Assembly (NCBI GenBank): GCA_934096985.1
Contig: CAKONC010000002.1
Coordinates: forward strand, 121,421-185,420
From: an uncultured Bacilli bacterium
Lineage (GTDB): Bacteria > Bacillota_I > Bacilli_A > RF39 > UBA660
Direction: 5' to 3'
Length of the DNA: 64,000 nucleotides
Shown: piece by piece, positions 1-64,000 of the stretch
Position numbering within the stretch: the stretch's first letter is position 1
Layout: the number at the start of each line of letters is the position of its first letter
The notes under the pieces: generated by a model
Database searches by the model: none
What the model was told of the DNA's origin: nothing
What the model saw: only the letters and a program-made list of their open reading frames with translations
Made by a program: the position numbers and the translations under genes

Positions 1-569
1 ATAATTATTGTTCTTTCAAATTGACCTAAATTTTTTGTATCAATTCTAAAATAACTTTGAAGAGGTCTATCAACATTAGTGTAAGGTGGAATATATATAA
101 ACGTTCCCCCACTCCATAGCGCACTATTTAAAGCAGTATATTTATTTTCATCATATTTTACTAAATTATTAAAATATTTTTCAAATAAATCAGGATATTT
201 TTTTAATGCTTCATCTGTAGATAAAAATATAATTCCACTTTCATCTTTCATATTGTGATACACAACTTCACTTTCATACTGATTAGAAACACCTTTTAAA
301 TATTTTTTTTCGGCATCTATAACACCTAAAGAAGAAAATGTATCTTTAACATTTTTGCTTACATCATTCCATGAACAACTCGGGCCTTTAAAAGAGCCTT
401 TATAATATGTAATTTCATCAAAATCAATATTAATTTCGGGCCCAAAACTAGGATTTTCAAGTTCTAAGAATTTATGATATGCATTTAATCTAAACTCTCT
501 CATCCAAATTGGTTCATTTTTATTTTTAGATAAATTTATAATAAAATCTTCATTTAATTTATTTTTCAT
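1..569 (-). CDS. sufB: Fe-S cluster assembly protein SufB, N-terminal part (3' end lies outside the window)
   Basis: Manual reverse translation from the ATG at 569 gives MKNKLNEDFIINLSKNKNEPIWMREFRLNAYHKFLELENPSFGPEINIDFDEITYY...ALWSGGTFIYIPP, which is SufB-like. The frame stays open to the window edge. It is absent from the ORF track because it is truncated. Confidence 0.8.
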   Translation of the reverse strand, partial: MKNKLNEDFIINLSKNKNEPIWMREFRLNAYHKFLELENPSFGPEINIDFDEITYYKGSFKGPSCSWNDVSKNVKDTFSSLGVIDAEKKYLKGVSNQYESEVVYHNMKDESGIIFLSTDEALKKYPDLFEKYFNNLVKYDENKYTALNSALWSGGTFIYIPPYTNVDRPLQSYFRIDTKNLGQFERTII

Positions 570-663
570 ATAATGCCTTCGTAAATATAATACAATAATA
601 CTTTATAAAAAAGCAATTGTATTTTAAATAAATGTTTGATAAAATTTAATTATAGTAGGAGAT

Positions 664-1170
664 ATGGTAATGAGTAAATATGATGAAGCTTATTTTGAAA
701 ATCTAACAATAAAAGCAAATATTATATATAAATATTTATACTATAATAGTCTTACTGATGATATGAAAGCGTCAATAACAGATTATTTAGATACTTATTT
801 TTCATATTATAAAAAATATACAAATATGAATGTCAGAGATGAAAATCTTTCTAGAATTTTTAGCATTTTAGAAGGTCCAATAAACGAAGCAAATAATCAA
901 TATAACTTATCATTAAATGATGGAAAACCTCACCCAGCAGTAGATATTATAAAGCAAAAATTAACAGAATTTTTTATGCAAATGGATAGTGAAAATGTAA
1001 GCGTAGCAAATTCATTAGACAAAGGTAAACAAAGAACACTAAATCCTCCGGGAATAAGTGGAATAAAACTATTTAATGATGAAAATGGATTTGCAAAATC
1101 ATTTATTATAATACTTGCTACAATACTAATTGGAATAATAATTGCCGTTTTAACTATTAAACTAAAATAA
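664..1170 (+). CDS. Hypothetical protein with a C-terminal transmembrane anchor
   Basis: 168-aa ORF with a hydrophobic C-terminus (FIIILATILIGIIIAVLTI). AGGAG at 657..661 favours the second ATG at 670 as the real start. I recognise no family. Confidence 0.5.
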   Translation: MVMSKYDEAYFENLTIKANIIYKYLYYNSLTDDMKASITDYLDTYFSYYKKYTNMNVRDENLSRIFSILEGPINEANNQYNLSLNDGKPHPAVDIIKQKLTEFFMQMDSENVSVANSLDKGKQRTLNPPGISGIKLFNDENGFAKSFIIILATILIGIIIAVLTIKLK

Positions 1171-1189
1171 AAAGCCAATATTGGCTTTT

Positions 1190-1191
<2 letters not shown>
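1170..1191. terminator. Bidirectional hairpin terminator between convergent genes
   Basis: Perfect palindrome AAAAGCCAAT/ATTGGCTTTT, flanked by an A-run and a T-run. Confidence 0.6.
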
Positions 1192-2633
<1,442 letters not shown>

Positions 2634-2664
2634 TTATTTTATCCTATTTTATTAAAATTGTATA

Positions 2665-3687
2665 CTATTTAATAAACATTGCATCCCCAAATGAAAAGAA
2701 ACGATAATTATTTTCTATTGCATGCTTATATGCATTTAATATGTTTTCTTTGCATGAAAACGCACTTACTAGCATTACTAAAGTACTTTTTGGTAAATGG
2801 AAATTTGTTATAAGGCCATCAATGGCCAAAAATTTATAACCTGGATAAATAAATATATTCGTGTTTTCATTGCAAGAAACAAACTTATGATACTTATTCA
2901 TAATTGCCTCAAGTGTTCTTGTAGAGGTAGTTCCTACTGCATATATTTTTCTTCCTTCTTCTTTTGCTTTATTTAATTTATCTGCTACATCTTGAGTCAT
3001 AATAAAATGTTCACTATGCATATGATGTTTAGTAATATCTTCTTCATTAACAGGTCTAAATGTTCCAAGTCCAACATGTAAAGTTACATATAATACTTCT
3101 ACTCCCATATTTTTAATTTCTTCTAAAAGTTCTTCAGTAAAATGAAGACCGGCAGTCGGAGCTGCAGCACTACCTAAATATTTTGCATAAACAGTTTGAT
3201 ACCTAGTTTGGTCTTTTAGACTTTCATGTATATATGGTGGAAGTGGCATTAAACCAATTTTTTCGATTTGTTCAATAAAAATGCCTTCATAAGAAAACTT
3301 AACATTTACTATTCCTTCCTCAAGTTTTTCTACTACTGTGCAGTAAAGAGTATCTGAAAAAGTTATTTTAGTGCCTTCATTTAACCTTTTAAATGGTCTT
3401 GATAAACATTGCCACATATCATTACCTAAATCTTTTAATAAAAGAAGCTCTATATGGGCATTAGTTTCTTCTTTCTTACCAAATATTCTTGCAGGAAGAA
3501 CCTTTGTATCATTTAAAACTAAAACATCTCCACTATGTAAATAAGAAGTTATATCTTTAAAAATTTTATCCTCAAGAGCACCAGTTTTTCTATCCATTAC
3601 AAGTAGTTTTGATTCACTACGATTTTTAATTGGAGTTTGTGCAATTAACTCTTCTGGTAAATTATAATCAAATTCATTTATATCCAT
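2665..3687 (-). CDS. queA: S-adenosylmethionine:tRNA ribosyltransferase-isomerase
   Basis: FDYNLPEELIAQTP start, GTTSTRTLE and HLPKSTL motifs. The track start at 3696 is a GTG inside the AGGTGA SD, so the ATG at 3687 (MDINEF) is preferred. Confidence 0.95.
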   Translation of the reverse strand: MDINEFDYNLPEELIAQTPIKNRSESKLLVMDRKTGALEDKIFKDITSYLHSGDVLVLNDTKVLPARIFGKKEETNAHIELLLLKDLGNDMWQCLSRPFKRLNEGTKITFSDTLYCTVVEKLEEGIVNVKFSYEGIFIEQIEKIGLMPLPPYIHESLKDQTRYQTVYAKYLGSAAAPTAGLHFTEELLEEIKNMGVEVLYVTLHVGLGTFRPVNEEDITKHHMHSEHFIMTQDVADKLNKAKEEGRKIYAVGTTSTRTLEAIMNKYHKFVSCNENTNIFIYPGYKFLAIDGLITNFHLPKSTLVMLVSAFSCKENILNAYKHAIENNYRFFSFGDAMFIK

Positions 3688-3736
3688 TTTCGTCACCTAA
3701 AAGATATTATAAATATATTTTACATTTTTGTCTATC

Positions 3737-3763
3737 AAAAAAAGAATGGATTATTTTCCATTC
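3737..3763 (-). terminator. Rho-independent terminator of ileS
   Basis: On the minus strand: GAATGGA-aaataa-TCCATTC followed by TTTTTTT. The ileS stop codon lies in the loop. Confidence 0.6.
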
Positions 3764-6700
3764 CTTTCAAGTTTAATGCCAACTTTATAATCATTTAAAG
3801 TTAAATCTTTATCAATTGAATCTACAAAATTAATTTCCGTAGCCAAAGTTTCATTTTTAACATACTCTAAATTATCTTTTATAGACTGAGCAAACTCTTC
3901 ATCAGCATTAACAGTAATCGTTATCCTATTTTCTATATCAAAGTTAAGTTCTTTTCTTATTGCTTGTACTTTTGATACAAATTCTCTAGCATTACCCTCT
4001 TTTTTAAGCTCATCAGTAATAACTGCATTAAGTATAACAAATTTGCCATTATCCATACCAATATCAAAGCCTTCTTTAGCACTATATTTTATATCAATTA
4101 AATCTTTATTAATTGCATAATCATTGCCATTAATATTTAATGAAATTTCTTTATCATTAATTAATAAATCAATATCCTCTTTACTTAACTTTCCTAATAA
4201 TGCTTGGTATTCTTTCATATTTTTGCCAAATACTTTACCTGCTTCTTTGAAATTAGGTTTAATTTCAAAATTCATATAAGTATTTACATCTTGAATATAT
4301 TTTACTTCTTTGACATTTAATTCCTCTTTTATTAAAGAAGTAAGTAAACCAATAATATCTTTATATTTTCCATCAATTAATACCTCTGATAAAGGTTGAC
4401 GTACTTTAATTTTATTTTCTTCACGAACATATCTTCCGATAGAAATTAAATCTCTTACTAAATCCATTTTTTCTTCTAAAGGGTTATCAATTAATTTTTC
4501 ATTGCAAACTGGATACTCTGCTAAATGAACAGAAGTTTCACCTGTTAAGTTTGTATAAATTTCTTCACTTACAAAAGGAGCAATTGGAGCTATTAGTTTG
4601 CATAATCCACTTAAAACTTCGTAAGTTGTTTTGTATACACTTTTTTTAGAATTATCAAGTTTGTTTCCCCAGAATCTATTACGATTACGTCTTATATACC
4701 AGTTAGATAAATCATCTGAAACAAATGATGTAATATATCTTGTAACCTTATTTAAATCATATTCATCGAATGCATTTCTAACATTTTTCACTAAATTATT
4801 ATATTTAGAAAGTAACCATTTATCTATTTCTTCACGTAAAGAATATTCAATTTCACATTCACTAATATTAATATTATCTACATTTGCATACATCTGGAAG
4901 AATGAATAAGTATTTTTTAAAGGATTTACAAATTTTGAATAAACTTCCTTGACACCATCCTCATCGAATTTAAGCGGAGTCCATACTGGAGAAGCATAAA
5001 GCATATACCATCTTATAGAATCAACACCATACTTTTCCATAATGGCTACAGGATCAATAATATTTCCAGTAGATTTACTCATCTTTTTGCCATTTTTATC
5101 AAGCATCATGTCATTTACAACAACATTTTTAAATGAAGACTTTCCACTTATTATTGTGCTTATTACAAGTAGAACGTAAAACCAACCACGAGTTTGATCA
5201 ATACCCTCTGCAATAAAATCTGCTGGGAAATGTTTATCAAACCACTCTTTATTTTCAAAAGGATAATGGCATTGTGCATAAGGCATTGAACCTGAATCAA
5301 ACCAAACATCAGCTACATCACTTACTCTATGCATTGTGCCACCACATGAACACTTCATTGTAATATTATCTACATATGGTCTATGTAAATCTATATCTTC
5401 ATATTTAAGTTCTTGGTCAGCTTTCTCAATTAATTCTTCACGAGAACCAATTACATCAAATTTACCACAATCATCACATACCCAAAATGGAAGTGGACAA
5501 CCCCAGTATCTATTTCTAGAAATTCCCCAGTCTACCATATTATCAAGCCAGTTACCAAATCTTTTTGTACCAACATACTGTGGATACCAATTGATTTTAT
5601 TATTTTCTTCGATTATTTTATCTTTATAATCAGTTGTTTTTACATACCACGCTGGCTTAGCAAAATAAATAAGTGGACTTTTACATCTCCAGCAATGAGG
5701 ATAGTCGTGCTCAATTTTTATTTTTTTAAATAATTTATCATTTTCTTTTAGCCATTTGATAATTGTTATTTCTAAGTCTTTATCAGTAACTAAAGTACCT
5801 TTCCAAGGACCAACTGTATATTTACCCGCAAGGTCTACACTTTGAGTCCAACCAAAGCCATTTTCTTGGCAAACTCTATTATCATCTTCTCCATATGCTG
5901 GTGCAATGTGAACAATACCAGTTCCGTCAGTAGATGTAACATAACTATCTGCAACTACTTCAAATGCTTTACCACCTTCAACAGTTGCAAATGGCATTAA
6001 TTGTTCATATTTAAGTCCTACTAAGTCAGTTCCTTTAAATGTTTCTAAAACTTTATAATCTTCACCTAAAACTTTATCCGCAAGGTCTTTACATAATATA
6101 AATTTATATCCCATAGATTGTGCTTTAATGTATTCATAATCCGGATTAACACATGCAGCAACATTATCAAGAAGTGTCCATGGTGTTGTAGTCCAAACAA
6201 GTAAGTATTCATCTTTATCAACTAATTTAAATGGAACAATTACCGTATTAACTGGATCTAATTGATATCCTTGGTCAACTTCAAACTTAGCAAGTTCTGT
6301 GCCACATCTTGGGCAATATGGAAGTATTTTATTGCTATGGTAAATAGCACCTTTTTTATGCATTTCTTTAAATAAGTACCATTCAGTTTCATGATAATCA
6401 TTTTCACAAGTAATATATGGATGCTCTTCATCAATAAATTGGCCCATCATATCAGTAACTTTTTTTACTTCACTAATATTTAAAGCTGTATTTTTTTTAC
6501 ATTCTTCAATAAACTTTTCAATTCCCATTGCTTCAATGTCTTTTTTGCCATTAATGCCTAATTTCTTTTCAACATTATACTCAATAGGAAGTCCGTTACA
6601 ATCAAGTCCAATTTTTCTATCAACTCTATATCCGTTCATAACATTATACTTACAAAAAGCATCTTTAATTGTTTTAGCAAATACATGATGAATTCCAGGT

Positions 6701-6846
6701 TTAGCATTAGCATATATTGGTCCATCATAAAATACAAAGTTCTTATCTCCCTTAGTAGTAAGAGATAAAATATCTTCTTTTTGCCAAGTATCTAATATAC
6801 TTTTTTCTACTTCATTAGTACTTCTTTCATCTAACTTTTTAAACAT
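3751..6846 (-). CDS. ileS: Isoleucine--tRNA ligase (long, type 2-like form)
   Basis: HIGH-type (PGIHHV) and KMSKS motifs, plus a CP1 editing domain. The ATG at 6846 follows GGAGGGAAG. The 20 extra codons in the track ORF run into the T-box terminator. Confidence 0.95.
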   Translation of the reverse strand: MFKKLDERSTNEVEKSILDTWQKEDILSLTTKGDKNFVFYDGPIYANAKPGIHHVFAKTIKDAFCKYNVMNGYRVDRKIGLDCNGLPIEYNVEKKLGINGKKDIEAMGIEKFIEECKKNTALNISEVKKVTDMMGQFIDEEHPYITCENDYHETEWYLFKEMHKKGAIYHSNKILPYCPRCGTELAKFEVDQGYQLDPVNTVIVPFKLVDKDEYLLVWTTTPWTLLDNVAACVNPDYEYIKAQSMGYKFILCKDLADKVLGEDYKVLETFKGTDLVGLKYEQLMPFATVEGGKAFEVVADSYVTSTDGTGIVHIAPAYGEDDNRVCQENGFGWTQSVDLAGKYTVGPWKGTLVTDKDLEITIIKWLKENDKLFKKIKIEHDYPHCWRCKSPLIYFAKPAWYVKTTDYKDKIIEENNKINWYPQYVGTKRFGNWLDNMVDWGISRNRYWGCPLPFWVCDDCGKFDVIGSREELIEKADQELKYEDIDLHRPYVDNITMKCSCGGTMHRVSDVADVWFDSGSMPYAQCHYPFENKEWFDKHFPADFIAEGIDQTRGWFYVLLVISTIISGKSSFKNVVVNDMMLDKNGKKMSKSTGNIIDPVAIMEKYGVDSIRWYMLYASPVWTPLKFDEDGVKEVYSKFVNPLKNTYSFFQMYANVDNINISECEIEYSLREEIDKWLLSKYNNLVKNVRNAFDEYDLNKVTRYITSFVSDDLSNWYIRRNRNRFWGNKLDNSKKSVYKTTYEVLSGLCKLIAPIAPFVSEEIYTNLTGETSVHLAEYPVCNEKLIDNPLEEKMDLVRDLISIGRYVREENKIKVRQPLSEVLIDGKYKDIIGLLTSLIKEELNVKEVKYIQDVNTYMNFEIKPNFKEAGKVFGKNMKEYQALLGKLSKEDIDLLINDKEISLNINGNDYAINKDLIDIKYSAKEGFDIGMDNGKFVILNAVITDELKKEGNAREFVSKVQAIRKELNFDIENRITITVNADEEFAQSIKDNLEYVKNETLATEINFVDSIDKDLTLNDYKVGIKLERNGK

Positions 6847-6849
6847 TTT

Positions 6850-7062
6850 TCTTCCCTCCAATAAAAAAAGGTGTGTACCAAAAGGGTGCATATAGCACGG
6901 TACCACCTTTATATTTTACTCAATTATCCTTAATGCGGACTAGACAGTTTATCCTATTTACTTAGATAAACAACTCCCAAGTGATTCAAATTACTTTCTA
7001 TTATTAACTTTCACCAATCGTTAACTCTCTAAAAATATTAAAGTAATTTCGTCTTGTTCATA
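6850..7062 (-). promoter_or_regulatory. T-box leader (Ile specifier) controlling ileS
   Basis: Minus-strand read shows AGAGAG, GATTGGTGAAAG, a candidate specifier in TTGAATCACTTGGGAG (AUC), and the T-box motif AAAGGTGGTACCGTGC. A terminator helix plus TTTTTTT follows just before the SD. Confidence 0.85.
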
Positions 7063-7112
7063 ATTTTTTAAAAATATATCTAAATTATATGACCTTTAAG
7101 TTACATTGTCAA

Positions 7113-7604
7113 TTATTCAATTATACATATTTCATTATTTTTCAAACTTTTTTGAACATCTATTACTCTTTGATTCGAAGAACCTTTCCATTTTAAAGTA
7201 GGATCTGCAAGGCTTTCAACAAACCTTCCATCTACTAAAACATCAATATATTTTAAAACTTCTTTATCTTTTAAATCTTTATCAAATAAATATCCACTCC
7301 ATACCCAAATATTTTTATCTGGATATTTCTCTTTAAAAGCCTTGGCAAGTAAAGTCGTTCCCTCAATATTTTTTGGATGCATTGGCTCTCCACCTAAAAT
7401 GGATAGTCCAACAATGTAGTCTTTATCACTTAACTTTAATACTTTATTAATTGTATCTTCATTAAACTCTTCACCAGCTTTAAAATCCCAAGTTTCAGGA
7501 TTAAAACAATTATTACAATGAAACTCACAGCCTTGCATAAATATTGAAACTCTTACACCTGGTCCATTAGAAATATCCATTTTTCTAATTTTATGATATC
7601 TCAT
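7113..7604 (-). CDS. nrdG: Anaerobic ribonucleoside-triphosphate reductase activating protein (radical SAM)
   Basis: 163 aa with a CxxxCxxC cluster (CEFHCNNC). It starts 3 nt after the nrdD stop. Confidence 0.9.
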   Translation of the reverse strand: MRYHKIRKMDISNGPGVRVSIFMQGCEFHCNNCFNPETWDFKAGEEFNEDTINKVLKLSDKDYIVGLSILGGEPMHPKNIEGTTLLAKAFKEKYPDKNIWVWSGYLFDKDLKDKEVLKYIDVLVDGRFVESLADPTLKWKGSSNQRVIDVQKSLKNNEICIIE

Positions 7605-7606
7605 AC

Positions 7607-9760
7607 TTACGCATCCTTATTATCTATATGAATTACTCTTTCTTTTATTTCCTGAGTTCTACCCTTATTCCAGAAATTTGCACCAATATATCCACATGTT
7701 CTTCTGGCAACATTTAATTTACTATGATCTCTATTACCACAATTTGGACAATACCACTCTAAATTATCATCAATTAATATTTCACCAGTATATCCACATT
7801 CTTGGCAATAATCAGATTTTGTATTAAGTTCAGCATACATGATATTATTATAAATATATTCAATAACTTCAAGAACTACATCAAGATTATTTTCAAGATT
7901 TGGAGTTTCTACATAACTTACAGCACCACCTGGAGAAAGCTTTTGAAATTCACTTTCAAGTTTTAATTTTGTAAATGCATCAATTTCTTCAAAAACTGGT
8001 ACATGGTAAGAATTAGTTATATAATCTCTATCAGTAATTCCTTTAATTTTACCAAATCTTTCTTTTAAACATTTAGCAAATTTATAAGTTGTTGCTTCAA
8101 TAGGAGTTCCATAAACTGAATAGTCAATATCCTCTTCTTCTTTCCATTTTTTGCATTTATCATTCATGTACTCCATAACTTTTAAGCCGAATTCTTTACC
8201 AATAGATTCATCAGTATGTGAATGTCCTGTCATATATTTAACACATTCATAAAGTCCAGCATATCCAAGAGAAATTGTTGAATATCCATGATGAAGTAAA
8301 TCATGAATACTTTCACCCTTTTTAAGTCTTGCAAGAGCTCCATGTTGCCATAGAATTGGTGCTACATCACTTGTAACTTTAGAAAGCCTTTTGTGTCTTA
8401 TTTGAAGTGCTTTATGACATAATTCTAATCTATCATCAAATATTTTCCAAAATAATTCCATATCTTTGTCTGATGAAAGAGCTACATCAGGAAGATTTAT
8501 TGTAACAACTCCTTGATTAAATCTACCATAATATTTTGGTTTACCTTTTTCATCAACATAAGTTGTTAAAAAGCTTCTGCAACCCATACATGGATAACAT
8601 TGACCATTACCATTTTTGTCAACTTTTAGTTCCTTCATGATTTTTTCAGAAATATAATCTGGAACCATTCTTTTAGCAGTACATTTAGCGGCAAGCTTTG
8701 TTAAATAATAATATTTACCATCTTTTTTAATATTATCTTCTTCTAAAACGTATAAAAGTTTTGGGAATGCTGGAGTTATATAAACTCCTTTTTCATTTTT
8801 CATACCTAAAATTCTTTGTTTTAAAAATTCCTCGATAATCATAGCAAGTTCTTCTTTATATTCACTTGTTTCTCCCAAATACATACAAACGCTCAAAAAA
8901 GGTGCTTGACCATTTGTAGTAGTCATTGAGTTAATTTGATATTGGAATGTTTGAACACCATCAGTTATTTCTTTTTGTAAGTCTTCTTTAGCATATTTTT
9001 CTGCATCTTCTTTTTTAAATTTTCTATTTTTATATTTTTCTAAATATCTTTCGTAACTACATCTAACAAAAGGTGCTAAATGAGTAAGAGTTATAGTACA
9101 TCCTCCATATTGAGATGATGATACTGCTGTAATGATTTGTGTAGCAATAGTCATAGCAGTTAAAAATCTATGCGGTTTTTCAATCATTACACCATTAATA
9201 TTAGTTCCATTTTGAAGCATATCTTCAAGGTTAATTAAATCACAATTGTGTAAAGCATTTTGTGCAAAATAATCTGCATCATGGAAATGAATAATGCCTT
9301 CATCATGTGCTTTAACTATATCTTCGGTAAGCAAAAATCTACGTGTTATATCAGTAGATGTTATACCTGCTAAATAATCTCTTTGTGTAGTTACAATACG
9401 TGCATTTTTATTAGAATTTTCTGTATTCCAATACTCACTTTCCCCATCAATTAGTTCTTTTATTGAAAGATCAGTTGTGTTACTTTTTCTAACTAACTCT
9501 CTTGTATATCTATAAGTAATATATTCTTTTGCAAGAGCATATTTTCCGAGAGCCATCAAACGATATTCGATAATATCTTGAATATCCTCAACAAGCATTC
9601 TTTTTTTCTTTAATCCTTCAATATATTTTACAATATTTCTTATTTGAATTTCACTTACTCTATCCTCTTCAGCAACTTCATTATTGGCTTTTTTAATAGC
9701 CATTTCAATTTTTTCTGGACAATAATCCACAATATGCCCATCACGTTTAACTATTTTCAT
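7607..9760 (-). CDS. nrdD: Anaerobic ribonucleoside-triphosphate reductase
   Basis: N-terminal ATP-cone (MKIVKRDGHIVDY), C-terminal Zn ribbon (CQECGY..CPNCG) and glycyl-radical tail (RTCGYIG). The ATG at 9760 follows AGGAGAGG, so the track start at 9835 is an over-extension. Confidence 0.95.
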   Translation of the reverse strand: MKIVKRDGHIVDYCPEKIEMAIKKANNEVAEEDRVSEIQIRNIVKYIEGLKKKRMLVEDIQDIIEYRLMALGKYALAKEYITYRYTRELVRKSNTTDLSIKELIDGESEYWNTENSNKNARIVTTQRDYLAGITSTDITRRFLLTEDIVKAHDEGIIHFHDADYFAQNALHNCDLINLEDMLQNGTNINGVMIEKPHRFLTAMTIATQIITAVSSSQYGGCTITLTHLAPFVRCSYERYLEKYKNRKFKKEDAEKYAKEDLQKEITDGVQTFQYQINSMTTTNGQAPFLSVCMYLGETSEYKEELAMIIEEFLKQRILGMKNEKGVYITPAFPKLLYVLEEDNIKKDGKYYYLTKLAAKCTAKRMVPDYISEKIMKELKVDKNGNGQCYPCMGCRSFLTTYVDEKGKPKYYGRFNQGVVTINLPDVALSSDKDMELFWKIFDDRLELCHKALQIRHKRLSKVTSDVAPILWQHGALARLKKGESIHDLLHHGYSTISLGYAGLYECVKYMTGHSHTDESIGKEFGLKVMEYMNDKCKKWKEEEDIDYSVYGTPIEATTYKFAKCLKERFGKIKGITDRDYITNSYHVPVFEEIDAFTKLKLESEFQKLSPGGAVSYVETPNLENNLDVVLEVIEYIYNNIMYAELNTKSDYCQECGYTGEILIDDNLEWYCPNCGNRDHSKLNVARRTCGYIGANFWNKGRTQEIKERVIHIDNKDA

Positions 9761-9816
9761 CTTCACTACCTCTCCTATTAAAACCACTTTAACTATAACA
9801 CAAAATAAATAAATGT

Positions 9817-9836
9817 AATGTTGCAATTGCAACATT
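9817..9836. promoter_or_regulatory. Perfect 20-bp palindrome, candidate Crp/Fnr-type operator in the nrdD/regulator divergent region
   Basis: AATGTTGCAATTGCAACATT, which reads as TGTTG-N6-CAACA. It lies between nrdD (start 9760, minus) and the Crp/Fnr gene (start 9875, plus). Confidence 0.4.
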
Positions 9837-9874
9837 TTAATAAAAATGATAAAATTTTACTAAGTGAGGTGTAA

Positions 9875-10516
9875 ATGATAAATTTATTTGACAATATACC
9901 TGTAAAAGAGCAAAAAAAATTGGAAACAATGCTCGAAGGAATAACGCTTACTTTTAAGAAGAATATGAATATATCAAAAAATTTTAAAGATAATATCATT
10001 GGAATAATTTCTGAAGGCAATGCAAAAATCGTTCATACTGACTATAATGGAAATACCCTAGTATTTGAAGATCTTTTCGAAGGAAGTATATTTGGAAGTA
10101 ACTTATCATTTCTTTATAATGAGGAATATGAAATTATTGCCAGCAGTGATGTTAAAATTACTATTTTCGATTATGACTTTATTATAAAGAATGAAAGTAG
10201 TTCAATATATTTTAATAAATTCTTAAAAAATTTACTTTTAATATTAAATGATAAAATTGTAGAAAAAAATGATAGACTACAAATAATAAGCAAAAAGACT
10301 ATTCGTGATCGCCTTCTTGAATATTTTAGTGTTCAAAGCAAAAAACACGGAAGCAGCATTATATATTTGCCTTTTTCATATTCTGAACTAGCCGATTATT
10401 TATCTGTCGACCGAAGTGCAATGCACCGTGAACTTAAAAATTTAAAGGAAGAAGAGTTTATCGAAGTAAAAGGAAAAAAAATCATTTTATTATATCGTCA
10501 CTCTTTTGCAATTTAA
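9875..10516 (+). CDS. Crp/Fnr-family transcriptional regulator
   Basis: 213 aa. An N-terminal cNMP-binding-like beta-roll is followed by a C-terminal HTH (SYSELADYLSVDRSAMHRELKNLKEE). Confidence 0.85.
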   Translation: MINLFDNIPVKEQKKLETMLEGITLTFKKNMNISKNFKDNIIGIISEGNAKIVHTDYNGNTLVFEDLFEGSIFGSNLSFLYNEEYEIIASSDVKITIFDYDFIIKNESSSIYFNKFLKNLLLILNDKIVEKNDRLQIISKKTIRDRLLEYFSVQSKKHGSSIIYLPFSYSELADYLSVDRSAMHRELKNLKEEEFIEVKGKKIILLYRHSFAI

Positions 10517-10557
10517 GATAAATTAAAGTATAATATAATTAAGAAAGGAAGATTTAT

Positions 10558-11913
10558 ATGTTTAATAATAAAAAAATACATATGATCGGTATTGGCGGAA
10601 TTTCTATGAGTGGAATTGCCGAAATATTATTATCTTTTAACACGCATATTACAGGCTATGACGTATTTTTAACAGACATTACTAAGCACTTAGAAGAAAA
10701 AGGCATCAAAGTATCAAATGTGCCAAACATTGAAAATGTAAAAAATGCTGATATCATTGTTTATACAGCAGCAATTCATGAAGACAATGAAGAACTAAAG
10801 TATGCTAGAGAAAATAATAAAATTGTTTATGAAAGAAGTACATTTTTAGGACTTTTAATGAAAGAATATGAAAATGTATTATGTATAAGTGGAACGCATG
10901 GAAAAAGCACTACTACCGGAATGGTAAGTACAATATTTTTAAAAGCAAACTTAAATCCTACAATTATGATCGGAGCCATGCTTCCAATAATTAATAGTAA
11001 TAATCATGTAGGTTCTAAAAAATATTTTATTGCGGAGAGCTGTGAATACGTAGATAGTTTTTTAGAGTTTTCCCCTACTAGTGAAATAATCCTTGATATC
11101 GATGATGATCATTTAGATTATTTTAAAAATATTGATGGTATTATTGCATCATTTAGAAAATTTGCAGATAAACTTAATAATAATGGAAATTTAATAGTGA
11201 ATATTGATGATGAAAACACAATTAAATGCATAAGCAATTTAAATAAAATAACATATGGTATATATAATAATGCAAATTATATGGCAAAAAATATCACTTA
11301 TGATGAGTTTGGTCACCCAAGATATGATTTATATATAGATGGAAAAAAGGAAACTGAAATTAGCCTATCAGTTTCTGGAATTCATAACATATATAACTCT
11401 CTTGCAGCAACTGCAATGTGTAGACTTTATGGCATCGATATAAGCGTTATTAAAGAAGGTCTTGCTACTTATACAGGAGTCGGAAGAAGATTTGAATTTT
11501 TAGGAAAAGTTAATGGTGCTTTGGTATATGATGATTATGCACATCATCCAAGTGAAATCAAAACAACATTAGATTCTGTTAAAAAAACAAATCACAATAA
11601 AAGTTATGCAATATTTCAATCACACACCTATTCAAGAACTATTGAACATTTAAATGAGTTTGCTGATGTTTTAAGTAATTTTGATAATGTTGTTATAGCT
11701 AAAATATATCCTGCTCGTGAAACTAATATTTGGAATGTTAAAGAAGAAGATTTAGTTTCATTAATTAAGGAAAAAAATTCAAATGTTATATATTTAGACA
11801 CTTTTGAAAAAATAGTTGATTATATTAAGGAAAACGTGAAAGAAAATGATTTAGTAGTTACTATTGGAGCTGGACCAATTAACGAAGTAGCTAAAGCATT
11901 AATTAAGGAGTAA
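10558..11913 (+). CDS. murC: UDP-N-acetylmuramate--L-alanine ligase
   Basis: HMIGIGGISMSGIAEIL Rossmann start, GTHGKSTTT P-loop, DDYAHHPSE motif. Confidence 0.95.
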   Translation: MFNNKKIHMIGIGGISMSGIAEILLSFNTHITGYDVFLTDITKHLEEKGIKVSNVPNIENVKNADIIVYTAAIHEDNEELKYARENNKIVYERSTFLGLLMKEYENVLCISGTHGKSTTTGMVSTIFLKANLNPTIMIGAMLPIINSNNHVGSKKYFIAESCEYVDSFLEFSPTSEIILDIDDDHLDYFKNIDGIIASFRKFADKLNNNGNLIVNIDDENTIKCISNLNKITYGIYNNANYMAKNITYDEFGHPRYDLYIDGKKETEISLSVSGIHNIYNSLAATAMCRLYGIDISVIKEGLATYTGVGRRFEFLGKVNGALVYDDYAHHPSEIKTTLDSVKKTNHNKSYAIFQSHTYSRTIEHLNEFADVLSNFDNVVIAKIYPARETNIWNVKEEDLVSLIKEKNSNVIYLDTFEKIVDYIKENVKENDLVVTIGAGPINEVAKALIKE

Positions 11914-11916
11914 AAA

Positions 11917-12450
11917 ATGAATCGTGATTTAGAAACGCCTAAAAGAAGAAATAATAGTGCTGTGGTATTAATAATATCTATAGTTATTACTATACTAATA
12001 ATATTTACCGTATTTTATTTTTTAAGAAGTGAAAAGAAAAAAGAATTTGATAAACTTTATAATGAAGATTACTACGTAAGAATAAATTTCGGTGAAACTA
12101 CTAAAGGTAATAATCTAAAAGATAAAGGTACGTTTTTAAAGGAAACTGATATTGATAAAAATTATTATCTATACATTACTAAATCAAATGTAGTCTATGC
12201 ATACTATACAGATTATTATTATATTTTTGATCCACTTCATGGCTATCATATAGATTTTCAGAAAACGCTTAATGATGATGTTGTTAAAGAAATATTAAAT
12301 CAAATCGATGAAAAGAAAGAAACTACATTGCTTAATAAAAACAAAGATGACTATTTAATACTCCGTTTTAATGATGAAAATTACTATATGAATAAAAAAT
12401 TACTTCAACAAATTCTTCAGCATTATGATGTAATTCTAGAAATAAAATAA
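11917..12450 (+). CDS. Hypothetical N-terminally anchored protein
   Basis: 177 aa with one TM segment (VVLIISIVITILIIFTVFYF). It starts 3 nt after the murC stop. Confidence 0.5.
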   Translation: MNRDLETPKRRNNSAVVLIISIVITILIIFTVFYFLRSEKKKEFDKLYNEDYYVRINFGETTKGNNLKDKGTFLKETDIDKNYYLYITKSNVVYAYYTDYYYIFDPLHGYHIDFQKTLNDDVVKEILNQIDEKKETTLLNKNKDDYLILRFNDENYYMNKKLLQQILQHYDVILEIK

Positions 12451-12471
12451 AAAAGGATATGATCCTTTTTT
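12450..12471. terminator. Bidirectional hairpin terminator
   Basis: AAAAGGAT-atg-ATCCTTTT followed by a T-run, between convergent genes. Confidence 0.6.
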
Positions 12472-12478
12472 ATTTTGG

Positions 12479-13462
12479 CTAATTTTCCTTACTAATATTT
12501 TCTAAATAATTATCTAAAATTTCAATTATTTTATTTTGGTTTCTTTCCTTACAAATCATATTTTTTACTTCACCATTATTTGGCATGCCTTTTAAATAAT
12601 ATAAGAAATGACTTCTTATTTCAATTGTTGCTTCACTTTCTCCTTTTTCTAAAACTAAATTATTTAAATGTGTTTTCATCATTTGAATTCTTTCTTCAAA
12701 AGATATTTTTTTAGGTAATTTTCCATGTTCTAGGTAATCATTGCATTCTTTAATAAGCCAAGGATTTCCTAAAAGACCTCTTCCTATCATAACAGCATCA
12801 CAGCCTGTTTCATCAAGCATTTTCTTAGCATCAAAACAGCTTACAACATCTCCATTACCTATTACTGGAATATTTACACTTTCTTTAACTTTTTTTATAA
12901 GAGACCAATCACTATGTCCCTCATAACCTTGATTTCTTGTTCTTGCATGAAGTGTTATTGCACTTGCTCCAGCTTTTTCACATATTTTAGCTACTTCAAC
13001 ACAATTTATACTGTTTTCATCCCAGCCACTACGAATTTTAACAGTTACTGGACAGGGAACGCTTTTACTAACCGCATTAACAATTTCATATATTTTTTCG
13101 GGACTTTTCAAAAGTGCACTTCCCGCTTGAGAACGCATTGCTATTTTAGGTACAGGGCAGCCCATATTAATATCAATTATATCTGGATGCATATAATCAT
13201 ATACAATTTTTGCAGCCTTGCAAAAACTATCTACATCACTTCCAAAAATTTGCTGTGATATAGGTCTTTCTTTTTCGTCCATTTTTAAAAGTTTTTTAGT
13301 TTTTTCATTACCAAAAACTAAAGCTTTATCTGAAACCATTTCTCCTACTACTAAAGATGCACCAAAATCTTTACAAATCATTCGAAAAGTTTTATTACTA
13401 ACACCAGCCATCGGAGCTACAATTATTTTTCCATTAATTTCTACATTACCTATTTTAAACAT
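12479..13462 (-). CDS. dusB: tRNA-dihydrouridine synthase (DusB-like)
   Basis: 327 aa. APMAGVSN, DINMGCP and HARTR motifs typical of Dus flavoenzymes. Confidence 0.9.
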   Translation of the reverse strand: MFKIGNVEINGKIIVAPMAGVSNKTFRMICKDFGASLVVGEMVSDKALVFGNEKTKKLLKMDEKERPISQQIFGSDVDSFCKAAKIVYDYMHPDIIDINMGCPVPKIAMRSQAGSALLKSPEKIYEIVNAVSKSVPCPVTVKIRSGWDENSINCVEVAKICEKAGASAITLHARTRNQGYEGHSDWSLIKKVKESVNIPVIGNGDVVSCFDAKKMLDETGCDAVMIGRGLLGNPWLIKECNDYLEHGKLPKKISFEERIQMMKTHLNNLVLEKGESEATIEIRSHFLYYLKGMPNNGEVKNMICKERNQNKIIEILDNYLENISKEN

Positions 13463-13527
13463 AAAAAAATCTTTCCCTTAACAGAAAAGATTATAACATC
13501 ATAAATTAGTGCTGTAAATATAATAAT

Positions 13528-14091
13528 TTATTTCAAAATTATTTTGGCAGTATCACCTTGGTTTATTAAAAAGGCACATGCATCATCTTTATCAATATGT
13601 AGTTCTAAAACGGCATTATCTTTTATCTTAACAAAGCTTTCAATAATTCCAAATTTTTCATTTCCAAGCTTAACTAAAACTTTTTCTCCATGAGTAAGAC
13701 CTAGGTTGCTTGCTTCCTCTTTAGAAATATGAATATGTCTTTGAGCAATAATACAAGCTTTTACTTCAATACTATTTTTAGGAGTTTCAATTGTAATTTT
13801 TTCTGCTCCTACCAAATCTCCACTTTCTCTTACCGGAGGATTAATACCAAACTTAATTGCATCAGATTTAGCAATTTCTACTTGGGTATAATCACGACAT
13901 GGACCCAAAACTTTTACATTATCAATTTTAAATTTATCAGTTTTCAAAGTAACAACTTTATCAGTAACAAACTCCTCAGGTTGTTTTAAATTTTTCAAAA
14001 TATTATACGGTTCATCAAATAAAATGTCATAAACCTCTTTACTTAAATGAACATGTCTATTACTAATACCTATATCTATCTCTTTTTCCAT
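13528..14091 (-). CDS. pduL: Phosphate propanoyltransferase / phosphotransacylase PduL
   Basis: 187 aa with duplicated NRHVHLS / QRHIHIS motifs, characteristic of the two PduL repeats. Confidence 0.8.
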   Translation of the reverse strand: MEKEIDIGISNRHVHLSKEVYDILFDEPYNILKNLKQPEEFVTDKVVTLKTDKFKIDNVKVLGPCRDYTQVEIAKSDAIKFGINPPVRESGDLVGAEKITIETPKNSIEVKACIIAQRHIHISKEEASNLGLTHGEKVLVKLGNEKFGIIESFVKIKDNAVLELHIDKDDACAFLINQGDTAKIILK

Positions 14092-15068
14092 TTTTTCTCC
14101 TTTAATACCATAAATGGTTTACATAATACAAAACTTATAAAATAACTACTAAAAAATATTACGATTAAACAAATTATAATAGAGTATGCAGAACAATATT
14201 TTAGTAAATCATAATGCTCAATTATATAACAAAATATTAAATTACTAAACAAATATGTACCAAACAAATAAGGTGTAAATGTTTTGAATTTTATATCACT
14301 CTTATCATTAAAATTAATTATATAATAAATAAGTATAGTCAAAAGCATCATCAGTAAATTATTATTTTCTATTAAAGTTCTATCAAAATTTTGCATACTC
14401 TTTGATAAAGCATATGTAATTATTACTATATAAGTAAATAATATTAAACTAATAACAACGCTTAGTATCAAATTTTTAGTTTTTTTACTATCAACATTTT
14501 TTATTAAATAACCCATTATAAAATAGCTTATCATCATAGAGTTATTTATTAAAGGAATATCTAAAGTAAAAGTAAATTCTTTAAATAAACCTATTAAGTT
14601 TAATGTACTCCATAAAAGTACCAAAACAATAAATAATTTACTTTCTTTTTTAGTCATATTAGTAACTAATCTTTTTATAAAAGGATAAATTATATAAAGA
14701 CCTAAAATATTAAATAATATACTCAAATGACTATTAAACGGATTAAAGAGATATTTATAAAAATGATTTAAATTATGATTAAAAAAAAGCATATTTATAA
14801 AAGTGAAAATTACAAATATAAAAATTATAAATAAAATATTTTTAATATAATTTTTTAAACTAAACTCAGTATTAAGTAAGTAATAGCCCATTGTCATTAT
14901 AAAAAGTGGTAATCCTATTTTTCCTAAGATATAATATATTGCTGAAAAAACGAAATATACATTTCCGTAATTATTAAATGTGTAAGTATAATTCTTTGCT
15001 ATAAATGAAAGCAGCATCAAAATAATACTTATAAAAAATGTTTTATTAATACTTAAATCTTTTTTCAT
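14076..15068 (-). CDS. Polytopic membrane protein, possibly acyltransferase-3 family
   Basis: 330 aa with about 9-10 TM segments. GLPLFIMTMGYYLL resembles the acyltransferase_3 core. The family call is weak. Confidence 0.4.
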   Translation of the reverse strand: MKKDLSINKTFFISIILMLLSFIAKNYTYTFNNYGNVYFVFSAIYYILGKIGLPLFIMTMGYYLLNTEFSLKNYIKNILFIIFIFVIFTFINMLFFNHNLNHFYKYLFNPFNSHLSILFNILGLYIIYPFIKRLVTNMTKKESKLFIVLVLLWSTLNLIGLFKEFTFTLDIPLINNSMMISYFIMGYLIKNVDSKKTKNLILSVVISLILFTYIVIITYALSKSMQNFDRTLIENNNLLMMLLTILIYYIINFNDKSDIKFKTFTPYLFGTYLFSNLIFCYIIEHYDLLKYCSAYSIIICLIVIFFSSYFISFVLCKPFMVLKEKKWKKR

Positions 15069-15069
15069 G

Positions 15070-15165
15070 TTATTTAATTATGTATGTAATTACTCTTGCA
15101 ATTGATATACCGAACAATATAATAGAAAAACAAAATACTAAACTTCTATAAATTTCTTTTTTCAT
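15070..15165 (-). CDS. Candidate 31-aa membrane peptide (below the ORF-track cutoff)
   Basis: MKKEIYRSLVFCFSIILFGISIARVITYIIK. AAAGGAA lies 5 nt upstream of the ATG, which falls just after the TAG stop of the upstream gene. Support comes from sequence context only. Confidence 0.3.
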   Translation of the reverse strand: MKKEIYRSLVFCFSIILFGISIARVITYIIK

Positions 15166-15177
15166 ACATGTTCCTTT

Positions 15178-15792
15178 CTATAAAATAATTTTTTTAATAT
15201 TTACTAAATTGCTATCTTCAAAATTTAATTTATATATACTTATGTCATTTATATCACCAGAATAAACAACATCATCATTATATTCTAAAATAAGTTCATC
15301 TTCAAGGTTATAACCAACTTTTGTATGATTTATTAAATAACTTAATATCGTCCTTAAATGTGTAAAAACAACTACTTTATTTACTTTATTTAAATATACA
15401 ATATGATTTATACTATCTGTAAATCTTTTGCAAGTTTCATTTAACGATTCTCCTTTTTCAAGTTTTATATTAAAATCATGTTCTTGCATAAAATAAATAT
15501 TTTTTAAATCTTTATTTTTAATATCTCCCACTATAGGAGCATCTAATTTATCATCTAAATAAACATCTTTTTTTAGTCTTTTTGCTAAATATTGAGCAAA
15601 TATTCTTGCACTAGCACTTGTTGATGAATATATAGCACCAGTGTTATTAAACATGGTTAGTAAAGAAAGTCTTTGTGCATAATCTTTATTTTTACTAAAC
15701 AAAGGTATCTTTAGTTTTTTTTTATCTATTTTATTTTCATTATAAAGTAAGTTATTTTCTATTAAATTATTACTTACCAAAATAACTTCCAT
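15178..15792 (-). CDS. Histidine-phosphatase-superfamily-like protein lacking the N-terminal RHG motif
   Basis: IYSSTSASARIFAQ, GESLNE and VVVFTHLRTILSYL match the family layout, but the N-terminal catalytic RHGE/Q position reads VSNN. Confidence 0.45.
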   Translation of the reverse strand: MEVILVSNNLIENNLLYNENKIDKKKLKIPLFSKNKDYAQRLSLLTMFNNTGAIYSSTSASARIFAQYLAKRLKKDVYLDDKLDAPIVGDIKNKDLKNIYFMQEHDFNIKLEKGESLNETCKRFTDSINHIVYLNKVNKVVVFTHLRTILSYLINHTKVGYNLEDELILEYNDDVVYSGDINDISIYKLNFEDSNLVNIKKIIL

Positions 15793-15796
15793 TAGT

Positions 15797-16645
15797 TTAA
15801 TCCTCTTTTAAATATTTTGCACTTAATACATAACCAATTAAAAGTAAAACCATACCAACTATAAATTCTGCTACTTTAATTTTATAACCAAATATTAGAA
15901 TTATTATATTCACAATTGAGGCAAATACAAAACCTACAATAGCAAAATATGTTTTAATTTTATGTTTTTCAAGTAAATATTCCATAAGTTTACTAACAGC
16001 AATTATACCTATAAGCATTCCTATACCAAAAACAATTATTATAAAAATATTCGGATTTAAATTGTTAAAATGGACAGTTTCAGAAATAATATTTAAAAGT
16101 GGTGTATAGTATCCTAAAATAACTAGTATAGCTGAACCACTAACTCCTGGAATAATCATTGTACCAGCAGCAATAATTCCTACACCAAATAATTTTAAAT
16201 AACCAGTTAAATCAGTGCTTACACTTACACCTTCCTTACTTCCAAGAAGTGATATACCGATTAGAATTAAAGCACCAACAACTGTACATAAAATATTTGC
16301 TATAGAATATTTTTTTTCAGTTTTTTGAACTATCATCTTAACTCCACCAAGGATTAAGCCTACGAAAAATAATAATGTTGCCACAGGAAATTTATTTAAT
16401 GTAATATTTAAAAGTAAGCAACAACATATTGCAGATGCTACAACTCCTAAAGCAAAAAATATTATGAACTTTTTATTTTCCTTAAATGATGAAAAGAAAT
16501 TATTTATTATCTTAATAATTCTTTCGTAAATTCCCATTGTCATAGCAAGAACTGATGAACTAATTGGAAATATAATACCAAAACCTATTACAAAACCTTT
16601 TAAAAATGTAATAAGTGCATTGTCTTCTTTTTTAGTTTTTGTCAT
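15797..16645 (-). CDS. DUF368-family membrane protein (candidate polyprenyl-phosphate transporter type)
   Basis: 282 aa and polytopic, with a duplicated motif (FPISSSVLAMTMGIY and IIPGVSGSAILVILGYY) typical of DUF368. Confidence 0.8.
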   Translation of the reverse strand: MTKTKKEDNALITFLKGFVIGFGIIFPISSSVLAMTMGIYERIIKIINNFFSSFKENKKFIIFFALGVVASAICCCLLLNITLNKFPVATLLFFVGLILGGVKMIVQKTEKKYSIANILCTVVGALILIGISLLGSKEGVSVSTDLTGYLKLFGVGIIAAGTMIIPGVSGSAILVILGYYTPLLNIISETVHFNNLNPNIFIIIVFGIGMLIGIIAVSKLMEYLLEKHKIKTYFAIVGFVFASIVNIIILIFGYKIKVAEFIVGMVLLLIGYVLSAKYLKED

Positions 16646-17711
16646 TTTCCACCTCTATCTTTTTAATTTCAACTCTATTTATAGAATCAAATTTCTTTGT
16701 AATTTTTTCTGTTGTCGTAGAAAGTTCATCTACGGAATTATTAACCGCTTTTATATTCTTAGATAGTTTATCCCAACGATCTTTATATCTTGAAAACTCA
16801 ATGCTTAACTTATTTAATTCATCATGAATAACTTTAGCATACTTATCTCTTTCAATATTTTTAATAATCATTGATATCGTAGATAATGTAGATATTAATG
16901 TAGTTGGGCCGGTTATCCATACCTTACTATTATAAGCATACGTAATAAGTTCAGGATGATACGCATTTATTTCAGCAAAAATTGCTTCCGCAGGTAAAAA
17001 CATAATTGCTTCATCACTAGTTACCCCTGGAATAATATATTTTTCCTTAATATCATTAATATGTTTCTTCACATCTTGAACAAACAATTTTTCATAATAT
17101 AATCTTTCTTCTTTAGTCTTACTTCTATCAGTCATTTTTTGATAATTTTCAAGTGGAAATTTACTATCAATCGAAATTGTTCCAAGGGGAGCTGGTGCAA
17201 ATAAAAGTGCATCAACTATATATCCATTTTCAAATTTATATTGAGATTTATAAATTCCCGTTGAGGAAGAACCAAAAGCATTATTTAAAATGTATTCAAG
17301 ACTAACCTCTCCAAATGTACCTCTTGTCTTTTTATCAGTTAATACGCCTTGTAAAGAAATGATGTCTGCTCCTAAATCATCAATTTTCTTTTGTGCTTCA
17401 TCGATTTTTGAAAGTCTTTCTAAAACAGAATTAAATGTTTTATTACTCTTTTCAAAGTTTTTATCAAGTCTTTCATTAACCATATCATTTATTAAAGTTA
17501 ACTTTCTTTCAACCCTTTCGTTTAATGAATCAAAATCCTCTCTTAAGATTTTAGAAAAATCATATTTAAAATCACCAATTGATTTTGTAATATTTGTATC
17601 AAACTTGCCTAATTTTTCAACTATATCACTATTATTATTCTTTCTAGATAATAAAATAATTAGTAAAATTATAGTGAAAATTAAAAGGCCTATTATTATG
17701 TAATCTATCAT
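16632..17711 (-). CDS. rmuC: DNA recombination protein RmuC
   Basis: N-terminal TM, coiled coil, then KKTRGTFGEVSLEYIL and IDSKFPLENY motifs. Confidence 0.85.
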   Translation of the reverse strand: MIDYIIIGLLIFTIILLIILLSRKNNNSDIVEKLGKFDTNITKSIGDFKYDFSKILREDFDSLNERVERKLTLINDMVNERLDKNFEKSNKTFNSVLERLSKIDEAQKKIDDLGADIISLQGVLTDKKTRGTFGEVSLEYILNNAFGSSSTGIYKSQYKFENGYIVDALLFAPAPLGTISIDSKFPLENYQKMTDRSKTKEERLYYEKLFVQDVKKHINDIKEKYIIPGVTSDEAIMFLPAEAIFAEINAYHPELITYAYNSKVWITGPTTLISTLSTISMIIKNIERDKYAKVIHDELNKLSIEFSRYKDRWDKLSKNIKAVNNSVDELSTTTEKITKKFDSINRVEIKKIEVENDKN

Positions 17712-18112
17712 TTGTCAGCCTTTCTCATTATTTGCATTAATGTATTATCCATTTTAACCGGACTAATATAAATTTCTTTTCCATTTTTAAGCCTTAAAGC
17801 AATTCTTTTGTAAGATGTTGAATAAAATGGATTTATATTACTTACTATAAAGCATTTTTTTATATTTTTATATGGAATTACTTTTTTTATAAAACCTGCT
17901 CTAATTGTAATACTTTTTTCATTTATTCTATATACTCTAAAATAGAAAAATATTATTAAGCCAAGAATAATTATTAAAAAAGCTATTCCTAAAACAACAT
18001 ATAAAGTATTTACATGCAATGCTAAAATTATGGAAATAAATACTAAACAAATTGTAAAATAGATTCCAAAAAAAACATAATAAAAATTGTCATAATAATT
18101 TTTTATTTTCAT
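17708..18112 (-). CDS. Membrane protein with a bacterial PH-like domain
   Basis: 134 aa with two TM segments followed by a short beta-rich domain. Translationally coupled (4-nt overlaps) to both neighbours. Confidence 0.45.
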   Translation of the reverse strand: MKIKNYYDNFYYVFFGIYFTICLVFISIILALHVNTLYVVLGIAFLIIILGLIIFFYFRVYRINEKSITIRAGFIKKVIPYKNIKKCFIVSNINPFYSTSYKRIALRLKNGKEIYISPVKMDNTLMQIMRKADK

Positions 18113-18798
18113 TTGTCATCCTTACATCTTATGTTTTCTACATAAAAATTACCTGAAAAAGATTTGCCTTGAATACTTGCTTGTGATTCAGCTAAAATAT
18201 AAAATTTTAAGTTAATATTCCAAGACTGAGTCGTACCTGTACCATTTAAATCTTTTATTACCGCATCTTTAACAACAACTTTTTTGTAACCAACATTTCC
18301 ACTTTTTGCACTCCATGACGAATCATAAGCAAAGTTTTTTTCAGTACTATAATTATTGGTTCCAACATTTGCTCCTTTTATTGTTAAAGTTAATTCTTTT
18401 GAATTTGGATTTGTTACTGGAGTTTCAGTATCTCCATAAACCTTACTATCAGTGTCATATTCAAATACTATATCATAGATGCAGCTATAACTACTTGAAG
18501 CTGCACCTAAAGTTAAAGTTACATTCAAATTACTATTACTATCTGCTACTACATCTCCAGCTGAAGCATTAATCATATTTGCAAGTGTTGCATGTAAATC
18601 AAGTGGCGCAGATGTTGAAACAAATGAAGTTGATATGCCTTTTCCGGTAGTTACATTTACAGCAGCTTTATTATTTACTTTAGCACTAAATGAACCAAAA
18701 TATGCAAATGAAGCACCAGCAACAATAGCTAGTAAAAAAATAATTGCAAAAATACTTGTTATATTTAATTTCTTTGTAATTTCATTATTTTCATTCAT
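18109..18798 (-). CDS. Secreted/surface protein with a SipW-cognate-like signal peptide
   Basis: The N-terminus KKLNITSIFAIIFLLAIVAGASFAYFGS resembles the TasA/camelysin-type signal (G-x-x-x-AYF). The mature part is Ser/Thr/Asn-rich and beta-like. Confidence 0.5.
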   Translation of the reverse strand: MNENNEITKKLNITSIFAIIFLLAIVAGASFAYFGSFSAKVNNKAAVNVTTGKGISTSFVSTSAPLDLHATLANMINASAGDVVADSNSNLNVTLTLGAASSSYSCIYDIVFEYDTDSKVYGDTETPVTNPNSKELTLTIKGANVGTNNYSTEKNFAYDSSWSAKSGNVGYKKVVVKDAVIKDLNGTGTTQSWNINLKFYILAESQASIQGKSFSGNFYVENIRCKDDK

Positions 18799-18843
18799 AA
18801 TAAATCTATCCTTACAATTAATATAATACTATATTTTAAGATT

Positions 18844-18880
18844 AAAAAAAAGAATAAATAATAAAATTTATTCTTTTTTT
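18844..18880 (-). terminator. Rho-independent terminator
   Basis: AGAATAAAT-aataaa-ATTTATTCT flanked by A and T runs, downstream of the transporter gene. Confidence 0.6.
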
Positions 18881-18895
18881 GTAAAATACTTTCTA

Positions 18896-20371
18896 TTAAT
18901 AATAAACTATTGTAGCTAAAATTAATAGTGCAACTAGCATTAATAATGCAAACATCCATATATATTTAAACCATGATTTATAATCAATTTTTAAATATGA
19001 TAGTCCAACCATTAAAAGGCCACTTGCAGGTACAAAAATTTGAACAATTCCGTAAGTAGTAACATATAAAGTATGAATAAGTGATAAACTTTCAGAATAT
19101 CCTGTACTTACAAATTTTCCTATTAAATAACCTGTGTATCCTAAATCGGCATGGAATATTGATGATACAAATGCAGTTAAAGTAGCAATGTATGGATTAA
19201 ATGTCTTAGTTAAACCATAAGCCCAATTAGTTACAGTTGGAATAAATGGTGCCATATATGCAGTAACAAATATAGAATAAACTAATACATATAAACATAC
19301 AGGTTTAAGCATTTTTTTAGCTCCAGAACCAAAGTTTACTAAGTAATCATTAAATGATACTCTGTCCATAGCAGCAGCAATAACTGACATAATAAATACT
19401 ATAACAGTTATAGTTGTAACTTCAAATGAACCAAATGCAGTAGCGGAAGTTCCTAATAAATATTTAAATAAAGTAAAGTCCTTACCAATAGTTAAACCAG
19501 TTAACCAAGTATGGAAGTCACTAAAAATAGTTATTTTGAAATTATTTTCCCAGTCGATAAATCCAAGTACTATAAATATAGCAAGAACTGTGAAAATTAC
19601 TACTACTGGCCAAGTTGAAATTTTTCCCTTAACTTCTTCAACAGCAAATGGATCACTTTCAAGTTCTTCTTCAGTATTTACTTTTTTCTTATTTTTTCTT
19701 GTAAGACGTAATACTAATAAAGCTTCATAACCAATAAGTGCAATTACAGCAATGATAATACGATATTTTAATCCAATATCAATTCCTGTTCCTACATAGT
19801 TATTAAAGTAACTTAAACTATCAGTACCATAAGTACATCCTAAAGCACCAGCAATAATTGAACCAAATGTAACAATAAATGCTGTCAATTTATCGAACTT
19901 AGCATTTAATAAAATTGATATTACAAAAGGAACAAATACTAATAAAGCAAATGTATTCTTTAAAAGTGATGCTAAAATTGCAAATAAGCATGAAATAATT
20001 ATGCTAAATAAAAGTTCTTTTCCTTTTATTTTTTTAGCAATTTTTTTAACTGTTGCCTCATAAATCTTTGTTTTAGATAAAACACCATAAAATCCGCCTA
20101 AAACAAATAGGAAAATTAATGTTGTTAGTCCAAAATATGCGCCATAGTAAACTATAGATGTAAGATCTCCAAGGCCTAGACGATTCATTCCATATTCTGT
20201 GTATGTTGTTCCACTAAAGTAACCATAAGGAATTACCCAAGTAAAACAGAATGCAACAAAGAAAATGATAAGTAACCATCTGAATAAATCACTATGTTTG
20301 CTTTTACATGTTAATACTGCAAAAAATGCTGCAAGAGCAAGTACTATAACAATGCCAATAACAATTCCCAT
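18896..20371 (-). CDS. YfcC/DcuC-like family polytopic transporter
   Basis: 491 aa with more than 10 TM segments. LGGFYGVLSKTKIYEATVKKIAKKIKGKELL resembles the YfcC-family signature region. Substrate unknown. Confidence 0.5.
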   Translation of the reverse strand: MGIVIGIVIVLALAAFFAVLTCKSKHSDLFRWLLIIFFVAFCFTWVIPYGYFSGTTYTEYGMNRLGLGDLTSIVYYGAYFGLTTLIFLFVLGGFYGVLSKTKIYEATVKKIAKKIKGKELLFSIIISCLFAILASLLKNTFALLVFVPFVISILLNAKFDKLTAFIVTFGSIIAGALGCTYGTDSLSYFNNYVGTGIDIGLKYRIIIAVIALIGYEALLVLRLTRKNKKKVNTEEELESDPFAVEEVKGKISTWPVVVIFTVLAIFIVLGFIDWENNFKITIFSDFHTWLTGLTIGKDFTLFKYLLGTSATAFGSFEVTTITVIVFIMSVIAAAMDRVSFNDYLVNFGSGAKKMLKPVCLYVLVYSIFVTAYMAPFIPTVTNWAYGLTKTFNPYIATLTAFVSSIFHADLGYTGYLIGKFVSTGYSESLSLIHTLYVTTYGIVQIFVPASGLLMVGLSYLKIDYKSWFKYIWMFALLMLVALLILATIVYY

Positions 20372-20408
20372 ATTCTACCTCCTTAACAAAATTATACTAC
20401 GTATAAAA

Positions 20409-20441
20409 TAAAAAAAAAAGCAAATTACACTTTTTTTGCTT
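20409..20441 (-). terminator. Rho-independent terminator of lysS
   Basis: On the minus strand: AAGCAAA-loop-TTTGCTT followed by a long T-run. Confidence 0.6.
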
Positions 20442-21928
20442 TATTTCTTAATATTTTTCATAGTTGGGAATAAAATTACATCCCTAATTGAGTCTTGTTC
20501 AGTAAATAACATCACAAGTCTATCGATACCGTAACCTATTCCACCTGCAGGAGGCATTCCATATTCTAGTGCTTCAATAAAGTCCATATCGATATCATTT
20601 GCTTCATCATTACCAAGATCTCTTTCTTTAAGTTGACTTTCAAATCTATCAAGTTGGGTAATTGGATCATTGAGTTCAGTATAAGCATTAGCAAATTCTT
20701 TACCACCAATAAATAATTCAAATCTTTCTACAAATCTTGGATCACTAGGATTTGCTTTTGTAAGCGGACTAATTTCTACTGGATGGCCATATAAGAATGT
20801 TGGTTGAATTAATGTTTCTTCAACATACTTTTCAAAGAATAAATTTATAATGTGCCCAACAGTATGTTCATGTTCTTGAACTTCAATTTGATGCTCACTT
20901 GCAAGTCTTAAAGCATCCTCAACACTCATTTCTTTAGAAAAATCAATACCTGTTACTTCTTTAATAGAGTCAACCATACTAATTCTTTTCCATGGTCCAG
21001 TTAGATTGATATCGTAGCCGCACCAATTATACTCCATTTTACCTATTACTTTAGTAGCAATTTCTTGATACATTTTTTCAGTCATATCCATCATACCTTC
21101 AAGATCAGAATATGCAAGATATGCTTCCATTAAAGTAAATTCAGGATTATGTTTAGGATCCATTCCTTCATTTCTAAAAGTTCTACCTATTTCATAAACT
21201 GCTTCCATTCCACCTACTAATAATCTTTTTAAAGGTAACTCTAAAGCAATTCTTAAATACATATCAATATCTTGAGTATTATGATGTGTTATAAATGGTC
21301 TTGCGCTTGCTCCTGTAAGAAGTGTTTGAAGTACTGGAGTTTCAACCTCAGTAAATCCCCTATTATCCATAAAATTTTGAATGCAACGAATAATTTTTGG
21401 TCTAGTATAAGCAACTTTTCTAGCATCATCATTCATTATTAAATCAACGTATCTACGACGATATCTTTCTTCAATGTCAGTAAGTCCATGAAACTTTTCA
21501 GGAAGTGGTCTTAAAGCTTTAACTAAATGCGTATATTCAAGACATTTAATAGTTACCTCTCCAGTTCCGGTTTTCATAACTTTACCTTTTACGCCTACTA
21601 TATCACCAATATCTGCACTTTTAAATAAGTTATAAATTTCTTCCCCTACGTCATTTATTGAAATATATATTTGAATATTACCAGTTTTATCTTTTATAGA
21701 GAAAAATGATGCTTTACCCATTTTTCTTATAAACATAATTCTGCCTGCAACAGTTTCAATATCATTACGATTTTCAAATTCGTCATGAGGAATATCTGCA
21801 TATTTTTCTTTTATATCTTTTGCAAATCCACTTCTTTCAAACCTTTGACCAAATGGATCAATTCCAAGCTCATTAAGTTTTGTAAGTTTGTCTCTTCTTA
21901 CTTGTTCTTGTTCTGTAAATTCTCTCAT
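20441..21928 (-). CDS. lysS: Lysine--tRNA ligase (class II)
   Basis: 495 aa with an OB-fold N-domain and class II motifs ([17 protein letters not shown]). Confidence 0.95.
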
Positions 21929-21956
21929 AAAATCACCACTGGGTATATTTTAACAC

Positions 21957-21990
21957 AAAAAAAAATTATTAGAAAGTACTAATAATCTTT
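21957..21990 (-). terminator. Rho-independent terminator of the sortase-substrate gene
   Basis: On the minus strand: ATTATTAG-loop-CTAATAAT followed by TTTTTTTTT. Confidence 0.5.
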
Positions 21991-22007
21991 TTTAAGTCCT
22001 TTAATCA

Positions 22008-22568
22008 CTATATTTTATAAAGTTTAGTTTTTTTCTTAGATACTGAATAAACACCAACTCCAAGAACTAAACCAACAGCAATAATAACTATTGGTAAGCT
22101 AGCACCAGTGTTAGGGTTAGTTGTACCTTGAGATCCACCATTTGCTACAGCAATACTACAGTCTTCACTTTTACTATCTTTTGGAATAGTTACAGTAATT
22201 GTTCCAACTTGGAAATCGTTTCCTGTGTCTTCAGACCCATTTTTGTCAAATACACAAGTTATAGTTGTTTTACCATCTGAACTTTTTCCGTTATTTGTAG
22301 TAGTAGCAACAAATTCACCATAGTCTCCACATGTAGCTTCAGTAATAGCTTTACCTAGTACAAACTTTACAGTTTTTTTAGTAACCTTATGATTTTCAGT
22401 GTTGTTTTCTAAAATTACTCTAACCTTGTATGTTCTTTGCTGATCACCATTATCAAGTGTTTTGGTAGTGTAATCTGCTGGAACATCAACTTTTTCCACT
22501 ACAGCATTAACTATTAATGGCAAGCAAAACGCACCTAAAACTAGTAAATAACTAAAAAACTTTTTCAT
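22008..22568 (-). CDS. Cell-wall-anchored surface protein with an NPNTG (SrtB-type) sorting signal
   Basis: Signal peptide MKKFFSYLLVLGAFCLPLIVNA. The C-terminus carries NPNTG, a hydrophobic stretch (ASLPIVIIAVGLVLGVGVYSV) and a basic tail (SKKKTK). Confidence 0.7.
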   Translation of the reverse strand: MKKFFSYLLVLGAFCLPLIVNAVVEKVDVPADYTTKTLDNGDQQRTYKVRVILENNTENHKVTKKTVKFVLGKAITEATCGDYGEFVATTTNNGKSSDGKTTITCVFDKNGSEDTGNDFQVGTITVTIPKDSKSEDCSIAVANGGSQGTTNPNTGASLPIVIIAVGLVLGVGVYSVSKKKTKLYKI

Positions 22569-22696
22569 CCATCAACTCTCCTATCTTTATTATGACCTAA
22601 TTATATCATAAAATTCAAAAAAACAATATATTTTTAAAAAATTTATATTAAAAAATGTCAACTTGTGCTATCATATTAAATATAAGGTGGATAAAA

Positions 22697-24250
22697 GTGA
22701 AGATACTAATAAAAATTAAAAACGATAGATTATGTTTTATTAACAGAAAAAAACTTAATATAGAATACAAAAATATGCTTAATACAAATGTAATAAGTAA
22801 TAATGAGCTTGTATTTAGTGATGAATATATTTTATTAAATCAAAAAATAGTTTGTACATTTTTAAATGAACTTATAAAAACTTATTCTATAACAACTTTA
22901 TCTTTTCAAAATATTGAAGTTTTAAATATTATTCTTCCACTTATAAATAAATTTAAAAATATTAATTCTATATATGTAGAATCCGAAGAATTAATAACTT
23001 ATAAACTTTGTGAAAAGTTAAAAAAAATAAATAATTTAAAGTATATAAGTTTTGAATATATCCCAGTTTACATGTTTGAACTACTTGATAAATATGGTAT
23101 TATCCCAGAATCAAGAAGTGAAATATTATTTACATCAAACTTTATGCAAACTAATAATTTAAAAACATATTCTCAGTTATTTTATAAAAATAATATTTAT
23201 TTACAGTTTCCTTTATCAAATGAAGATATTCAAGACTTTAATGCATTCTGTGATATTAATAGGCATCTTAAAATAATTCATATTAATAAAATTAATAAAG
23301 TAAATTTAGAACAAATAATTTATATTTTAAAGGAAAATAATCAAAAAAATATCAAAATAATTTTACATGGTGATGAACATGATGAAAATGTAATTGAGTA
23401 CTTAAGAAAAAATAATAAAATAATTAAGAAAAAATACAAAATTTCATTTAAACTAAAATACTCAGATAAGTATATCGAAGATAATATTTTTAAAGAAACC
23501 AATAATGGAATTTTAAGAATGTGTGGTCTTTTAATATTACTTATCGTAGCATTTTCATTTATCTATGTTTTTTATGATAACTATAATTCAATGATGAAAG
23601 TAAGTAAAATTCAAAAAGAAGTTACTAAATATATCGAAGAAAAAGAAGTTAAAGAAGAAATTAAAACTGTAAAAACATTAAATGGTATAGAAATTAAAAA
23701 TAACTATATTTACTCACTTACAGAAATTAATCCTGATGTCGTTGGCTGGTTAAAAGTAAATAATACAAACATAGATTATGCTATTACTCAAACACTTGAT
23801 AATGATTATTATTTAAATTATAACTTATATAAGAAAAAAGATAATAATGGTTGGCTATTTATGGATTATGAAAATAATATAACCCACACTGATGATAACA
23901 TAATAATTTATGGTCATAATAGATACTTAAATGGTGTTATGTTTGGAACTCTTAACAAAACGCTTTATAAAGATTGGTATACAAATAAAGAAAATCAAAT
24001 CATAAGACTAGACACTTTATATAATTCATATAAATATCAAGTGTTTTCAATTTATATCGTACCTACTACAAATGATTATTTAACAGTTAATTTTGATGAT
24101 ACTAAATTAAAGATGGAATTTTTAGATACAATAAAAAATCGTAGCATTTACGATTTTAACGTCACTCTTGATGAAAATAGTAAGATACTTACACTTTCTA
24201 CTTGTCAAAGTGAAACAACTAGACTTGTTCTTCATGCAGTACTTGTTTAA
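22697..24250 (+). CDS. srtB: Class B sortase with a long N-terminal cytoplasmic extension
   Basis: C-terminal domain: NPDVVGWLKV, IIIYGHN (His), LTLSTC (Cys), TTRLVLHA (Arg). One TM segment (LRMCGLLILLIVAFSFIYVFY) precedes it. About 280 aa of unrecognised, Leu/Ile/Asn-rich repeat-like sequence lies upstream. The GTG at 22697 behind AAGGTGG is preferred over the track start at 22655. Confidence 0.8.
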   Translation: MKILIKIKNDRLCFINRKKLNIEYKNMLNTNVISNNELVFSDEYILLNQKIVCTFLNELIKTYSITTLSFQNIEVLNIILPLINKFKNINSIYVESEELITYKLCEKLKKINNLKYISFEYIPVYMFELLDKYGIIPESRSEILFTSNFMQTNNLKTYSQLFYKNNIYLQFPLSNEDIQDFNAFCDINRHLKIIHINKINKVNLEQIIYILKENNQKNIKIILHGDEHDENVIEYLRKNNKIIKKKYKISFKLKYSDKYIEDNIFKETNNGILRMCGLLILLIVAFSFIYVFYDNYNSMMKVSKIQKEVTKYIEEKEVKEEIKTVKTLNGIEIKNNYIYSLTEINPDVVGWLKVNNTNIDYAITQTLDNDYYLNYNLYKKKDNNGWLFMDYENNITHTDDNIIIYGHNRYLNGVMFGTLNKTLYKDWYTNKENQIIRLDTLYNSYKYQVFSIYIVPTTNDYLTVNFDDTKLKMEFLDTIKNRSIYDFNVTLDENSKILTLSTCQSETTRLVLHAVLV

Positions 24251-25307
24251 TAATTTTATTGTTATTTAATATTCTTTCATTACTTGATAAAGATATTGCT
24301 ATATTACTATATTTTAAAGCAATATCTTTTTTATTTAAATAAAAAAGTATTACAGCATATAAGTCATATATTTCTCCATTCCAAGCAAATGGTTCATTTA
24401 TATAACTTTTACTTTTTTCTTTAATTAAGAAAGCCTTGTTAAGAAGCTCAAGAGCTTTTTCATATTCCTTATCATTATAATATAGACTTGCAAGTTCCAC
24501 ATAAGCCTCCCTTAAATATGGAGATTCATTAATTGCCCTGTTAAACCAAAATATAGCCTCTTCTTTATAGCCAACTTTCTGATAACACCTTGCCATAAAT
24601 CTCATTGATGCACTTCTTTCATCTTTCCAAACACTATTCTTACAATTTAAGTGTCTATGAAACGTTTTAATTGCTTTCATATTTTGATTGTAATACATAT
24701 ATTCTCTTGCTAAATAATGAAGATTTCTATCATCGTCTGGAGACTCTTTAACACTTAATTTTAAAAGTGGTAAATAATTACTTCGAGATTTTAATTTATC
24801 TTGATAATGATTTAAAGTTATACCCTCAATTAATAAAATTTTTTCGTCTTTTAATGGACGCAAAACTTCATGCACTGGATGAGTCCAAACATAATCTTTT
24901 GTATGAATTTTATCTAAATAAAATGTAGTTGCAGGTTTTCCTTTTTCATCAAATGACCAATTATATAAATACTTAACCCTTGTGTAGTTCTTATTAAAAC
25001 TGTTTTCTAGTTTTTGTCTCCATCCTTTGTTAAATCGTTCATCAATATCAGTGCATACATATAAATCGTATTTTTTCTTAATCATTTTAAAAGACTCATT
25101 TCGAGCATTATCAAACCTAAATGGAATAATTTTTTTACATTTTACATGAACATTTAATGATTTTAAAATTTTCACACTACCATCAGTACTTCCTGTATCA
25201 AGAACATAAATGTCATCTGCTTCTTTCATACTTTCATACCATTTTAGGATATTTTTTTCCTCATTTTTGCAAATTGCATAAACACATATTTTTATATTAA
25301 TCACCAA
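24219..25307 (-). CDS. Family-2 glycosyltransferase fused to TPR repeats
   Basis: The N-terminus ICVYAICKNEE...LDTGSTDGS is GT-A like, and the C-terminal half has TPR-like repeats (AREYMYYNQ..., EAIFWFNRAI..., YVELASLYY). TTG/GTG start. The 3' end overlaps the sortase 3' end by 32 bp. Confidence 0.7.
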   Translation of the reverse strand: MVINIKICVYAICKNEEKNILKWYESMKEADDIYVLDTGSTDGSVKILKSLNVHVKCKKIIPFRFDNARNESFKMIKKKYDLYVCTDIDERFNKGWRQKLENSFNKNYTRVKYLYNWSFDEKGKPATTFYLDKIHTKDYVWTHPVHEVLRPLKDEKILLIEGITLNHYQDKLKSRSNYLPLLKLSVKESPDDDRNLHYLAREYMYYNQNMKAIKTFHRHLNCKNSVWKDERSASMRFMARCYQKVGYKEEAIFWFNRAINESPYLREAYVELASLYYNDKEYEKALELLNKAFLIKEKSKSYINEPFAWNGEIYDLYAVILFYLNKKDIALKYSNIAISLSSNERILNNNKIIKQVLHEEQV

Positions 25308-25360
25308 TGTATTTTATGAATTAAAAAAATTTTAGTAAATAATAATAGCCTAAATTACAT

Positions 25361-25386
25361 AAAAAAATGGCATGATAACATGCCAC
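25361..25386 (-). terminator. Rho-independent terminator
   Basis: On the minus strand: GTGGCATG-ttat-CATGCCAT followed by TTTTTTT. Confidence 0.6.
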
Positions 25387-25388
25387 TT

Positions 25389-26444
25389 CTAATCAAACTT
25401 GCAGTCAAATTTTAATTTGTTTCTATAATAATTGCTTATTTCATTATATGATGTAGGAAATGAGCTTCCATATTCTTGATCTAAAATATCATTTTGAAGT
25501 ATCTTTACTAGGGTTATAGATTTCTTTGAATAATCTATTAAAGCATAACCTTTATCATCTCCAATAGAAAGAACTCCATTTTCTATTTTGCTTATTAAAC
25601 TATTTAACTCAGCATCACTACTATAAATATAAGTGTTCATTCTAACAGATTTGTTCATATTTTCTTTGTTTGTATCAAATAAGGTCTTATCTATTACTTT
25701 TCCATCTGGACTTTGACAACTAAATTTAATTTTCGGATCATTTTCAATTACATATACAAATGACGTATAAGTTTTTTCAAAGTTATTTTCATCAGTTACT
25801 TTTATATTTATACTTTGAATTCCTAAATTATTAACAATTGCTTTTACATTTTCTTTATTTTCAAAAGCATAAGTGTATTTTTCATCGGAAGAAATAAGTC
25901 TTTCCGGATTTATTTCACTTCCTTTAGTTAAATAAACAAATTCATTTTTAATTTTAAACTCACTTTGAACATCTTCATTACCATCAGTTTTATTATCCTT
26001 TTCAACAACAGTTACTTTTGCAGTATATTTTGAAGTACTACATATAACATAGTATTGATAAACCCCTACTTTTGATGTGTCAACCTCACTCGTATTTAAC
26101 TTACAATTTGTAATATCTAAATTAGAAAAGTTTCCATAATCATTTAAGCTTGCTGATAATTTATCATTAACATTTACTGTTATATCATTTAACAAAAACG
26201 TTGGAGTTGTGTTTTGGTTATTTTTCTTTCTTGCAAGTTGCAAATAATAATAAACTCCATATGCTACACCAGCCATTAAAATTAGTATAAGTAAAATAAA
26301 TAAAATTTGTTTTATTAAACTAAGTTTTCCTTTTGAGGGTTTTTTATCATTTTTGCCCGAATCTTCTTTTTTATTTTCGGGTACAACATCAAGAGAGTCA
26401 ATAACCTCTACTAAAGTTGGATCTGTCCCAATATCATTTTTCAC
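25389..26444 (-). CDS. Hypothetical N-terminally anchored extracytoplasmic protein
   Basis: 351 aa. A charged N-terminus is followed by a TM segment (ILFILLILILMAGVAYGVYYYL) and a large beta-rich ectodomain. No family recognised. Confidence 0.5.
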   Translation of the reverse strand: MKNDIGTDPTLVEVIDSLDVVPENKKEDSGKNDKKPSKGKLSLIKQILFILLILILMAGVAYGVYYYLQLARKKNNQNTTPTFLLNDITVNVNDKLSASLNDYGNFSNLDITNCKLNTSEVDTSKVGVYQYYVICSTSKYTAKVTVVEKDNKTDGNEDVQSEFKIKNEFVYLTKGSEINPERLISSDEKYTYAFENKENVKAIVNNLGIQSINIKVTDENNFEKTYTSFVYVIENDPKIKFSCQSPDGKVIDKTLFDTNKENMNKSVRMNTYIYSSDAELNSLISKIENGVLSIGDDKGYALIDYSKKSITLVKILQNDILDQEYGSSFPTSYNEISNYYRNKLKFDCKFD

Positions 26445-26480
26445 ACTATCACCCTTTACTATAATTAAATTATATCTTTA

Positions 26481-27797
26481 TTATATATTTTTTGCAAGAT
26501 TTTTAAATTCATCCCCACGTAATTCAAATTTTGCATATTGATCCCAACTTGCAGATGCTGGAGAAAGAAGTACTACTCCACTTTCTATACTATCTTTTTT
26601 AATACATTTCATAGCTTCATTTAAAGTATAACATTTTGTACAAGGAATATTTACGCTTTGTGCATAATCATAAACCTCATCAGTAGTTTCTCCGATAGCA
26701 TATATTTTTTTGACATTTTTTATTGCCCTGTCAAGTTCATGAAAATCTTGTTTTCTTTGCATACCTCCTAAAAGAAGATATGTGTCTTCATCAAAAGCAT
26801 TAAGTGCAGTAATTGTACTTGTGGGATTCGTAGCTTTAGAATCATTATAGAATTTTAAATTTCCTTTTTGACAAACAAATTCAATTCTATGCTCTACACC
26901 TTTAAATTCTTTAAAGAAATCTTTAACAACATTTTTATCTATTTTAAATTCTTTTAAAACTAGTAACGCTGCCATTATATTTTCATAATTATGTTTTCCC
27001 TTAACTAATATATCTTTAGTATCAATTATTTTTTCACCTTTAATAAAAATTGCATTATCAGAAACGTAAGCATCTTTACCATTAAAATATTCCTTAGTAC
27101 TATTAATATCTTTTGTAAGAAGCATACTGTCAGTATTTTCTGCATTAATTATAGCAAGGTCATTTTTTGTATGATGATTAAATATATTATGTTTTACTTT
27201 CTTATAATTTTCATATGTTCCATGATAATCTAAATGTGTTTGACATAAATTTGTAAGAACACTTATATCAGTTTTAAAGTCATGAAAGTTTAATAATTGA
27301 TGATCAGATATTTCAAGTAAAAGTACATCACCATCCTTTATTAAAGGAATTACTTCACTTAAAGGATAACCTATATTTCCACCTAAAACGACGCTAATAT
27401 TTTCTCTTTTTAATAATTCATATAGCATTGTTGTTGTTGTTGTTTTACCATTTGAACCAGTAACACCAACAATTTTTATATTTTTAGGAAGAAAATGATA
27501 TGCTACTTCCATTTCATTATAAATTGGAATATTTAATTTTTCTGCCTCAATTAATAATTCATGAAATGGCATAATTCCAGGATTTTTAATTACCATATCA
27601 AAACTATCATCAAATAATTCTAATGGATTATCACTTTTTACAAATTTAACTCCCAAACTTTCAAGCTCTTTAACTTTTTCTTCATCTTGGTCATTTTTGT
27701 CTGTTATAAGAATCTCATTATTTTTACATAGTAGTTTGGCTACATTATAGCCACTTTTAGCCATTCCTAAGATAAATATTTTTTTATTTTCGAACAT
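26481..27797 (-). CDS. murD: UDP-N-acetylmuramoylalanine--D-glutamate ligase
   Basis: 438 aa. GMAKSG start, GVTGSNGKTTTT P-loop, YNDSKATN motif. Confidence 0.95.
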   Translation of the reverse strand: MFENKKIFILGMAKSGYNVAKLLCKNNEILITDKNDQDEEKVKELESLGVKFVKSDNPLELFDDSFDMVIKNPGIMPFHELLIEAEKLNIPIYNEMEVAYHFLPKNIKIVGVTGSNGKTTTTTMLYELLKRENISVVLGGNIGYPLSEVIPLIKDGDVLLLEISDHQLLNFHDFKTDISVLTNLCQTHLDYHGTYENYKKVKHNIFNHHTKNDLAIINAENTDSMLLTKDINSTKEYFNGKDAYVSDNAIFIKGEKIIDTKDILVKGKHNYENIMAALLVLKEFKIDKNVVKDFFKEFKGVEHRIEFVCQKGNLKFYNDSKATNPTSTITALNAFDEDTYLLLGGMQRKQDFHELDRAIKNVKKIYAIGETTDEVYDYAQSVNIPCTKCYTLNEAMKCIKKDSIESGVVLLSPASASWDQYAKFELRGDEFKNLAKNI

Positions 27798-27814
27798 TTT
27801 TTATACCTTCTTTT

Positions 27815-29566
27815 TTATTTAAGTACTGCTTTAATACGTCTAACGCCTGCGGAAGAACTTTCTTCTTTAACTATTTTGAATTCTCCAAGCTTACTTGTGT
27901 TTTCAACATGTGGCCCCATACAAATTTCTTTTGAGACATCTCCGATAGAGTATACCGTTACAATGTCTGGATATCTTTCAATAAACATTGCTTCAGCACC
28001 AGTTTTTACTGCTTCTTCTTTTGGCATTTCTTTAACAGTTACAGGTAAACTATCATTTATCCATTTGTTAACTAAATCCTCTGTATTTTGAATTTCTTCT
28101 GAAGTAAGTTTATGATCACAACTAAAATCAAAACGCATTCTTTCATCAGTTATATTACTACCCTTTTGATGAACATTTTCCCCAACTGTAATTTTTAATG
28201 CTGCATTAAGTAAATGCGTTGCTGTGTGATATTTAGTTTCAATTTCAGAATTTCCTGCAAGACCGCCTTTAAATTGTCCACTTGAGGCAGTCCTTGATAA
28301 ACTTTGATGCTCTTTAAATTTTTCATTAAAGCCATTTTCATCGACACTTAAGCCTTTTTCATTAGCAAGTTCTATGGTAAGCTCTATTGGAAAACCAAAT
28401 GTATCATATAAATGAAAAGCAGTTACTCCATCAATATTTTCATTATTACTTGTAATTTTTGAAAATTCTCTTAAACCTTTTTCAAGTGTTTTATTAAATT
28501 TTTCTTTTTCATTTTTTAAAACTTCATAAACTACATTTTCATTTTTAGCAAGTTCTTCATAATATTTAGAATATTTACTAATAATTAAACTTGCTATTTG
28601 TCTTTCCCAATCAGTATTTACATCAATACCTAAATTTTTAGCGTGTCTAATAGTTCTACGAATAAGTCTTCTTAAAATATATCCTTGCCCTACATTCGAA
28701 GGTTTTATACCTGCTTCATCCGCCGAAATAAATACAGATGTTCTAATATGGTCTGCAATAATACGCATTGATTTTTCATTGCCTTCATAACTTTTGCCAG
28801 ATATCTTACTTATTAAAGCAATAACATCTTTCCATATTGAAGATAAATAATTATCATTTACGCCCTCTAAGATTGCAGTTGTTCTTTCAACGCCCATTCC
28901 AGTATCAACGTTTTTCTTTGGTAGTAGTTCAACTTTTCCGTCTGCATCTTTATTATACTGCATGAATACATCATTCCATATTTCAACCCATCTTTCATCT
29001 TCAGGATCAAATTTTTCAGGAATTACATCATTACTTCTAAAATAAAACATTTCTGTATCTGGGCCACAAGGTCCAGTTTCTCCAGCAATCCAGAAATTAT
29101 CGTCCACAGTTTTAGCAATTCTTTCTTCAGGAATACCTAAAGATAACCAAAGATTATAACTTTCTTCGTCAAAGGGAATAATATCATTTCCTTCAAAAAC
29201 AGTTACTGCAAGTCTTTCTACAGGAATATTTAAAACTTTGGTTAAAAATTCAAAGCTCCAATTAATGGCATCTTTTTTAAAATAATCTCCTAAAGACCAA
29301 TTTCCTAGCATTTCAAAAAAAGTATGATGATATGTATCACCAATAACATCCAAATCATTTGTTCTAATACATTTTTGTGCATCACAAAGTCTTGTTCCAT
29401 ATGGGTGTTCTTTTCCCATTAAGTAAGGAATAAGTGGTTGCATTCCCGCAGTATTAAATAAAACTGATGGGTCGTTTTCAGGAACTACAGGAGCACTTGG
29501 AATAATTTTATGACCCTTTGATTCAAAAAATTCAAAATATAAATCTTTTAAATTAATATCTTTCAT
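27815..29566 (-). CDS. alaS: Alanine--tRNA ligase, compact 583-aa form (no C-Ala domain, minimal editing core)
   Basis: Class II AlaRS catalytic core (FNTAGMQP, HHTFFEMLGNWS, GPCGPDTE, VDTGMGVERT). It runs almost directly into an AlaX-like editing core with HTATH and CMGPH, and the protein ends there. Confidence 0.8.
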   Translation of the reverse strand: MKDINLKDLYFEFFESKGHKIIPSAPVVPENDPSVLFNTAGMQPLIPYLMGKEHPYGTRLCDAQKCIRTNDLDVIGDTYHHTFFEMLGNWSLGDYFKKDAINWSFEFLTKVLNIPVERLAVTVFEGNDIIPFDEESYNLWLSLGIPEERIAKTVDDNFWIAGETGPCGPDTEMFYFRSNDVIPEKFDPEDERWVEIWNDVFMQYNKDADGKVELLPKKNVDTGMGVERTTAILEGVNDNYLSSIWKDVIALISKISGKSYEGNEKSMRIIADHIRTSVFISADEAGIKPSNVGQGYILRRLIRRTIRHAKNLGIDVNTDWERQIASLIISKYSKYYEELAKNENVVYEVLKNEKEKFNKTLEKGLREFSKITSNNENIDGVTAFHLYDTFGFPIELTIELANEKGLSVDENGFNEKFKEHQSLSRTASSGQFKGGLAGNSEIETKYHTATHLLNAALKITVGENVHQKGSNITDERMRFDFSCDHKLTSEEIQNTEDLVNKWINDSLPVTVKEMPKEEAVKTGAEAMFIERYPDIVTVYSIGDVSKEICMGPHVENTSKLGEFKIVKEESSSAGVRRIKAVLK

Positions 29567-30090
29567 TACTTCACCTTATCAAGAATTGCAAAAACTTTTT
29601 CTTTTAATTTATCAAGTTCATCATTTGCAATTATATAATCAAAATCTTGATAATCTTCCAGTGCCGTTTCCGTTACATGTGCTTGTTGTTCAATTGAAAG
29701 TTTACTACTTCCAAATTGATTAACTACATAAAAAGAATACACATTATCAAAAGCATTTTTTATATTATCGATTTCATTTGGCATTCTTACATCACTTATT
29801 ACTAAATTTTCTACATACTTTTGATAAATAATAATATCTTTTAGCATTGCATTAACTAAAAAGTTGGGATCTTCTGCACGCATTTTATCTCCCAATTGTT
29901 GCATAAAATCACGTGGTTTTTTTATATCAGTTCCATCCCAATCAGTAAGTTCTAATGCAAAATTTTTAATATACTTACTATAACTTGTAATAGCACACTC
30001 TTCAAGTTTGTATACATAATATTCCTTTATTAATTTTGCTACTACATTTTTTCCACTACCAGCTTTTCCAGCTATTAAAAATATTCTCAT
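29566..30090 (-). CDS. P-loop NTPase, dNMP-kinase-like
   Basis: IAGKAGSGKN Walker A. The ATG at 30090 follows GGAGGAAGAA, and the track start at 30102 is a TTG inside the SD. The stop overlaps the alaS-like start by 1 nt. Confidence 0.5.
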   Translation of the reverse strand: MRIFLIAGKAGSGKNVVAKLIKEYYVYKLEECAITSYSKYIKNFALELTDWDGTDIKKPRDFMQQLGDKMRAEDPNFLVNAMLKDIIIYQKYVENLVISDVRMPNEIDNIKNAFDNVYSFYVVNQFGSSKLSIEQQAHVTETALEDYQDFDYIIANDELDKLKEKVFAILDKVK

Positions 30091-30141
30091 TTCTTCCTCC
30101 AATTAAATTATATAATATCAATTATTAATTTCTAAATCAAT

Positions 30142-32088
30142 TTATTTTTTATAATTATAAGCAATTTTATAATAATTTGTATCAATTATATAACTACTTA
30201 TATTTACTTTGTTATTAACTATTTGTTTTACTTTTTTTATATAATCAGCATTATCTTTGTTTTCAGATAAACTTTCATATTCTCCCGAAGATGCATAATA
30301 CTTTCCTTCATTTGTAACCCAAGAACGATTATCAAATATTGCCATGCCCTCTTCACTTGATAAAATATCATTTCCAACAATAAGTCTTGAGTCATATTTA
30401 AGTCCAAATAAATTATACAAAGTTGGAAGAACATCTATAGAACTGCCTACTTTATCAATTTTAATTGTATCAATTTTAGAATTATATAAAATAAATTTAC
30501 TATGATTGACTTCTATCTTCGCATCTTTTTTATAACTTGAAATTTCATTTACCTCATCAATCGTAAGCTCGTATGGATAGTGATCTCCCACAAGAGCAAT
30601 TACTGTATTATCTAAAATTCCTTTTTCAGAAAGTTTTTGGATTAAGCTTTCAAGTGCTTTATCAAGTTCCATATTTGCAGCTAAATATGAAAGAGGTCCT
30701 TCAGAATAGTTTAGGTTATATGATTTAATTTCATTTTCATGTTTTCTAGCCATAGCATTTTGGTTAAATTTATAACCAGCATGACCAGAAACAGTAGCAT
30801 AAAATACCATAAATGGTTTTTCACTCCTAGCATAGTCATCAAATGTTGAATCAATCATTTCTACATCACTTTGTGGCCAAGTATTACAATTTATTTTCTT
30901 TTCAAGTCCATTAAAACATGCAGTAAAATTATCAAATCCTAATGTTTTTAGATATACATTTCTATCTTGAAAAGCATAAGAATTATTGTGATATGCGTAA
31001 ACATTATAATCTTCATTTTTAAACATATCACCTATTCCTTGAGGAAATGAATTTGTGCCTTCTCTAAAGGTTTTTAGTGAAGAGAAATTTGCATATAATC
31101 CCGTTAATTCTTGGAACTCCCCTCCAATGGTACTATATATAGTTGGAGTATAAAAATTTTCAAAAACAAATCCATTATTTGCAAGTTTATATAAAGTTGG
31201 TGTAATATCTTCCCTTACGGCTATTTCATTAAAACTTTCAGCCATAAAAAGGATTAGATTTTTGCCTTTAAATTTACCTGTATATTCATTTTGGTAAGTT
31301 CCAGTAATTCCTTTTATATAATTAGTAAGAGTTACAACTTTATCATTATCCTTATAATCATTTAAAATTTTATCAAAATCTATATCTAAATTATTTAATT
31401 CATATTCGGTAGAAGATGGTTTACTTTGACTATCATTATCAATGACAATTTTTTCATCAAAGCCAAAAATAAATCTATACGAATCAATAATAAATGTATT
31501 TATAATACCAACTTTCTCAATATTTAGTGATGGATTATTTACGTGATAGAATAGTTCATATGGACTATAACTATCATCTTTATTTATTCTCAATGAATAT
31601 ACATAACCTATCGAAGATAAAATAAATAAAATTAATGCCATAGCAATTTTTATATTATTTGTTTTTTTAAACCAAATCTTTTTTCTGAATATTATAACCA
31701 AAATAAGTGGTAAGCAAATTAGCAATATTCCAGGTAGTCTTTTAATTACTTCATACACTGCTTTACCTAAAAATGACGTAACTTGATCTGCTATTTGCAA
31801 AATTGAAAATGATATATAAAAATCGAAAAATCCCTTAACAACATACTGTGCAGAAAACCATAATGACCAAAAAGCAAACGTAAAATAAAAAATAAATTTA
31901 TTAATTTTTTCATTAAATAGTCTAGTCAAAATATATAATAATATCGAAAAGCATAATATAAATATTATCATATTAATATTTGATAAAACAAATACTTTTT
32001 TATAAAATAAAAATCTATATATAAATTCCATATATATAAATGATAAAAAATATACTATAAATACGCTAGTTCTTTTATATTCTTTCAT
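30142..32088 (-). CDS. LTA-synthase-family sulfatase-fold enzyme (membrane-anchored phosphoglycerol-transferase type)
   Basis: 648 aa with about 5 N-terminal TM segments and an extracellular domain containing FMAESFN...ITPTL...STIGGEF, which is LtaS-like. Confidence 0.8.
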   Translation of the reverse strand: MKEYKRTSVFIVYFLSFIYMEFIYRFLFYKKVFVLSNINMIIFILCFSILLYILTRLFNEKINKFIFYFTFAFWSLWFSAQYVVKGFFDFYISFSILQIADQVTSFLGKAVYEVIKRLPGILLICLPLILVIIFRKKIWFKKTNNIKIAMALILFILSSIGYVYSLRINKDDSYSPYELFYHVNNPSLNIEKVGIINTFIIDSYRFIFGFDEKIVIDNDSQSKPSSTEYELNNLDIDFDKILNDYKDNDKVVTLTNYIKGITGTYQNEYTGKFKGKNLILFMAESFNEIAVREDITPTLYKLANNGFVFENFYTPTIYSTIGGEFQELTGLYANFSSLKTFREGTNSFPQGIGDMFKNEDYNVYAYHNNSYAFQDRNVYLKTLGFDNFTACFNGLEKKINCNTWPQSDVEMIDSTFDDYARSEKPFMVFYATVSGHAGYKFNQNAMARKHENEIKSYNLNYSEGPLSYLAANMELDKALESLIQKLSEKGILDNTVIALVGDHYPYELTIDEVNEISSYKKDAKIEVNHSKFILYNSKIDTIKIDKVGSSIDVLPTLYNLFGLKYDSRLIVGNDILSSEEGMAIFDNRSWVTNEGKYYASSGEYESLSENKDNADYIKKVKQIVNNKVNISSYIIDTNYYKIAYNYKK

Positions 32089-32251
32089 TATTCACCTTCA
32101 TATAAATTATATCATAGATTATTAATTTAATTTAAAAAAATGTAAACAAATGAGTATTTTATTTACATTGCAAATTATTTTAATGTCTTTTACGACTCTA
32201 ATTATCTTATCAAATGGTTTAATTTCATGAAATACTTATACGCATTGTATC

Positions 32252-32287
32252 AAAAAAGTTAGTATTTTTACACGCTTATACTAACTT
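32252..32287 (-). terminator. Rho-independent terminator closing the paralogue array
   Basis: On the minus strand: AAGTTAGTAT-12 nt-ATACTAACTT followed by TTTTTT. Confidence 0.55.
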
Positions 32288-32405
32288 TAATTTATTGTAA
32301 CCTTAATTTTATCAAAAGCATAATAATTATTATCATTTAACATTAAGGTTAAAATCATTTCATAAAAGTATTTTAATAACTTTTTAAGCACTTAACTTCT
32401 ATTTT

Positions 32406-33311
32406 TTATTGTTTAGTTTTTTCTTCAATATTAGACAACCTATATCCTCCTAAATCATTTGATTCAAAATCAAATATTATTGTAGTATACTCATTTGAAT
32501 TATAATTGTTTTTACAATACGTATATAAGCCTAATATATCAACATCTGTATCTATTTCTTTTAAAAGTTTTGTTTGTTTAAAATTTTTATAATACTTACA
32601 AGAATTATCATCACCCCAAAAATATACATATCCTAATTCTACAGTTGTATTTTGTATCTTTTTAGACATTATTATATTACCTGAATTTAACAAAACAGTC
32701 GGAAATGAACCAGGATTATATATGTTACATTCCTTACTATCACATTTTATAGAATTACCATCAGTAATAATAAAACCATCTAAATCATTTTTTGATATAG
32801 TAATTTTGCTATATCTATTTAATATATTAATAAGTTCAGAAATTGATATATTAAAATTCATATATTTTTTATTTAATTGTCCCTTTGCAACATTCATTTT
32901 TAATAAAACAAATTTAATTAAATTATATAAATAATTTTCATCAGAAATAGACATTCTTAATAATAAATCATATCTATTTAATTTCTGACTATCATTGTTC
33001 CAACCATCATCACCATATACATCAACATTATTTAAATCATCAAAAGAAAATCCGTTAAGTTTATCATCAATTTCATTAATATCACTAACTACCTCAGAAC
33101 GGAAGTAATACTCCCCATTAATCAAAATTTTTTCATCACTATCTATATTTTGAGTATTATTTGCGTTATTTATTTCGTTAGTATTAGTCTTATCATTTTT
33201 GCCAAGTAATGTTTTTCCTAAAATTATTCCTATTGGTATACATAGTACTATACATACTATTGCTGTTATAAATATTATTTTTCCATTATTTGCTTTCTTT
33301 TCATTTTCCAT
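32406..33311 (-). CDS. Membrane-anchored variable-ectodomain protein, paralogue C
   Basis: 301 aa. The N-terminus MENEKKANNGKIIFITAIVCIVLCIPIGIILGKTLLGKNDKTNTN is shared with the two upstream genes, while the C-terminal domain is unrelated to theirs. Confidence 0.6.
   Translation of the reverse strand: MENEKKANNGKIIFITAIVCIVLCIPIGIILGKTLLGKNDKTNTNEINNANNTQNIDSDEKILINGEYYFRSEVVSDINEIDDKLNGFSFDDLNNVDVYGDDGWNNDSQKLNRYDLLLRMSISDENYLYNLIKFVLLKMNVAKGQLNKKYMNFNISISELINILNRYSKITISKNDLDGFIITDGNSIKCDSKECNIYNPGSFPTVLLNSGNIIMSKKIQNTTVELGYVYFWGDDNSCKYYKNFKQTKLLKEIDTDVDILGLYTYCKNNYNSNEYTTIIFDFESNDLGGYRLSNIEEKTKQ
33175..33311. repeat. Conserved 5' cassette of the paralogue array (copy C)
   Basis: About 137 nt, almost identical by eye (a few mismatches) to 34818..34954. 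Confidence 0.7.
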
Positions 33312-33326
33312 ATAATTATTTTCTCC

Positions 33327-34127
33327 CTATTTATTTTCAAATAAAACTCTACTCACAATTTTATATTCTCCATCTTCAAATTCAAAAGTGTATTTAAGTC
33401 TTTCATTTCTACTTACATCATAAGTTATTATATACACATAATTTTCTTCTTTTACGGCATTTTCCACAATATCTTTAAAATATGTTCCACCTTCACAAGC
33501 ATTTGAATTTTTATATAAAATATAAGCATCCATATTTTCTTTATACTCAGCTATTTCACAAGCACCAATATTTAGATACTTACTTGGAATATAAGGAAAA
33601 TCCTTTTTAAAATAATAATAATATTTATCTTTTACATCATCATTTTTTATCATTAAGTTTAAAAAACTATATCCGTTATCAATTAAGTCTTTATTTCCAT
33701 TTTCTAAAGTTTCAATTTTAACTTTTTGAATATTATTTCCATTAATAGCTAAATAATTTGCTAAATTATCAGAATTATTTTCAATTCCCCATGGATCTTT
33801 AAAACTTAAATTACTAGTGGAAGAATTAAAATATAAATCATGGGTATAACTGATGTTTAAAAAAATCATAACAAATTTATTAAAAATTTTATCAACTTCC
33901 TCTTTCGTTGTATTTTCATATTTATTATTTTGAATATTATCAGTTTCATTTTGAGTGTTGCCTATTACATTATCTATTTTATTTGTTAAATTATTTTGCA
34001 TATTTGATACGTTATTACCTTCATTTTTGCCGAGTAATGTTTTTCCTAAAATTATTCCTATTGGTATACAAAGTACTATACATACTATAGAGGTTATAAA
34101 TATTATTTTACCATTATTATTTTTCAC
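33327..34127 (-). CDS. Membrane-anchored variable-ectodomain protein, paralogue B
   Basis: 266 aa with a GTG start behind AAGGAAG. The N-terminus MKNNNGKIIFITSIVCIVLCIPIGIILGKTLLGKNEGNN is followed by a divergent C-terminal domain. Confidence 0.6.
   Translation of the reverse strand: MKNNNGKIIFITSIVCIVLCIPIGIILGKTLLGKNEGNNVSNMQNNLTNKIDNVIGNTQNETDNIQNNKYENTTKEEVDKIFNKFVMIFLNISYTHDLYFNSSTSNLSFKDPWGIENNSDNLANYLAINGNNIQKVKIETLENGNKDLIDNGYSFLNLMIKNDDVKDKYYYYFKKDFPYIPSKYLNIGACEIAEYKENMDAYILYKNSNACEGGTYFKDIVENAVKEENYVYIITYDVSRNERLKYTFEFEDGEYKIVSRVLFENK
34020..34127. repeat. Conserved 5' cassette of the paralogue array (copy B, more diverged)
   Basis: Clearly alignable to the copy A and C cassettes across the TM-coding segment. 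Confidence 0.6.
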
Positions 34128-34156
34128 TTAAATCACTCTTCCTTGTTTTATTAAAT

Positions 34157-34954
34157 TTATTCCGAACAAAAATCATTTACTAAAATGTTTTCATTACTAG
34201 ATTTTTCTTTATTTAATAGATTAATAGAGTATTTATAACCGAATATATCATTAGACATGGATGCATTTGAGCACAATTTATCTTTGTCAACATCATTATC
34301 TAAATTGATTGTTTTTACAAGAATATTTAATTTACTATCTGTAATTGAAATTGAGTTAACTTTTTCATTAAATGCATTTTCATTTGAAATATCATATACA
34401 AGTAGTCCCTTATCTTTAATAAGTGAACTTCCAATAGAAGAAACATTATCATATAAAAATATAATATAATTATCATTATTATAATAATTTAAAACTATGT
34501 TTACTAAACCAATATTTTTTTCATTATATATAACATCCCATGTATAATAACTTTTATTAGACTTTTTAAGTATAACATTACCATCAAGTAATATAGTAAT
34601 ATTATATGATAAATTGTCTGCAATAAAGTATTGAATATCAGAAATACTTTTAGTATCAGATGATATATATATCATTTTATATTTATATCTATCTTCAACA
34701 TCAGGTAAACATGTTTTGTAATTATCTTTTGTACAATTAAGTGTTTCATTCTGTTGTACATCATTTGATACATTTTGAGTATTATTTGCATTATTTATTT
34801 TATTTGCATTATTTATTACATTAGTATTAGTCTTATCATTTTTGCCAAGTAATGTTTTTCCTAAAATTATTCCTATTGGTATACATAGTACTATACATAT
34901 TATTGCTGTTATAAATATTATTTTTCCATTATTTGCTTTCTTTTCATTTTCCAT
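34157..34954 (-). CDS. Membrane-anchored variable-ectodomain protein, paralogue A
   Basis: 265 aa with the same N-terminal 45 aa as paralogue C, an Asn-rich linker, then a unique C-terminal domain. Confidence 0.6.
   Translation of the reverse strand: MENEKKANNGKIIFITAIICIVLCIPIGIILGKTLLGKNDKTNTNVINNANKINNANNTQNVSNDVQQNETLNCTKDNYKTCLPDVEDRYKYKMIYISSDTKSISDIQYFIADNLSYNITILLDGNVILKKSNKSYYTWDVIYNEKNIGLVNIVLNYYNNDNYIIFLYDNVSSIGSSLIKDKGLLVYDISNENAFNEKVNSISITDSKLNILVKTINLDNDVDKDKLCSNASMSNDIFGYKYSINLLNKEKSSNENILVNDFCSE
34818..34954. repeat. Conserved 5' cassette of the paralogue array (copy A)
   Basis: Near-identical to 33175..33311. Confidence 0.7.
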
Positions 34955-35030
34955 ATCTCACACATCCCTTATCTTGCCCTAATTTTACTACATATTTAAA
35001 AAACTGTAAATAAGAACAAACTTATTTACA

Positions 35031-36641
35031 TTAATAACTTAATTTTCTAAATTCACTTGTACCATTTTTTAAAAGAGTAAACCATAAAATTAAATTTATG
35101 ATTAATAATACAAATAATTCAATTAGAATAACAAAATTAATATTTTTTATAAATGTTATAACTATAAAGACGCTTCCAAAGAAAAGCCCCATACCTGTAA
35201 ACGTACAAATCATTGTACTTGTACTTTGTTTAATAACTTCAGTTTCATTATTCCATTTGAGTTTTGGATATTTCAAATTAATAACAAGTCCATATAATGA
35301 AGAAAAAAGTGGTGCTAAAAATGAAAATAAAATTATATAAACAACATAAATTGATTTAACATTAAAATTTATTAAAAATATTAAATCACACATAAGTATA
35401 ATAGGAGTAGTTAAAACCATATTAAATAATATTTTTGATATAAAAATCTTTTTTTCACTTACTGGATAACTTTTTAAAATATTAAATGTTTTGCCCTCAA
35501 GGGAAATTGATGAACATGTAATTTGAGTCATAAATCCAGTAAATAAAATCATTTCTAGAAAAAATATTGGAGCATACTTGTTAATTAAATATGGTGTAAT
35601 AATAATATCTGAACTTGACTGTAAAATCGAAATAAAACCATTAACATTTGTGCATAGCAATACAGTTAGTATAACCATTAATACCATTCCAAATAATGTA
35701 TTTACAATATATACTGGAATTGAAAAATATGTTTTTAATTCTTTTTTGGTAAGTGATAAAACAGCATTTTTTCTTTTGAAGGATAACTTTTTACTATTCT
35801 TATTAGAGCTTACATTCTTAGATTTAAAAATGATTTTAAAATAATATAATGAACCTAAATAAATAAATATTACAAATGGAAGTATATTTACTAAAATTAA
35901 CTTTATTAAACAGATAAGATCAAACTTATTAATTAGTAATATGTATAAGTTTATTGGATAATATATTTTGGTAATAATGCTATTAATAACATTTGCATTG
36001 CTAACAATATTACTTACCAAATTTTCTATATTAAATGAAAAATAAAATACACCCACAAGTAAAAGCATTGAAATAATTGTTTGAACATTTTTAGAATTTT
36101 TAAAACTTAATGAAATAATTTTTATAATATAACCTATAACTGAAGCTATTATAAGTGGAAGTAATGGCAATAAAATAAGCATTATTAAAGATATTAAATA
36201 AAAATTTATATTAGGATTTTCAAAATAAGCATAAATTATAAATGCAGGTAAAATAAATAAACTATCATACATAAGTTGGAATAAATAAAACTTAAACATT
36301 CTTACAAAAAATACTGTTCTTTTTTCTATAGGCATAGATAAAATTAAATCATTATCCTTACATTCAAAAAGCATTCCTTGTGACTTATAAAATCCTTCAA
36401 TTATTGTATACATAGAAACAAACATAATCATCATGGATAGCATTATATAAGTAAGGCCAATTTTTGAAAGTGGTTTGGCAATTAAATAAGCATATGTACC
36501 TATACCATACATAACTATCAAAAATAGAAAAATAGGAAATAATTTTTTTCTTATATCACTCGTTTTATTGTTTTGTTTTACTTTAAATATATTCATCCCC
36601 TCACTCATTGAGGCTTTGATTAAAGAAATAACTTTTTTCAT
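35031..36641 (-). CDS. Large polytopic ABC-exporter permease-like protein
   Basis: 536 aa with 12 or more TM segments. Its start overlaps the stop of the ABC ATPase gene by 1 nt. Confidence 0.6.
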   Translation of the reverse strand: MKKVISLIKASMSEGMNIFKVKQNNKTSDIRKKLFPIFLFLIVMYGIGTYAYLIAKPLSKIGLTYIMLSMMIMFVSMYTIIEGFYKSQGMLFECKDNDLILSMPIEKRTVFFVRMFKFYLFQLMYDSLFILPAFIIYAYFENPNINFYLISLIMLILLPLLPLIIASVIGYIIKIISLSFKNSKNVQTIISMLLLVGVFYFSFNIENLVSNIVSNANVINSIITKIYYPINLYILLINKFDLICLIKLILVNILPFVIFIYLGSLYYFKIIFKSKNVSSNKNSKKLSFKRKNAVLSLTKKELKTYFSIPVYIVNTLFGMVLMVILTVLLCTNVNGFISILQSSSDIIITPYLINKYAPIFFLEMILFTGFMTQITCSSISLEGKTFNILKSYPVSEKKIFISKILFNMVLTTPIILMCDLIFLINFNVKSIYVVYIILFSFLAPLFSSLYGLVINLKYPKLKWNNETEVIKQSTSTMICTFTGMGLFFGSVFIVITFIKNINFVILIELFVLLIINLILWFTLLKNGTSEFRKLSY

Positions 36642-37348
36642 TATTCACCTAGTTCTAAGAATACTTCTTCGAGTGACTCATCACCTTTAATACTTTTCAT
36701 TGTTCCACACTTAATAAGTTTTCCCTTTTTAATAATAGCAACTTCATCACATAATTTTTCTGCTACATCTAAAATATGTGTTGAATAAAAAACTATAGAA
36801 CCTCTATTTGCCATATCTTTCATTATTTTTTTCATATCAAATACTGCTTTGGGATCAAGTCCAACAAAAGGTTCATCCATTACAAGGACTTTAGGCTCAT
36901 GGCACAGTGCAGAAATAAGTGCAATTTTTTGTTTCATTCCATGAGAAAAAGATGATATTTCATCGTTTAAATTTTTATCCATTTCTAAAAGTGAGGCATA
37001 TTTTAAAATATTCTCTTTTCTTTTTTCATTATTTACTTCATACATATCACAAACAAAATTTATAAAATCTATTGCTTTCATATTTTCATATAAATCAGGA
37101 TTATCTGGTAAATAAGCCATATCCATTTTACATTTAATTGGATTTGTCTTAATATTATTACCATTAATTAATATCTCTCCTTCATCAAAATCAATTATAC
37201 CCATTATCATTTTAATAAGGGTTGTTTTGCCTGCTCCATTATGTCCAATAAAGGCAAAGATTTTTCCATCCGGCACATTAAATGAAATATTGTCTAATGC
37301 TTTATTTTTACCATTATATGATTTACTAACATTTTTAATTTCTATCAT
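36641..37348 (-). CDS. ABC transporter ATP-binding protein
   Basis: Walker A GHNGAGKTT, signature FSHGMKQK, Walker B VLVMDEP. The ATG at 37348 follows GGAGGAC. Confidence 0.9.
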   Translation of the reverse strand: MIEIKNVSKSYNGKNKALDNISFNVPDGKIFAFIGHNGAGKTTLIKMIMGIIDFDEGEILINGNNIKTNPIKCKMDMAYLPDNPDLYENMKAIDFINFVCDMYEVNNEKRKENILKYASLLEMDKNLNDEISSFSHGMKQKIALISALCHEPKVLVMDEPFVGLDPKAVFDMKKIMKDMANRGSIVFYSTHILDVAEKLCDEVAIIKKGKLIKCGTMKSIKGDESLEEVFLELGE

Positions 37349-37417
37349 AAGTCCTCCATACAATTATATTGTATCACGTAATACATTATTTGTATAGATA
37401 AAAAAAAGGAAAGATTA

Positions 37418-37855
37418 TTAATTTAATCTATCCTTTACAATCTTACTAACTAGTGACATATCTGCATTAGTTATTTTTGAAGAAATCACTTTCATTAATG
37501 TTCCCATATCTTTCATAGAAGTTGGCTTAACTTCATCAAAAGCCATGTCAATAACTTTCATAATTTCTTCCTCTGTCATCTCCTGTGGTAAGTATTTATT
37601 TAATACCTCTACCTCTTTTTCTAGTTCATTAACTGTCTCTAATTTGTTATACTTTTTATATTCTTCAATAGAATCTTTACGAGTTTTAACTTGTTTTTTT
37701 ATAACTTTTAAAATGTCTTCATCAGTTAATTCATGTAATGAACCCTTACGGCTTTCATTAATTAATTCACTTTTTAGCATTCTTAAGACAGACAAGGTAA
37801 ATTTATCACCACTTTTAAGAGCATCTTTTAAATCTAAATCAATTTGATTTTCCAT
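37418..37855 (-). CDS. yqeY: GatB/YqeY-domain protein
   Basis: 145 aa with LKDALKSGDKFTLSVLRMLKSEL, a typical YqeY start. It sits in the conserved position after rpsU. Confidence 0.85.
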   Translation of the reverse strand: MENQIDLDLKDALKSGDKFTLSVLRMLKSELINESRKGSLHELTDEDILKVIKKQVKTRKDSIEEYKKYNKLETVNELEKEVEVLNKYLPQEMTEEEIMKVIDMAFDEVKPTSMKDMGTLMKVISSKITNADMSLVSKIVKDRLN

Positions 37856-37864
37856 ATTAACTCC

Positions 37865-38050
37865 TTAATTATGGCTTCTACGGCGTGAATTTTTAATATT
37901 TTCTTTCTTTTCATTTCTTCTTTTTACGCCTGGTTTTTCATAGCATTTTCTCTTCTTAAGTTCTGAAGGGACGCCACTACGAGCAAATTTTGCTTTAAAC
38001 TTTTTTAAAGCAAGATCAACATTACCATTTTGAACTACAACCTTTGTCAT
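37865..38050 (-). CDS. rpsU: 30S ribosomal protein S21
   Basis: MTKVVVQNGNVDLALKKFKAKFARSGVPSELKKRKCYEKPGVKRR. GGGAGGGAT lies upstream. The start is the ATG at 38050 or 38053, and the longer track ORF is an over-extension. Confidence 0.9.
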   Translation of the reverse strand: MTKVVVQNGNVDLALKKFKAKFARSGVPSELKKRKCYEKPGVKRRNEKKENIKNSRRRSHN

Positions 38051-38078
38051 CATATCCCTCCCTTCATTAGCTAAACAT

Positions 38079-38107
38079 ATTATAACACCTACCACTTTTT
38101 TTGACAA
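38079..38107 (-). promoter_or_regulatory. Sigma-A-type promoter for rpsU-yqeY
   Basis: On the minus strand: TTGTCA-17 nt-TATAAT, immediately after the stop of the second bacteriocin precursor. Confidence 0.55.
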
Positions 38108-38112
38108 GATTT

Positions 38113-38271
38113 TTAGCAACTAGTATGATTAAATAATCTTCTTAGTGTTGAACCAAAATTTTGTCCATATCCATATACTGCAATAATGATTCTACCTACA
38201 GCGGATAAAAGTGCAGCTGTTACGCCTGCTCCTCCAACATATAAAATGCTTTCATCTTTATTTAACACCAT
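38113..38271 (-). CDS. Double-glycine-leader bacteriocin precursor, peptide B (52 aa)
   Basis: MVLNKDESILYVGG | AGVTAALLSAVGRIIIAVYGYGQNFGSTLRRLFNHTSC. The ATG lies 1 nt after the peptide A stop. The track ORF 38113..38322 is the same frame over-extended across peptide A. Confidence 0.7.
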   Translation of the reverse strand: MVLNKDESILYVGGAGVTAALLSAVGRIIIAVYGYGQNFGSTLRRLFNHTSC

Positions 38272-38272
38272 A

Positions 38273-38422
38273 TTATCTAATATTGCAAGCTTTTGGATTA
38301 GAAAAACCATCAATAATTCCAAAAATAAAAGAACTAATTACAGATACTATAAATAAACCCATGCCAGAAAGTTTTGCACCACCAGTATATTTAATTGCAT
38401 CAGCATCACTTATTTTAGTCAC
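38273..38422 (-). CDS. Double-glycine-leader bacteriocin precursor, peptide A (49 aa, absent from the ORF track)
   Basis: GTG start 7 nt after AAAGGAGG. Product: MTKISDADAIKYTGG | AKLSGMGLFIVSVISSFIFGIIDGFSNPKACNIR. Leader residues at -4/-7/-12/-15 are Y/A/I/M, and the mature part contains a GxxxG (GIIDG). Confidence 0.7.
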   Translation of the reverse strand: MTKISDADAIKYTGGAKLSGMGLFIVSVISSFIFGIIDGFSNPKACNIR

Positions 38423-38437
38423 TTGCTTACCTCCTTT

Positions 38438-38836
38438 CTAGAAAATAAAATCAATAATTTTTTTGATTAATCTTTCTTTTTTATAATAAAATGTTATTTT
38501 TTTTGCTTCATTTTCCATTAAATTCAAATTTGTTTTTATTTTATAGTTTTGATAATTGTTAGCGTCTTTAGTATAAATTTCAGATATTTGTTCTATCTTA
38601 TACTGGTATACATTATTATCTATTTTTATTTTCTTTCCTTTTACAATAATGTCAGAGTTTTTTAAATCAACGGGTATTAAAATACTATTTTTTTGAAATA
38701 CACCATATACGGTAAATGAACTATATACTTTCAAATTAAAACTTAGAAACAATAATATGAGCAATATTCCACTTATGATGAATATTAATAAATAGTTTTT
38801 ATAAGGAATAGTTTTTAACCAAAAATAATTATTCAT
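38438..38836 (-). CDS. Short membrane-anchored accessory protein of the bacteriocin exporter (truncated HlyD/LcnD-like)
   Basis: One TM segment (LLIFIISGILLILLFLSF) followed by a short beta domain. The ATG at 38836 (MNNYFWLK) behind GGAG overlaps the ABC stop by 8 nt. The family assignment is tentative. Confidence 0.55.
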   Translation of the reverse strand: MNNYFWLKTIPYKNYLLIFIISGILLILLFLSFNLKVYSSFTVYGVFQKNSILIPVDLKNSDIIVKGKKIKIDNNVYQYKIEQISEIYTKDANNYQNYKIKTNLNLMENEAKKITFYYKKERLIKKIIDFIF

Positions 38837-40880
38837 AATTTTCTCCAATATTAATAGCTCGTTCAAAAAGATTATCTATTTTTTTATGTGAAACATAAAT
38901 TAATGTTTTATAAGGAAAATTTTTTATTATATTATTTATTATTGTCTTTTCCATAAAATAATCAGTTTCACTTAATGCTTCGTCTAAGACTAAAATTTTA
39001 CTATCTTTCATTAATGCACGAGCCAAAATAATTCTTTGTTTTTCACCACCAGATATATTAATTGAATCATTGCTAATTCCAAAATTATATCTAAATTTTC
39101 TTTTATTAACTATCAAATCTATCAAACATATTTTACATATTTTTTGAAATTTAATTTCATCATTTTGATTTAACATAATATTGTCTTTAATAGTACCAGT
39201 AAAAATTTTTTCTTTTTGACCTACATAAATAATATTGTCTCTAATCGTTCTCAAGCTGTAATCATTTAAACATATGCCATTAATATAAATATTACCTTTT
39301 GTAGGTTCAATACTTCGATTAATAAGTTTACATAAAGTGCTTTTTCCGCAGCCAGAATTACCCTTCACTAAGACTTTTTCATTTTCTTTAATTAATAGAT
39401 TAACATTTTCTAAAACTCGGTTATAATCATTATAAGTAAAACTTACATTTTTTAAATTTATATTTCCTGATAAAAATTTTTGTTTATTGCCAAGAATTTC
39501 TTCTTTTATATCTATAAAATCACATATTTTTTCAAAACTTGCTCGTAAAAAATTATATTTTGGTATTAATGATATGATATTTTTTATTGGTTCAATAAAA
39601 TAAGAAACAAAAGTATTAAACATTACAAGTTCTATCAAAGTAAATTTATTATTATAAATTAAGAAAAATCCAAAAGTATTTATTGCAAACATACTTAATT
39701 CATAAAGCATATTTCGAAAGAAATTTATAAAATTTAAACTGGTAGTAAATGCATAATTATCAAATATTAAATCACATGTTTTACTTTCAATTTTACTCAA
39801 AACATTTCCTATTTCATTTAAATTTTTAATGCTACTTATCATATCTATATTTTCAACTAATAAGCTATTAAAAGTAGTTTGATATTCAATATTTTTCTTT
39901 ATTCTTTGATAAATATAGGAACTTATTAATAAAGAAAATAAGATATAAACAAGCATAAAAACAAATAAAATTAATGTTAATGTTTTATTAATAATAAATA
40001 AAGTAACAAATGAGCCAAAAGAAACTAAAAGGTTTAAAAAGGAAGTAACAAAAAGTTCAGAAAATAAACTTTTAATACTTCCAATTTCACCTACTCTAGT
40101 TATTATCTCTCCTGACGTCCTTGAAGCAATAACATTTAAAGGAAGAGAAAACAGATGATTAAGAAAGTTTTTATATACACTTATATCAATATTTTTATTT
40201 AAGTGATTTTCGTAATAATCTTTCAAATAATTAAACACAATTTTAAAAGTTAAACTAATAAGGAAAAGAAATATAATATACTTTATCAAAGTGGTTGATC
40301 CATTTAAGATCAACTGGTTTAAACTTTTAAAATATAAACCATAAATTATTGTAAAAATCATAAGAAAGAAACTACATAAAAACATATTTAAGCATAGTTT
40401 TTTATTGTCTCTTAAAATATTAAAAAATAACGAATATATATTACTTTCTTTTTCAAGAACGATTATTTTGTCTTTAGGATATAATTCTAATACAACTTCT
40501 GAAAATATGCTTTCGAACTTTTTTTTATCCATTATAATTTTGCCTTTATCTGGATCCATAAATACATAGTCATTTTTTCTAATCTCATATAAGCACATAA
40601 AATGTGCTAATCCATTTTCATAAATAACATGTACAATACAAGGTAAAATAATTTTAGATAAATCATTAATTTTAAGTTTCTTTGCAGATACATCAAAGCC
40701 ATATTTTTCTGCAGCTTTTTGTAAATGATAAACACTAACCCCCTGCAGTGAAGTAAATGTATCCATTCTTATTTTTTCTACAGAAACATATCCATCATAA
40801 TATCTAATTATTGAGGCCAAACAACAAGCACCACAATCCTTTATGTCTTTCTGACGTACAATAACCATTTTTCTTTTCAT
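38829..40880 (-). CDS. Bacteriocin-processing ABC transporter with an N-terminal C39 peptidase domain
   Basis: C39: QKDIKDCGACCLASII (Cys), GLAHFMCLY (His), MDPDKG. Six TM segments. NBD: GNSGCGKSTL, ISGGEKQRIILARA, ILVLDEALS. Confidence 0.9.
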   Translation of the reverse strand: MKRKMVIVRQKDIKDCGACCLASIIRYYDGYVSVEKIRMDTFTSLQGVSVYHLQKAAEKYGFDVSAKKLKINDLSKIILPCIVHVIYENGLAHFMCLYEIRKNDYVFMDPDKGKIIMDKKKFESIFSEVVLELYPKDKIIVLEKESNIYSLFFNILRDNKKLCLNMFLCSFFLMIFTIIYGLYFKSLNQLILNGSTTLIKYIIFLFLISLTFKIVFNYLKDYYENHLNKNIDISVYKNFLNHLFSLPLNVIASRTSGEIITRVGEIGSIKSLFSELFVTSFLNLLVSFGSFVTLFIINKTLTLILFVFMLVYILFSLLISSYIYQRIKKNIEYQTTFNSLLVENIDMISSIKNLNEIGNVLSKIESKTCDLIFDNYAFTTSLNFINFFRNMLYELSMFAINTFGFFLIYNNKFTLIELVMFNTFVSYFIEPIKNIISLIPKYNFLRASFEKICDFIDIKEEILGNKQKFLSGNINLKNVSFTYNDYNRVLENVNLLIKENEKVLVKGNSGCGKSTLCKLINRSIEPTKGNIYINGICLNDYSLRTIRDNIIYVGQKEKIFTGTIKDNIMLNQNDEIKFQKICKICLIDLIVNKRKFRYNFGISNDSINISGGEKQRIILARALMKDSKILVLDEALSETDYFMEKTIINNIIKNFPYKTLIYVSHKKIDNLFERAINIGENYE

Positions 40881-41037
40881 CTATTTTTCCTCCTTTCACC
40901 CTACTTATACCCATTAAAATTAAGTTTTCCTTTTATTTTTGTAAAATTTAATTTATTTTTTTATATTTTTACATTTCGTAACAGTTATATTTTTTATATA
41001 AGGCAATATAATTTACTATAATAAGGAGGAAAAAAGT

Positions 41038-41532
41038 TTGATTAATAAACAAAATCTATGGTTTATCACTTTATTTGCATTAATATTAATACTAGGAATT
41101 TATTATATAAGTTTACCAGATAATAGCTTGCCAACATTTTCTAGCACAGAAAATAACTTGGATAATGCTATAAAAGTTACTGATTCTGATGTAATAATTG
41201 CTTTAAAAGTTGAAGAGGAAGAAAAAATTTTAAAAGAAATGGAAAATGCTCAAAAGATTCTTTTAGATAGCAGTTCTACAACAGAGCAAAAAAATATAGC
41301 TTACGAATCTTTACAAGAATTAAATTCAAAAAAAGGTAAAATAATTGAAATTGAAAAGCTTATAAAAGAAAAATTTAATTTAGATTCTTGTGTAAAAATC
41401 GAAGGTAACAAAATAAATATTACCTTGTCAAGTAAAAATCAAGATGCTGAATTTGCAAATAATGTTATAAAATCTGTGCAATCTCTTTATACTGAGCAGA
41501 TGTATATAACCGTTAAGTTTCAAGATAAATAG
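41038..41532 (+). CDS. spoIIIAH: SpoIIIAH-like protein
   Basis: TTG start 8 nt after GGAGG. The N-terminus INKQNLWFITLFALILILGIYYISLP and the C-terminus IEGNKINITLSS...MYITVKF parallel B. subtilis SpoIIIAH (KKQTVWLLTMLSL...YYIMSP; EGDKINITVKS...VAVTFE), as I recall that sequence. Confidence 0.7.
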   Translation: MINKQNLWFITLFALILILGIYYISLPDNSLPTFSSTENNLDNAIKVTDSDVIIALKVEEEEKILKEMENAQKILLDSSSTTEQKNIAYESLQELNSKKGKIIEIEKLIKEKFNLDSCVKIEGNKINITLSSKNQDAEFANNVIKSVQSLYTEQMYITVKFQDK

Positions 41533-41600
41533 GCATATGTAAGGACCTTTTTTATAAAAAATTCATAAAATATTATGAATAGTGTAAGAAAGGAAGGCCT

Positions 41601-41807
41601 ATGAAAAAACTACTTACTAAAAGAGAACACGAAATATTTTCACTTTTAGTACTTAACAAAACAACTAAAGAAATATCCGAGCAATTAAATATTAGTCAAA
41701 AAACTGTCCGCAACCATATATCAAATACAATGCAAAAATTAGGTGTAAAGGGCCGTTGTAATGCTATAATTGAATTATTAAAACTTGGAGCAATTTCATT
41801 AGATTAA
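41601..41807 (+). CDS. Single-domain LuxR/GerE-type HTH regulator
   Basis: 68 aa. LTKREHEIFSLLVLNKTTKEISEQLNISQKTVRNHISNTMQKLGV matches GerE in size and layout. Confidence 0.7.
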   Translation: MKKLLTKREHEIFSLLVLNKTTKEISEQLNISQKTVRNHISNTMQKLGVKGRCNAIIELLKLGAISLD

Positions 41808-41810
41808 ACC

Positions 41811-41832
41811 AAAAGCCTTCGGGCTTTTTTTT
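41811..41832 (+). terminator. Rho-independent terminator
   Basis: AAGCC-TTCG-GGCTT followed by TTTTTTT. Confidence 0.7.
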
Positions 41833-41875
41833 GAATAAAGAAATATTTTTATAATATAATTTATTAGGTGATAAC

Positions 41876-42775
41876 ATGCTAAAAAAAAGGGCCATAAAAA
41901 GAATCATTACTTCAACTGGTGCATTATTTATTTTTTTATTGATATATATTTTTCCAAAACAAGAAAAATTTAATATTCCCGAAGAAGTAATTTATGTTAA
42001 TGAACTTACAATGCCTCTTTACACGCTTGATCAAAATAGTTATGTTGCTAGGACTAATATTATCAAAAAAAATGAAGATGATATAAATTATATAATAAGT
42101 GTGCTTACTAAAAATAGTATTAATTCAAATTATTTGGCTACAAATTTTACACCAGTTATTCCCGAAAACACAAAACTACTTGATTACTCATTAAACGATA
42201 ATATTTTAAAACTTAACTTTTCTAAAGAATTACTAAATGTAAGTGAAAAAGATGAAGAAAAAATGATTGAAAGTTTAATATACTCTTTATGTGAAATAAA
42301 TGGCATTAATAAAATAATGATATTTGTTGAAGGAAAAGAATTAAATGAACTACCAAACTCAAAAATAAAATTACCTACTGTGCTTGATAAAAGTTTTGGT
42401 GTAAATAAAGTGTATGATGTTAATAATATAAAAGGTATTGTTAAAACTACAGTATACTATATGAAAAAATATGAAGACGATTTATATTACGTACCAATTA
42501 CTAAAATCACTAATAGTGATAAAAAATGTATTGAAATAATTATAGATGAACTTAAATCATCCCCCACATATGAAAGTAATTTACTAAGTTTTTTAACTGC
42601 TTCTTATGAACTTGAAAATTATGAAATACTAGATAACTCTATATCACTAACTTTTAATAATAAATTACTAGCTAATTTAAATGATGAGGAAATCACAGAA
42701 AAAGTAAAATATTCTCTTGCTCTTTCAATAAGAGATTCTCTTAATATCGAAGATATAGTTATAAATATTAATTAA
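41876..42775 (+). CDS. gerM: GerM-like protein (two GerMN-type domains)
   Basis: N-terminal anchor followed by two repeats of the pattern ..L.LNFSKELL....E..MIESLIYSLCEI.GI.KIMIFVEGK. Confidence 0.65.
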   Translation: MLKKRAIKRIITSTGALFIFLLIYIFPKQEKFNIPEEVIYVNELTMPLYTLDQNSYVARTNIIKKNEDDINYIISVLTKNSINSNYLATNFTPVIPENTKLLDYSLNDNILKLNFSKELLNVSEKDEEKMIESLIYSLCEINGINKIMIFVEGKELNELPNSKIKLPTVLDKSFGVNKVYDVNNIKGIVKTTVYYMKKYEDDLYYVPITKITNSDKKCIEIIIDELKSSPTYESNLLSFLTASYELENYEILDNSISLTFNNKLLANLNDEEITEKVKYSLALSIRDSLNIEDIVININ

Positions 42776-42794
42776 TTGTAAATACTATATATTA

Positions 42795-43133
42795 GTGATA
42801 ATTATGCCAATAATAGTATATAAAAATAAATTTAAAGATTATGAATTAAGTTTTGCTTTTAACCTAGAATATATAAAAGGTTACAAACTTAAAAACAAAG
42901 ATTATAATGAACTTTTTTCTGAAAATATCAAAAATATCATAAATGAGTCCATAGAAAATTTTAATGAAGATATTTATCAAAATTATTTAAGTGAATATAA
43001 AATAACATTTATTGCTTTAACTAAATATTTTATGGATAAAATACCAGATATTTTTTCTATTAAATATGAAAATAATAATGAAAACTCGATATTTTATGCT
43101 GACGAAATACAAAATTTAACAAAAAATGGCTAA
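42795..43133 (+). CDS. Hypothetical protein
   Basis: 112-aa ORF with no clear SD and an uncertain start (GTG at 42795 or ATG at 42804). Confidence 0.35.
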   Translation: MIIMPIIVYKNKFKDYELSFAFNLEYIKGYKLKNKDYNELFSENIKNIINESIENFNEDIYQNYLSEYKITFIALTKYFMDKIPDIFSIKYENNNENSIFYADEIQNLTKNG

Positions 43134-43179
43134 ATTTACTTGTATTTAATTAAACATTGATATATAATTTAATTGTGAT

Positions 43180-43256
<77 letters not shown>

Positions 43257-43290
43257 ATTGATAATAAACTCGGTATTTATCGAGTATACT

Positions 43291-43318
43291 AAAAACGGCT
43301 TTTTATAAGTCGTTTTTA
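43291..43318. terminator. Hairpin terminator downstream of the tRNA, possibly bidirectional (miaB converges)
   Basis: AAAAA-ACGGCTT-tttat-AAGTCGT-TTTTT. Confidence 0.55.
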
Positions 43319-43392
43319 TGTTATTAAGATAATGCATTTAACATTTTTGTTAAGTGCTTTTTTATTTTCAAAAAATGGAATAAGACTTTATC

Positions 43393-44793
43393 TTATTCCA
43401 CTATTCCATCTAAGCTAAAACTTTTAGCATCAGTTATTTTTACATTAACAATTTGGCCAATTAATGATTTATCACAAGAAACATTTACAAGTTTCATTGT
43501 ATCAGTATAACCAAAACATTTTTCCGGGTCCTTTTCACTTTCTCCTATTAAAAGTACAGGAACTACTCTACTCAAAAGTTTTTCATTACTTTCTTTTGAA
43601 TATTTATTAATAAGTTCATTTAATTCATGTAATCTTCTTTCTTTATCTTCTTTTGAAACATCATCTTTCATAAGTGATGATGCAGTTCCTTTTCTTTCAG
43701 AATAAATAAATGTATAAGCACCATCATACTTAAGTTTATTAACTACATCTAAAGTTTCTTTAAAATCTTCTTCAGTTTCTGATGGAAAACCAACAATAAT
43801 ATCAGTAGTAATACATACTCCTGGTATTTTTTCTTTCATTTTATTAAATAAACTAATGTATTCTTCTTTAGTATATCGACGATTCATCTTCTTTAAAATT
43901 CTATCACTACCAGATTGAATAGGTAGATGAATATAAGGCATAACATTTTCATATTTTGCAATTACATCAATCATTTTATCAGTAAAGTTCCAAGGATGAG
44001 ATGTAACAAATCTAAGTCTTGGTATACCAAGTTTTGCAACATTTTCAAGTAAATCTGCAAAATCATACCCTAAATTCAAATCATTTCCATAAGCATTTAC
44101 ATTTTGTCCTAATAAAGTTATTTCTTTATACCCATTTTGAACAAGGCATTTGCATTCTTCTATAATTGCCTCCATTTTTCTACTTCTTTCTCTTCCTCTA
44201 GTAAATGGAACTATACAGTAAGTACAAAATTTGTCACAACCAAACATAACGTTTACCCATGCACATATATTTGAATCTCTTTTATAAATAATATTTTCTG
44301 GAACAACATCACTATTTGATTGAACAAAAATATTTTGCTTATCTAATTTTTCTAATAATAATTTTGGTAAATCAAAAATATTATTTGGACCAATGACAAT
44401 ATCAACATATTTATGATTTTTTTCAATATCCTCAACAACATCAACTTGACCTGCCATACAGCCCATTAATACAATTACTAAATCCTTTTTTATATTTTTT
44501 AAATGTTTGCATCTTCCTAAATAGCCAAAAACTTTATCATGAGCATTTTCTCTTATAGCGCATGTATTTAAAACTACTACATCTGCATCATCTAATTCAT
44601 TGGTTTTAGAAAATCCTAATCTTTCCAAGAAAGAAGCAATTGCCTCAGAATCATGAACATTCATTTGACAACCATAAGTTTTTAAAAAATATTTTTTATT
44701 TTCATAAACTTTTTGAATTTCATTATCTATATTTAAATAATTAATATTAACTTTCTCTCTATTTCTTGCTATATTATAATCTGGTTTTAACAT
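43393..44793 (-). CDS. miaB: tRNA-2-methylthio-N6-dimethylallyladenosine synthase
   Basis: YFLKTYGCQMN, radical-SAM CDKFCTYC, C-terminal TRAM domain. Confidence 0.95.
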   Translation of the reverse strand: MLKPDYNIARNREKVNINYLNIDNEIQKVYENKKYFLKTYGCQMNVHDSEAIASFLERLGFSKTNELDDADVVVLNTCAIRENAHDKVFGYLGRCKHLKNIKKDLVIVLMGCMAGQVDVVEDIEKNHKYVDIVIGPNNIFDLPKLLLEKLDKQNIFVQSNSDVVPENIIYKRDSNICAWVNVMFGCDKFCTYCIVPFTRGRERSRKMEAIIEECKCLVQNGYKEITLLGQNVNAYGNDLNLGYDFADLLENVAKLGIPRLRFVTSHPWNFTDKMIDVIAKYENVMPYIHLPIQSGSDRILKKMNRRYTKEEYISLFNKMKEKIPGVCITTDIIVGFPSETEEDFKETLDVVNKLKYDGAYTFIYSERKGTASSLMKDDVSKEDKERRLHELNELINKYSKESNEKLLSRVVPVLLIGESEKDPEKCFGYTDTMKLVNVSCDKSLIGQIVNVKITDAKSFSLDGIVE

Positions 44794-45021
44794 AAAAAAA
44801 TCACTTCCAACAAAATGTATTATAACAAAATTAACATTTAATTGAAAGGGATTTTGGATATTCTAGGATATTTATTAAGTTTAAAGCTTAATGAAGAAGT
44901 ATTTTTAAATTAGGGATGCATGATATGAATTACTTTTTATCCAAAACCCGCTTTCACGTTGTAATTTACTCTAATTTAAAACTATTTTCAAGTACTTCGA
45001 CAAAACTAGAAAAAACTAGAA

Positions 45022-46203
45022 TTATTTTGACATTTTTCGACGTTTTTTTCTCATTCTTTTTAAAAGTTTTTTTACTATTTTCCAAAACATATATAATAAA
45101 ATTATAATTACAATAATTATAATAATTGATGGATTATATTTTATATTTTTATCTAAATGTACATCTAAAGAAGTTAATAAATTATCACCATTATAAATAT
45201 TTATTTTTCCAAGAAGAGCCCCTTTTTTCGTATTATATTTAACCTTTTCTACCCCATCATATTCATAAGTAATATCAGCATTATTTTTTAAATACATTTC
45301 AATATCATCATTACCATAAATTATATATTCTTTTTCTTTACTTTTTTCAATAGGTAATCTTTTTATTTCTGTTTCTTTTGATAAAACTTTTTGGTAACTA
45401 TAATTATCCTTATAATAATCATATATAGTTAAAGAGTCCTTTATTGCACTTGAGGCATTTAAAGGATTTGACCCAAGAACTATAAGCATATAGTCTACAT
45501 TATTTAAGTTAGCAGTTGAAGCAAGACATCTTCCTGCATCTAAAGTAAACCCTGTTTTTGCACCTAAAATTTCATCTGTATTTAAACCATTTTTATAAAC
45601 ATCAACAGTTCTTAAAAGTTTAATTCCATTTGTGGTAGTATAACTTTTCGTAGTAAAAATTTTTTTAAAAGTATCATTTTTTAATGCATATGATAATAAA
45701 ATAGAAACATCTTTTGCACTAGAATAGTTATTTTCATCATCCATGCCAATTGGATTAGAAAATGAAGTGTTATTCATACCAATTTTTTTTGCTAATTCAT
45801 TCATTTGATTAATAAAACTATCATAACCTAAAGTATTATTTATTATTGCATTTACCGCATCTGCACCACTTGGAAGCAAAATACCATATAATAAATCTAA
45901 ATAAGTTACTTTATCATTTACTTTAAAGCCAGCTTTTGAATAACCATTTAAACCCTCGAAATCTTTATTTTGAATAACCACAAACTCATTTAAATCATTA
46001 ATATTTTCAATTGCCACAATACTAGTCATGATTTTTGTTAAACTAGCAATTGAAACTTTTTCATCTTCATTTATATTATATAAAACTGTATTATCATTTA
46101 AATTATATAAAATAATATTTTTGCTACTAACATCAAATTCCTCAGCATATACAAAACTAATACTTATAAAAAAAGTTAAAATAATAGCGTATATTTTCTT
46201 CAT
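45022..46203 (-). CDS. S11-family D-alanyl-D-alanine carboxypeptidase with a C-terminal membrane anchor
   Basis: Signal peptide, SLTK (SxxK) and KTGFT (KTG) motifs. The middle motif reads SGAD rather than SxN. C-terminal TM plus a basic tail. The ATG at 46203 follows GGTGG. Confidence 0.85.
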   Translation of the reverse strand: MKKIYAIILTFFISISFVYAEEFDVSSKNIILYNLNDNTVLYNINEDEKVSIASLTKIMTSIVAIENINDLNEFVVIQNKDFEGLNGYSKAGFKVNDKVTYLDLLYGILLPSGADAVNAIINNTLGYDSFINQMNELAKKIGMNNTSFSNPIGMDDENNYSSAKDVSILLSYALKNDTFKKIFTTKSYTTTNGIKLLRTVDVYKNGLNTDEILGAKTGFTLDAGRCLASTANLNNVDYMLIVLGSNPLNASSAIKDSLTIYDYYKDNYSYQKVLSKETEIKRLPIEKSKEKEYIIYGNDDIEMYLKNNADITYEYDGVEKVKYNTKKGALLGKINIYNGDNLLTSLDVHLDKNIKYNPSIIIIIVIIILLYMFWKIVKKLLKRMRKKRRKMSK

Positions 46204-46290
46204 TTTTACCACCATACTAAAATTATAACACAATAAAATTATTTAGAACTTAAAATAAATTAACTTGACATGATATTTTAACTTTGACAT

Positions 46291-46322
46291 AAAAAAGCAC
46301 CATTTTTAATTTAAATGATGCT
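46291..46322 (-). terminator. Rho-independent terminator of thrS
   Basis: A 10-bp stem with one mismatch (AGCATCATTT/AAATGGTGCT on the minus strand) followed by TTTTT. Confidence 0.55.
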
Positions 46323-46327
46323 CTTAA

Positions 46328-48091
46328 TTAAATATTATATTTTTTATTTTCTATACAATCATTAATTTTTTCAACAAACTTTTCTGTTGACATAGTTATA
46401 GTTTCAGGATTTCCAAATTTACGATAACTAATTTGTTTATTATTTACTTCATTATCTCCGATAATTAAAGTTATAGGCATTTTCCTAGTTTGACTTTCAC
46501 GCATTTTATATCCTAGTTTTTCATTTCTATCGTCAAGTTTAACTCTAATTTTATTTTCCTCTAAAATATTTTTAATCTCATAACAATAATCAAGATGAAG
46601 CTCATTATTAACTGGAATAATATTTACCTGCACTGGAGAAAGCCATAATGGGAATGCTCCTTTAGTTTCTTCGATAACAAATGCAGTAAATCTATCAAAT
46701 GTTCCAAAAATAGCTCTGTGTATTACTACTGGAACTTTTTTTTCACCTTTGTTATCAATGTATGATAAATCAAATCTTCTAGGAAGTAAAAAGTCTAATT
46801 GACAAGTTGATAAAGTAACCTCTGGTCCTACTGCAGGTTTTACTTCAACATCTAATTTTGGTCCATAAAATGCTGCTTCACCTTTTGCTTCAAAATAATC
46901 TACACCAAGTTCATCTAAAACTTCTCTTAATTTATTTTCAGCAGTATTCCACATTTCATCATCATCAAAATATTTTTCTTTATCTTCTTTATCTCTTAAT
47001 GATAATCTAAATTTATAGTTTTTAATACCAAAGTCTTTATATACATCTAGTATTAAGCTTACTACCTTTTTAAATTCATCACCAATTTGTTCTGGAGTGA
47101 CAAATAAATGGGCATCATTTTGACACATACATCTAACTCTTTCAAGGCCTTTAACAGCACCACTTGCTTCATATCTAAAGTCTGTAGCAAATTCTCCAAT
47201 TCTTATAGGAAGATCCCTATAAGAATGTAATTTATTTTTATAAATAAGCATATGATGAGGACAATTCATTGGTCTTAAAACAAATTCTTCTTCATCAACT
47301 TTCATCATTGGAAACATATTTTCTTTATAGTGATCCCAATGTCCACTTGTTTTATATAGATTTACTGTTCCAACGCATGGAGTGTATACGTGATTATATC
47401 CTAATCTTTGCTCTTTTTCATATATATAATTTTCTAATTGCTTTCTAATAATAGCACCATTTGGAAGCCATAAAGGCATACCGGCACCAACTAGTTCATC
47501 AGTCATAAATATTTCCAAATCTTTGCCAATTTTACGATGATCTCTTTGTTTTGCTTCCTCTATTTCATTTAAGCAATTATTTAAATCTTCTTCATTAGTA
47601 AAACATACACCATAAATTCTTTGAAGCATTTTGTTTTTAGCATCACCTTTCCAGTATGCACCACTAACTTTTAATAATTTAAAATATTTAAGCATTTTAA
47701 CATTGTCTACATGAGGTCCACGACATAAATCAGTAAAATCACCTTGTGAATATGTAGAAATAATCGTAGTATCTTCATCCATTCTACTAATTAAATCAAC
47801 CTTATATGGGTCATCTTTAAATTCTTTTAAAGCTTCTTCTTTACTTATTTCATTTCTAATAATCTTTTTACCATCTTTAGAGATTTTTTTCATTTCTTTT
47901 TCAATTTTTGGTAAATCCTCTTCAGTTAAAGTAACATCACCTAAATCAATATCATAATAAAAGCCATCTTCTATTACAGGTCCTACCCAAAACATTGCAT
48001 TTGGATATAAATGTTTTACTGCTTGTGCAAGTAAATGTGCACAGCTATGGTTTAATACGCTTAATTTTTCATCTTCTTTTATATTTATCAT
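46328..48091 (-). CDS. thrS: Threonine--tRNA ligase
   Basis: Editing-domain HSCAHLL and class II core motifs. The ATG at 48091 (MINIKEDE) follows GAAGGAGGAAATT, and the track start at 48106 is upstream of the SD. Confidence 0.95.
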   Translation of the reverse strand: MINIKEDEKLSVLNHSCAHLLAQAVKHLYPNAMFWVGPVIEDGFYYDIDLGDVTLTEEDLPKIEKEMKKISKDGKKIIRNEISKEEALKEFKDDPYKVDLISRMDEDTTIISTYSQGDFTDLCRGPHVDNVKMLKYFKLLKVSGAYWKGDAKNKMLQRIYGVCFTNEEDLNNCLNEIEEAKQRDHRKIGKDLEIFMTDELVGAGMPLWLPNGAIIRKQLENYIYEKEQRLGYNHVYTPCVGTVNLYKTSGHWDHYKENMFPMMKVDEEEFVLRPMNCPHHMLIYKNKLHSYRDLPIRIGEFATDFRYEASGAVKGLERVRCMCQNDAHLFVTPEQIGDEFKKVVSLILDVYKDFGIKNYKFRLSLRDKEDKEKYFDDDEMWNTAENKLREVLDELGVDYFEAKGEAAFYGPKLDVEVKPAVGPEVTLSTCQLDFLLPRRFDLSYIDNKGEKKVPVVIHRAIFGTFDRFTAFVIEETKGAFPLWLSPVQVNIIPVNNELHLDYCYEIKNILEENKIRVKLDDRNEKLGYKMRESQTRKMPITLIIGDNEVNNKQISYRKFGNPETITMSTEKFVEKINDCIENKKYNI

Positions 48092-48099
48092 AATTTCCT

Positions 48100-48285
48100 C
48101 CTTCAATAAAAAAACTCCCGCTTACGCAGGAGTGACTAAGCACGGTACCATCCTTTTTTTTACTTAATTTTTATAACGGTTTTAGCCGGGGTTCTTTTTC
48201 AAGACCAGTTCATGGGTAGTAAAAATATTTGTTCTTAAGTTATCTTTCACCATCATAACTTCGCTATTTAAGACTTAAAATACTT
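48100..48285 (-). promoter_or_regulatory. T-box leader (Thr specifier) controlling thrS
   Basis: Minus-strand read shows ...GATGGTGAAAG..., a candidate specifier ACU/ACC in TTTTACTACCCATGAACTGG, and the T-box motif AAGGATGGTACCGTGC. The terminator ACTCCTGCGTAAGCGGGAGTTTTTTT follows. Confidence 0.85.
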
Positions 48286-48352
48286 TCTTGTCCCAATCAA
48301 AACTTTTAAAACAAGCATATTATAGCACATTTTTTATACTTTTTTCAATATG

Positions 48353-48742
48353 TTACCTATTCTTTTTTAATATTAAATTTATAATTAATGCAATAGAATA
48401 TCCTATAAGAGCGCTACATATTATAATAAATAGAATTTCTTCATTTCTAAATCTATTTGCACAAAGTGAGAAAATAAATGCTATGCTTATGCAAATAGTA
48501 ACTGAAGATAAATAAATTGGAAAATACTTTTTATGTTCAAGTAACATCCTATTTTCTAATAGTTCATCTGTACTTTTTTCTAATACTTTCGAAAGTAATA
48601 ATAATTGTTCTGGATTCGGAGATGTCTGTCCTTGCTCCTAATTAGAAATAGTTTGTCTTGATACATTAAGTTTTTCCGCTAAAGATTCTTGTGAAAGTCC
48701 TTTGGCCTTTCTTAAACTAGATATATTGTTTCCTAAATTCAT
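48353..48742 (-). pseudogene. XRE-family HTH / C-terminal membrane protein interrupted by an in-frame TAG at the conserved Trp codon
   Basis: MNLGNNISSLRKAKGLSQESLAEKLNVSRQTISN*EQGQTSPNPEQLLLLSKVLEKSTDELLENRMLLEHKK..., continuing in frame into track ORF 48353..48547. The TAG at 48638..48640 replaces the W of the ISNWE motif. Confidence 0.65.
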
Positions 48743-48838
48743 ATTTTTTTCTTTCACATAATTTATAACATAAAATGTATTTACGTTTCTATATAAATTT
48801 TTTTAATTATGTCAAAATTATTTAACAATTAGTAAAAA

Positions 48839-49204
48839 CTACTTAAATAAATTTATTATTTTAGGTAAAAATATAATAAGACCAATTATTGCAGAACCAA
48901 TTGCAAATACAAGCACTCCTCCTGCAGATATATCTTTTGACCTTTTAGCATCTTCATTTATCTTTGGCATTGCTAAGTTAACTGCAATTTCAATTGCGGT
49001 ATTAAAACATTCTCCACCTATTACAAGAGCAAAGTAACTTACACAAACAATCCATTCCCAAGTTTTAATTTTCAAAATAATTCCAAATATTATAACTAGT
49101 AATGCTATAGATAAATGTATTTTCATATTTCTTTCTGATTTAAAAGCACTTTTTATGCCTGCAAAAGCATACTTGAAACTATTAATTAGTTTTTTATTTT
49201 TCAT
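48839..49204 (-). CDS. dgkA: Diacylglycerol/undecaprenol kinase (DgkA family)
   Basis: 121 aa with three TM segments and ERNMKIH, ECFNTAIE and KDISAGGV motifs. Confidence 0.85.
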   Translation of the reverse strand: MKNKKLINSFKYAFAGIKSAFKSERNMKIHLSIALLVIIFGIILKIKTWEWIVCVSYFALVIGGECFNTAIEIAVNLAMPKINEDAKRSKDISAGGVLVFAIGSAIIGLIIFLPKIINLFK

Positions 49205-49299
49205 TCATAATCACCACTTCTTTATATCTAATTATAACATTATATAAAGTAAAATTTCTATAAATTCATAGCATATTTTGTCTTGTTTTGTCGGAGTGC

Positions 49300-49327
49300 T
49301 TGCAATTAGTTTTTTCTTATATATAAT
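49300..49327 (+). promoter_or_regulatory. Strong sigma-A-type promoter in front of the small hydrophobic ORF
   Basis: TTGCAA-16 nt-TATAAT. The predicted start site falls at about 49334..49336, which is the first bases of the left inverted repeat. Confidence 0.5.
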
Positions 49328-49335
49328 ACTTACTT

Positions 49336-49358
49336 GAACGTGCAGGAATGGCGTTACC
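49336..49358. repeat. Left arm of the imperfect inverted repeat bracketing the small ORF
   Basis: GAACGTGCAGGAATGGCGTTACC is complementary to 49594..49618 (9 bp, internal loop, 7-8 bp). Confidence 0.6.
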
Positions 49359-49419
49359 TTCTTAATTTTTTTGGGGTTTTGGGCAACCAAGATTTTACTG
49401 GAGAAAGGAGGAACGGTAA

Positions 49420-49572
49420 ATGAGCAAGAAGAAACTCATAAGAGTACTATTTTTGATTATACTTTTACAGTTTGGGGTTTATTATCCTGAATTTGCAAAA
49501 GGCGCCATCCGTATTGTAAAAGAATTTATACAGTTTTTAAAAGGACTTGTATTTATTCTTTTATTTGGATAA
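49420..49572 (+). CDS. 50-aa hydrophobic peptide, type I toxin-like candidate (below the ORF-track cutoff)
   Basis: GGAGG lies 8 nt upstream of the ATG. Product: MSKKKLIRVLFLIILLQFGVYYPEFAKGAIRIVKEFIQFLKGLVFILLFG. Confidence 0.5.
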   Translation: MSKKKLIRVLFLIILLQFGVYYPEFAKGAIRIVKEFIQFLKGLVFILLFG

Positions 49573-49593
49573 GCGCCAACTATCTAAAAAATA

Positions 49594-49618
49594 GGTAACG
49601 TGATATCTTGCACGTTCC
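49594..49618. repeat. Right arm of the imperfect inverted repeat bracketing the small ORF
   Basis: GGTAACGTGATATCTTGCACGTTCC, 22 nt after the small-ORF stop. Confidence 0.6.
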
Positions 49619-49648
49619 TTAATTATAATATAACATTTATTTATACAT

Positions 49649-50038
49649 TTATGCAAGATGTTTAATTTTAATTATTAAAAATAGCTTACTTTTTTTACTA
49701 ATATTTAAAGTAATTACACTATTAATTTTTTCATTCAACATATTTTGAAGTGCAGTTACTTCGCCTTTAGATAAAGATATATCAAAAAATGAAAATTTCT
49801 TATCTAAATATTCAACACTATCAATAAAGTCTTTTATAGATATATATTTAGATTTATTAACCAAACTATTTGATAATGTTATTCTACATAATCTGGAAAC
49901 TGCATTATAATAATCATCAGTGACACCTTTTTGACTAAAAGCATCATAAAGTGTATCAAAATATATTTGCCACTCATTATTTGATATTTCCATCGAAGGT
50001 AAATTTAAACCTAAACAATATGCCTCTAATTCATACAT
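49649..50038 (-). CDS. Hypothetical protein
   Basis: 129-aa ORF with no convincing SD and no recognisable family. Confidence 0.35.
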   Translation of the reverse strand: MYELEAYCLGLNLPSMEISNNEWQIYFDTLYDAFSQKGVTDDYYNAVSRLCRITLSNSLVNKSKYISIKDFIDSVEYLDKKFSFFDISLSKGEVTALQNMLNEKINSVITLNISKKSKLFLIIKIKHLA

Positions 50039-50162
50039 AATTTTACTTATTACATCCTCTTTTGAATTAAGAACTTACCATTTAAATACGATAATTATCG
50101 CACATTTTAGTGAAAACACCAAATCACTGTAAAGTAATCTATAAATGCATACTCAAAAAGTA

Positions 50163-50987
50163 TTATTTATTTTTTATATAGTCACAAATAATCTTAACAA
50201 CATTTTCATTGCCTATTTTTGCATCAATACAAAGGTCATAATTATCTTTGTCACCCCATACTTTATTTGCTATTGCACTATAATATTTTGCTCTAGATTT
50301 ATCTGATTTAATTATATGTTTTCTTGCATCAGAGGCATTATCTTTATAATTTTTCATAACATTATTTATTTTATAATCCATCGAAGCATATATAAATATT
50401 TTAACTAAATTTTTATTTTCTTTCAAAATATAATCAAGTATTATATTTGCAACTGCTCCAGATATCTGTGATATAGTGGAAAGCATAGTTTTGCCAGTAG
50501 CTTGTAAAAATCTTTCATATACCGTATATCCTATAGAGCCTAGTGAAAAGCAACTACAAATTTTCAAATATGAACTTCCCATTTCAATAATCTTACTATC
50601 ACTTGTAAATAGTGTAATAAACCATTTTGAACCAAATATACCAAATAATAAAAATATTACATAAATACAAATACTTAAAAATATTCCATTTCCCGCAATA
50701 ATATTTACCTTCTCTTTATCTTTTTCTCCCAAGGATTTAGATAATATTGCATTTAACCCCACGCCAGTTCCAACACCAATAGCAATAATCATAATTTGCA
50801 CTGGAAAAGCATAAGTTAAAGCTTGATTAGCTATAGCACCATTTTCACCCATGTTAGCCACGAAAATACTATCAATGACATTATATAGTGTTTGCAAAAC
50901 CATTGATATAATCATAGGAAGTCCCATTTTTAAGATTAACTTATTCATAGGTGTTATAGCCATTTTATTTTGCTCTTTTTCTTTCAT
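50163..50987 (-). pseudogene. In-frame chimera: N-terminal half of a MATE efflux transporter fused to the C-terminal third of a cytidylate-kinase-like protein
   Basis: Residues 1-185 are MATE-like (LPMIISMVLQTLYNVIDSIFV...GAVANIILD). Residues from about 186 on (YILKENKNLVKIFIYASMDY...DKSRAKYYSAIANKVWGDKDNYDLCID) match the tail of the Cytidylate_kin2 family. The junction is near 50430. Confidence 0.6.
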
Positions 50988-51010
50988 AATTCCTTCTTAT
51001 ATTGACAAGA

Positions 51011-51048
51011 AAAAAAGGCGCAACCCATAAACTGGATTTACGCCTTTT
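51011..51048 (-). terminator. Rho-independent terminator
   Basis: On the minus strand: an extended GGCG...CGCC stem followed by TTTTTTT. Confidence 0.55.
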
Positions 51049-51137
51049 CTTAAAAGCCACTCGTCTTACGAAAAAAATTATATAATTTTTTTAAAATTTT
51101 TTCAAGAATAAAATTTTTTATTATAATTTTAGACCGG

Positions 51138-52073
51138 TTATTCTTCATATCTAATTTCATTCATATAATTAAATCCACTTAAGAAATAGTCATATGAATA
51201 TTCTCTTACTCTATTTTCCATAACATCATTTATTGGAATAATTGTATAATCTTTTAATACTACATACTTATAAGTAAATGTTAATACTTCATCATAATAT
51301 TTTGTTAATAAGTTTATTTTAACTGTAGTTGTAACTGTTTTATTTTCATTTGTATCAAAATAACTCATTAGTTCATAAAAGCCTTTATCGGTTTTAAGTA
51401 TACGTTCATTATATATTCTAATTACTTTTTCACCTTCATAATTGCCACTTACTATATTAATTTCCGGATACTTACTATCATTTGTATAAAGCATCCTATA
51501 TAAAATATTATCTTTGGCATATACATAATTAGACATAAAATCATAATCTATCTTTTTACCTAAAAACTCAGTTGAATATTCCCATTTTAAATAATCATTA
51601 AGTCTATAATTTGCTTTTAAATACATTTCATAACTATCTTCAACTTTATTATCTATATTATCATCGTGTAAAGTATATAGTGTATCATTGTAATCAATAA
51701 ATTTTATATCAGCTCCATGACCTGGAAAAATATTCATTACATTTATATTACTATCAATATCATATACTTTTTTATATTCAAAATCTCCATTATCAAGTTT
51801 TTTAGGATTAAAAATATAAATTTCATTATTACTTATGAAAGCATAATTTCTAAAACTTGTATTTTCATTTAAAATTTCCCCATTATTTATTTTTATATAA
51901 TTTTTATCAGGATTTTTCTTTGCAAGTTCCTGCACTAAAGATATAGGTTCAAAGTCAGTATGGTCTTTTAGATCATTATTACTATTTTTATTTTTTACTA
52001 AAATGATAGTTACAATACATCCAATTAATAAAATAAGTCCTATAGCAATATAAATAATTTTTTTATTTTTCAT
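51138..52073 (-). CDS. Hypothetical N-terminally anchored extracytoplasmic protein
   Basis: 311 aa with one TM segment (IIYIAIGLILLIGCIVTIILV) and a Tyr/Asn-rich beta-type ectodomain. Confidence 0.5.
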   Translation of the reverse strand: MKNKKIIYIAIGLILLIGCIVTIILVKNKNSNNDLKDHTDFEPISLVQELAKKNPDKNYIKINNGEILNENTSFRNYAFISNNEIYIFNPKKLDNGDFEYKKVYDIDSNINVMNIFPGHGADIKFIDYNDTLYTLHDDNIDNKVEDSYEMYLKANYRLNDYLKWEYSTEFLGKKIDYDFMSNYVYAKDNILYRMLYTNDSKYPEINIVSGNYEGEKVIRIYNERILKTDKGFYELMSYFDTNENKTVTTTVKINLLTKYYDEVLTFTYKYVVLKDYTIIPINDVMENRVREYSYDYFLSGFNYMNEIRYEE

Positions 52074-52080
52074 CTAAAAC

Positions 52081-53154
52081 CTACTTTTCTATATATCCAC
52101 TCGTCTTTTTTGAGTACATATCATCCGTAATACTTTTATATCTTTCTCCATCATAATCATCAGTAAATCCATTATATGCTTTGTATATTTCATTAGTTTC
52201 TGTATCATAAACTCTTTCATAACCAAGTGTTGCATCACTTTGTTTTTGACTCATTATATCAAAGGATGTATTTCTTTTATTCCAAGAATCCATTATTCCA
52301 TCACTTATTTCATTTCCTATGGCTCTAATTTGCTGAAAATTTTTCATAACAGCATCTTGCTCTTTATTAAATCCATTTATAAATGTATCAGTAAAGTTTA
52401 AAGAAGAACAAATAGTATTTAGAATATCTTCCCAATCAATAAATTCATCTTTTGGTGTTGTAATAAAAATTGCATCATACACATTTAAATATTGAATATC
52501 AATTTGTTTACCAGATATAATATTTTCATTAACATAATATGGTCCCGGATCATATACATAAGCCGTAAATATTCCTTCTCCATCTTTGCCATTTGAATCT
52601 TTAAATGTGGCTCTTAACATATCTCCACCTAAAGTACCTTTACCTAAATTTTCACTTACAGTAAAATCAGTTAAAACAGGAAAAGTAAATGATGCCGTAT
52701 TATTTAATGGCCCCATATCATTAAATATTTTATAAAAACCTTCAGTATCTTTTGTAGCAATTACACTAGTTTTAGCAAATGGGTTATTTGGATAATATTT
52801 TTGTTGCCACCTTTTAGCATCATCAGATTTATTATATCCTTCGGATTTCATATTAAAGAAAAATTGATATGTGGGATTATTTGGATCATATACTTTAATT
52901 GTGTAATGAATATAATCTCCAAAAGTATCCACTTTCCAACCTTTAGGTTTTTTAATAGAAAACTCATTAGTTTTATAATCTTCGAATTCAATTTGGTTAG
53001 CCTCAGATTTAACTATCTTTATATTTGCATCAGGATTATAAAATATTTTTCCATCTTTTTTAGTTAACAAAATAATTCCTATAACAAGTACAAGAATAGC
53101 ACCACCAATTATCATCACATTTTTTTTAGAAATATCATATTTTCCAATTTTCAT
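52081..53154 (-). CDS. N-terminally anchored protein of unknown family, paralogue 2
   Basis: 357 aa. It shares MKIGKYDISKKN and GEGIFTAYVYDPGPYY with the upstream gene, and the last ~80 aa (GNEISDGIMDSWNKRN...TSGYIEK) match almost exactly. Confidence 0.6.
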   Translation of the reverse strand: MKIGKYDISKKNVMIIGGAILVLVIGIILLTKKDGKIFYNPDANIKIVKSEANQIEFEDYKTNEFSIKKPKGWKVDTFGDYIHYTIKVYDPNNPTYQFFFNMKSEGYNKSDDAKRWQQKYYPNNPFAKTSVIATKDTEGFYKIFNDMGPLNNTASFTFPVLTDFTVSENLGKGTLGGDMLRATFKDSNGKDGEGIFTAYVYDPGPYYVNENIISGKQIDIQYLNVYDAIFITTPKDEFIDWEDILNTICSSLNFTDTFINGFNKEQDAVMKNFQQIRAIGNEISDGIMDSWNKRNTSFDIMSQKQSDATLGYERVYDTETNEIYKAYNGFTDDYDGERYKSITDDMYSKKTSGYIEK

Positions 53155-53184
53155 AAAATCTCACTTTTCCTTTCTTTATAATAT

Positions 53185-54267
53185 CTATTTTTCTATATAT
53201 CCGCTTGTCTTTTTTGAGTACATATCATCAGTTATAGATTTATATCTTTCACCATCATAATCATCAGTAAATCCATTATATGCTTTGTATATTTCATTAG
53301 TTTCTGTATCATAAACTCTTTCATAACCAAGTGTTGCATCGCTTTGTTTTTGACTCATTATATCAAAGGATGCGTTTCTCTTATTCCAAGAATCCATTAT
53401 TCCATCACTTATCTCGTTACCGATTTCTCTAATTTTATTAAAGTTTTTCATTCCTTCAGTTTGTACTTTATTAAATTCATTAATAAAGGAATCTGTAAAT
53501 GTAAGTGACCCAAAAATAGTAGTTAATGTTTCTTCCCAATCAATAAACTTATCTTTTGGTGTAGTAATCATAATTGTATCATATACATTTAAATAGTACA
53601 TATCTATTTGTTTACCATAATAAACATGTTCATAAATATAATAAGGTCCTGGATCAAATACATAAGCCGTAAATATTCCTTCCCCTTCTTTACCATTTAC
53701 ATCTTTAAATGTTGCTCTTAGTATGTCTCCACCAAAAACACTTTTTCCTAAATTTTCACTTATTTGAAAATTCTTTATTATTGGTAAAACGACTACATCT
53801 GTAGTTTCAGGTTCACACATTTCGGTATACATTTTGAAAAATCCTTCAGTTGTTTTTTCTTCTATATAAGGTAGTTGAGCCATAGGACTGTTTGGCATAG
53901 AATTTTGCCAATATTTCTTACTATCTGCAGATTTTGTATATCCTGATGTCTTTAAATTTAAAAATACCTGATACATAGAATTTTTAGAATCATATACTCT
54001 AATTGCATATTGGTCTTTACTTCCTGCTGTAATGACTTTCCATCCCTTTGGCTTTTTAAGAGTAATATCACCATTACTAAAATCTTCAAATTCTATTTGG
54101 CTTGCCTCTGATTTAACTATTTTAATATTTTTATCTGGATTATAAAATACTCCTTTTCCTTTACTACCACCCTTAGTAAGTAAAATAGTTTCTCCAATAA
54201 TAATAAGAAAAATGACACCAATTATAACAAGATTTTTTTTAGAAATATCATATTTTCCAATTTTCAT
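53185..54267 (-). CDS. N-terminally anchored protein of unknown family, paralogue 1
   Basis: 360 aa. See paralogue 2. The 3' ~250 nt are near-identical between the two genes. Confidence 0.6.
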   Translation of the reverse strand: MKIGKYDISKKNLVIIGVIFLIIIGETILLTKGGSKGKGVFYNPDKNIKIVKSEASQIEFEDFSNGDITLKKPKGWKVITAGSKDQYAIRVYDSKNSMYQVFLNLKTSGYTKSADSKKYWQNSMPNSPMAQLPYIEEKTTEGFFKMYTEMCEPETTDVVVLPIIKNFQISENLGKSVFGGDILRATFKDVNGKEGEGIFTAYVFDPGPYYIYEHVYYGKQIDMYYLNVYDTIMITTPKDKFIDWEETLTTIFGSLTFTDSFINEFNKVQTEGMKNFNKIREIGNEISDGIMDSWNKRNASFDIMSQKQSDATLGYERVYDTETNEIYKAYNGFTDDYDGERYKSITDDMYSKKTSGYIEK

Positions 54268-54323
54268 AAAGCACCTACCTATAATATATATTATAATTAT
54301 AAAAGTCTAAGTAAGCAACAAAC

Positions 54324-54354
54324 TTTCCATATAAAACAATGTTTTATATGGAAA
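54324..54354. promoter_or_regulatory. 31-bp perfect palindrome, candidate operator between divergent promoters
   Basis: TTTCCATATAAAACA-a-TGTTTTATATGGAAA. It sits midway between the paralogue-1 start (54267, minus) and the HTH regulator start (54408, plus). Confidence 0.5.
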
Positions 54355-54407
54355 TATATTTTTATTAAAAAAAATATAGTATAATATTTTTAGAAAGTGG
54401 TGTAATT

Positions 54408-56129
54408 ATGAAATTTAATGATGTCTTAAATATGTATTTAGAAACTCTTAATTGTTCTTCGAAAAAACTTTCAAAGGAGTCTGGATTATCAGAACCTGTT
54501 ATATCAAGATATCGAAGTGGTGAAAGAACTCCTGCAAAGGATAGTAAACAATTTAAAAAACTTATTAATGCCCTATTTAATATTGCTAAAGAAAGTGGTA
54601 AAAATAACTATTCACTTAATAAAATAACAAGTGATTTTGAGGTCGCTTTTGAAAATGATAGTTTTGACTATGAAACATTTAGTAATAATTTAAATACGTT
54701 AATAACATCTCTAAAAATAAATATAAATGAAATGGCAAAATTCATTGTATTTGATCCATCTCACATATCAAGAATTAGATATGGAAAATCTAAACCCTCA
54801 AATCCAATAGAGTTTACAAATAAAATATGTTCATATATCATATTTAAATATAAAAGTCCTGATGATTTAAATAACCTAATTGAGATAATTGGATGTGATA
54901 AAGACATAGCAAATGAAAAAATATATGATGTTTTATTTACATTTCTAACAAGTGAAAAAAAGATACTTAAAAATCAAATATCAGATTTTCTTCATAATCT
55001 TGATTCATTTAATTTAGATGATTATATAAAAGTAATAAAATTTGATAAATTAAAAGTTCCAAATATTCCTTTTTATAAAGGTAAAACAAAACATTATTAT
55101 GGTATCGAAGAAATGAAGGAAGGAGAATTAAACTTTTTTAAATCCACTGTACTATCAAAATCTAAAGAAGATATTTTTATGTGTAGTGATATGCCAATGG
55201 AAGATATGGCAAAAGATACTGATTTTGGTAAGAAATGGATGTTTGCTATAGCAATGTGTTTAAAAAAAGGTCATCATTTAAACATTATTCATAATTTAGA
55301 TAGACCATTTAATGAAATGATGCTTGGGCTTGAAAGTTGGATCCCTATTTATATGACCGGGCAAATATCACCATATTATTTAAATAGTGTAAAAAATAAT
55401 GTTTATAATCATTTAAACTATGTATCTGGGGTAACTGCTTTAACTGGAGAATGCATAAAAGGCTATCATAACAAAGGAATGTACTATTTAACGACAAATA
55501 AAAACGAAGTTAAATATTATAAAGAAAAATGTGATTTACTATTAAAAAAAGCTAAACCACTTATGGAAATATATAGAGAAAATAATCAAAATGAGTATGA
55601 ACTCTTCCTAAAAAATAATGAAAAAGTTATTGGCAATAGAAAAAGGATTTTATCTTCCCTACCATTATTTACGATATCAGATGAACTTTTAAAAAAGATT
55701 TTAAAAAGAAATAAAGTGAGCATTTTAGACACCGAAGAAATAGTTAAATATAAAAATAATGAATTAAAATATATGAATAATATATTAAAAAATAATAATG
55801 TTAATGATTATATTTATGTTACAAAAGAAAATGAATTTTCTACTGATATAACTCTTTCATTAGAAAATATGTTTTATGATAAAAAAATTAATTACACTTA
55901 TGATGAATATTTAGAGCATTTAAAACTTACTAAAAAATATGAAAAAGAAAATACTAATTACCATCTTAAATATGAAGAGGTGCAAACATTTAAAAATATA
56001 ACAACCACAATTATAAATGGTAATTATGTGATAATTTCAAAAAGTTCTAATCCTGTAATTCATTTTGTAATAAAACATCCTAAATTAGTCGAAGCCATTG
56101 ATAATTTTAATCCTCTTGTTAAAGAATAA
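54408..56129 (+). CDS. Large putative transcriptional regulator with two N-terminal HTH-like modules
   Basis: 573 aa. Contains SKKLSKESGLSEPVISRYRSGERTP and INEMAKFIVFDPSHISRIRYGKSKP, followed by about 400 aa I cannot assign. Confidence 0.6.
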   Translation: MKFNDVLNMYLETLNCSSKKLSKESGLSEPVISRYRSGERTPAKDSKQFKKLINALFNIAKESGKNNYSLNKITSDFEVAFENDSFDYETFSNNLNTLITSLKININEMAKFIVFDPSHISRIRYGKSKPSNPIEFTNKICSYIIFKYKSPDDLNNLIEIIGCDKDIANEKIYDVLFTFLTSEKKILKNQISDFLHNLDSFNLDDYIKVIKFDKLKVPNIPFYKGKTKHYYGIEEMKEGELNFFKSTVLSKSKEDIFMCSDMPMEDMAKDTDFGKKWMFAIAMCLKKGHHLNIIHNLDRPFNEMMLGLESWIPIYMTGQISPYYLNSVKNNVYNHLNYVSGVTALTGECIKGYHNKGMYYLTTNKNEVKYYKEKCDLLLKKAKPLMEIYRENNQNEYELFLKNNEKVIGNRKRILSSLPLFTISDELLKKILKRNKVSILDTEEIVKYKNNELKYMNNILKNNNVNDYIYVTKENEFSTDITLSLENMFYDKKINYTYDEYLEHLKLTKKYEKENTNYHLKYEEVQTFKNITTTIINGNYVIISKSSNPVIHFVIKHPKLVEAIDNFNPLVKE

Positions 56130-56135
56130 AAAAAT

Positions 56136-56156
56136 AAAGCTAGAAGTTCTAGTTTT
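56136..56156. terminator. Weak AT-rich hairpin between convergent genes
   Basis: AAAGCTAG-aagtt-CTAGTTTT. Confidence 0.35.
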
Positions 56157-56160
56157 ATTT

Positions 56161-57003
56161 TTAGTTTTTACAGTCATTTTCATTATACTTCATAGAATAG
56201 TCACCAACTAATATATTTTTATTATTTTTAGTAGTATTACATATTATCATGGCTATATCTTTATTTTTTGATTTATATATTTGAACTTCCCCATCTTGTA
56301 AAGTTTCTTTTAACTCTAACTTATTAGTAATATTTTTTATACCATCATCAATTGTTTGAAATGCTGTTGATAAATAAGTTTTTAAAGTTATATCTTTATC
56401 ATTTTCTTTAATATAAAATTCTTTGATGTTACCAGCTAAATAAATACTATTATTATCAGAGGTATAATATTCATTATATCTAATATCTGTATGTGTTTGC
56501 GGTTTTGTAATATAAAAGTCAAAATCATCACCAGAATTTAAATCTTTTTTAATAGTAAATTCCACGGCTACATTAAAAGTTTCGTATTGTCCTTCTTCTT
56601 TTTCATAATCAATACTTTTTATAATTCTATAAGTACCTTCTGGTAATTTTCCATAACCTGATTTCCAATTTAGTTCAATTTCATTACTCTCATTTGCAAG
56701 AAGGTGTAATGCTGGTAAAATGAAATCAAGTTGAGCATTTATATAATGCCATTTTCCATCTTTTTTTATCTCTATTGTATATGGATAACCATATTGATAG
56801 TTTTTATCACTATTATTAGTTAAAATTAAAGTTGCACCTTCATTTGTTAATGTACCCTCTTTAATAGACAAAATAACATCACTTTGTGAAATTTTTACAT
56901 CAGATACATTTCCTATATCAAATTTATTTTTAGAATTTTTGCATCCGGTTACTCCTAAAATCATAATCATACATATTAAAATACTTAATATTTTTTTATT
57001 CAT
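56161..57003 (-). CDS. Lipoprotein
   Basis: Signal peptide with lipobox (ILGVTGC). The mature part is beta-rich (Ig-like feel). No firm family. Confidence 0.7.
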   Translation of the reverse strand: MNKKILSILICMIMILGVTGCKNSKNKFDIGNVSDVKISQSDVILSIKEGTLTNEGATLILTNNSDKNYQYGYPYTIEIKKDGKWHYINAQLDFILPALHLLANESNEIELNWKSGYGKLPEGTYRIIKSIDYEKEEGQYETFNVAVEFTIKKDLNSGDDFDFYITKPQTHTDIRYNEYYTSDNNSIYLAGNIKEFYIKENDKDITLKTYLSTAFQTIDDGIKNITNKLELKETLQDGEVQIYKSKNKDIAMIICNTTKNNKNILVGDYSMKYNENDCKN

Positions 57004-57164
57004 TTTCAGTCCTCCATTTCAAAATTATAACTTCTTTTTATATTATATCATACTTTCTTTTCCTAAAAATAGAAATAGCAAAAAAAATTAAACTTGTGAA
57101 TAATTATTAAATATTATTAATATAGAATTTTACATTTTTTTAACATCCATATTAGTTGTAAAAA

Positions 57165-58382
57165 TTAATTATTATATTTTGGCTGTGCACACTCTTTTAA
57201 ATTAATGTTAAGTGACTTTAAGAAATCTTTTAAATATTTATTATCATCATCTGTAGTAAACTTATAACCCGTTCCCGAAGTAATAGTATAATTTGAAAAA
57301 TTTCCCGTAATATATGTATGTAAATTTGCATCTGTACTATGTCTAATAATTTCAATTAAATCAAAATCATATTTACCTTTGATTGAACCCGTATACTCAA
57401 GTACATCAAGACAAGTTTCCCACTTTTTACAAGACTTATATTTAGTATATAAAATATATTTATTGTTTTTATATACATCAAGTTTTACAGGAACGCATGA
57501 AGTATTTGGAGATTCAACCGAAAATAGTAAATCTCCATATGCTAAATCATCTAAAGTTATTTTATTTACATCTACATTTAGATAGTTATAATAGATATTT
57601 TTTTTATTTTCTACTTCATTATATAATTTATCAATGTTTTTATCTTTATCAAAATTTAAAACTTGATGAGCAATTATTTTAGGAAACATTCTTCTTATCG
57701 AAGAGGTATAATCATCACCATCTTTTGAGTAAATAATTTCCTGTAAAATATTATTTTTAAATACTGCTTTTATTGGCATCGAACTTCCCGAAGAAGAAGC
57801 TAAAGCACCTCCATATTCTTCATTTTCTATATAAAAACTTCCATTATAAATCCACATATATGCATATTTATATTGACCATCTTTTTCAATACCAAAACCA
57901 TAATAGCTATAAAATACATTAAAGTCCTCATATTTTACATCAGGATTTTCCTTAAATTCTTTCTTTTTAAGAAAGTCAATTACTTCATCATATAAATAAT
58001 TTGAATCATTTACTAAATTCACCTTCATTTTAAAATTATAAATTATTAAAAAACTAATTACTATTAAAAAGATTATTGAACTTATAGTAAATATCTTTTT
58101 ATTTTTTTTCTTCATTTTTTCTTTATCTTTTATCGAAGTTATAATTGCTTTTTCTTTAGCTTCATCACTATTATCTTTTTCTCCATTAATTAACTCTTCG
58201 ATACTTATATTTAGTTCATGACATATTTTTTTAAATAGTGAAACATCAGGAAAACTAATCCCTCTTTCCCATTTACTTACTGCATTTATACTTACGCCCA
58301 TTTTTTCTGAAAATTCACTTTGTGTCATATTTTTTTCTTTTCTCAAACTTGCAATGAATTTACCAATTTTTTTCTGGTCCAT
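57165..58382 (-). CDS. Membrane-anchored XRE-family HTH protein with a large extracytoplasmic domain
   Basis: KIGKFIASLRKEKNMTQSEFSEKMGVSINAVSKWERG, then a TM segment (IFTISSIIFLIVISFLIIY), then a ~290-aa C-terminal domain. Confidence 0.75.
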   Translation of the reverse strand: MDQKKIGKFIASLRKEKNMTQSEFSEKMGVSINAVSKWERGISFPDVSLFKKICHELNISIEELINGEKDNSDEAKEKAIITSIKDKEKMKKKNKKIFTISSIIFLIVISFLIIYNFKMKVNLVNDSNYLYDEVIDFLKKKEFKENPDVKYEDFNVFYSYYGFGIEKDGQYKYAYMWIYNGSFYIENEEYGGALASSSGSSMPIKAVFKNNILQEIIYSKDGDDYTSSIRRMFPKIIAHQVLNFDKDKNIDKLYNEVENKKNIYYNYLNVDVNKITLDDLAYGDLLFSVESPNTSCVPVKLDVYKNNKYILYTKYKSCKKWETCLDVLEYTGSIKGKYDFDLIEIIRHSTDANLHTYITGNFSNYTITSGTGYKFTTDDDNKYLKDFLKSLNINLKECAQPKYNN

Positions 58383-58455
58383 ATTATCACTTCCTATAAA
58401 AATATTATCATTTTAATAATTATTTTTACACACACTATTGGTTTAATTTTACTAT

Positions 58456-58700
58456 ATTTTAATATTTAATAATAGCAATATATAAAAAAATACCCAATCG
58501 GGTATTAATTCCAAACTAAATTATATTTTAAATTTCTTTTAAATAAATCCCAAAGATTGGCTTTTAATATAGTTTCATTAATTGTAATATCAACTTCATT
58601 TATTTGTTTACCATTACTATCACTTTGCCAATGATATCCCCTTTTTAATGGAACAATTGCTTTGTCAATATTTAGTTTATTTTTAAAAGTATTAAAAATT
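58456..58700 (-). pseudogene. Degenerate duplicate of the 3' end plus terminator of the dac gene at 60077..61222
   Basis: 58456..~58625 aligns almost base-for-base with 60028..~60195, including the terminator ATACCCAATCGGGTAT. Further in, the copy carries deletions and has no start codon. Confidence 0.7.
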
Positions 58701-58712
58701 TATTAAAATAAG

Positions 58713-59738
58713 TTAGTTAAATATATCAAAATATTGACTAACATCATAGCTATCTAAATTAGTTGCAATAATAGAGCATTTTAAGACTTTCTCTTCACGT
58801 TTTTTAATTATTATTTTATATTTAATACCTTTATCTATTTTCGGAGCATAATAGCAAGCATAATCACCAGAAATATATCCTATATGATTATGATTTTTAT
58901 CTAATACTTTTATAGCATTTGTATCAAACTTATTATTTAATTCTCTAACAATATATAATTCTTCGTTATCCTTTAATTTATCAACATATTGTTTTCTTTC
59001 TGCTAAAGTTATTCCGACTACAGTAATATAACAATTTAAACTGTTTGCTGTATTTTCCCAATTAGGAACCAAAGTACTATACTTTTTTTCTAACAAATAA
59101 TAAATATCTCTATCAATAACAACTATATTTTTATCAGGATATAATTCTTTAAAACGTTTCATATTTTGCAAACTTCTGTAATCTAAATTACCCTTAATCT
59201 CTATTAATGTTCCATCATTTAAAATCAAATCCGGCACATACATAAAAGACATATATTTATAATCACAATCATTTTTATCCAAAACAAATCCATCATTTTC
59301 ATATTTATAATCTATTTGCAAATAATTAAATAAACGTATTATATTTGCTTCCCATGAAGACATAACCTCTTCCTCAATATCATCACGTTTGCCTTTTTTA
59401 AATTCTATTTTATGCTCATTAATATTGGTACTACTTTTAGTACTACTTTTATTTATTATTTCTTGAAAATTACATTTTGGAAATCTTGCACAAACAATAT
59501 ATTCACCGAATCTAGCTTTTTTAATTAATAATTTTTTACCACATTTTGGACAATCCATTTTTTCATAAGTCACAGGAATATTTTCACTAGTAAATTTACA
59601 ATTTAAACATTGATATAATTTAGTACCTCTGCTGGTTCTGATAACTTTCATATTTTCATTACACCTAGGACAAAATACATCTTTTAAAATCATATTTTCA
59701 TCATCAACATGATGAACCTGAGTATTAACATATCTCAT
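58713..59738 (-). CDS. Zn-ribbon / PD-(D/E)xK nuclease-like / HIRAN domain protein
   Basis: Two CxxC...CxxC ribbons, the second topoisomerase-type (CPKCGKKLLIKKARFGEYIVCARFPKCNF). Central SSWE...YVPDLILNDGTLIEIKG. C-terminal ITVVGI...LYIVRELNNKFDTNAIKVLD..IGYISGD is HIRAN-like. Confidence 0.7.
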   Translation of the reverse strand: MRYVNTQVHHVDDENMILKDVFCPRCNENMKVIRTSRGTKLYQCLNCKFTSENIPVTYEKMDCPKCGKKLLIKKARFGEYIVCARFPKCNFQEIINKSSTKSSTNINEHKIEFKKGKRDDIEEEVMSSWEANIIRLFNYLQIDYKYENDGFVLDKNDCDYKYMSFMYVPDLILNDGTLIEIKGNLDYRSLQNMKRFKELYPDKNIVVIDRDIYYLLEKKYSTLVPNWENTANSLNCYITVVGITLAERKQYVDKLKDNEELYIVRELNNKFDTNAIKVLDKNHNHIGYISGDYACYYAPKIDKGIKYKIIIKKREEKVLKCSIIATNLDSYDVSQYFDIFN

Positions 59739-60027
59739 AAAACACCTCCATTATTATTTATTATACATTAGTTTTTGGTGTTTTTTATCATTTCATTTAA
59801 ATTTTTATATAAAATCGGAATTCTGTAATCAAAAACTCCACCTCTAACCGGACTTTTTTTATTTAATACAGATTTTAATTAGAATACGACATTTTCTTTT
59901 CATAATTATTTAAATGTATAAAAATATTTTTTAAATTGATTATAACTTCTTTAATATCTTCTTATAAATTAAATTTTCTTAGTTTGTTTTTTTCAAATTT
60001 GTCAATTTTTCTCTAATTCATATTAAC

Positions 60028-60420
60028 ATTTTAATATTTAAGAGTAGCAATACATAAAAAAATACCCAATCGGGTATTAATTCCAAACTAAATTATATTT
60101 TAAATTTCTTTTAAATAAGTCCCAAAGATTGGCTTTTAATATAGTTTCATTAATTGTAATATCTACTTCATTTATTTGTTTGCCATTACTATCAAGTATT
60201 TTAACCTTACCAATGATATCTCCTTTTTTTACTGGAGCAATTACTTTATCAATATTTAGTTTAAATTGATAATCACTTGGTTTATCACTTACATTTAAAA
60301 GTTCAATTGCATCATTTACTAATACAACATCAACACTACTTTTTTTACCATTTTGAACTTTTATTTTTCCTAATGAAACATTTTTATCCTTTATTAAGTT
60401 TACTTTAAAAGTATTAAAGC
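60028..60420. repeat. Direct-repeat partner (intact dac 3' end plus terminator) of 58456..58700
   Basis: See 58456..58700. Confidence 0.7.
60056..60077 (-). terminator. Rho-independent terminator of the dac gene (duplicated at 58484..58505)
   Basis: On the minus strand: ATACCC-gatt-GGGTAT followed by TTTTTTT. Confidence 0.65.
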
Positions 60421-61222
60421 CATAATTTAAAAGTTTTACTGTATCACTACTTCTTTTTTCTATTGATTCTTCACCCATTACAACACTTATAAGTCTTAAA
60501 TTATTTTTTTTAGCAGTAGCAGTTAAACAATAACCAGCATTTTTTGTATATCCTGTTTTAAGTCCATCTACTCCATCATAAAATCGTACTAATTTATTAG
60601 TATTGACAAGCCAAATTTGTGAACCATCTGGTTTGGTTAAATATTCTTCATACACTTTTGTAAAATCAAGAATTTGCTCATGTTTTAAAAGTTCTCTTGC
60701 CATAATTGACATGTCATATGCGCTTGAATAATGTCCTTCTTCATCAAGACCATGAACATTTGAAAAATGAGTATTTGCTAGATTTAAAATTTCAGCTTTT
60801 TTATTCATTGCCTCAATAAAATGCTCTTTTGAACCATAGGTTTTTTCCGCTAAAGCAACGACTGCATCATTTGCCGATGCCATAGCTACACCTTTAATTA
60901 AATCTTTAACTAAATAACTTTCACCAGGATTTAAAAATATTTGACTTCCACCCATTGAGGATGCCTCAGTACTAATCTCTATTTTATCATCAAGTCTTAA
61001 CGAGCCATCATCTATTTTTTCCATTATCAAAATTAAACTCATTATTTTAGTCATCGATGCTGGAGCTAATCTTTCATTTTCATTTTTGTTATATAACACT
61101 TTTCCTGTATTTTGATCTATTAGAATTGCACTTTTAGCACCTAATTCCATTTCTACAGCGTTTACATTAGTAAAATAAAATAACAAAAATAAAGTTAATA
61201 CAAATATAAATATCTTTTTCAT
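60077..61222 (-). CDS. S11-family D-alanyl-D-alanine carboxypeptidase (DacA/DacF type)
   Basis: Signal peptide, SMTK, SAND and KTGYT motifs, PBP5 C-terminal domain. The ATG at 61222 follows GAGGTG. Confidence 0.9.
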   Translation of the reverse strand: MKKIFIFVLTLFLLFYFTNVNAVEMELGAKSAILIDQNTGKVLYNKNENERLAPASMTKIMSLILIMEKIDDGSLRLDDKIEISTEASSMGGSQIFLNPGESYLVKDLIKGVAMASANDAVVALAEKTYGSKEHFIEAMNKKAEILNLANTHFSNVHGLDEEGHYSSAYDMSIMARELLKHEQILDFTKVYEEYLTKPDGSQIWLVNTNKLVRFYDGVDGLKTGYTKNAGYCLTATAKKNNLRLISVVMGEESIEKRSSDTVKLLNYGFNTFKVNLIKDKNVSLGKIKVQNGKKSSVDVVLVNDAIELLNVSDKPSDYQFKLNIDKVIAPVKKGDIIGKVKILDSNGKQINEVDITINETILKANLWDLFKRNLKYNLVWN

Positions 61223-61316
61223 AAACACCTCATACTAATTTTTATTATTATCTTTTTGAAAAAATTACTATTTTATTTTGAATTTATTAAAGCATTTGAT
61301 ATAATTTTTATGGAAG

Positions 61317-62900
61317 GTGATGATATTGAGAAAGAAAAAAGGAAAAGATAAGAAAGATAGCTATAAATCTTCAAAATGGCTACCGATATTTTTTATTATT
61401 TTCTTATCTATTTTTGTTGTATTAAGTAATAGTAAACTTGATAACGATTTATGGTATCTTCTTACCGAAGGAAGATATATATTAAAACATGGAATATTTC
61501 ATGTAGACCCACTATCTATGCACGAAGGCTTAAATGTAGTTGTTCAAAACTGGTTTTCAGCTTCATTTTTATGGATAGTTTATGACTTTTTCGGAGAAAT
61601 GGGAATACTTGCATTAATTGTACTTTGTAACGCTATGATATGTATATTAATTTATAAAATATCTTATTTAATAAGTGATGAAAACAAAATTTTATCTACA
61701 ATAATTATGTTTATTTGTGATTTAACTTTATTAACTCACTACATTGTATCTAGACCACAAATATTTAGTTATATTACTTTATTATCTCTTATTTATGTTT
61801 TAGAACTTTATATACATAAAAAAAATAAAAAGTACTTAATTTGGCTGCCAATTATTTCATTTATTCAAATAAATATGCATGCTTCATTATGGATAATGTT
61901 ATTTTTATTTATTTTATGCTATGTTATTGATTCAATAAGATGTCCTGCTTTAAGGCTTCAAGGGTATGAAAAAAAGCCATTATTTATTGCTATACTTATA
62001 TCAATTTTAGTAGGGTTTATTAATCCATATGGATATAAAGCAATAACATTTATATTTGGTTCATTTTCTGATACATATATGAGAATGTTTATTAAAGAAT
62101 TGTTGCCATTTAGTATAAATACTTCTTTATGTAAACATATGGCCATTATAATTTTAGCCATAGGACTTATTTATGTTTATTTCAGGGAAGGAAATATAAG
62201 GGTAAGATATATTTGCTTATTCTGTGGAACCATGATTTTAGGATTTATGGCATTAAAAGGATTTAGTAATTTTATCTTGGTAGCATTTTTTCCACTTGCA
62301 TATTTTTTCAAGGATATGTTGCCAAAAGATTTAGGATTTATTTTAAAACCTGTTCAAAAAGTAACTAATTATATTTTTATGTTTTTTTCAATTGTAGCTT
62401 TTGGAGCATTAGGATTTTTCTATGTAACATCAAAAGAAAATGTTGCCTTATCACATAATGCCGAAGGTGCAATAGACACTTTAGAAAAATATTATAAAGA
62501 TACGGAAACTGCTAAAGTATATTCATCATTTAATGATGGAGGATATGTAGAATTTCGAGGATACAAAGCATATATTGATCCACGTGCTGAATACTTTTTA
62601 AAGAAAAATAATGGTAAAGCCGATATTTTCAAAGAGTTTTACGATTTAGAACATGGTTCATTAGATGTACATAAATTCTTAGAAAAATATAATTTCACTC
62701 ATTTACTCGTAGCCACTGATGATTATTTATATAGTCATATTGACACTGACATTGATAACTACTTTGTTTTATATGAGAATACAAATAAAGGTTATAGACT
62801 ATATTCTCGTAACGACTTATTTGACAAAGAAGAAAGAGAAAAAATTATTAAACAATATAATAGTGTTGTCGATGAAGCAAAGAAAAAAGATTCAAATTAA
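61317..62900 (+). CDS. Polytopic membrane protein with a C-terminal soluble domain (GT-C-like architecture, unassigned)
   Basis: 527 aa with about 11 TM segments followed by a ~150-aa hydrophilic tail. The start is ambiguous (GTG 61317, ATG 61320 or TTG 61326). Confidence 0.45.
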   Translation: MMILRKKKGKDKKDSYKSSKWLPIFFIIFLSIFVVLSNSKLDNDLWYLLTEGRYILKHGIFHVDPLSMHEGLNVVVQNWFSASFLWIVYDFFGEMGILALIVLCNAMICILIYKISYLISDENKILSTIIMFICDLTLLTHYIVSRPQIFSYITLLSLIYVLELYIHKKNKKYLIWLPIISFIQINMHASLWIMLFLFILCYVIDSIRCPALRLQGYEKKPLFIAILISILVGFINPYGYKAITFIFGSFSDTYMRMFIKELLPFSINTSLCKHMAIIILAIGLIYVYFREGNIRVRYICLFCGTMILGFMALKGFSNFILVAFFPLAYFFKDMLPKDLGFILKPVQKVTNYIFMFFSIVAFGALGFFYVTSKENVALSHNAEGAIDTLEKYYKDTETAKVYSSFNDGGYVEFRGYKAYIDPRAEYFLKKNNGKADIFKEFYDLEHGSLDVHKFLEKYNFTHLLVATDDYLYSHIDTDIDNYFVLYENTNKGYRLYSRNDLFDKEEREKIIKQYNSVVDEAKKKDSN

Positions 62901-63136
62901 AATGAATCTTTTTTTAATAGTTTATAATAACCAATATTTTCTTCGTAATAATCGAGTTTTATTTGACCATCTTTAATAACTTTTCCAACATAACTTTTAG
63001 AAACATTTTTTAATTCCGATATCTCACTAAGTGATAAATTTTCATTATAATATAGTTCAAATATATTCCTTTGTTTTTCTGTAAACAAACATTTATAAAT
63101 ATTGTAAAGCTCAGAATAATAAATAAAATTTTCCAT
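62897..63136 (-). CDS. ylxM: YlxM-type (UPF0122) putative DNA-binding protein
   Basis: 79 aa. LTEKQRNIFELYYNENLSLSEISELKNVSKSYV is sigma-region-4-like. The start overlaps the ftsY stop (TAATG). Confidence 0.75.
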   Translation of the reverse strand: MENFIYYSELYNIYKCLFTEKQRNIFELYYNENLSLSEISELKNVSKSYVGKVIKDGQIKLDYYEENIGYYKLLKKDSF

Positions 63137-64000
63137 TATAATAAGTCCTTAAATAAACCATATATATAATTTTCAATATCAAAGTTTTCTAAATCCGTCA
63201 TCTTTTCACCCAAGCCAATAAACTTAACTGGAATATGTGTACTTTCTTTAATTGCTAAAACTATTCCACCTTTAGCAGTACTATCAAGTTTAGTTAATAC
63301 AATACCTGTTATATTGGTTATTTTTTGAAATTCCATAGCTTGCATTATACCATTTTGACCAGTATTTGAATCAATTACAAGTAATGTTTCATGTGGTGCT
63401 CCAGGAATGATTTTCCCTATTACACGATTTATTTTTTCTAGTTCAGCCATTAAATTTACTTTATTTTGAAGTCTTCCAGCAGTATCTATCAAAACTATAT
63501 CGTTATTATTTTTAACTGCTTCATTTAAACCATCATATATAACTCCGGCAGGATCAATATTCTCTTTTCCATAAAATGATGTTCCAACTCTTTCTGACCA
63601 AAGTTTTAATTGTTCAACCGCACCAGCTCTAAAAGTATCACCTGCAATCATCATAACACTTTTACCCATATTTTTAAATTTATAAGCAAGTTTAGCAATT
63701 GTGGTAGTTTTTCCTACACCATTTACACCAACCATAAGTATTACTGTAGGACCTTCGGAAGCATAATTAATTTTATCAGTTAAACTTTCACCCTCAACAT
63801 AAATTATGAAAAGTTCATCAACTATAACTTCATTTAAATATTTTGTATTTTCAATATGTTCTTTTTTAACTCTATCTTTTAGTCTATCCATAAAACTAAA
63901 TACTGTATTTACACCAATATCAGCACTTATTAAAATATTTTCAAGTTCATCAAAATATTCATCACTTACTTTTGTATATTTAATTCCAAGTAAATTTAAC
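63136..64000 (-). CDS. ftsY: Signal recognition particle receptor FtsY, C-terminal NG part (5' end outside the window)
   Basis: GVNGVGKTTTIAKLA, DTAGR, TKLD and GLGEK motifs. The frame stays open to the window edge beyond the track start at 63891. Confidence 0.9.
   Translation of the reverse strand, partial: LNLLGIKYTKVSDEYFDELENILISADIGVNTVFSFMDRLKDRVKKEHIENTKYLNEVIVDELFIIYVEGESLTDKINYASEGPTVILMVGVNGVGKTTTIAKLAYKFKNMGKSVMMIAGDTFRAGAVEQLKLWSERVGTSFYGKENIDPAGVIYDGLNEAVKNNNDIVLIDTAGRLQNKVNLMAELEKINRVIGKIIPGAPHETLLVIDSNTGQNGIMQAMEFQKITNITGIVLTKLDSTAKGGIVLAIKESTHIPVKFIGLGEKMTDLENFDIENYIYGLFKDLL

Follow-up and report, generated by a model that had tools for sequence, protein, structure and literature searches.

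The closest described relatives of the locus examined here are the class IIb two-peptide bacteriocins, together with the peptidase-containing ABC exporters that handle double-glycine peptides. Class IIb systems such as lactococcin G, plantaricin EF/JK and enterocin 1071 have two neighbouring, coupled genes for precursors with double-glycine leaders. Their mature peptides are small, cationic and hydrophobic and contain GxxxG motifs, and the same operon encodes a dedicated C39-ABC exporter. Their operons normally carry an immunity gene directly after the peptide genes, and a three-component regulatory module is a further familiar trait. The exporters PCAT1 of Clostridium thermocellum and ComA of Streptococcus have a three-domain architecture, a catalytic Gln/Cys/His/Asp set and the usual ATPase motifs, and ComA-type systems work with ComB/LcnD-type accessory proteins of ∼450 residues. 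Adaptors of the HlyD/MacA type have an N-terminal transmembrane anchor followed by an extracytoplasmic β-barrel-like domain, and they also carry a coiled-coil hairpin and lipoyl domains. Mycoplasmas have a C39 ABC protein of the Mbov_0121 family and a ∼126-residue protein of the MAG1140 family (NF045998 and NF045999, respectively).

The window, by which we mean the whole stretch of 64,000 nucleotides analysed, contains four minus-strand genes at 38113-40880 that encode, in order, an ABC transporter, a small partner protein, peptide A and peptide B. The initial annotation had proposed such an operon at this position, and all four reading frames are found there. Its precursor genes, leaders, mature peptides and exporter follow the class IIb plan, with two adjacent precursors in one operon and GxxxG-type motifs in both. 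The locus differs from class IIb operons in that the peptides have no threshold sequence match to class IIb families, no immunity gene is adjacent, there is no three-component regulatory module, each peptide has one invariant cysteine near its C-terminus, and the operon occupies a fixed chromosomal site upstream of rpsU. We consider this chromosomal locus, carried by a very AT-rich bacterium of the human gut from an uncultured Bacilli lineage, to be probably a class-IIb-like two-peptide bacteriocin system with a presumed antimicrobial function. All the in-silico checks that were possible support this interpretation, already put forward in the initial annotation; activity, synergy and processing are predictions.

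The exporter gene (38829..40880, minus strand) encodes 683 residues, in which a C39 domain (approximately residues 5-137) is combined with a transmembrane domain of six helices and with a nucleotide-binding domain. Pfam assigns Peptidase_C39 (PF03412, E 2e-34), ABC_membrane (PF00664) and ABC_tran (PF00005), and the nearest solved structures are PCAT1 (4ry2, E 6e-82) and ComA (E 1e-76). Alignment with PCAT1 pairs DCGACC with DCGAAC, LAHF with LAHF and DPDKG with DPGKG. The earlier placing of a C39 domain here, with the catalytic cysteine in DCGACC and the histidine in LAHF, stands with the small correction that this cysteine is residue 16. With Gln10, Cys16, His93 and Asp109 all intact, the peptidase domain is of the catalytic and not the degenerate type, and these residues are invariant in four homologues with 63-93% identity. 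The ATPase part contains the Walker A motif GNSGCGKST, the Q-loop Gln555, the signature SGGEKQ, the Walker B motif LVLDE and His665, and in the same four homologues G507-S514, Q555, S610-Q615, D633-E634 and H665 do not vary. Judged by its sequence, the protein is a peptidase-containing ABC transporter (PCAT), with a catalytic C39 domain, an exporter transmembrane domain and a complete nucleotide-binding domain. It is only moderately similar to PCAT1 and ComA overall: the best-scoring NCBIfam model, TIGR01193 (bacteriocin_ABC), gives 357.2 bits against a trusted cut-off of 523.85, and NF045998 (Mbov_0121-family ABC) gives 330 bits against 500.

Unlike in ComA-type systems, the exporter is paired with a single-pass protein of just 132 residues (38438..38836, minus strand; ATG at 38836, stop at 38438). 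An 8-nt overlap between its start, ATGAATAA, and the ABC stop couples the two genes translationally. A word-indexed protein search with this sequence returned near-identical copies only, and an exhaustive HMMER search recovered a family of at least 111 clusters formed at 50% identity, with lengths of ∼130-140 residues. The model NF045999 (MAG1140_fam) matches the partner protein weakly (21.7 bits, cut-off 35) and gives weak matches to 15 of 97 relatives (best E 5e-7); Pfam and PDB sequence searches with the family profile gave nothing meaningful. In an AF2 model (pLDDT 93.7) a transmembrane helix at residues 15-34 precedes a β domain and a C-terminal helix, an arrangement that resembles the anchor and β-barrel-like domain of HlyD/MacA-type adaptors. 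Foldseek matches to β-barrel domains of MacA, ZneB, Spr0693 and AcrA are weak (probability 0.9-0.99, E 0.06-0.4, TM-scores ∼0.33-0.42 relative to the query), with no match at E<1e-3. There is no sequence-level relation to these adaptors, whose coiled-coil hairpin and lipoyl domains are absent from the model: beyond the transmembrane helix and one β domain, it has space for no more than a short helix at the C-terminus. The partner protein appears not to be HlyD/ComB-like and belongs to an uncharacterised family of ∼130 residues with a weak relationship to the MAG1140 proteins of mycoplasmas, and its modelled fold may be faintly reminiscent of a membrane-fusion-protein β-barrel. A PedC-like thiol-disulfide oxidoreductase was considered and rejected because the protein has no cysteine. 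The mycoplasma proteins are of similar types to the pair in the window, which scores below the curated cut-offs of both models; the comparison concerns the proteins themselves. The literature searched offered no functional information on the mycoplasma proteins, the ABC protein being listed in one paper only in a virulence-factor BLAST table.

Peptide A (38273..38422, minus strand) is a 49-residue precursor whose GTG start is preceded by AAAGGAGG at a distance of 7 nt and by the TAG of the partner gene at 15 nt. It divides into a leader of 15 residues, MTKISDADAIKYTGG (38378-38422), and a mature part of 34 residues, AKLSGMGLFIVSVISSFIFGIIDGFSNPKACNIR (38276-38377). The ATG of peptide B (38113..38271, minus strand; 52 residues) follows the TAA of peptide A by 1 nt, and its leader of 14 residues, MVLNKDESILYVGG (38230-38271), precedes a mature part of 38 residues, AGVTAALLSAVGRIIIAVYGYGQNFGSTLRRLFNHTSC (38116-38229). 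The description of these peptides as unannotated holds for the first-stage ORF track but not for public gene calls, in which a 49-residue gene for A is already listed; a homologue of A in one NCBI MAG is called a 'hypothetical protein'. The 69-residue version of peptide B was rightly taken to be an over-extension: in L010-L012 an in-frame stop falls within the extension while the MVLN... start is retained, and the short start is therefore proven. Public calls for B are usually over-extended as well, to 64-65 residues.

Double-glycine leaders are 14-30 residues long and end in GG (-2/-1), with an acidic residue near -8 and hydrophobic positions at -4, -7 and -12. The leader of A has Ile at -12, Ser at -11, Asp at -8, Ala at -7 and Tyr at -4, and that of B has Leu at -12, Glu at -8, Ser at -7 and Tyr at -4, both ending in GG; each of the two conforms to the double-glycine pattern, in line with the C39-recognition pattern attributed to them. 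The GG is invariant in both families, as is Glu at -8 in B. The mature peptides are, as described at the outset, small, cationic and hydrophobic, with pI values of 9.3 (A) and 10.1 (B), net charges of about +2 and +3, and GRAVY values of +0.95 and +0.58. Their calculated monoisotopic masses are 3600.92 Da (A) and 3996.12 Da (B), and a disulfide-joined pair would have 7595.02 Da. Each mature peptide, for which class-IIb-like Gly/Ala-x3-Gly/Ala spacing had been noted earlier, has one invariant GxxxG (G35xxxG39 in A, G36xxxG40 in B). Among homologues of A (26-92% identity) the GG, GxxxG and Cys46 are invariant; among those of B (29-98% identity) Glu at -8, GG, Tyr33, GxxxG and the Cys52 column are, this cysteine being the last residue in seven of eight aligned sequences and second-to-last in L040, whose peptide B has two cysteines.

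Neither peptide belongs to a described bacteriocin family, as the initial annotation had suspected. Searches of the window peptides against Pfam and NCBIfam bacteriocin HMMs gave no match even at E≤1, including TIGR01847 (bacteriocin_sig, cut-off 15.7 bits), to which the A-type peptide of L040 alone matches, below cut-off, at 9.6 bits. Neither peptide reaches the cut-offs of PF10439, TIGR03949, lactococcin G α/β, ComC or BlpC. Distant homologues do give sub-threshold matches to class IIb models, at 19.6 bits for TIGR03949 (cut-off 21.5) and 20.8 bits for PF10439 (cut-off 27.1), and also to the lactococcin G α and β families. Among 72,556 plasmids searched by tblastn with the two peptides there was one chance match and no relative.

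Could the small frames be spurious, with the ABC transporter and its partner exporting a cargo encoded elsewhere? The lack of any family match for the window peptides would be in keeping with this. Against it, a Shine-Dalgarno sequence precedes peptide A, the GG site is invariant, and both frames are conserved under purifying selection over deep divergence. They are found in ∼45 related loci from gut metagenomes, down to 41% identity in the ABC protein and 28% in the partner. By ABC identity these loci include L021/L042 (63%), L026-L045 (∼60%), L049 (52%) and L040 (41%), and by partner identity L025 (39%) and L050 (28%). Substitution is biased to synonymous sites (dN/dS 0.45 in peptide A, 0.22 in peptide B), and indels occur only in multiples of three, so that homologous loci do keep both frames. 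We estimate the prior for a chance open frame of 50 codons at about 1% at the window's G+C content of 25%; on this basis, and because both frames are conserved under purifying selection, they can be taken as real genes and not chance. The spurious-frame explanation is hardly credible and appears effectively refuted already. The A/B junction also contains an invariant island of DNA, for which RNA structure was considered as the cause and discarded (z = -0.03).

The conservation also bears on whether A and B act together. They could be independent one-peptide (class IId-type) bacteriocins on a common exporter, with no obligate synergy. A third, unrelated GG-leader peptide is present in L021/L042 (43 residues) and L050 (43 residues as called), and profile comparison relates A to B through the leader and N-terminus (hhalign probability 96.6%), so that the two could be diverged paralogues, each active alone. 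However, an A-type gene precedes a B-type gene in every intact locus (A is broken in L034 and L036), and exactly one GxxxG and one cysteine are kept in each peptide. The gap between them is 1 nt in nearly all loci read; in L049 and L050 the two genes overlap by 1 nt, and in L040 the gap is 11 nt. The tight coupling of the B start to the A stop that had been claimed therefore holds in the loci read except L040. We regard independent action as distinctly unlikely.

The two-peptide bacteriocin reading implies the following mechanism. One transcript would carry the exporter, the partner protein and both precursors, and the TAA-N-ATG junction would couple translation of A and B, giving approximately 1:1 synthesis. 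The leaders would bind to the transporter's C39 domain, where Cys16, His93 and Asp109 are predicted to cleave after Gly-Gly, and ATP hydrolysis would move the mature peptides across the membrane. The partner may assist export, in the role played elsewhere by HlyD/ComB-type accessory proteins. Outside the cell, the peptides would pair helix-to-helix through their GxxxG motifs and permeabilise related bacteria, and the near-C-terminal cysteines may lock the pair through an inter-peptide disulfide. In the literature searched we found no description of a disulfide-linked heterodimer for class IIb bacteriocins, and formation of such a bond is doubtful in the reducing gut, as it is given the two cysteines of peptide B in L040.

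The putative promoter of the operon lies in the intergenic region 40881..41037, which separates it from a divergent SpoIIIAH-like gene. Alignment of seven upstream regions identifies, on the minus strand, the ribosome-binding site of the ABC gene (AAAGGAGG, 40889-40896), a -10-like TATAAG (40904-40909) and a conserved motif, AAAAGGAAAA (40925-40934); the elements kept across all seven are AAAGGA(A/G).., (G)TATAA(G/A)TA and GAAAGGAGG. A consensus sigma-70 scan of this strand over 40881-41037 reported no site. The upstream motif was also compared by eye with the sigma-H and sporulation-sigma consensus sequences; its -10 element has no GAAT, and recognition by such a factor is not supported. On the downstream side, a promoter-like site for rpsU (38079..38107, minus strand; TTGTCA-17-TATAAT with TG), found by promoter scan and conserved in L021, marks the operon boundary, and there is no terminator-like hairpin between peptide B and rpsU.

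Several features of the genomic setting count against the bacteriocin reading. In all loci the operon lies directly upstream of rpsU-yqeY. No immunity gene is present in or beside it in any locus read, rpsU coming directly after peptide B with no conserved extra ORF, and there is no linked histidine kinase, response regulator or inducer peptide. A downstream ABC ATPase with a 12TM_1 permease was considered as the immunity system and rejected: the pair is missing downstream in L040 and L049 (in L050 the contig ends just after yqeY), and the permease is only 64-65% identical between strains whose mature peptides are near-identical. Bacteriocin loci tend to be patchy, and the rpsU site is unusually stable for one, the clade that it spans reaching down to 73% identity in S21 and 56% in YqeY. 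The failure of the window peptides to match any bacteriocin HMM also counts against the bacteriocin reading. Faster divergence of the ABC protein (58-64% identity) and the partner (43-51%) than of the flanking S21 (98%), YqeY (81-85%) and MtaB (83-87%), together with the broken alleles in L034, L036 and possibly L013, is as would be expected of a competition locus.

These features of the setting give some weight to a different function, in which the exported GG peptides are signals or colonisation-, fitness- or sporulation-associated factors and not toxins. Among the PCAT cargos that have been described in this way are the rtg GG peptides of pneumococci and the pheromones of the competence and Blp systems. 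The missing immunity gene and regulator are consistent with such a role, as are vertical inheritance at a fixed site and the SpoIIIAH-like, GerE-like and GerM genes that adjoin divergently in several lineages. Known pheromones are shorter, however, and their detection depends on a linked kinase, of which there is none here; mature peptides of 34-38 residues that are strongly hydrophobic, cationic and equipped with GxxxG fit this role poorly, and two coupled, co-conserved peptides suit a two-component toxin better. The SpoIIIAH neighbourhood, moreover, is missing in L040. A published account (PMC7018657) states that GG peptides exported by PCATs serve communication as well as competition, and it speaks for the signalling alternative, which we nevertheless judge to be unlikely.

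We continue to favour the two-peptide bacteriocin. Its fullest form would combine a disulfide-joined two-chain bacteriocin, a PCAT with a minimal membrane-fusion-like partner of ∼130 residues, from a family also present in mycoplasmas and replacing the ∼450-residue ComB/LcnD type, and a core-genome site at rpsU with no linked immunity gene; that all of these hold together is unlikely.

The field is well mined and the finding is a prediction made in silico, so it should surprise a specialist only moderately. If the peptides are active, they would represent narrow-spectrum antimicrobials of a new sequence family, produced by very AT-rich uncultured gut Bacilli of human, pig and other hosts, and a disulfide-linked heterodimer can be tested for directly, since each chain has a single invariant cysteine. 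Activity would also provide the first functional context for the widespread partner family, whose only relatives with a name, the MAG1140 proteins of mycoplasmas, are uncharacterised, suggesting that proteins of this ∼130-residue family may act as minimal partners of peptidase-containing ABC exporters.

The operon occupies 38113-40880 of the minus strand, where four closely packed frames encode a C39-ABC exporter (38829-40880, minus strand, 683 aa), a partner protein (38438-38836, minus strand, 132 aa) and two small peptides, A (38273-38422, minus strand, 49 aa) and B (38113-38271, minus strand, 52 aa); all four genes described in the initial annotation are thus present. The ATG of the partner gene lies inside the ABC stop region, with an overlap of 8 nt (ATGAATAA). 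Peptide A begins at a GTG located 7 nt downstream of AAAGGAGG and 15 nt past the partner TAG, and the ATG of peptide B follows the TAA of peptide A by 1 nt, without a Shine-Dalgarno sequence of its own. The 69-aa version of peptide B is indeed an over-extension from a wrong start, as had been suggested, since three related loci from gut metagenomes (L010-L012) carry an in-frame stop in the extension. The gene rpsU (37865-38053, minus strand; S21 by Pfam, E 3e-16) lies 59 nt beyond peptide B and has a strong promoter-like site, TTGTCA-17-TATAAT with a TG; there is no terminator-like hairpin between the two. The G+C content of the window is 25.4%, and its contig is also present in Hadza human-gut assemblies.

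A word-indexed search returned four homologues of peptide A (67-92% identity) and seven of peptide B (67-98%), and their contigs, together with scans that used the ABC protein as query, gave ∼45 related loci. The order ABC, partner, A-type, B-type, rpsU, yqeY is the same in every intact locus that reaches far enough on both sides, including L021/L042 (ABC 63%), L026-L045 (58-61%), L049 (52%) and L040 (41%), as well as L025 and L050 (partner 39% and 28%). In the 8 alleles of A and 9 of B, indel lengths are always divisible by three, and the distance from A stop to B start is 1 nt in every locus of this set. By the Nei-Gojobori method on pooled pairs, dN/dS comes to 0.45 in A and 0.22 in B, and to 0.39 and 0.20, respectively, in the mature parts; as the pooled pairs are non-independent, these figures give a direction only and not precise values. 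Conserved in related loci, with in-frame indels only and dN/dS below 1, both small frames can be taken as genuine.

Both leaders fit the classical double-glycine pattern, as first proposed. The mature A and B peptides have 34 and 38 residues, pI values of 9.3 and 10.1 and GRAVY scores of +0.95 and +0.58, respectively. When the most divergent members (26-35% identity) are included, the invariant columns of A are Met1, the Gly-Gly, Gly35 and Gly39 (a GxxxG motif) and Cys46; those of B are Met1, Glu at -8, the Gly-Gly, Tyr33, Gly36 and Gly40 (GxxxG) and the Cys52 column, in which the cysteine is C-terminal in seven of eight sequences and second-to-last in L040. The invariant GxxxG of B is GQNFG; the small-residue motifs cited initially for B were others. 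Profile comparison links A to B through leader and N-terminus (hhalign probability 96.6%). The window peptides have no match in Pfam or NCBIfam at E<=1, and no relatives among 72,556 plasmids; distant homologues approach class IIb models below threshold (TIGR03949, 19.6/21.5 bits; PF10439, 20.8/27.1; lactococcin G alpha/beta). The peptides belong to no described peptide family. Some loci carry a third double-glycine peptide, cationic and without Cys, at L021:6457-6588 (= L042:1308-1439; leader MQVLNDNETVKYVGG, mature AFYFYLSIVSWFRTLRIKITSRRNYVRF) and L050:1449-1580 (leader MLNYDELNKIVGG, mature KAQALSYLLNLIGGYLKRVVMIVELRKGVK), each of which could be an inducer-like peptide, a further bacteriocin or an A-type gene copy that has decayed.

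The ABC protein comprises Peptidase_C39, ABC_membrane and ABC_tran domains (Pfam), and its best matches among solved structures are PCAT1, which exports a bacteriocin (E 6e-82), and ComA (E 1e-76). Its motifs align with those of PCAT1 (VRQKDIKDCGACC/VRQYDLTDCGAAC, LAHF/LAHF, DPDKG/DPGKG), and Gln10, Cys16, His93, Asp109 and all ATPase motifs are invariant in homologues 63-93% identical, implying that the C39 domain is of the catalytic kind, as had been claimed, and not degenerate and HlyB-like. The protein falls short of three curated model thresholds, those of TIGR01193 (357 vs 524), of NHLM_micro_ABC1 and of the mycoplasma model NF045998 (330 vs 500), and is best described as a divergent peptidase-containing ABC transporter (PCAT) outside the named equivalogs.

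In place of a ComB/LcnD-type accessory, the operon has the uncharacterised short partner protein. This has no Pfam match, and its only named match is sub-threshold, to the NCBIfam 'MAG1140 family protein' NF045999 (21.7 bits, cut-off 35), which 15 of 97 family members scanned touch weakly. In an exhaustive HMMER search the family formed 111 clusters (50% identity), in which lengths of 130-140 aa are the rule and a few sequences are shorter. A confident AlphaFold2 model from the family's own alignment (pLDDT 93.7) starts with a short N-terminal stretch and a transmembrane helix (15-34), continues with a compact beta domain and ends in a helix. Foldseek found no significant match to this model in the PDB, and the family profile matched nothing among PDB sequences or Pfam; among the better-ranked weak Foldseek matches, several fall on the beta-barrel domains of MacA, ZneB, Spr0693, AcrA and MexA, all of them membrane-fusion proteins (for the first four, probability 0.9-0.99 and query TM-score ∼0.33-0.42). 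Its topology, the coupling of its gene and a weak resemblance in fold lead us to infer that the partner may be a minimal membrane-fusion-like export protein.

The gene anatomy, the intact motifs, the conservation of the frames and their coupling are observed directly, whereas processing, export, pairing and killing are inferred. The proposed mechanism follows the way in which class IIb systems are established to work, as known from lactococcin G and plantaricin EF/JK. A single transcript would carry all four genes, with coupled translation of A and B; the leaders would be bound by the C39 domain and cut behind the Gly-Gly, and ATP would drive export with help from the small partner. Outside the cell, A and B would pair by GxxxG helix-helix contacts and permeabilise membranes of related bacteria. 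An inter-peptide disulfide is suggested by the one invariant Cys that each peptide keeps close to its C-terminus, although we found no literature precedent for it among two-peptide bacteriocins; against it, peptide B of L040 contains two Cys, and the gut is a reducing environment.

Upstream of the ABC gene, 40881-41037 and its homologous regions keep a motif, AAAGGA(A/G)..-N16-18-(G)TATAA(G/A)TA-GGTGAAAGGAGG, without a good -35 TTGACA, which suggests control by an activator or alternative sigma factor; compared by eye, it does not match the sigma-H consensus.

Downstream of yqeY is a two-gene ABC system, a 536-aa 12TM_1 (PF09847) permease (35031-36641, minus strand) and its ATPase (36641-37363, minus strand). 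In L018/L019 the permease is only 64-65% identical, most neighbours compared (S21, YqeY, GerE, GerM, MtaB, C39-ABC, partner) being 90-100% identical and the ATPase 99% (L018) and 84% (L019). It is a hypervariable membrane protein, whose variation does not follow the bacteriocin alleles. Three tandem paralogues (32406-34954, minus strand; 265, 266 and 301 aa) share a near-identical N-terminal membrane anchor (NNGKIIFIT..CIVLCIPIGIILGKTLLGKN), with unrelated, Asn-rich extracellular parts and no Pfam hits among precomputed matches. A T-box leader (6879-7070, minus strand), upstream of a 1051-aa ORF (3751-6906), and a tRNA-Arg(TCT) (43180-43256, plus strand) are routine features.

The ABC and partner proteins have diverged to 58-64% and 43-51% identity, compared with 98% for the flanking S21, 81-85% for YqeY and 83-87% for MtaB, and between species that share 95-99% identity in rpsU DNA the C39-ABC proteins are only ∼60% identical. 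The export operon is thus a rapidly evolving insert within a highly conserved neighbourhood, mtaB...rpsU-yqeY. Alleles look mosaic (L016) and some are broken: peptide A is interrupted by foreign DNA in L034 and frameshifted in L036, and the B leader of L013 is short by 5 codons, on a contig whose yqeY is also fragmented. In the gut contig L034 (5573-7202) the break falls exactly at the 5' edge of a conserved A/B island, after ...GTATTTGATGGA, and the interrupting DNA, with genes for an HTH_36 protein and for a ParA-like ATPase, is either an integrated mobile element or an assembly chimera. The island itself (∼38240-38315; end of A, 1-nt gap, B leader) is nearly invariant between species, with pairwise identity ∼0.9 vs 0.5-0.7 on either side and synonymous divergence of 0.115 in the B leader vs 0.53 in mature B. 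RNA structure does not account for it, as its fold does not outperform shuffled sequences (z = -0.03); a junction left by recombination or gene conversion is one possibility, L016 looking recombinant.

Is this, then, a killing system? Fast divergence of ABC and partner, with mosaic and broken copies, points toward a competition locus. In contrast to what is usual in class IIb systems, however, a linked immunity gene is missing, as is any kinase/regulator/inducer module, in all loci read. The operon is also fixed directly upstream of rpsU-yqeY, across a clade whose members are down to 73% identity in S21 and 56% in YqeY, and in several lineages it stands back-to-back with SpoIIIAH-like, GerE-like and GerM genes. 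These features leave room for exported peptides with a role other than killing, and what PMC7018657 says of PCAT cargos is that they serve signalling as well as competition. As far as computation goes, the operon is supported as a class IIb-like two-peptide bacteriocin system with a PCAT exporter, predicted to kill.

Follow-up and report, generated by a model that had tools for sequence, protein, structure and literature searches.

A probable new family of type I toxin-antitoxin modules in uncultured human-gut Bacilli

Does a short island of less AT-rich DNA in the genome of an uncultured gut bacterium hold a toxin gene under RNA control, or is it a miniature inverted-repeat element that carries a reading frame by accident? 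The question was raised by a first-pass annotation, which had read the island as type I toxin-like and kept the miniature element as its alternative. The island lies in a window of 64,000 nucleotides (GenBank assembly GCA_934096985.1, contig CAKONC010000002.1, positions 121,421 to 185,420) and does stand out in composition, with a G+C fraction of up to 0.39 (49350..49449) against 0.15-0.30 around it. The promoter (matched in a consensus scan), the 5' segment with its inverted partner, the CCTTCT stretch immediately after the 5' segment, the GGAGG Shine-Dalgarno sequence (SD) and the 50-aa open reading frame (ORF), whose translation matches exactly, were all located in the sequence where they had been placed (Table 1); only the distance from the stop codon to the inverted partner had to be corrected, from 22 to 21 nt. 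One neighbour changed its identity, as the flanking 129-aa ORF that had been called unknown is really the C-terminal remnant of a 307-aa gene, intact in L022 and L023. The conserved module to which the window island belongs, as one of its copies, measures ~410 bp (49254..49664). The module family, which is multi-copy, hosted by uncultured human-gut Bacilli and without an earlier description, is probably, as far as its sequence allows one to judge, a new type I toxin-antitoxin family in which a 3' antisense partner of the Gram-positive type is combined with an end helix like that of hok and AapA mRNAs.

Table 1. Features of the module copy in the window (window positions; + and - give the strand).
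Feature	Position	Strand	Basis or remark
Upstream element TCATAGCATATTTTGTCTTGTTTTGTCGGAGTGC	49266..49299	+	5' of the sense promoter; 70-99% conserved (96 unique modules)
Sense (putative toxin) promoter TTGCAA-16-TATAAT	49300..49327	+	Consensus scan; predicted start ~49334-49336
Predicted toxin mRNA, minimum extent	49334..49621	+	Folding; ends predicted
5' arm of long-range helix GAACGTGCAGGAATGGCGTTACC	49336..49358	+	Pairs with 49594..49618
Anti-SD CCTTCTT	49357..49363	+	Directly 3' of the 5' arm; its UCUU is paired to the AGGA within the SD in the minimum free energy (MFE) structure
SD GGAGG	49407..49411	+	Sequence; 8 nt before the ATG at 49420; columns (nearly) invariant in the alignment
ORF MSKKKLIRVLFLIILLQFGVYYPEFAKGAIRIVKEFIQFLKGLVFILLFG, 50 aa	49420..49572	+	ORF list; basic N-terminus, helices 3-21 and 23-49, break at Pro23
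Predicted antisense RNA, ~130 nt	49490..49620	-	Same fold in 14/14 representatives
Terminator-like long hairpin	49497..49577	-	Base GGCGCUUAUCC (49577..49567) pairs with GGAUGGCGCC (49510..49501), then UUUU (49500..49497)
Variable linker	49578..49593	both	Between stop-region helix and 3' arm; predicted single-stranded in mRNA and antisense RNA
3' arm of long-range helix GGTAACGTGATATCTTGCACGTTCC	49594..49618	+	Pairs with the 5' arm
Antisense 5' hairpin	49594..49620	-	Near copy of the mRNA 5' arm sequence
Antisense promoter	49627..49656	-	-35 TTGCAT 49656..49651, 18-nt spacer, -10 TATATT 49632..49627

From human-gut metagenomes and seven species-level genomes, 106 full copies of the module were recovered. 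Their host genomes are named as uncultured Bacilli or as 'Mycoplasma sp. CAG:472', bins that presumably belong to the GTDB order RF39. A genome carries two to four of them, among which are several diverged paralogues per small genome, at intergenic places whose contexts are unrelated, and the distribution is both multi-copy and lineage-restricted; within the window itself, no further copy was found with up to three mismatches allowed. The sites are ordinary intergenic ones in chromosomal, housekeeping contexts, the ORF usually runs in the direction opposed to the flanking genes, and at the site of the window copy the module is kept in all sister strains. No copy was found in the plasmid, phage and viral collections searched, and no recurrent partner gene, transposase, or gene for immunity, processing or export was found among the genes that flank the copies. 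The ORF is intact at 48-52 aa in ~90% of the 106 modules, while ~10% are disrupted, the decayed copies showing premature stops, frameshifts, loss of the SD or of the start codon, and internal deletions. A scan against Rfam at permissive thresholds gave a thrS T-box and chance-level matches, none of them credible for the module.

The first-pass annotation had made its reading depend on a frame that is conserved in homologues, and the frame is indeed held in five diverged subtypes, with a dN/dS of 0.31-0.47 within subtypes and dN below dS in 221 of 232 pairs; the ORF is therefore under purifying selection and truly coding. The 50 distinct peptides (48-52 aa) keep the same layout at only 27-44% identity between the other subtypes and the window peptide. 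AlphaFold2 predicts two helices (pLDDT 87.8), which are hydrophobic or amphipathic, with an amphipathic C-terminal half and a strongly hydrophobic C-terminus, and the model suggests a membrane peptide of a two-helix type. Pfam, NCBIfam and PADLOC gave no credible match for any of the five peptide subtypes, and searches by profile through 5.8 billion and 1.84 billion proteins returned the family itself alone, with no homology to a known toxin. In a widespread allele the membrane segment is read in another frame, which fits attenuation but also a function other than toxicity. An upstream ORF in the 5' UTR (MNVQEWRY...) was considered and set aside, as it would begin no later than the predicted start of transcription and is not conserved in frame.

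The mRNA that would carry this ORF has a strong structure of its own. The hexamers of the sense promoter are ~99% conserved in the family and its spacer 30-70%. RNAfold, the check that had been proposed at the outset, folds 49334..49625 at -95.4 kcal/mol with both ends paired (z-score -7.8; none of 200 dinucleotide shuffles as stable), and since this architecture recurs in 106 related copies, the pattern goes beyond chance. Among 15 representatives the individual MFE structure closes the ends in every case (z -5 to -9.6), and RNAalifold retains the end helix. Covariation in the end-pairing had also been proposed as a check, and the pairing proved to be conserved through compensatory and G·U changes: 93.3% of cells in 52 arm combinations are paired, against 30-47% with the partner slid, and five pairs show double changes, with 24 double-change cells that 0 of 500 shuffles reached. 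With five aberrant arms set aside, there are 72 G·U cells and only about one A·C cell, which marks the end helix as one of the plus-strand RNA and that RNA as the object of selection. Five arm variants have half of the end helix broken with their ORFs still intact, and one variant 5' arm pairs with the start codon, not with the 3' arm. In most other copies the mRNA probably runs ~55 nt further than the extent given in Table 1, to a predicted terminator hairpin in which the antisense -35 hexamer is embedded; the window copy is without a good equivalent of this downstream terminator.

The same annotation had regarded the end-pairing as a lock on translation, and this part of its reading was not supported by modelling. 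In all subtypes the SD is largely paired (unpaired probability 0.15-0.41 by partition function in 84 mRNAs), and its unpaired probability goes from 0.31 in the full mRNA to 0.20 when the 3' arm is taken away and to 0.23 when the 5' arm is. As the SD is mostly paired regardless of the arms, the end helix is not a translational lock in silico, and the modelling points instead to the local anti-SD, whose proposed pairing with the SD is present in the MFE structure. Exposure of the SD by antisense binding was likewise rejected, the unpaired probability falling from 0.31 to 0.20, and no translatable state was found among the modelled full, arm-deleted and antisense-bound mRNAs.

A conserved minus-strand promoter and a structure specific to the minus strand together predict an antisense partner that had gone unseen in the first reading. 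The promoter has an extended -10 TG (49635..49634), the variable base being the 'n' of TGnTATATT, and its hexamers and TG are 80-99% conserved in 90 modules, which were retrieved by a pattern at the 5' end and so were not selected for this region; it is the most conserved part of the module. In all subtypes the predicted RNA folds as a 5' hairpin, a linker and a long hairpin with a U-run, and its complementarity to the mRNA extends over the 3' arm, the 3' UTR and about the last 24 codons of the ORF (~49497 to 49572). Of the cells in the alignment of the minus strand 88.7% pair, a share that drops to 35-50% on sliding, and six pairs show double changes. The 5' hairpin is stabler on the minus than on the plus strand in 27 of 32 distinct arms (-10.7 vs -7.5 kcal/mol), with the arm type of the window among the five exceptions (-8.6 minus, -9.2 plus), and the base helix of the terminator is stabler there in 27 of 28 distinct versions (-16.6 vs -13.9 kcal/mol). 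One terminator pair is U·G in 54/54 sequences, where the plus strand would have C·A. These antisense helices were named by hand and then counted; from the MAFFT antisense alignment RNAalifold obtained no more than the 5' hairpin's core, since the terminators of the subtypes are not aligned in register.

A U-rich tract follows the terminator hairpin in all five subtypes, with only four U in the window copy. In the window the 5' hairpin is itself followed by U6 and is terminator-like on the minus strand, and a short RNA of ~35 nt is thereby possible as well for this copy. As a general antisense terminator the U6 was rejected, since it is not conserved in other subtypes, and the hairpin inside the ORF was favoured. 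The linker between the two hairpins differs in sequence between subtypes and between copies; since it is modelled as single-stranded in both RNAs, first contact and the specificity of a pair may have their seat there. Judged on promoter and structure, a convergent antisense RNA gene is very probably present.

How do these findings bear on other explanations of the island? Dispersed copies with fairly sharp common boundaries at different intergenic sites of one genome, and the existence of truncated copies, are what one would expect of a MITE-like element, in which the inverted repeats would be recognition sites of a transposase and the ORF incidental. However, the conserved unit extends beyond the inverted repeat on both sides, so that the repeats lie ~70 nt and 45-80 nt inside its ends; the arms change in the manner of an RNA helix, through substitutions that are compensatory or give G·U pairs; conservation of the ORF shows in a dN/dS below 0.5; and there is neither an associated transposase nor a signal of target-site duplication in the flanks (longest shared word 7.42, against 7.34 in mismatched pairs). 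The alternative of the first-pass annotation is thus extremely improbable. The same low standing falls to the view of the plus-strand transcript as a structured RNA, either non-coding or cis-regulatory, with an untranslated ORF: a very strong, conserved structure and an SD that is largely occluded in all modelled states would suit it, but ORF length and frame are held across subtypes of such low identity, dN stays below dS in nearly all pairs (221/232), a consensus SD is conserved at optimal spacing, and Rfam has no matching family.

Two further explanations accept the peptide and give it another role. The N-terminus, MSKKK followed by a hydrophobic run, is signal-like, and the peptide might be exported, with its amphipathic C-terminal half as an extracellular antimicrobial or signalling peptide. 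No signal-peptidase-type cleavage motif is evident in the sequences read by eye, though, the peptide ends in a strongly hydrophobic C-terminus, genes for immunity, processing or export do not recur beside the module, and antisense control and mRNA end-closure are not known as features of bacteriocin loci; export in this sense is very unlikely. Somewhat better placed, while still unlikely, is a non-toxic small membrane protein, for example one that regulates or that forms part of a membrane complex, encoded by a structured mRNA under antisense control and without any role in addiction. Purifying selection on a peptide that resembles no known toxin, housekeeping contexts on the chromosome with no plasmid, phage or viral copy found, and the copy that every sister strain keeps at the same site all agree with it. 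What speaks against it is the spread of several diverged paralogues over unrelated contexts of a small genome, the decay of ~10% of copies, the absence of a conserved partner gene, and a layered repression (occluded SD, closed ends and a strong convergent antisense promoter) that is typical of toxic products.

The type I reading is the best supported one: it retains, from its first form, the coding ORF and the conserved end-pairing, it gains the predicted antisense RNA, and it loses, in the models, the end helix as a lock on the SD. The number of copies per genome, their decay, the usual orientation of the ORF against its neighbours and the arm variant that pairs with the start codon are all typical of such modules. 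Points that weigh against it are the lack of homology to any known toxin, the SD that stays mostly paired in every modelled form, the run of only four U after the terminator hairpin of the window copy, the intact ORFs beside a half-broken end helix, and the allele read in another frame. The features of the class that can be found in the sequence are a small hydrophobic coding ORF, a predicted overlapping antisense gene and a sequestered SD. We propose that the module is self-contained, with two convergent promoters ~300 bp apart. From the plus promoter would come an mRNA of ~290 nt (~345 nt in most other copies) that codes for the two-helix membrane peptide, its ribosome-binding site being occluded by the local anti-SD beside the 5' arm; once transcription is complete, the first ~25 nt would pair with a segment ~20 nt past the stop codon to give a compact closed mRNA. 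From the minus promoter would come the ~130-nt antisense RNA, which would start as a hairpin like the 5' arm, end in the terminator hairpin inside the ORF, and form a full complement to the 3' arm, the 3' UTR and the ORF's distal half. By pairing, the two RNAs may keep the SD occluded and lead to cleavage of the duplex by RNase III, as for txpA/RatA and bsrG/SR4, and the peptide would be made only once the antisense RNA falls. We infer that both RNAs are transcribed, and likewise their ends, their interaction, the role of RNase III and the toxicity of the peptide.

In its predicted layout the module matches those type I families of Gram-positive bacteria that have their antisense RNA at the 3' side and reaching into the ORF (PMC8594479). 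The four systems bsrG/SR4, txpA/RatA, bsrE/SR5 and yonT/SR6 of Bacillus subtilis resemble the module in that they join a small hydrophobic peptide to a convergent antisense RNA of ~100-200 nt, whose overlap takes in the toxin mRNA's 3' end and a portion of the ORF (PMC8594479; PMC5848175), the antisense RNA of the module being a predicted one. A short helix partly sequesters the SD in these systems as in the module, and the SD stays sequestered with the antisense RNA bound, for SR4 by experiment (PMC3834814) and for the module in the model. The B. subtilis four are found on prophage-like elements, whereas the module occupies ordinary chromosomal intergenic sites, and there is no similarity of peptide or RNA sequence between them (Rfam to E 10, Pfam, NCBIfam and profile searches). 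The antisense 5' end mimics the mRNA 5' end in the module, unlike in these four. We know of no description of a 5'-3' closing helix for the bsrG, txpA, bsrE or yonT mRNAs.

Such a closure of the full-length mRNA by a 5'-3' interaction, with an occluded SD, is shared with hok/Sok of Enterobacteria and aapA1/IsoA1 of Helicobacter pylori (PMC5416894; PMC8594479). There, however, the antisense RNA falls inside the mRNA's 5' part and the SD becomes open on 3' trimming, whereas the predicted antisense gene of the module is on the 3' side and removal of an arm of its covarying long-distance helix does not open the SD in silico. The module is also without a mok-like overlapping leader ORF of conserved frame, its peptides are unrelated (no HOK_GEF or other Pfam match), and its host lineage is different. 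AapA/IsoA systems have a peptide of ~30 aa and an antisense RNA inside the mRNA over the start of the ORF, and are restricted to Helicobacter and Campylobacter; the module has 50 aa, a predicted antisense RNA over the 3' half, and AT-rich gut Bacilli as hosts. A relationship to hok or AapA was thus rejected on the side of the antisense gene and on the unrelated peptides. Fst/RNAII (par of pAD1) and SprA1/SprA1as are, like the module, Firmicute systems with convergent toxin and antitoxin genes, a common terminator region and a 5' structure that limits translation (PMC8594479 in part). In them the ORF is no part of the overlap, and the functional interaction takes place beyond the overlap (PMC8594479), in contrast to the ~24 codons predicted to be overlapped in the module, and their peptides of ~30-33 aa are unrelated to that of the module.

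Why should an antitoxin begin with a copy of the mRNA's 5' arm? We speculate, as a tentative idea that is rather to be doubted than expected, on a three-way competition between RNA segments of a kind without description for type I systems, in which the 5'-arm copy carried by the antitoxin displaces the 5' arm of the mRNA from its 3' arm. A closed, nuclease-resistant and silent mRNA would in this way be opened into a duplex with its ends exposed, a possible target for destruction by RNase III and by 5'-end-dependent RNases, and the linker would set which antitoxin matches which toxin among the paralogues in one genome. If true, this would make the end helix a device for stability and antitoxin gating, not for locking translation, and would join the Gram-negative (hok/AapA) and the Gram-positive (SR4/RatA) solutions in one element.

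Apart from that idea, it is unusual that a 5'-3' closing helix, as in hok and aapA1, stands together with a predicted 3'-convergent antitoxin of the Bacillus kind, and this makes the role of end closure testable in a new setting. A validated family in these gut Bacilli would bring the type I class to a new lineage, and two overlapping RNAs, each with strand-specific covariation in its structure, offer a worked RNA example. Gene callers overlook the module, and neither Pfam nor Rfam contains it; the annotation of gut metagenomes would improve with a covariance model, and module copies could serve as strain markers.

A last observation concerns the element upstream of the sense promoter. In the alignments and module sequences most family members have here CATGTC-TTATTTT-GACATG-TTTTGTC, a hairpin with a T-run that is degenerate in the window copy and that could insulate the toxin promoter against read-through.

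The ~410-bp module at 49254..49664 is best explained as a type I toxin-antitoxin locus, a model that we consider probable on comparative evidence from both strands and that bears out the toxin-like reading of the first-pass annotation. The features that the annotation had placed at 49300..49620 are all present in the sequence (see table), in an island whose G+C content reaches 0.39 against a background of 0.15-0.30. As it had also proposed, the two ends of the RNA pair when 49334..49625 is folded with RNAfold (-95.4 kcal/mol; z-score -7.8, with no dinucleotide shuffle matching the native energy). Similarity to other loci stops at 49254 and at 49664-49675, so the conserved unit is wider than the inverted repeat. 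No second copy was found within the window.

Features of the module in the window and of its predicted antisense RNA
Feature	Position	Strand	Basis
Sense promoter, TTGCAA-16-TATAAT	49300..49327	+	sequence
5' segment GAACGTGCAGGAATGGCGTTACC, then CCTTCT	49336..49358	+	sequence
Shine-Dalgarno (SD) GGAGG, 8-nt spacing to ATG	49407..49411	+	sequence
50-codon ORF, translation as in the first-pass annotation	49420..49572	+	ORF list
Inverted partner GGTAACGTGATATCTTGCACGTTCC	49594..49618	+	sequence
Predicted antisense RNA	about 49620 to 49490	-	promoter and fold comparison
Antisense part 1: 5' hairpin, complement of the 3' arm		-	fold prediction
Antisense part 2: variable single-stranded linker		-	fold prediction
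Antisense part 3: long hairpin, G+C-rich base linking stop-codon region to mid-ORF, then U-rich tract		-	fold prediction

Judged by its conservation, the ORF is a real gene. The reading frame is kept in homologues that fall into five peptide subtypes, 27-44% identical to the window peptide and each of 48-52 aa. All are built alike: the N-terminus is basic and is followed by a hydrophobic helix, a Y-(Y/N)-(P/x)-(E/D) turn, an amphipathic segment and a tail that is again hydrophobic. Values of dN/dS within subtypes range from 0.31 to 0.47, dN being below dS in 221 of 232 pairs, and AlphaFold2, given an alignment of 49 sequences, predicts two helices, at residues 3-21 and 23-49 (pLDDT 87.8). Models from Pfam, NCBIfam and PADLOC match none of the subtypes; a profile search of 5.8 billion proteins returned 117 clusters, all unnamed, and HMMER, run exhaustively over 1.84 billion representatives, gave 14 matches, all family members. 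The ORF is disrupted in about one module in ten, by lesions that include a premature stop (after 7 codons), frameshifts, a missing SD or start codon, and an internal deletion equivalent to 49501..49619.

A widespread subtype B allele (about 50 contigs per cluster; region L027 107..246, proteins P0098, P0099, P0101 and P0105) encodes its membrane segment in another frame through two compensating frameshifts (…IKTLVFMHTISDLFMGLDK… in place of the usual …IKFEFLCILFLICFYNLDK…) and may be an attenuated toxin maintained by selection. The gene calls of P0056 and P0113 (82-84 aa) run past the subtype B TGA stop, apparently because code 4 was applied to 'Mycoplasma' bins; the long ORFs of the window are uninterrupted under code 11.

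Contigs of human-gut metagenomes carry the exact peptide and its near relatives, in several gene contexts that are unrelated to one another. When one genome per species was scanned with an exact pattern, 15 loci came up, spread over seven genomes with up to four copies each; the records are titled 'uncultured Bacilli', 'Mycoplasma sp. CAG:472', 'uncultured Mycoplasma sp.' and 'Bacillales bacterium UBA6448', and we take these bins to belong to GTDB order RF39. About 75 further copies were retrieved from metagenomes with a 5'-end pattern. The whole set comprised 106 full modules, among which 84 mRNAs and 52 combinations of arms were distinct; searches of viral contigs, phage records and plasmid records found no copy. 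The genes next to the modules are varied, most of them housekeeping; the downstream one is almost always convergent with the module ORF, so that transcription running through from it would supply further antisense RNA. In many cases a module is placed tail-to-tail with a member of a paralogous family of large N-terminally anchored proteins ending …GGTGTSxxPYHIG, and the two sometimes form tandem gene-plus-module repeats (L012 1099..2628 and 3171..4715; L026, L053, L071).

On the plus strand, all 15 representative mRNAs, each folded alone, close their 5' and 3' ends (z -5 to -9.6), and the helix is retained in the RNAalifold consensus. Counted on the family alignment (52 sequences), 93.3% of the cells of this two-part end helix are paired; sliding the partner column lowers this to 30-47%. 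Covariation is seen as double-sided changes in five pairs (24 cells), a value reached by none of 500 shuffles. Most often a G-C pair has changed to G·U; with five aberrant arms left out, G·U cells number 72 and A·C cells about one. G·U pairs are meaningful in the plus-strand RNA only, so the target of selection cannot be a repeat that acts at the DNA level or is recognised by a protein. The other reading offered by the first-pass annotation, a miniature inverted-repeat element, is not supported; module flanks gave no signal of target-site duplication.

The end helix had been proposed to lock translation, a role that modelling speaks against: the SD is unpaired with a probability of 0.31 with both arms, 0.20 and 0.23 in the arm-deleted forms, and 0.20 with the antisense-bound region blocked. 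With occlusion thus much the same, the helix more likely protects the mRNA ends or gates antisense access. No translatable conformation was found among the modelled mRNA states. In the proposed mechanism, the local anti-SD would occlude the SD and keep the mRNA silent, and antisense RNA would pair with it over about 130 nt, the duplex being cleaved by RNase III by analogy with txpA/RatA and bsrG/SR4 (PMC3531473, PMC3834814). Five arm variants lose half of the end helix: the variant 5' arm GCUGGUCAUGACGCUCUC (L120, L139, L142, L150, L151) no longer pairs with the second half of the 3' arm, and its new 5' segment, UGGUCAU, pairs instead with AUGACCA at the start codon of its own ORF. This suggests that the 5' region has been selected for repressing translation.

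A convergent antisense gene is predicted on the minus strand. Downstream of the 3' arm lies TTGCAT-18-TATATT with an extended -10 TG, 80-99% conserved (the variable base is the n of TGnTATATT) in modules that were retrieved through their 5' end, a sampling that did not depend on this region. The predicted RNA folds alike in all subtypes, and its 5' hairpin, being complementary to the 3' arm, nearly duplicates the 5' arm of the mRNA. The terminator base is stabler on the minus strand in 27 of 28 distinct versions (-16.6 vs -13.9 kcal/mol) and the 5' hairpin in 27 of 32 (-10.7 vs -7.5 kcal/mol); the window's arm type is among the five exceptions (-8.6 minus, -9.2 plus, about equal), so that this asymmetry stems from other subtypes. 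Pairing holds in 88.7% of the cells of the minus-strand alignment and drops to 35-50% on sliding, with double changes in six pairs; one pair is U·G in 54 of 54 sequences, its plus-strand equivalent being a C·A mismatch. A plus-strand terminator with the antisense -35 inside its stem, (AT)GCAAG-loop-CTTG(C/T)AT plus T-run, is present in many copies, but the window copy has no good version of it. Most copies also have a hairpin and T-run upstream of the sense -35 (CATGTC-N7-GACATG-TTTTGTC; degenerate in the window), which may insulate the sense promoter.

With the predicted antisense RNA on the 3' side over the ORF, the gene layout matches that of the Gram-positive TxpA/RatA, BsrG/E/H and YonT systems (PMC8594479), and a long-distance 5'-3' helix is what characterises hok and aapA1 mRNAs (PMC5416894). 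Since the module has no sequence homology to any of these, we regard it as a new family, hybrid in architecture, within a known class. We found no literature description of type I systems in its host lineage.

Around the module, the left neighbour is dgkA as annotated (Pfam DAGK_prokar). The unknown 129-aa ORF reported on the right is what remains, at the C-terminal end, of a 307-aa gene; L022/L023 have this gene intact. Decayed module copies adjoin the intact gene there (683..1000) and in L083, with a shortened SD region and the deletion equivalent to 49501..49619; L083 also has ATG changed to AAG. Farther left, thrS (46328..48106, minus) is preceded by a T-box leader (48125..48309, minus; 81.5 bits, E 2e-17, below the Rfam gathering score of 93). 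Between thrS and dgkA, an XRE-type HTH gene (48353..48757, minus) is split into ORFs of 39 and 64 aa, as it is split in L018 and L019; it is whole (129 aa) in sister strains L013 and L015-L017. Starting ~70 nt past the module, 49734..51094 (1.36 kb) is missing from sister strains L013-L021; it is a patchwork of gene remnants, namely the tail of the 307-aa gene (ORF 49649..50038) and a 274-aa ORF (50163..50987) whose N-terminal part is MatE and whose C-terminal part is cytidylate-kinase-like, the two being fused.

What the first reader, a model, noticed from the sequence alone, without database searches (positions are those of the whole stretch)
58713..59738. Orphan Zn-ribbon / PD-(D/E)xK-like / HIRAN fusion protein
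The 341-aa product combines three modules.

1. Two four-Cys ribbons. The second matches the type IA topoisomerase C4 finger: CPKCGKKLLIKKARFGEYIVCARFPKCNF.
2. A central segment with the E...PD...(E)xK signature of restriction-endonuclease-fold nucleases: SSWEANIIRL ... YVPDLILNDGTLIEIKG.
3. A C-terminal HIRAN-like domain: ITVVGI..., LYIVRELNNKFDTNAIKVLD, IGYISGD. In HLTF/Rad5-type proteins this domain binds 3' DNA ends.

A nuclease core flanked by DNA-end and ssDNA-sensing modules, encoded as a single gene on a tiny insert (see the repeat finding at 58456..60420), looks like a stand-alone DNA-damage or foreign-DNA-processing protein, possibly anti-phage. It does not look like a housekeeping repair enzyme. 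It has no partner genes: no methylase, helicase or ATPase is nearby.
Basis: partly seen in the sequence, partly recalled or inferred. Interest (0 to 1): 0.65.

Follow-up and report, generated by a model that had tools for sequence, protein, structure and literature searches.

The report
Stranded mobile-element branched-DNA nuclease gene
This gene encodes an uncharacterised enzyme that joins a phage T7-type branched-DNA cutter to a module that grips free 3' DNA ends, and here it is probably the lone leftover of a small mobile element that normally inserts into the neighbouring cell-wall gene.

Summary
ORF 58713..59738(-) is real and has three modules:
- two topoisomerase-I-type C4 zinc ribbons;
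- a nuclease that profile searches place in the T7 endonuclease I family (family profile vs PDB 1M0D/2PFJ, E about 1e-13), with E130, D170, E180 and K182 conserved in 59-60 of 60 relatives;
- a HIRAN domain, supported by Pfam and by fold match to HLTF, with its 3'-end pocket residues conserved.

The "stand-alone, no partners" reading holds only for this window. The closest relatives are components of ~9-kb integrative elements with large serine recombinases that split the dac (Peptidase_S11) gene. There the gene is transcribed divergently from a cI-like HTH_3 repressor.

In the window only the gene survives. It sits in a 1,572-bp insert beside an intact dac, flanked by ~233-nt repeats of dac's 3' end. 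It is intact in two sister lineages and frameshifted in a third.

The Endo I-HIRAN core is widespread (about 100 clusters at 50% identity) in phage-like and integrative elements, among antirepressors, restriction systems and Ltp. No known defence system matches, and I found no published description.

Likely mechanism (inferred): a nuclease tethered to forks or D-loops that carry a free 3' end. An anti-phage role is plausible but untested.

The parts
58713..59738 (-). ORF of 341 aa: ZnR-ZnR-Endo I-HIRAN protein
   Evidence: ORF list. 16 homologous clusters at 42-99% identity. AF2 model with mean pLDDT 80.
59589..59681 (-). Zinc ribbon 1 (residues ~20-50; C23, C26, C44, C47). It is a diverged Topo-I-type C4 ribbon.
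   Evidence: The four Cys are invariant. Weak Pfam Zn_ribbon_TFIIB and Zn_ribbon_recom hits. In more distant homologues the same position carries the canonical CPxCG...C.NYPxC motif.
59448..59561 (-). Zinc ribbon 2 (residues ~60-97; C63, C66, C83, C89), topoisomerase I C4 type
   Evidence: Pfam PF01396, E 2.7e-13, above the gathering cut-off. Aligns to the E. coli Topo I C-terminal ribbons.
59394..59447 (-). Low-complexity, disordered linker (residues 98-115)
   Evidence: pLDDT below 50 for residues 98-115. Length is variable among homologues.
59055..59393 (-). T7 endonuclease I-family nuclease domain (residues ~116-228). Catalytic candidates are E130, D170, E180 and K182.
   Evidence: The family profile hits PDB 3CAE/1M0D/1FZR/2PFJ at E 3e-14 to 3e-11, aligning SSWEAN, PD and ExK to T7 FRSGLE(E20), PD55 and E65-x-K67. 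Relatives exceed the PF05367 cut-off. Conserved in 59-60 of 60 sequences. PHROGs Holliday-junction-resolvase and endonuclease families match.
58764..59039 (-). HIRAN domain (residues ~234-325). Pocket residues are N269, F271 and D272.
   Evidence: Pfam PF08797, E 2.8e-13. Foldseek to HLTF HIRAN and lp_0118 gives probability 1.0 and target TM 0.63-0.78. N269 is conserved in 60/60, Y/F271 in 59/60 and D272 in 59/60.
59739..60027 (-). 289-nt upstream spacer unique to the insert. It holds the RBS GGAGGTG (59743-59749) and the best promoter-like site (59939-59968).
   Evidence: No Rfam hit and no unusual fold. No remnant of the element's HTH gene.
58456..58688 (-). Repeat copy A: a frameshifted pseudo-copy of the last ~60 dac codons plus a terminator hairpin (58489-58506)
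   Evidence: It accumulates indels in sister lineage L018.
60028..60272 (-). Repeat copy B: the functional 3' end of dac plus its terminator (60061-60078)
   Evidence: Only 3-4 differences among the sister lineages.
60077..61228 (-). Intact dac gene (Peptidase_S11 + PBP5_C). It is the target gene of the related elements, and its attB core AATACTAATAAA|TTAGTACG at ~60585-60604 is unoccupied.
   Evidence: Pfam. Split points in L007 and L183 and the shared attR in L022.

Best explanation
**What it is.** The ORF encodes a structure-specific DNA endonuclease of mobile-element origin. Its catalytic core is a T7-endonuclease-I-family (PD-(D/E)xK) domain with a complete active site (E130, D170, E180, K182). 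It is flanked N-terminally by two Topo-I-type C4 zinc ribbons, which bind ssDNA in topoisomerase I. It is flanked C-terminally by a HIRAN domain, which in HLTF captures a free 3'-OH DNA end.

**Inferred mechanism.** The enzyme probably acts as a dimer, as T7 Endo I does. The HIRAN domain and zinc ribbons would dock it at ss/ds junctions that expose a 3' end: stalled or reversed forks, D-loops, and rolling-circle or recombination-dependent replication intermediates. It would then cut the branch.

**Origin.** The gene is not a native housekeeping gene. Its closest relatives are regular components of ~9-kb integrative elements with large serine recombinases that insert into the dac gene. In those elements it is the first gene transcribed divergently from a cI-like HTH_3 repressor, so it would be switched on when the element is induced. 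In the window the recombinases, the repressor and the att ends are gone. Only the gene remains, in a 1,572-bp insert behind a restored dac.

**Biological role (least certain).** I favour a conflict function: the element cuts replication intermediates of competing phage, or of the host. Processing of the element's own branched DNA is nearly as likely.

**Sub-confidences.** Domain identities about 0.95; relic of a dac-targeting element about 0.75; 3'-end-guided branched-DNA cleavage about 0.5; anti-phage or inter-element conflict role about 0.35.
For: **Domains**
- Pfam places the zinc ribbon and HIRAN above their cut-offs.
- The family profile matches T7 Endo I structures at E 3e-14 to 3e-11 with catalytic motifs in register.
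- Relatives exceed the PF05367 cut-off.
- HIRAN fold matches have probability 1.0.
- The catalytic and pocket residues are conserved in 59-60 of 60 sequences.

**Element origin**
- P0008 (L007) lies in an ~8.8-kb element with two serine recombinases that splits dac at NTNK|LVRFY.
- P0002, the closest relative outside the window's lineage, has the same split point and the same left end.
- In L022 (encoding a near-identical copy of P0005) the gene lies 118 nt from the same attR.
- P0006 shares L007's downstream synteny.
- P0004, P0013 and P0014 lie in other serine-recombinase elements.
- A divergent HTH_3 gene sits upstream in L001, L007, L011, L183 and L184.

**Relic status**
- The insert is bounded by duplicated dac 3' ends, and copy A is frameshifted.
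- The same structure is present in two sister species-level MAGs.
- The ORF is intact in L018 (7 synonymous and 5 non-synonymous differences) and frameshifted, with S127F, in L019.

**Conflict-type neighbourhoods**
- A SIR2 gene 11 nt downstream of P0010.
- A type ISP R-M enzyme and a PIF1 helicase beside P0012.
- DUF4238 near P0013 and P0014.
- In the wider family: antirepressors, Ltp, type I R-M and GmrSD. The gene is typically a lone plus-strand gene among minus-strand genes.
Against:
- The window protein alone scores below the Pfam cut-off for Phage_endo_I.
- The fold search recovers T7 Endo I only weakly: E 0.2-0.5 for the window model and 0.004-0.02 for the long form. This may be because T7 Endo I is a domain-swapped dimer, but that explanation is an inference.
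- The HLTF stacking residue Y72 has no clearly conserved counterpart.
- No neighbour belongs to a known defence system, and PADLOC hits come through HIRAN only.
- The route from an element inserted at attB to a gene-only insert ~510 bp downstream of an intact attB is reconstructed, not observed. No empty-site genome was found.
- The frameshift in L019 shows that the gene is dispensable in at least one lineage.
Confidence: 0.55

Rival explanations
1. Self-maintenance enzyme. As T7 gene 3 does for T7, the nuclease debranches or resolves the element's own replication and recombination intermediates after induction. HIRAN and the zinc ribbons merely improve substrate capture. On this reading it has no role in conflict.
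For: - Homology to T7 Endo I and to PHROGs 'Holliday junction resolvase' and 'endonuclease' families.
- Phage proteins annotated Endonuclease I or HJ resolvase are the nearest viral structures.
- The gene is a conserved component next to the repressor rather than variable cargo in at least seven elements.
- The L011 element carries a primase/helicase-type ATPase, so such elements probably replicate.
Against: - In the wider family the gene sits among antirepressor, lysogeny and defence-type genes, not in replication or packaging modules. It is often a lone, oppositely oriented gene.
- P0010 and P0012 lie beside SIR2 and type ISP R-M genes with no recombinase.
- Serine recombinases do not generate Holliday junctions (established knowledge).
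- The ORF is kept intact in a locus with no element left to maintain.
Confidence: 0.3
2. Recombination accessory. The protein is the recombination directionality factor (RDF), or another cofactor, of the element's large serine recombinase.
For: - In the P0013 and P0014 elements the gene lies immediately upstream of, and co-oriented with, the 569-aa recombinase, under a divergent HTH_3 gene. That is the classic position of an xis/RDF gene.
- Serine recombinases occur near the wider family in 11 of 46 loci.
- Known RDFs are structurally very diverse (PMC12286644).
Against: - A fully conserved nuclease active site and 3'-end pocket are unnecessary for an RDF.
- P0010, P0012 and P0009 have no recombinase nearby.
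- In L007 the gene is separated from the recombinases by several genes.
- The RDF paper mentions no nuclease- or HIRAN-type RDFs.
Confidence: 0.07
3. Domesticated host repair factor. After the element decayed, the lineage kept the gene as a fork- or D-loop-processing enzyme for its own chromosome.
For: - The ORF is intact with its own RBS.
- Its divergence from L018 and L019 (0.3-2.3%) is similar to that of dac, and omega is about 0.15 versus L018.
- The locus is ordinary chromosome: dac, YlxM, FtsY.
Against: - There are only 12 differences from which to estimate selection.
- The gene carries a frameshift plus a change at an invariant residue in L019.
- The family is very rare and patchy, with 16 clusters among 5.8 billion proteins and 5 loci among 185,579 species genomes.
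- The gene lies in mobile contexts everywhere else.
Confidence: 0.12
4. Functionless remnant in this genome. The ORF is merely not yet degraded and does nothing here, whatever its role was in the element.
For: - The repressor, recombinases and att ends are lost.
- Neighbouring repeat copy A is decaying.
- The gene is frameshifted in L019.
Against: - A 341-codon ORF stays open in a genome of ~24% GC, where stop codons arise easily.
- It is intact in two lineages that differ by about 3.6% in the surrounding DNA, and synonymous changes outnumber non-synonymous ones per site.
Confidence: 0.15

Closest known systems
Bacteriophage T7 endonuclease I (gene 3 product; Pfam PF05367; PDB 1FZR, 1M0D, 2PFJ)
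   Same: - Homologous nuclease core. The family profile hits it at E 3e-14 to 3e-11, with FRS-x-x-E / Y-x-PDF / E-x-KG motifs in register.
- The four catalytic residues are conserved: T7 E20, D55, E65 and K67 (residue numbers from my own knowledge of the T7 sequence and literature) correspond to E130, D170, E180 and K182.
   Different: - T7 Endo I is a single-domain protein of 149 aa. This protein adds two N-terminal zinc ribbons and a C-terminal HIRAN domain.
- It is carried by integrative elements of low-GC Bacilli, not by a lytic phage.
- Dimerisation by domain swap and junction selectivity are untested.
- The window protein alone is below the Pfam cut-off.
HIRAN domain of human HLTF / yeast Rad5 (PF08797; PDB 4S0N, 4XZF, 5BNH) and bacterial lp_0118 (3K2Y)
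   Same: - Same fold (Foldseek probability 1.0, rmsd ~2 A over 94-98 residues).
- The N-N-x-Y/F-D pocket motif is conserved, corresponding to HLTF N90, N91, Y93 and D94.
   Different: - In HLTF and Rad5 the domain guides a SWI2/SNF2 translocase and RING ligase for fork reversal. Here it is fused to a nuclease.
- Prokaryotic HIRAN domains are described as uncharacterised (PMC11090510).
- The Y72 equivalent is not clearly conserved.
HipA-HIRAN (HipI) pairs / PADLOC candidate PDC-M03
   Same: It shares a HIRAN domain, which is the only PADLOC match (E 3e-11, residues 249-318). These pairs are found in genomic islands of Gram-positive bacteria (PMC11706625).
   Different: - In that system the HIRAN protein partners a HipA-like kinase and is a predicted antitoxin.
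- There is no kinase here, no PDC-M03A partner, and the architecture differs (nuclease fusion).
Integrative elements with large serine recombinases that interrupt genes (skin, SPbeta, gin; SCC-type elements with paired recombinases)
   Same: - The related elements (L007, L183, L020, L013) are ~9 kb and carry one or two large serine recombinases.
- They insert at a defined site inside a coding gene (dac) and have inverted-repeat attP arms.
- Host relatives have spoIIA and spoVA genes.
   Different: - I found no report of a dac target in the held literature.
- There is no evidence of developmentally regulated excision.
- The window contains none of the recombination machinery.

Membership tests
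T7 endonuclease I family (Pfam PF05367 Phage_endo_I) | Significant profile match to the family | tested here: met
   The window protein alone scores 18.4 bits against a cut-off of 29.1. A profile of 60 homologues hits T7 Endo I chains at E 3e-14 to 3e-11. Homologues P0020, P0046, P0057, P0023, P0031, P0021 and P0099 score 31-47 bits, above the cut-off.
T7 endonuclease I family (Pfam PF05367 Phage_endo_I) | Catalytic E...PD...E-x-K tetrad (T7 E20, D55, E65, K67) | tested here: met
   E130 in 60/60, D170 in 60/60, E180 in 59/60 and K182 in 60/60 sequences. They align to the T7 motifs.
T7 endonuclease I family (Pfam PF05367 Phage_endo_I) | Domain-swapped homodimer with composite active sites | not testable with these tools
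   Only monomer prediction was available. The monomer models superpose poorly on T7 Endo I chains (target TM ~0.33).
T7 endonuclease I family (Pfam PF05367 Phage_endo_I) | Structure-selective cleavage of four-way junctions and branched DNA | not testable with these tools
   Needs biochemistry.
HIRAN domain (Pfam PF08797) | Profile match above the curated cut-off, and the same fold | tested here: met
   49.9 bits against a cut-off of 24.7. Foldseek probability 1.0 to HLTF HIRAN and lp_0118.
HIRAN domain (Pfam PF08797) | 3'-OH-binding pocket residues (HLTF N91, Y93, D94) | tested here: met
   N269 in 60/60, Y/F271 in 59/60 and D272 in 59/60 sequences. The counterpart of HLTF Y72 is unclear.
HIRAN domain (Pfam PF08797) | Binding of free 3' DNA ends | not testable with these tools
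   Needs binding assays.
Topoisomerase I C4 zinc ribbon (Pfam PF01396) | Profile match above the cut-off with four conserved Cys per ribbon | tested here: met
   49.9 bits against a cut-off of 32, in two stretches. Eight Cys are invariant in 15 homologues.
Known anti-phage defence systems (PADLOC-DB v2) | Match to a system's full protein set, with its partners present | tested here: not met
   The only match is PDC-M03B, through HIRAN residues ~225-320. There is no HipA-like partner. The tight neighbours of homologues match no system.
Active integrative element with a large serine recombinase (applied to the window's insert) | A recombinase gene and attL/attR ends flanking the insert | tested here: not met
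   The insert holds one ORF only. Its flanks are dac 3'-end duplications, not att ends. No HTH or element-end remnants are present. attB inside dac is unoccupied.

The most novel reading that the evidence does not exclude
Endo I-HIRAN nucleases, with swappable N-terminal modules (zinc ribbons here, a ~240-aa beta-alpha-beta repeat module in the long form), would be a new class of single-protein effectors carried by mobile elements. They would sense replication by capturing nascent 3' ends and then destroy the fork or D-loop. That would give temperate phages and integrative elements a sequence-independent way to abort replication of competitors. It would also give prokaryotic HIRAN domains their first defined function.
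Probability: 0.3. Interest if true: 0.75.

Novelty: new variant of a known kind. Interest (0 to 1): 0.5.

Why it matters
Prokaryotic HIRAN domains have no established function. In eukaryotes the domain guides fork-remodelling motors to nascent 3' ends. Here it is fused directly to a junction-resolving nuclease of the T7 Endo I family. The fusion is conserved in about 100 sequence clusters and lies almost always on mobile DNA. This points to a simple, testable way of recognising and cutting replication or recombination intermediates without sequence specificity. That is of interest for phage-host and element-element conflict, for the biology of serine-recombinase elements, and possibly as a structure-specific nuclease reagent. 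The locus also records how a gene-interrupting element decays until a single gene is left beside its restored target gene.

Tried and rejected
- **Exact-sequence look-up of the window's dac protein**, to find an empty site: nothing on record.
- **Second large protein search with the 60-sequence profile:** only one new protein (P0071) and no informative names.
- **Cultured phages and plasmids (tblastn):** the full architecture is absent. Only the nuclease core matches a few phage genes, some annotated endodeoxyribonuclease I or endonuclease (haloviruses, Bacillus phage G gp28).
- **Remnants of the element in the window's spacers:** no HTH gene and no element ends. The one weak tblastn hit falls in the unrelated XRE-type gene at 57165..58382.
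- **Recent horizontal spread of the insert among sister lineages:** rejected. Divergence is mosaic everywhere, and the ORF is no more conserved than dac.
- **RNA element in the spacers:** no credible Rfam hit (one sub-threshold snoRNA match inside dac is chance), and the fold z-score is -0.26.
- **PADLOC and PHROGs on the tight neighbours** (408-aa and 487-aa proteins of the SIR2 cluster, the conserved 312-aa neighbour, the type ISP cluster): no known system.
- **L186's upstream 332-aa ORF as another dac:** rejected.
- **RDF hypothesis:** no literature support found.
- **Literature searches** for an Endo I-HIRAN or REase-HIRAN bacterial fusion found no description. Iyer et al. 2006 is not held.
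Full report
**1. Observation**

The ORF at 58713..59738 (minus strand) exists as described and encodes 341 aa. A strong ribosome-binding site (GGAGGTG, 59743-59749) lies 4 nt upstream of the ATG. GC content is about 0.20-0.25 in and around the ORF, so there is no compositional anomaly. The protein has 16 homologous clusters at 42-99% identity among about 5.8 billion proteins, so it is a real but rare gene.

**2. Domains**

Pfam scores the second zinc ribbon as Zn_ribbon_Top1 (residues 62-97, E 2.7e-13, above the gathering cut-off). It scores the C-terminus as HIRAN (236-322, E 2.8e-13, above the cut-off). The central segment gives only a sub-threshold Phage_endo_I hit (E 1.7e-3). PHROGs match the same segment to 'Holliday junction resolvase' and 'endonuclease' families (E about 1e-8).

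I tested the nuclease assignment in three further ways.
- Homologues with the same core exceed the Pfam cut-off for Phage_endo_I, at 31-47 bits against 29.1.
- A profile built from 60 family members hits the T7 endonuclease I crystal-structure sequences (3CAE, 1M0D, 1FZR, 2PFJ) at E 3e-14 to 3e-11. The alignment places the family's FRSSWEAN, Y-x-PDF and E-V-K-G motifs on T7's FRSGLED, YTPDF and ETKG.
- The corresponding residues E130, D170, E180 and K182 are present in 60, 60, 59 and 60 of 60 sequences.

From my own knowledge of T7 Endo I, these four positions are its catalytic residues E20, D55, E65 and K67.

The AlphaFold model (mean pLDDT 80; a disordered linker at 98-115) matches HLTF HIRAN structures and the bacterial HIRAN protein lp_0118 with probability 1.0. 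The HIRAN motif N-N-x-(Y/F)-D aligns to HLTF N90, N91, Y93 and D94, the 3'-end pocket (numbering from my own knowledge). It is conserved in 59-60 of 60 sequences. All eight zinc-ribbon cysteines are invariant in the 15 close homologues. In the more distant of these, the first ribbon also has the canonical Topo I C4 motif. The nuclease can be named more precisely as a member of the T7 endonuclease I family.

**3. The insert**

Direct repeats at 58456-58688 and 60028-60272 bracket the gene. They are spaced 1,572 nt apart. They are 96% identical over the first 167 nt and about 80% identical beyond that.
- Copy B is the true 3' end (last ~65 codons) and intrinsic terminator of the upstream gene 60077..61228. 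That gene is a D-Ala-D-Ala carboxypeptidase (Peptidase_S11 + PBP5_C).
- Copy A is a frameshifted pseudo-copy of the last ~60 codons, with an identical terminator hairpin.

Two GTDB species-representative MAGs of uncultured Bacilli carry the same arrangement. These are L018 (about 96% DNA identity to the window) and L019 (about 92%), both from Hadza gut metagenomes. The insertion therefore predates their divergence.

In L018 the ORF is intact, with 7 synonymous and 5 non-synonymous differences (omega about 0.15, from few sites), while copy A has picked up several indels. In L019 a 1-nt deletion at window position 59154 truncates the ORF after about 195 residues, and the invariant S127 is changed to F. 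Divergence along the region is mosaic. The ORF is about as conserved as dac, so I found no sign of recent spread between these lineages.

**4. Where the gene comes from**

The genomic contexts of the homologues explain the link to dac.
- **P0008 (L007-L010, L020).** It lies in an ~8.8-kb element with two large serine recombinases that splits a dac gene inside the peptide NTNK|LVRFY.
- **P0002.** This is the closest relative outside the window's lineage (75% identity). It lies beside a dac N-terminal fragment that ends at the same point, and it shares L007's element left end.
- **P0006.** It shares L007's downstream gene order, including both recombinases.
- **L022 (a near-identical copy of P0005).** The gene lies only 118 nt from the same right end (GCTTTATTCACATAC) and the dac C-terminal fragment. 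No recombinases lie between the gene and attR, so this looks like an intermediate stage of decay.

The two element ends form imperfect inverted repeats, as expected of a serine-integrase attP. The corresponding attB (AATACTAATAAA|TTAGTACG, about 60585-60604) is intact and unoccupied in the window's dac.

Other homologues (P0004, P0013, P0014) lie in different serine-recombinase elements. One of these carries a primase/helicase-type ATPase. In L001, L007, L011, L183 and L184 a small HTH_3 (cI/XRE-like) gene lies divergently just upstream of the gene.

None of this machinery survives in the window, and the 289-nt and 24-nt spacers show no remnants of it. I therefore read the window's insert as a relic of a dac-targeting element, in which dac has been restored upstream and the old dac C-terminal fragment has been mostly deleted. 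That sequence of events is an inference, and no empty-site genome was found.

**5. The wider family**

An exhaustive profile search of 1.84 billion representatives found 205 proteins at E < 1e-30. Of the 150 listed, roughly 100 carry the Endo I + HIRAN core (profile positions ~107-340). Most of these are 420-480 aa, with a different N-terminal region that has no Pfam match. Only two listed representatives have the zinc-ribbon form.

A confident model of a long-form member (pLDDT 90.8) shows an N-terminal module of repeated beta-alpha-beta units. It has only weak, ACT/ferredoxin-like structural matches.

Scans found 320 related stretches in metagenome contigs and 177 in IMG/VR viral contigs. 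Many of those viral contigs are 60-112 kb.

Recurrent neighbours are:
- ORF6N, ANT, Bro-N and Rha antirepressors;
- DUF3560 and DUF6291 proteins;
- the Ltp superinfection-exclusion lipoprotein;
- tyrosine integrases;
- large serine recombinases (11 of 46 loci);
- type I R-M subunits and GmrSD.

The gene is typically a lone plus-strand gene among minus-strand genes.

Among the zinc-ribbon homologues, P0010 is packed between a 408-aa unknown gene and a SIR2 gene, and P0012 lies beside a type ISP R-M enzyme and a PIF1 helicase. These are accessory or conflict-type neighbourhoods. However, none of the tight neighbours matches a known defence system. The only PADLOC hit of the protein itself is PDC-M03B, through HIRAN alone. 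That model belongs to HipA-HIRAN pairs, which have a different architecture (PMC11706625). The full architecture is absent from cultured phages and plasmids.

**6. Mechanism**

Shown here:
- an intact T7 Endo I-type active site;
- a HIRAN fold with a conserved pocket;
- two Topo I-type zinc ribbons;
- carriage on mobile elements under a cI-like repressor.

Inferred from established knowledge:
- T7 Endo I is a dimeric, structure-selective nuclease that cuts four-way junctions and other branched DNA.
- HLTF HIRAN captures the free 3'-OH of a nascent strand.
- The Topo I C-terminal ribbons bind ssDNA.

Together these suggest an enzyme docked at ss/ds junctions with an exposed 3' end (forks, reversed forks, D-loops, rolling-circle or recombination-dependent replication intermediates) that cleaves the branch.

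I favour a conflict role, meaning interference with the replication of competing phage or of the host when the element is induced (probability about 0.35). Processing of the element's own DNA is nearly as likely (about 0.3). Lesser alternatives are a domesticated repair function, an inert remnant in this genome, and a recombinase cofactor.

**7. Novelty and literature**

Full-text searches found no description of a bacterial Endo I-HIRAN fusion. One 2024 paper states that prokaryotic HIRAN domains are uncharacterised (PMC11090510). From memory, Iyer, Babu and Aravind (2006) noted HIRAN fused to restriction-fold nucleases in eukaryotes and stand-alone HIRAN in bacteria and prophages. That paper is not held here.

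The only name any source gives is generic: 'topoisomerase DNA-binding C4 zinc finger domain-containing protein'.

I rate this a new variant of a known kind. The domains are known. Their combination is uncharacterised but widespread, and the particular copy in this window is a stranded relic.

**8. Verdict**

Interest is moderate (0.5). The protein family deserves experimental attention. This locus is mainly informative as evidence of where the gene came from.

Noticed in passing
L007 ~6656-15436; L183 1027-3897; L020; L013; L022 3188-4861; window 60585-60604: A family of ~9-kb elements with one or two large serine recombinases inserts inside the dac (Peptidase_S11) gene at AATACTAATAAA|TTAGTACG. 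The elements share conserved left and right ends that form imperfect inverted repeats. The window's dac keeps an intact, unoccupied attB. I found no report of a dac-targeting element in the held literature.
   Followed up: partly
L008 7200-8468: One variant of the dac-targeting element carries a 422-aa reverse transcriptase (RVT_1) between its two recombinases. L007 has a 231-aa ORF at that position.
   Followed up: no
L003 3985-12644 (also L004-L006): Homologue P0010 sits in a tight same-strand cluster. The cluster holds a 902-aa CoaE/AAA_18/glycosyltransferase/HipA_C fusion, a 408-aa unknown, the nuclease, SIR2, a 487-aa unknown and DUF2130. It matches no PADLOC system and could be an undescribed conflict locus.
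   Followed up: partly
L014 3663-10027 (also L015-L017): Homologue P0012 lies next to a 1,596-aa type ISP restriction-modification enzyme and a PIF1-family helicase. They are on recurrent contigs of ~10-15 kb seen in many samples.
   Followed up: no
P0023 and other long-form relatives (model m83faa01d5089, residues 1-245): The common long form of the Endo I-HIRAN family has a confidently predicted N-terminal module of repeated beta-alpha-beta units. It has only weak ACT/ferredoxin-like matches and no Pfam family. Its function is unknown.
   Followed up: partly
window 55206-56105: The 3' part of the 573-aa HTH_3-containing ORF (54408..56129) is hypervariable between sister lineages. It differs by 13-21% from L019, against 2-8% in most neighbouring bins.
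   Followed up: no
L186 2124-6413; L001 14962-15993: Some homologues lie next to spoIIAA/sigF-like and spoVAC/spoVAD/spoVAEB genes, so the host lineages appear to be spore-formers. This raises the question of whether the dac-interrupting elements behave like sporulation 'intervening elements'.
   Followed up: no
L001 1-3620; L184 3287-4336: The elements carrying P0013 and P0014 also encode DUF4238 and DUF6602 proteins. From memory, DUF4238 is the signature domain of a described anti-phage gene, Rst_DUF4238; I did not test this.
   Followed up: no
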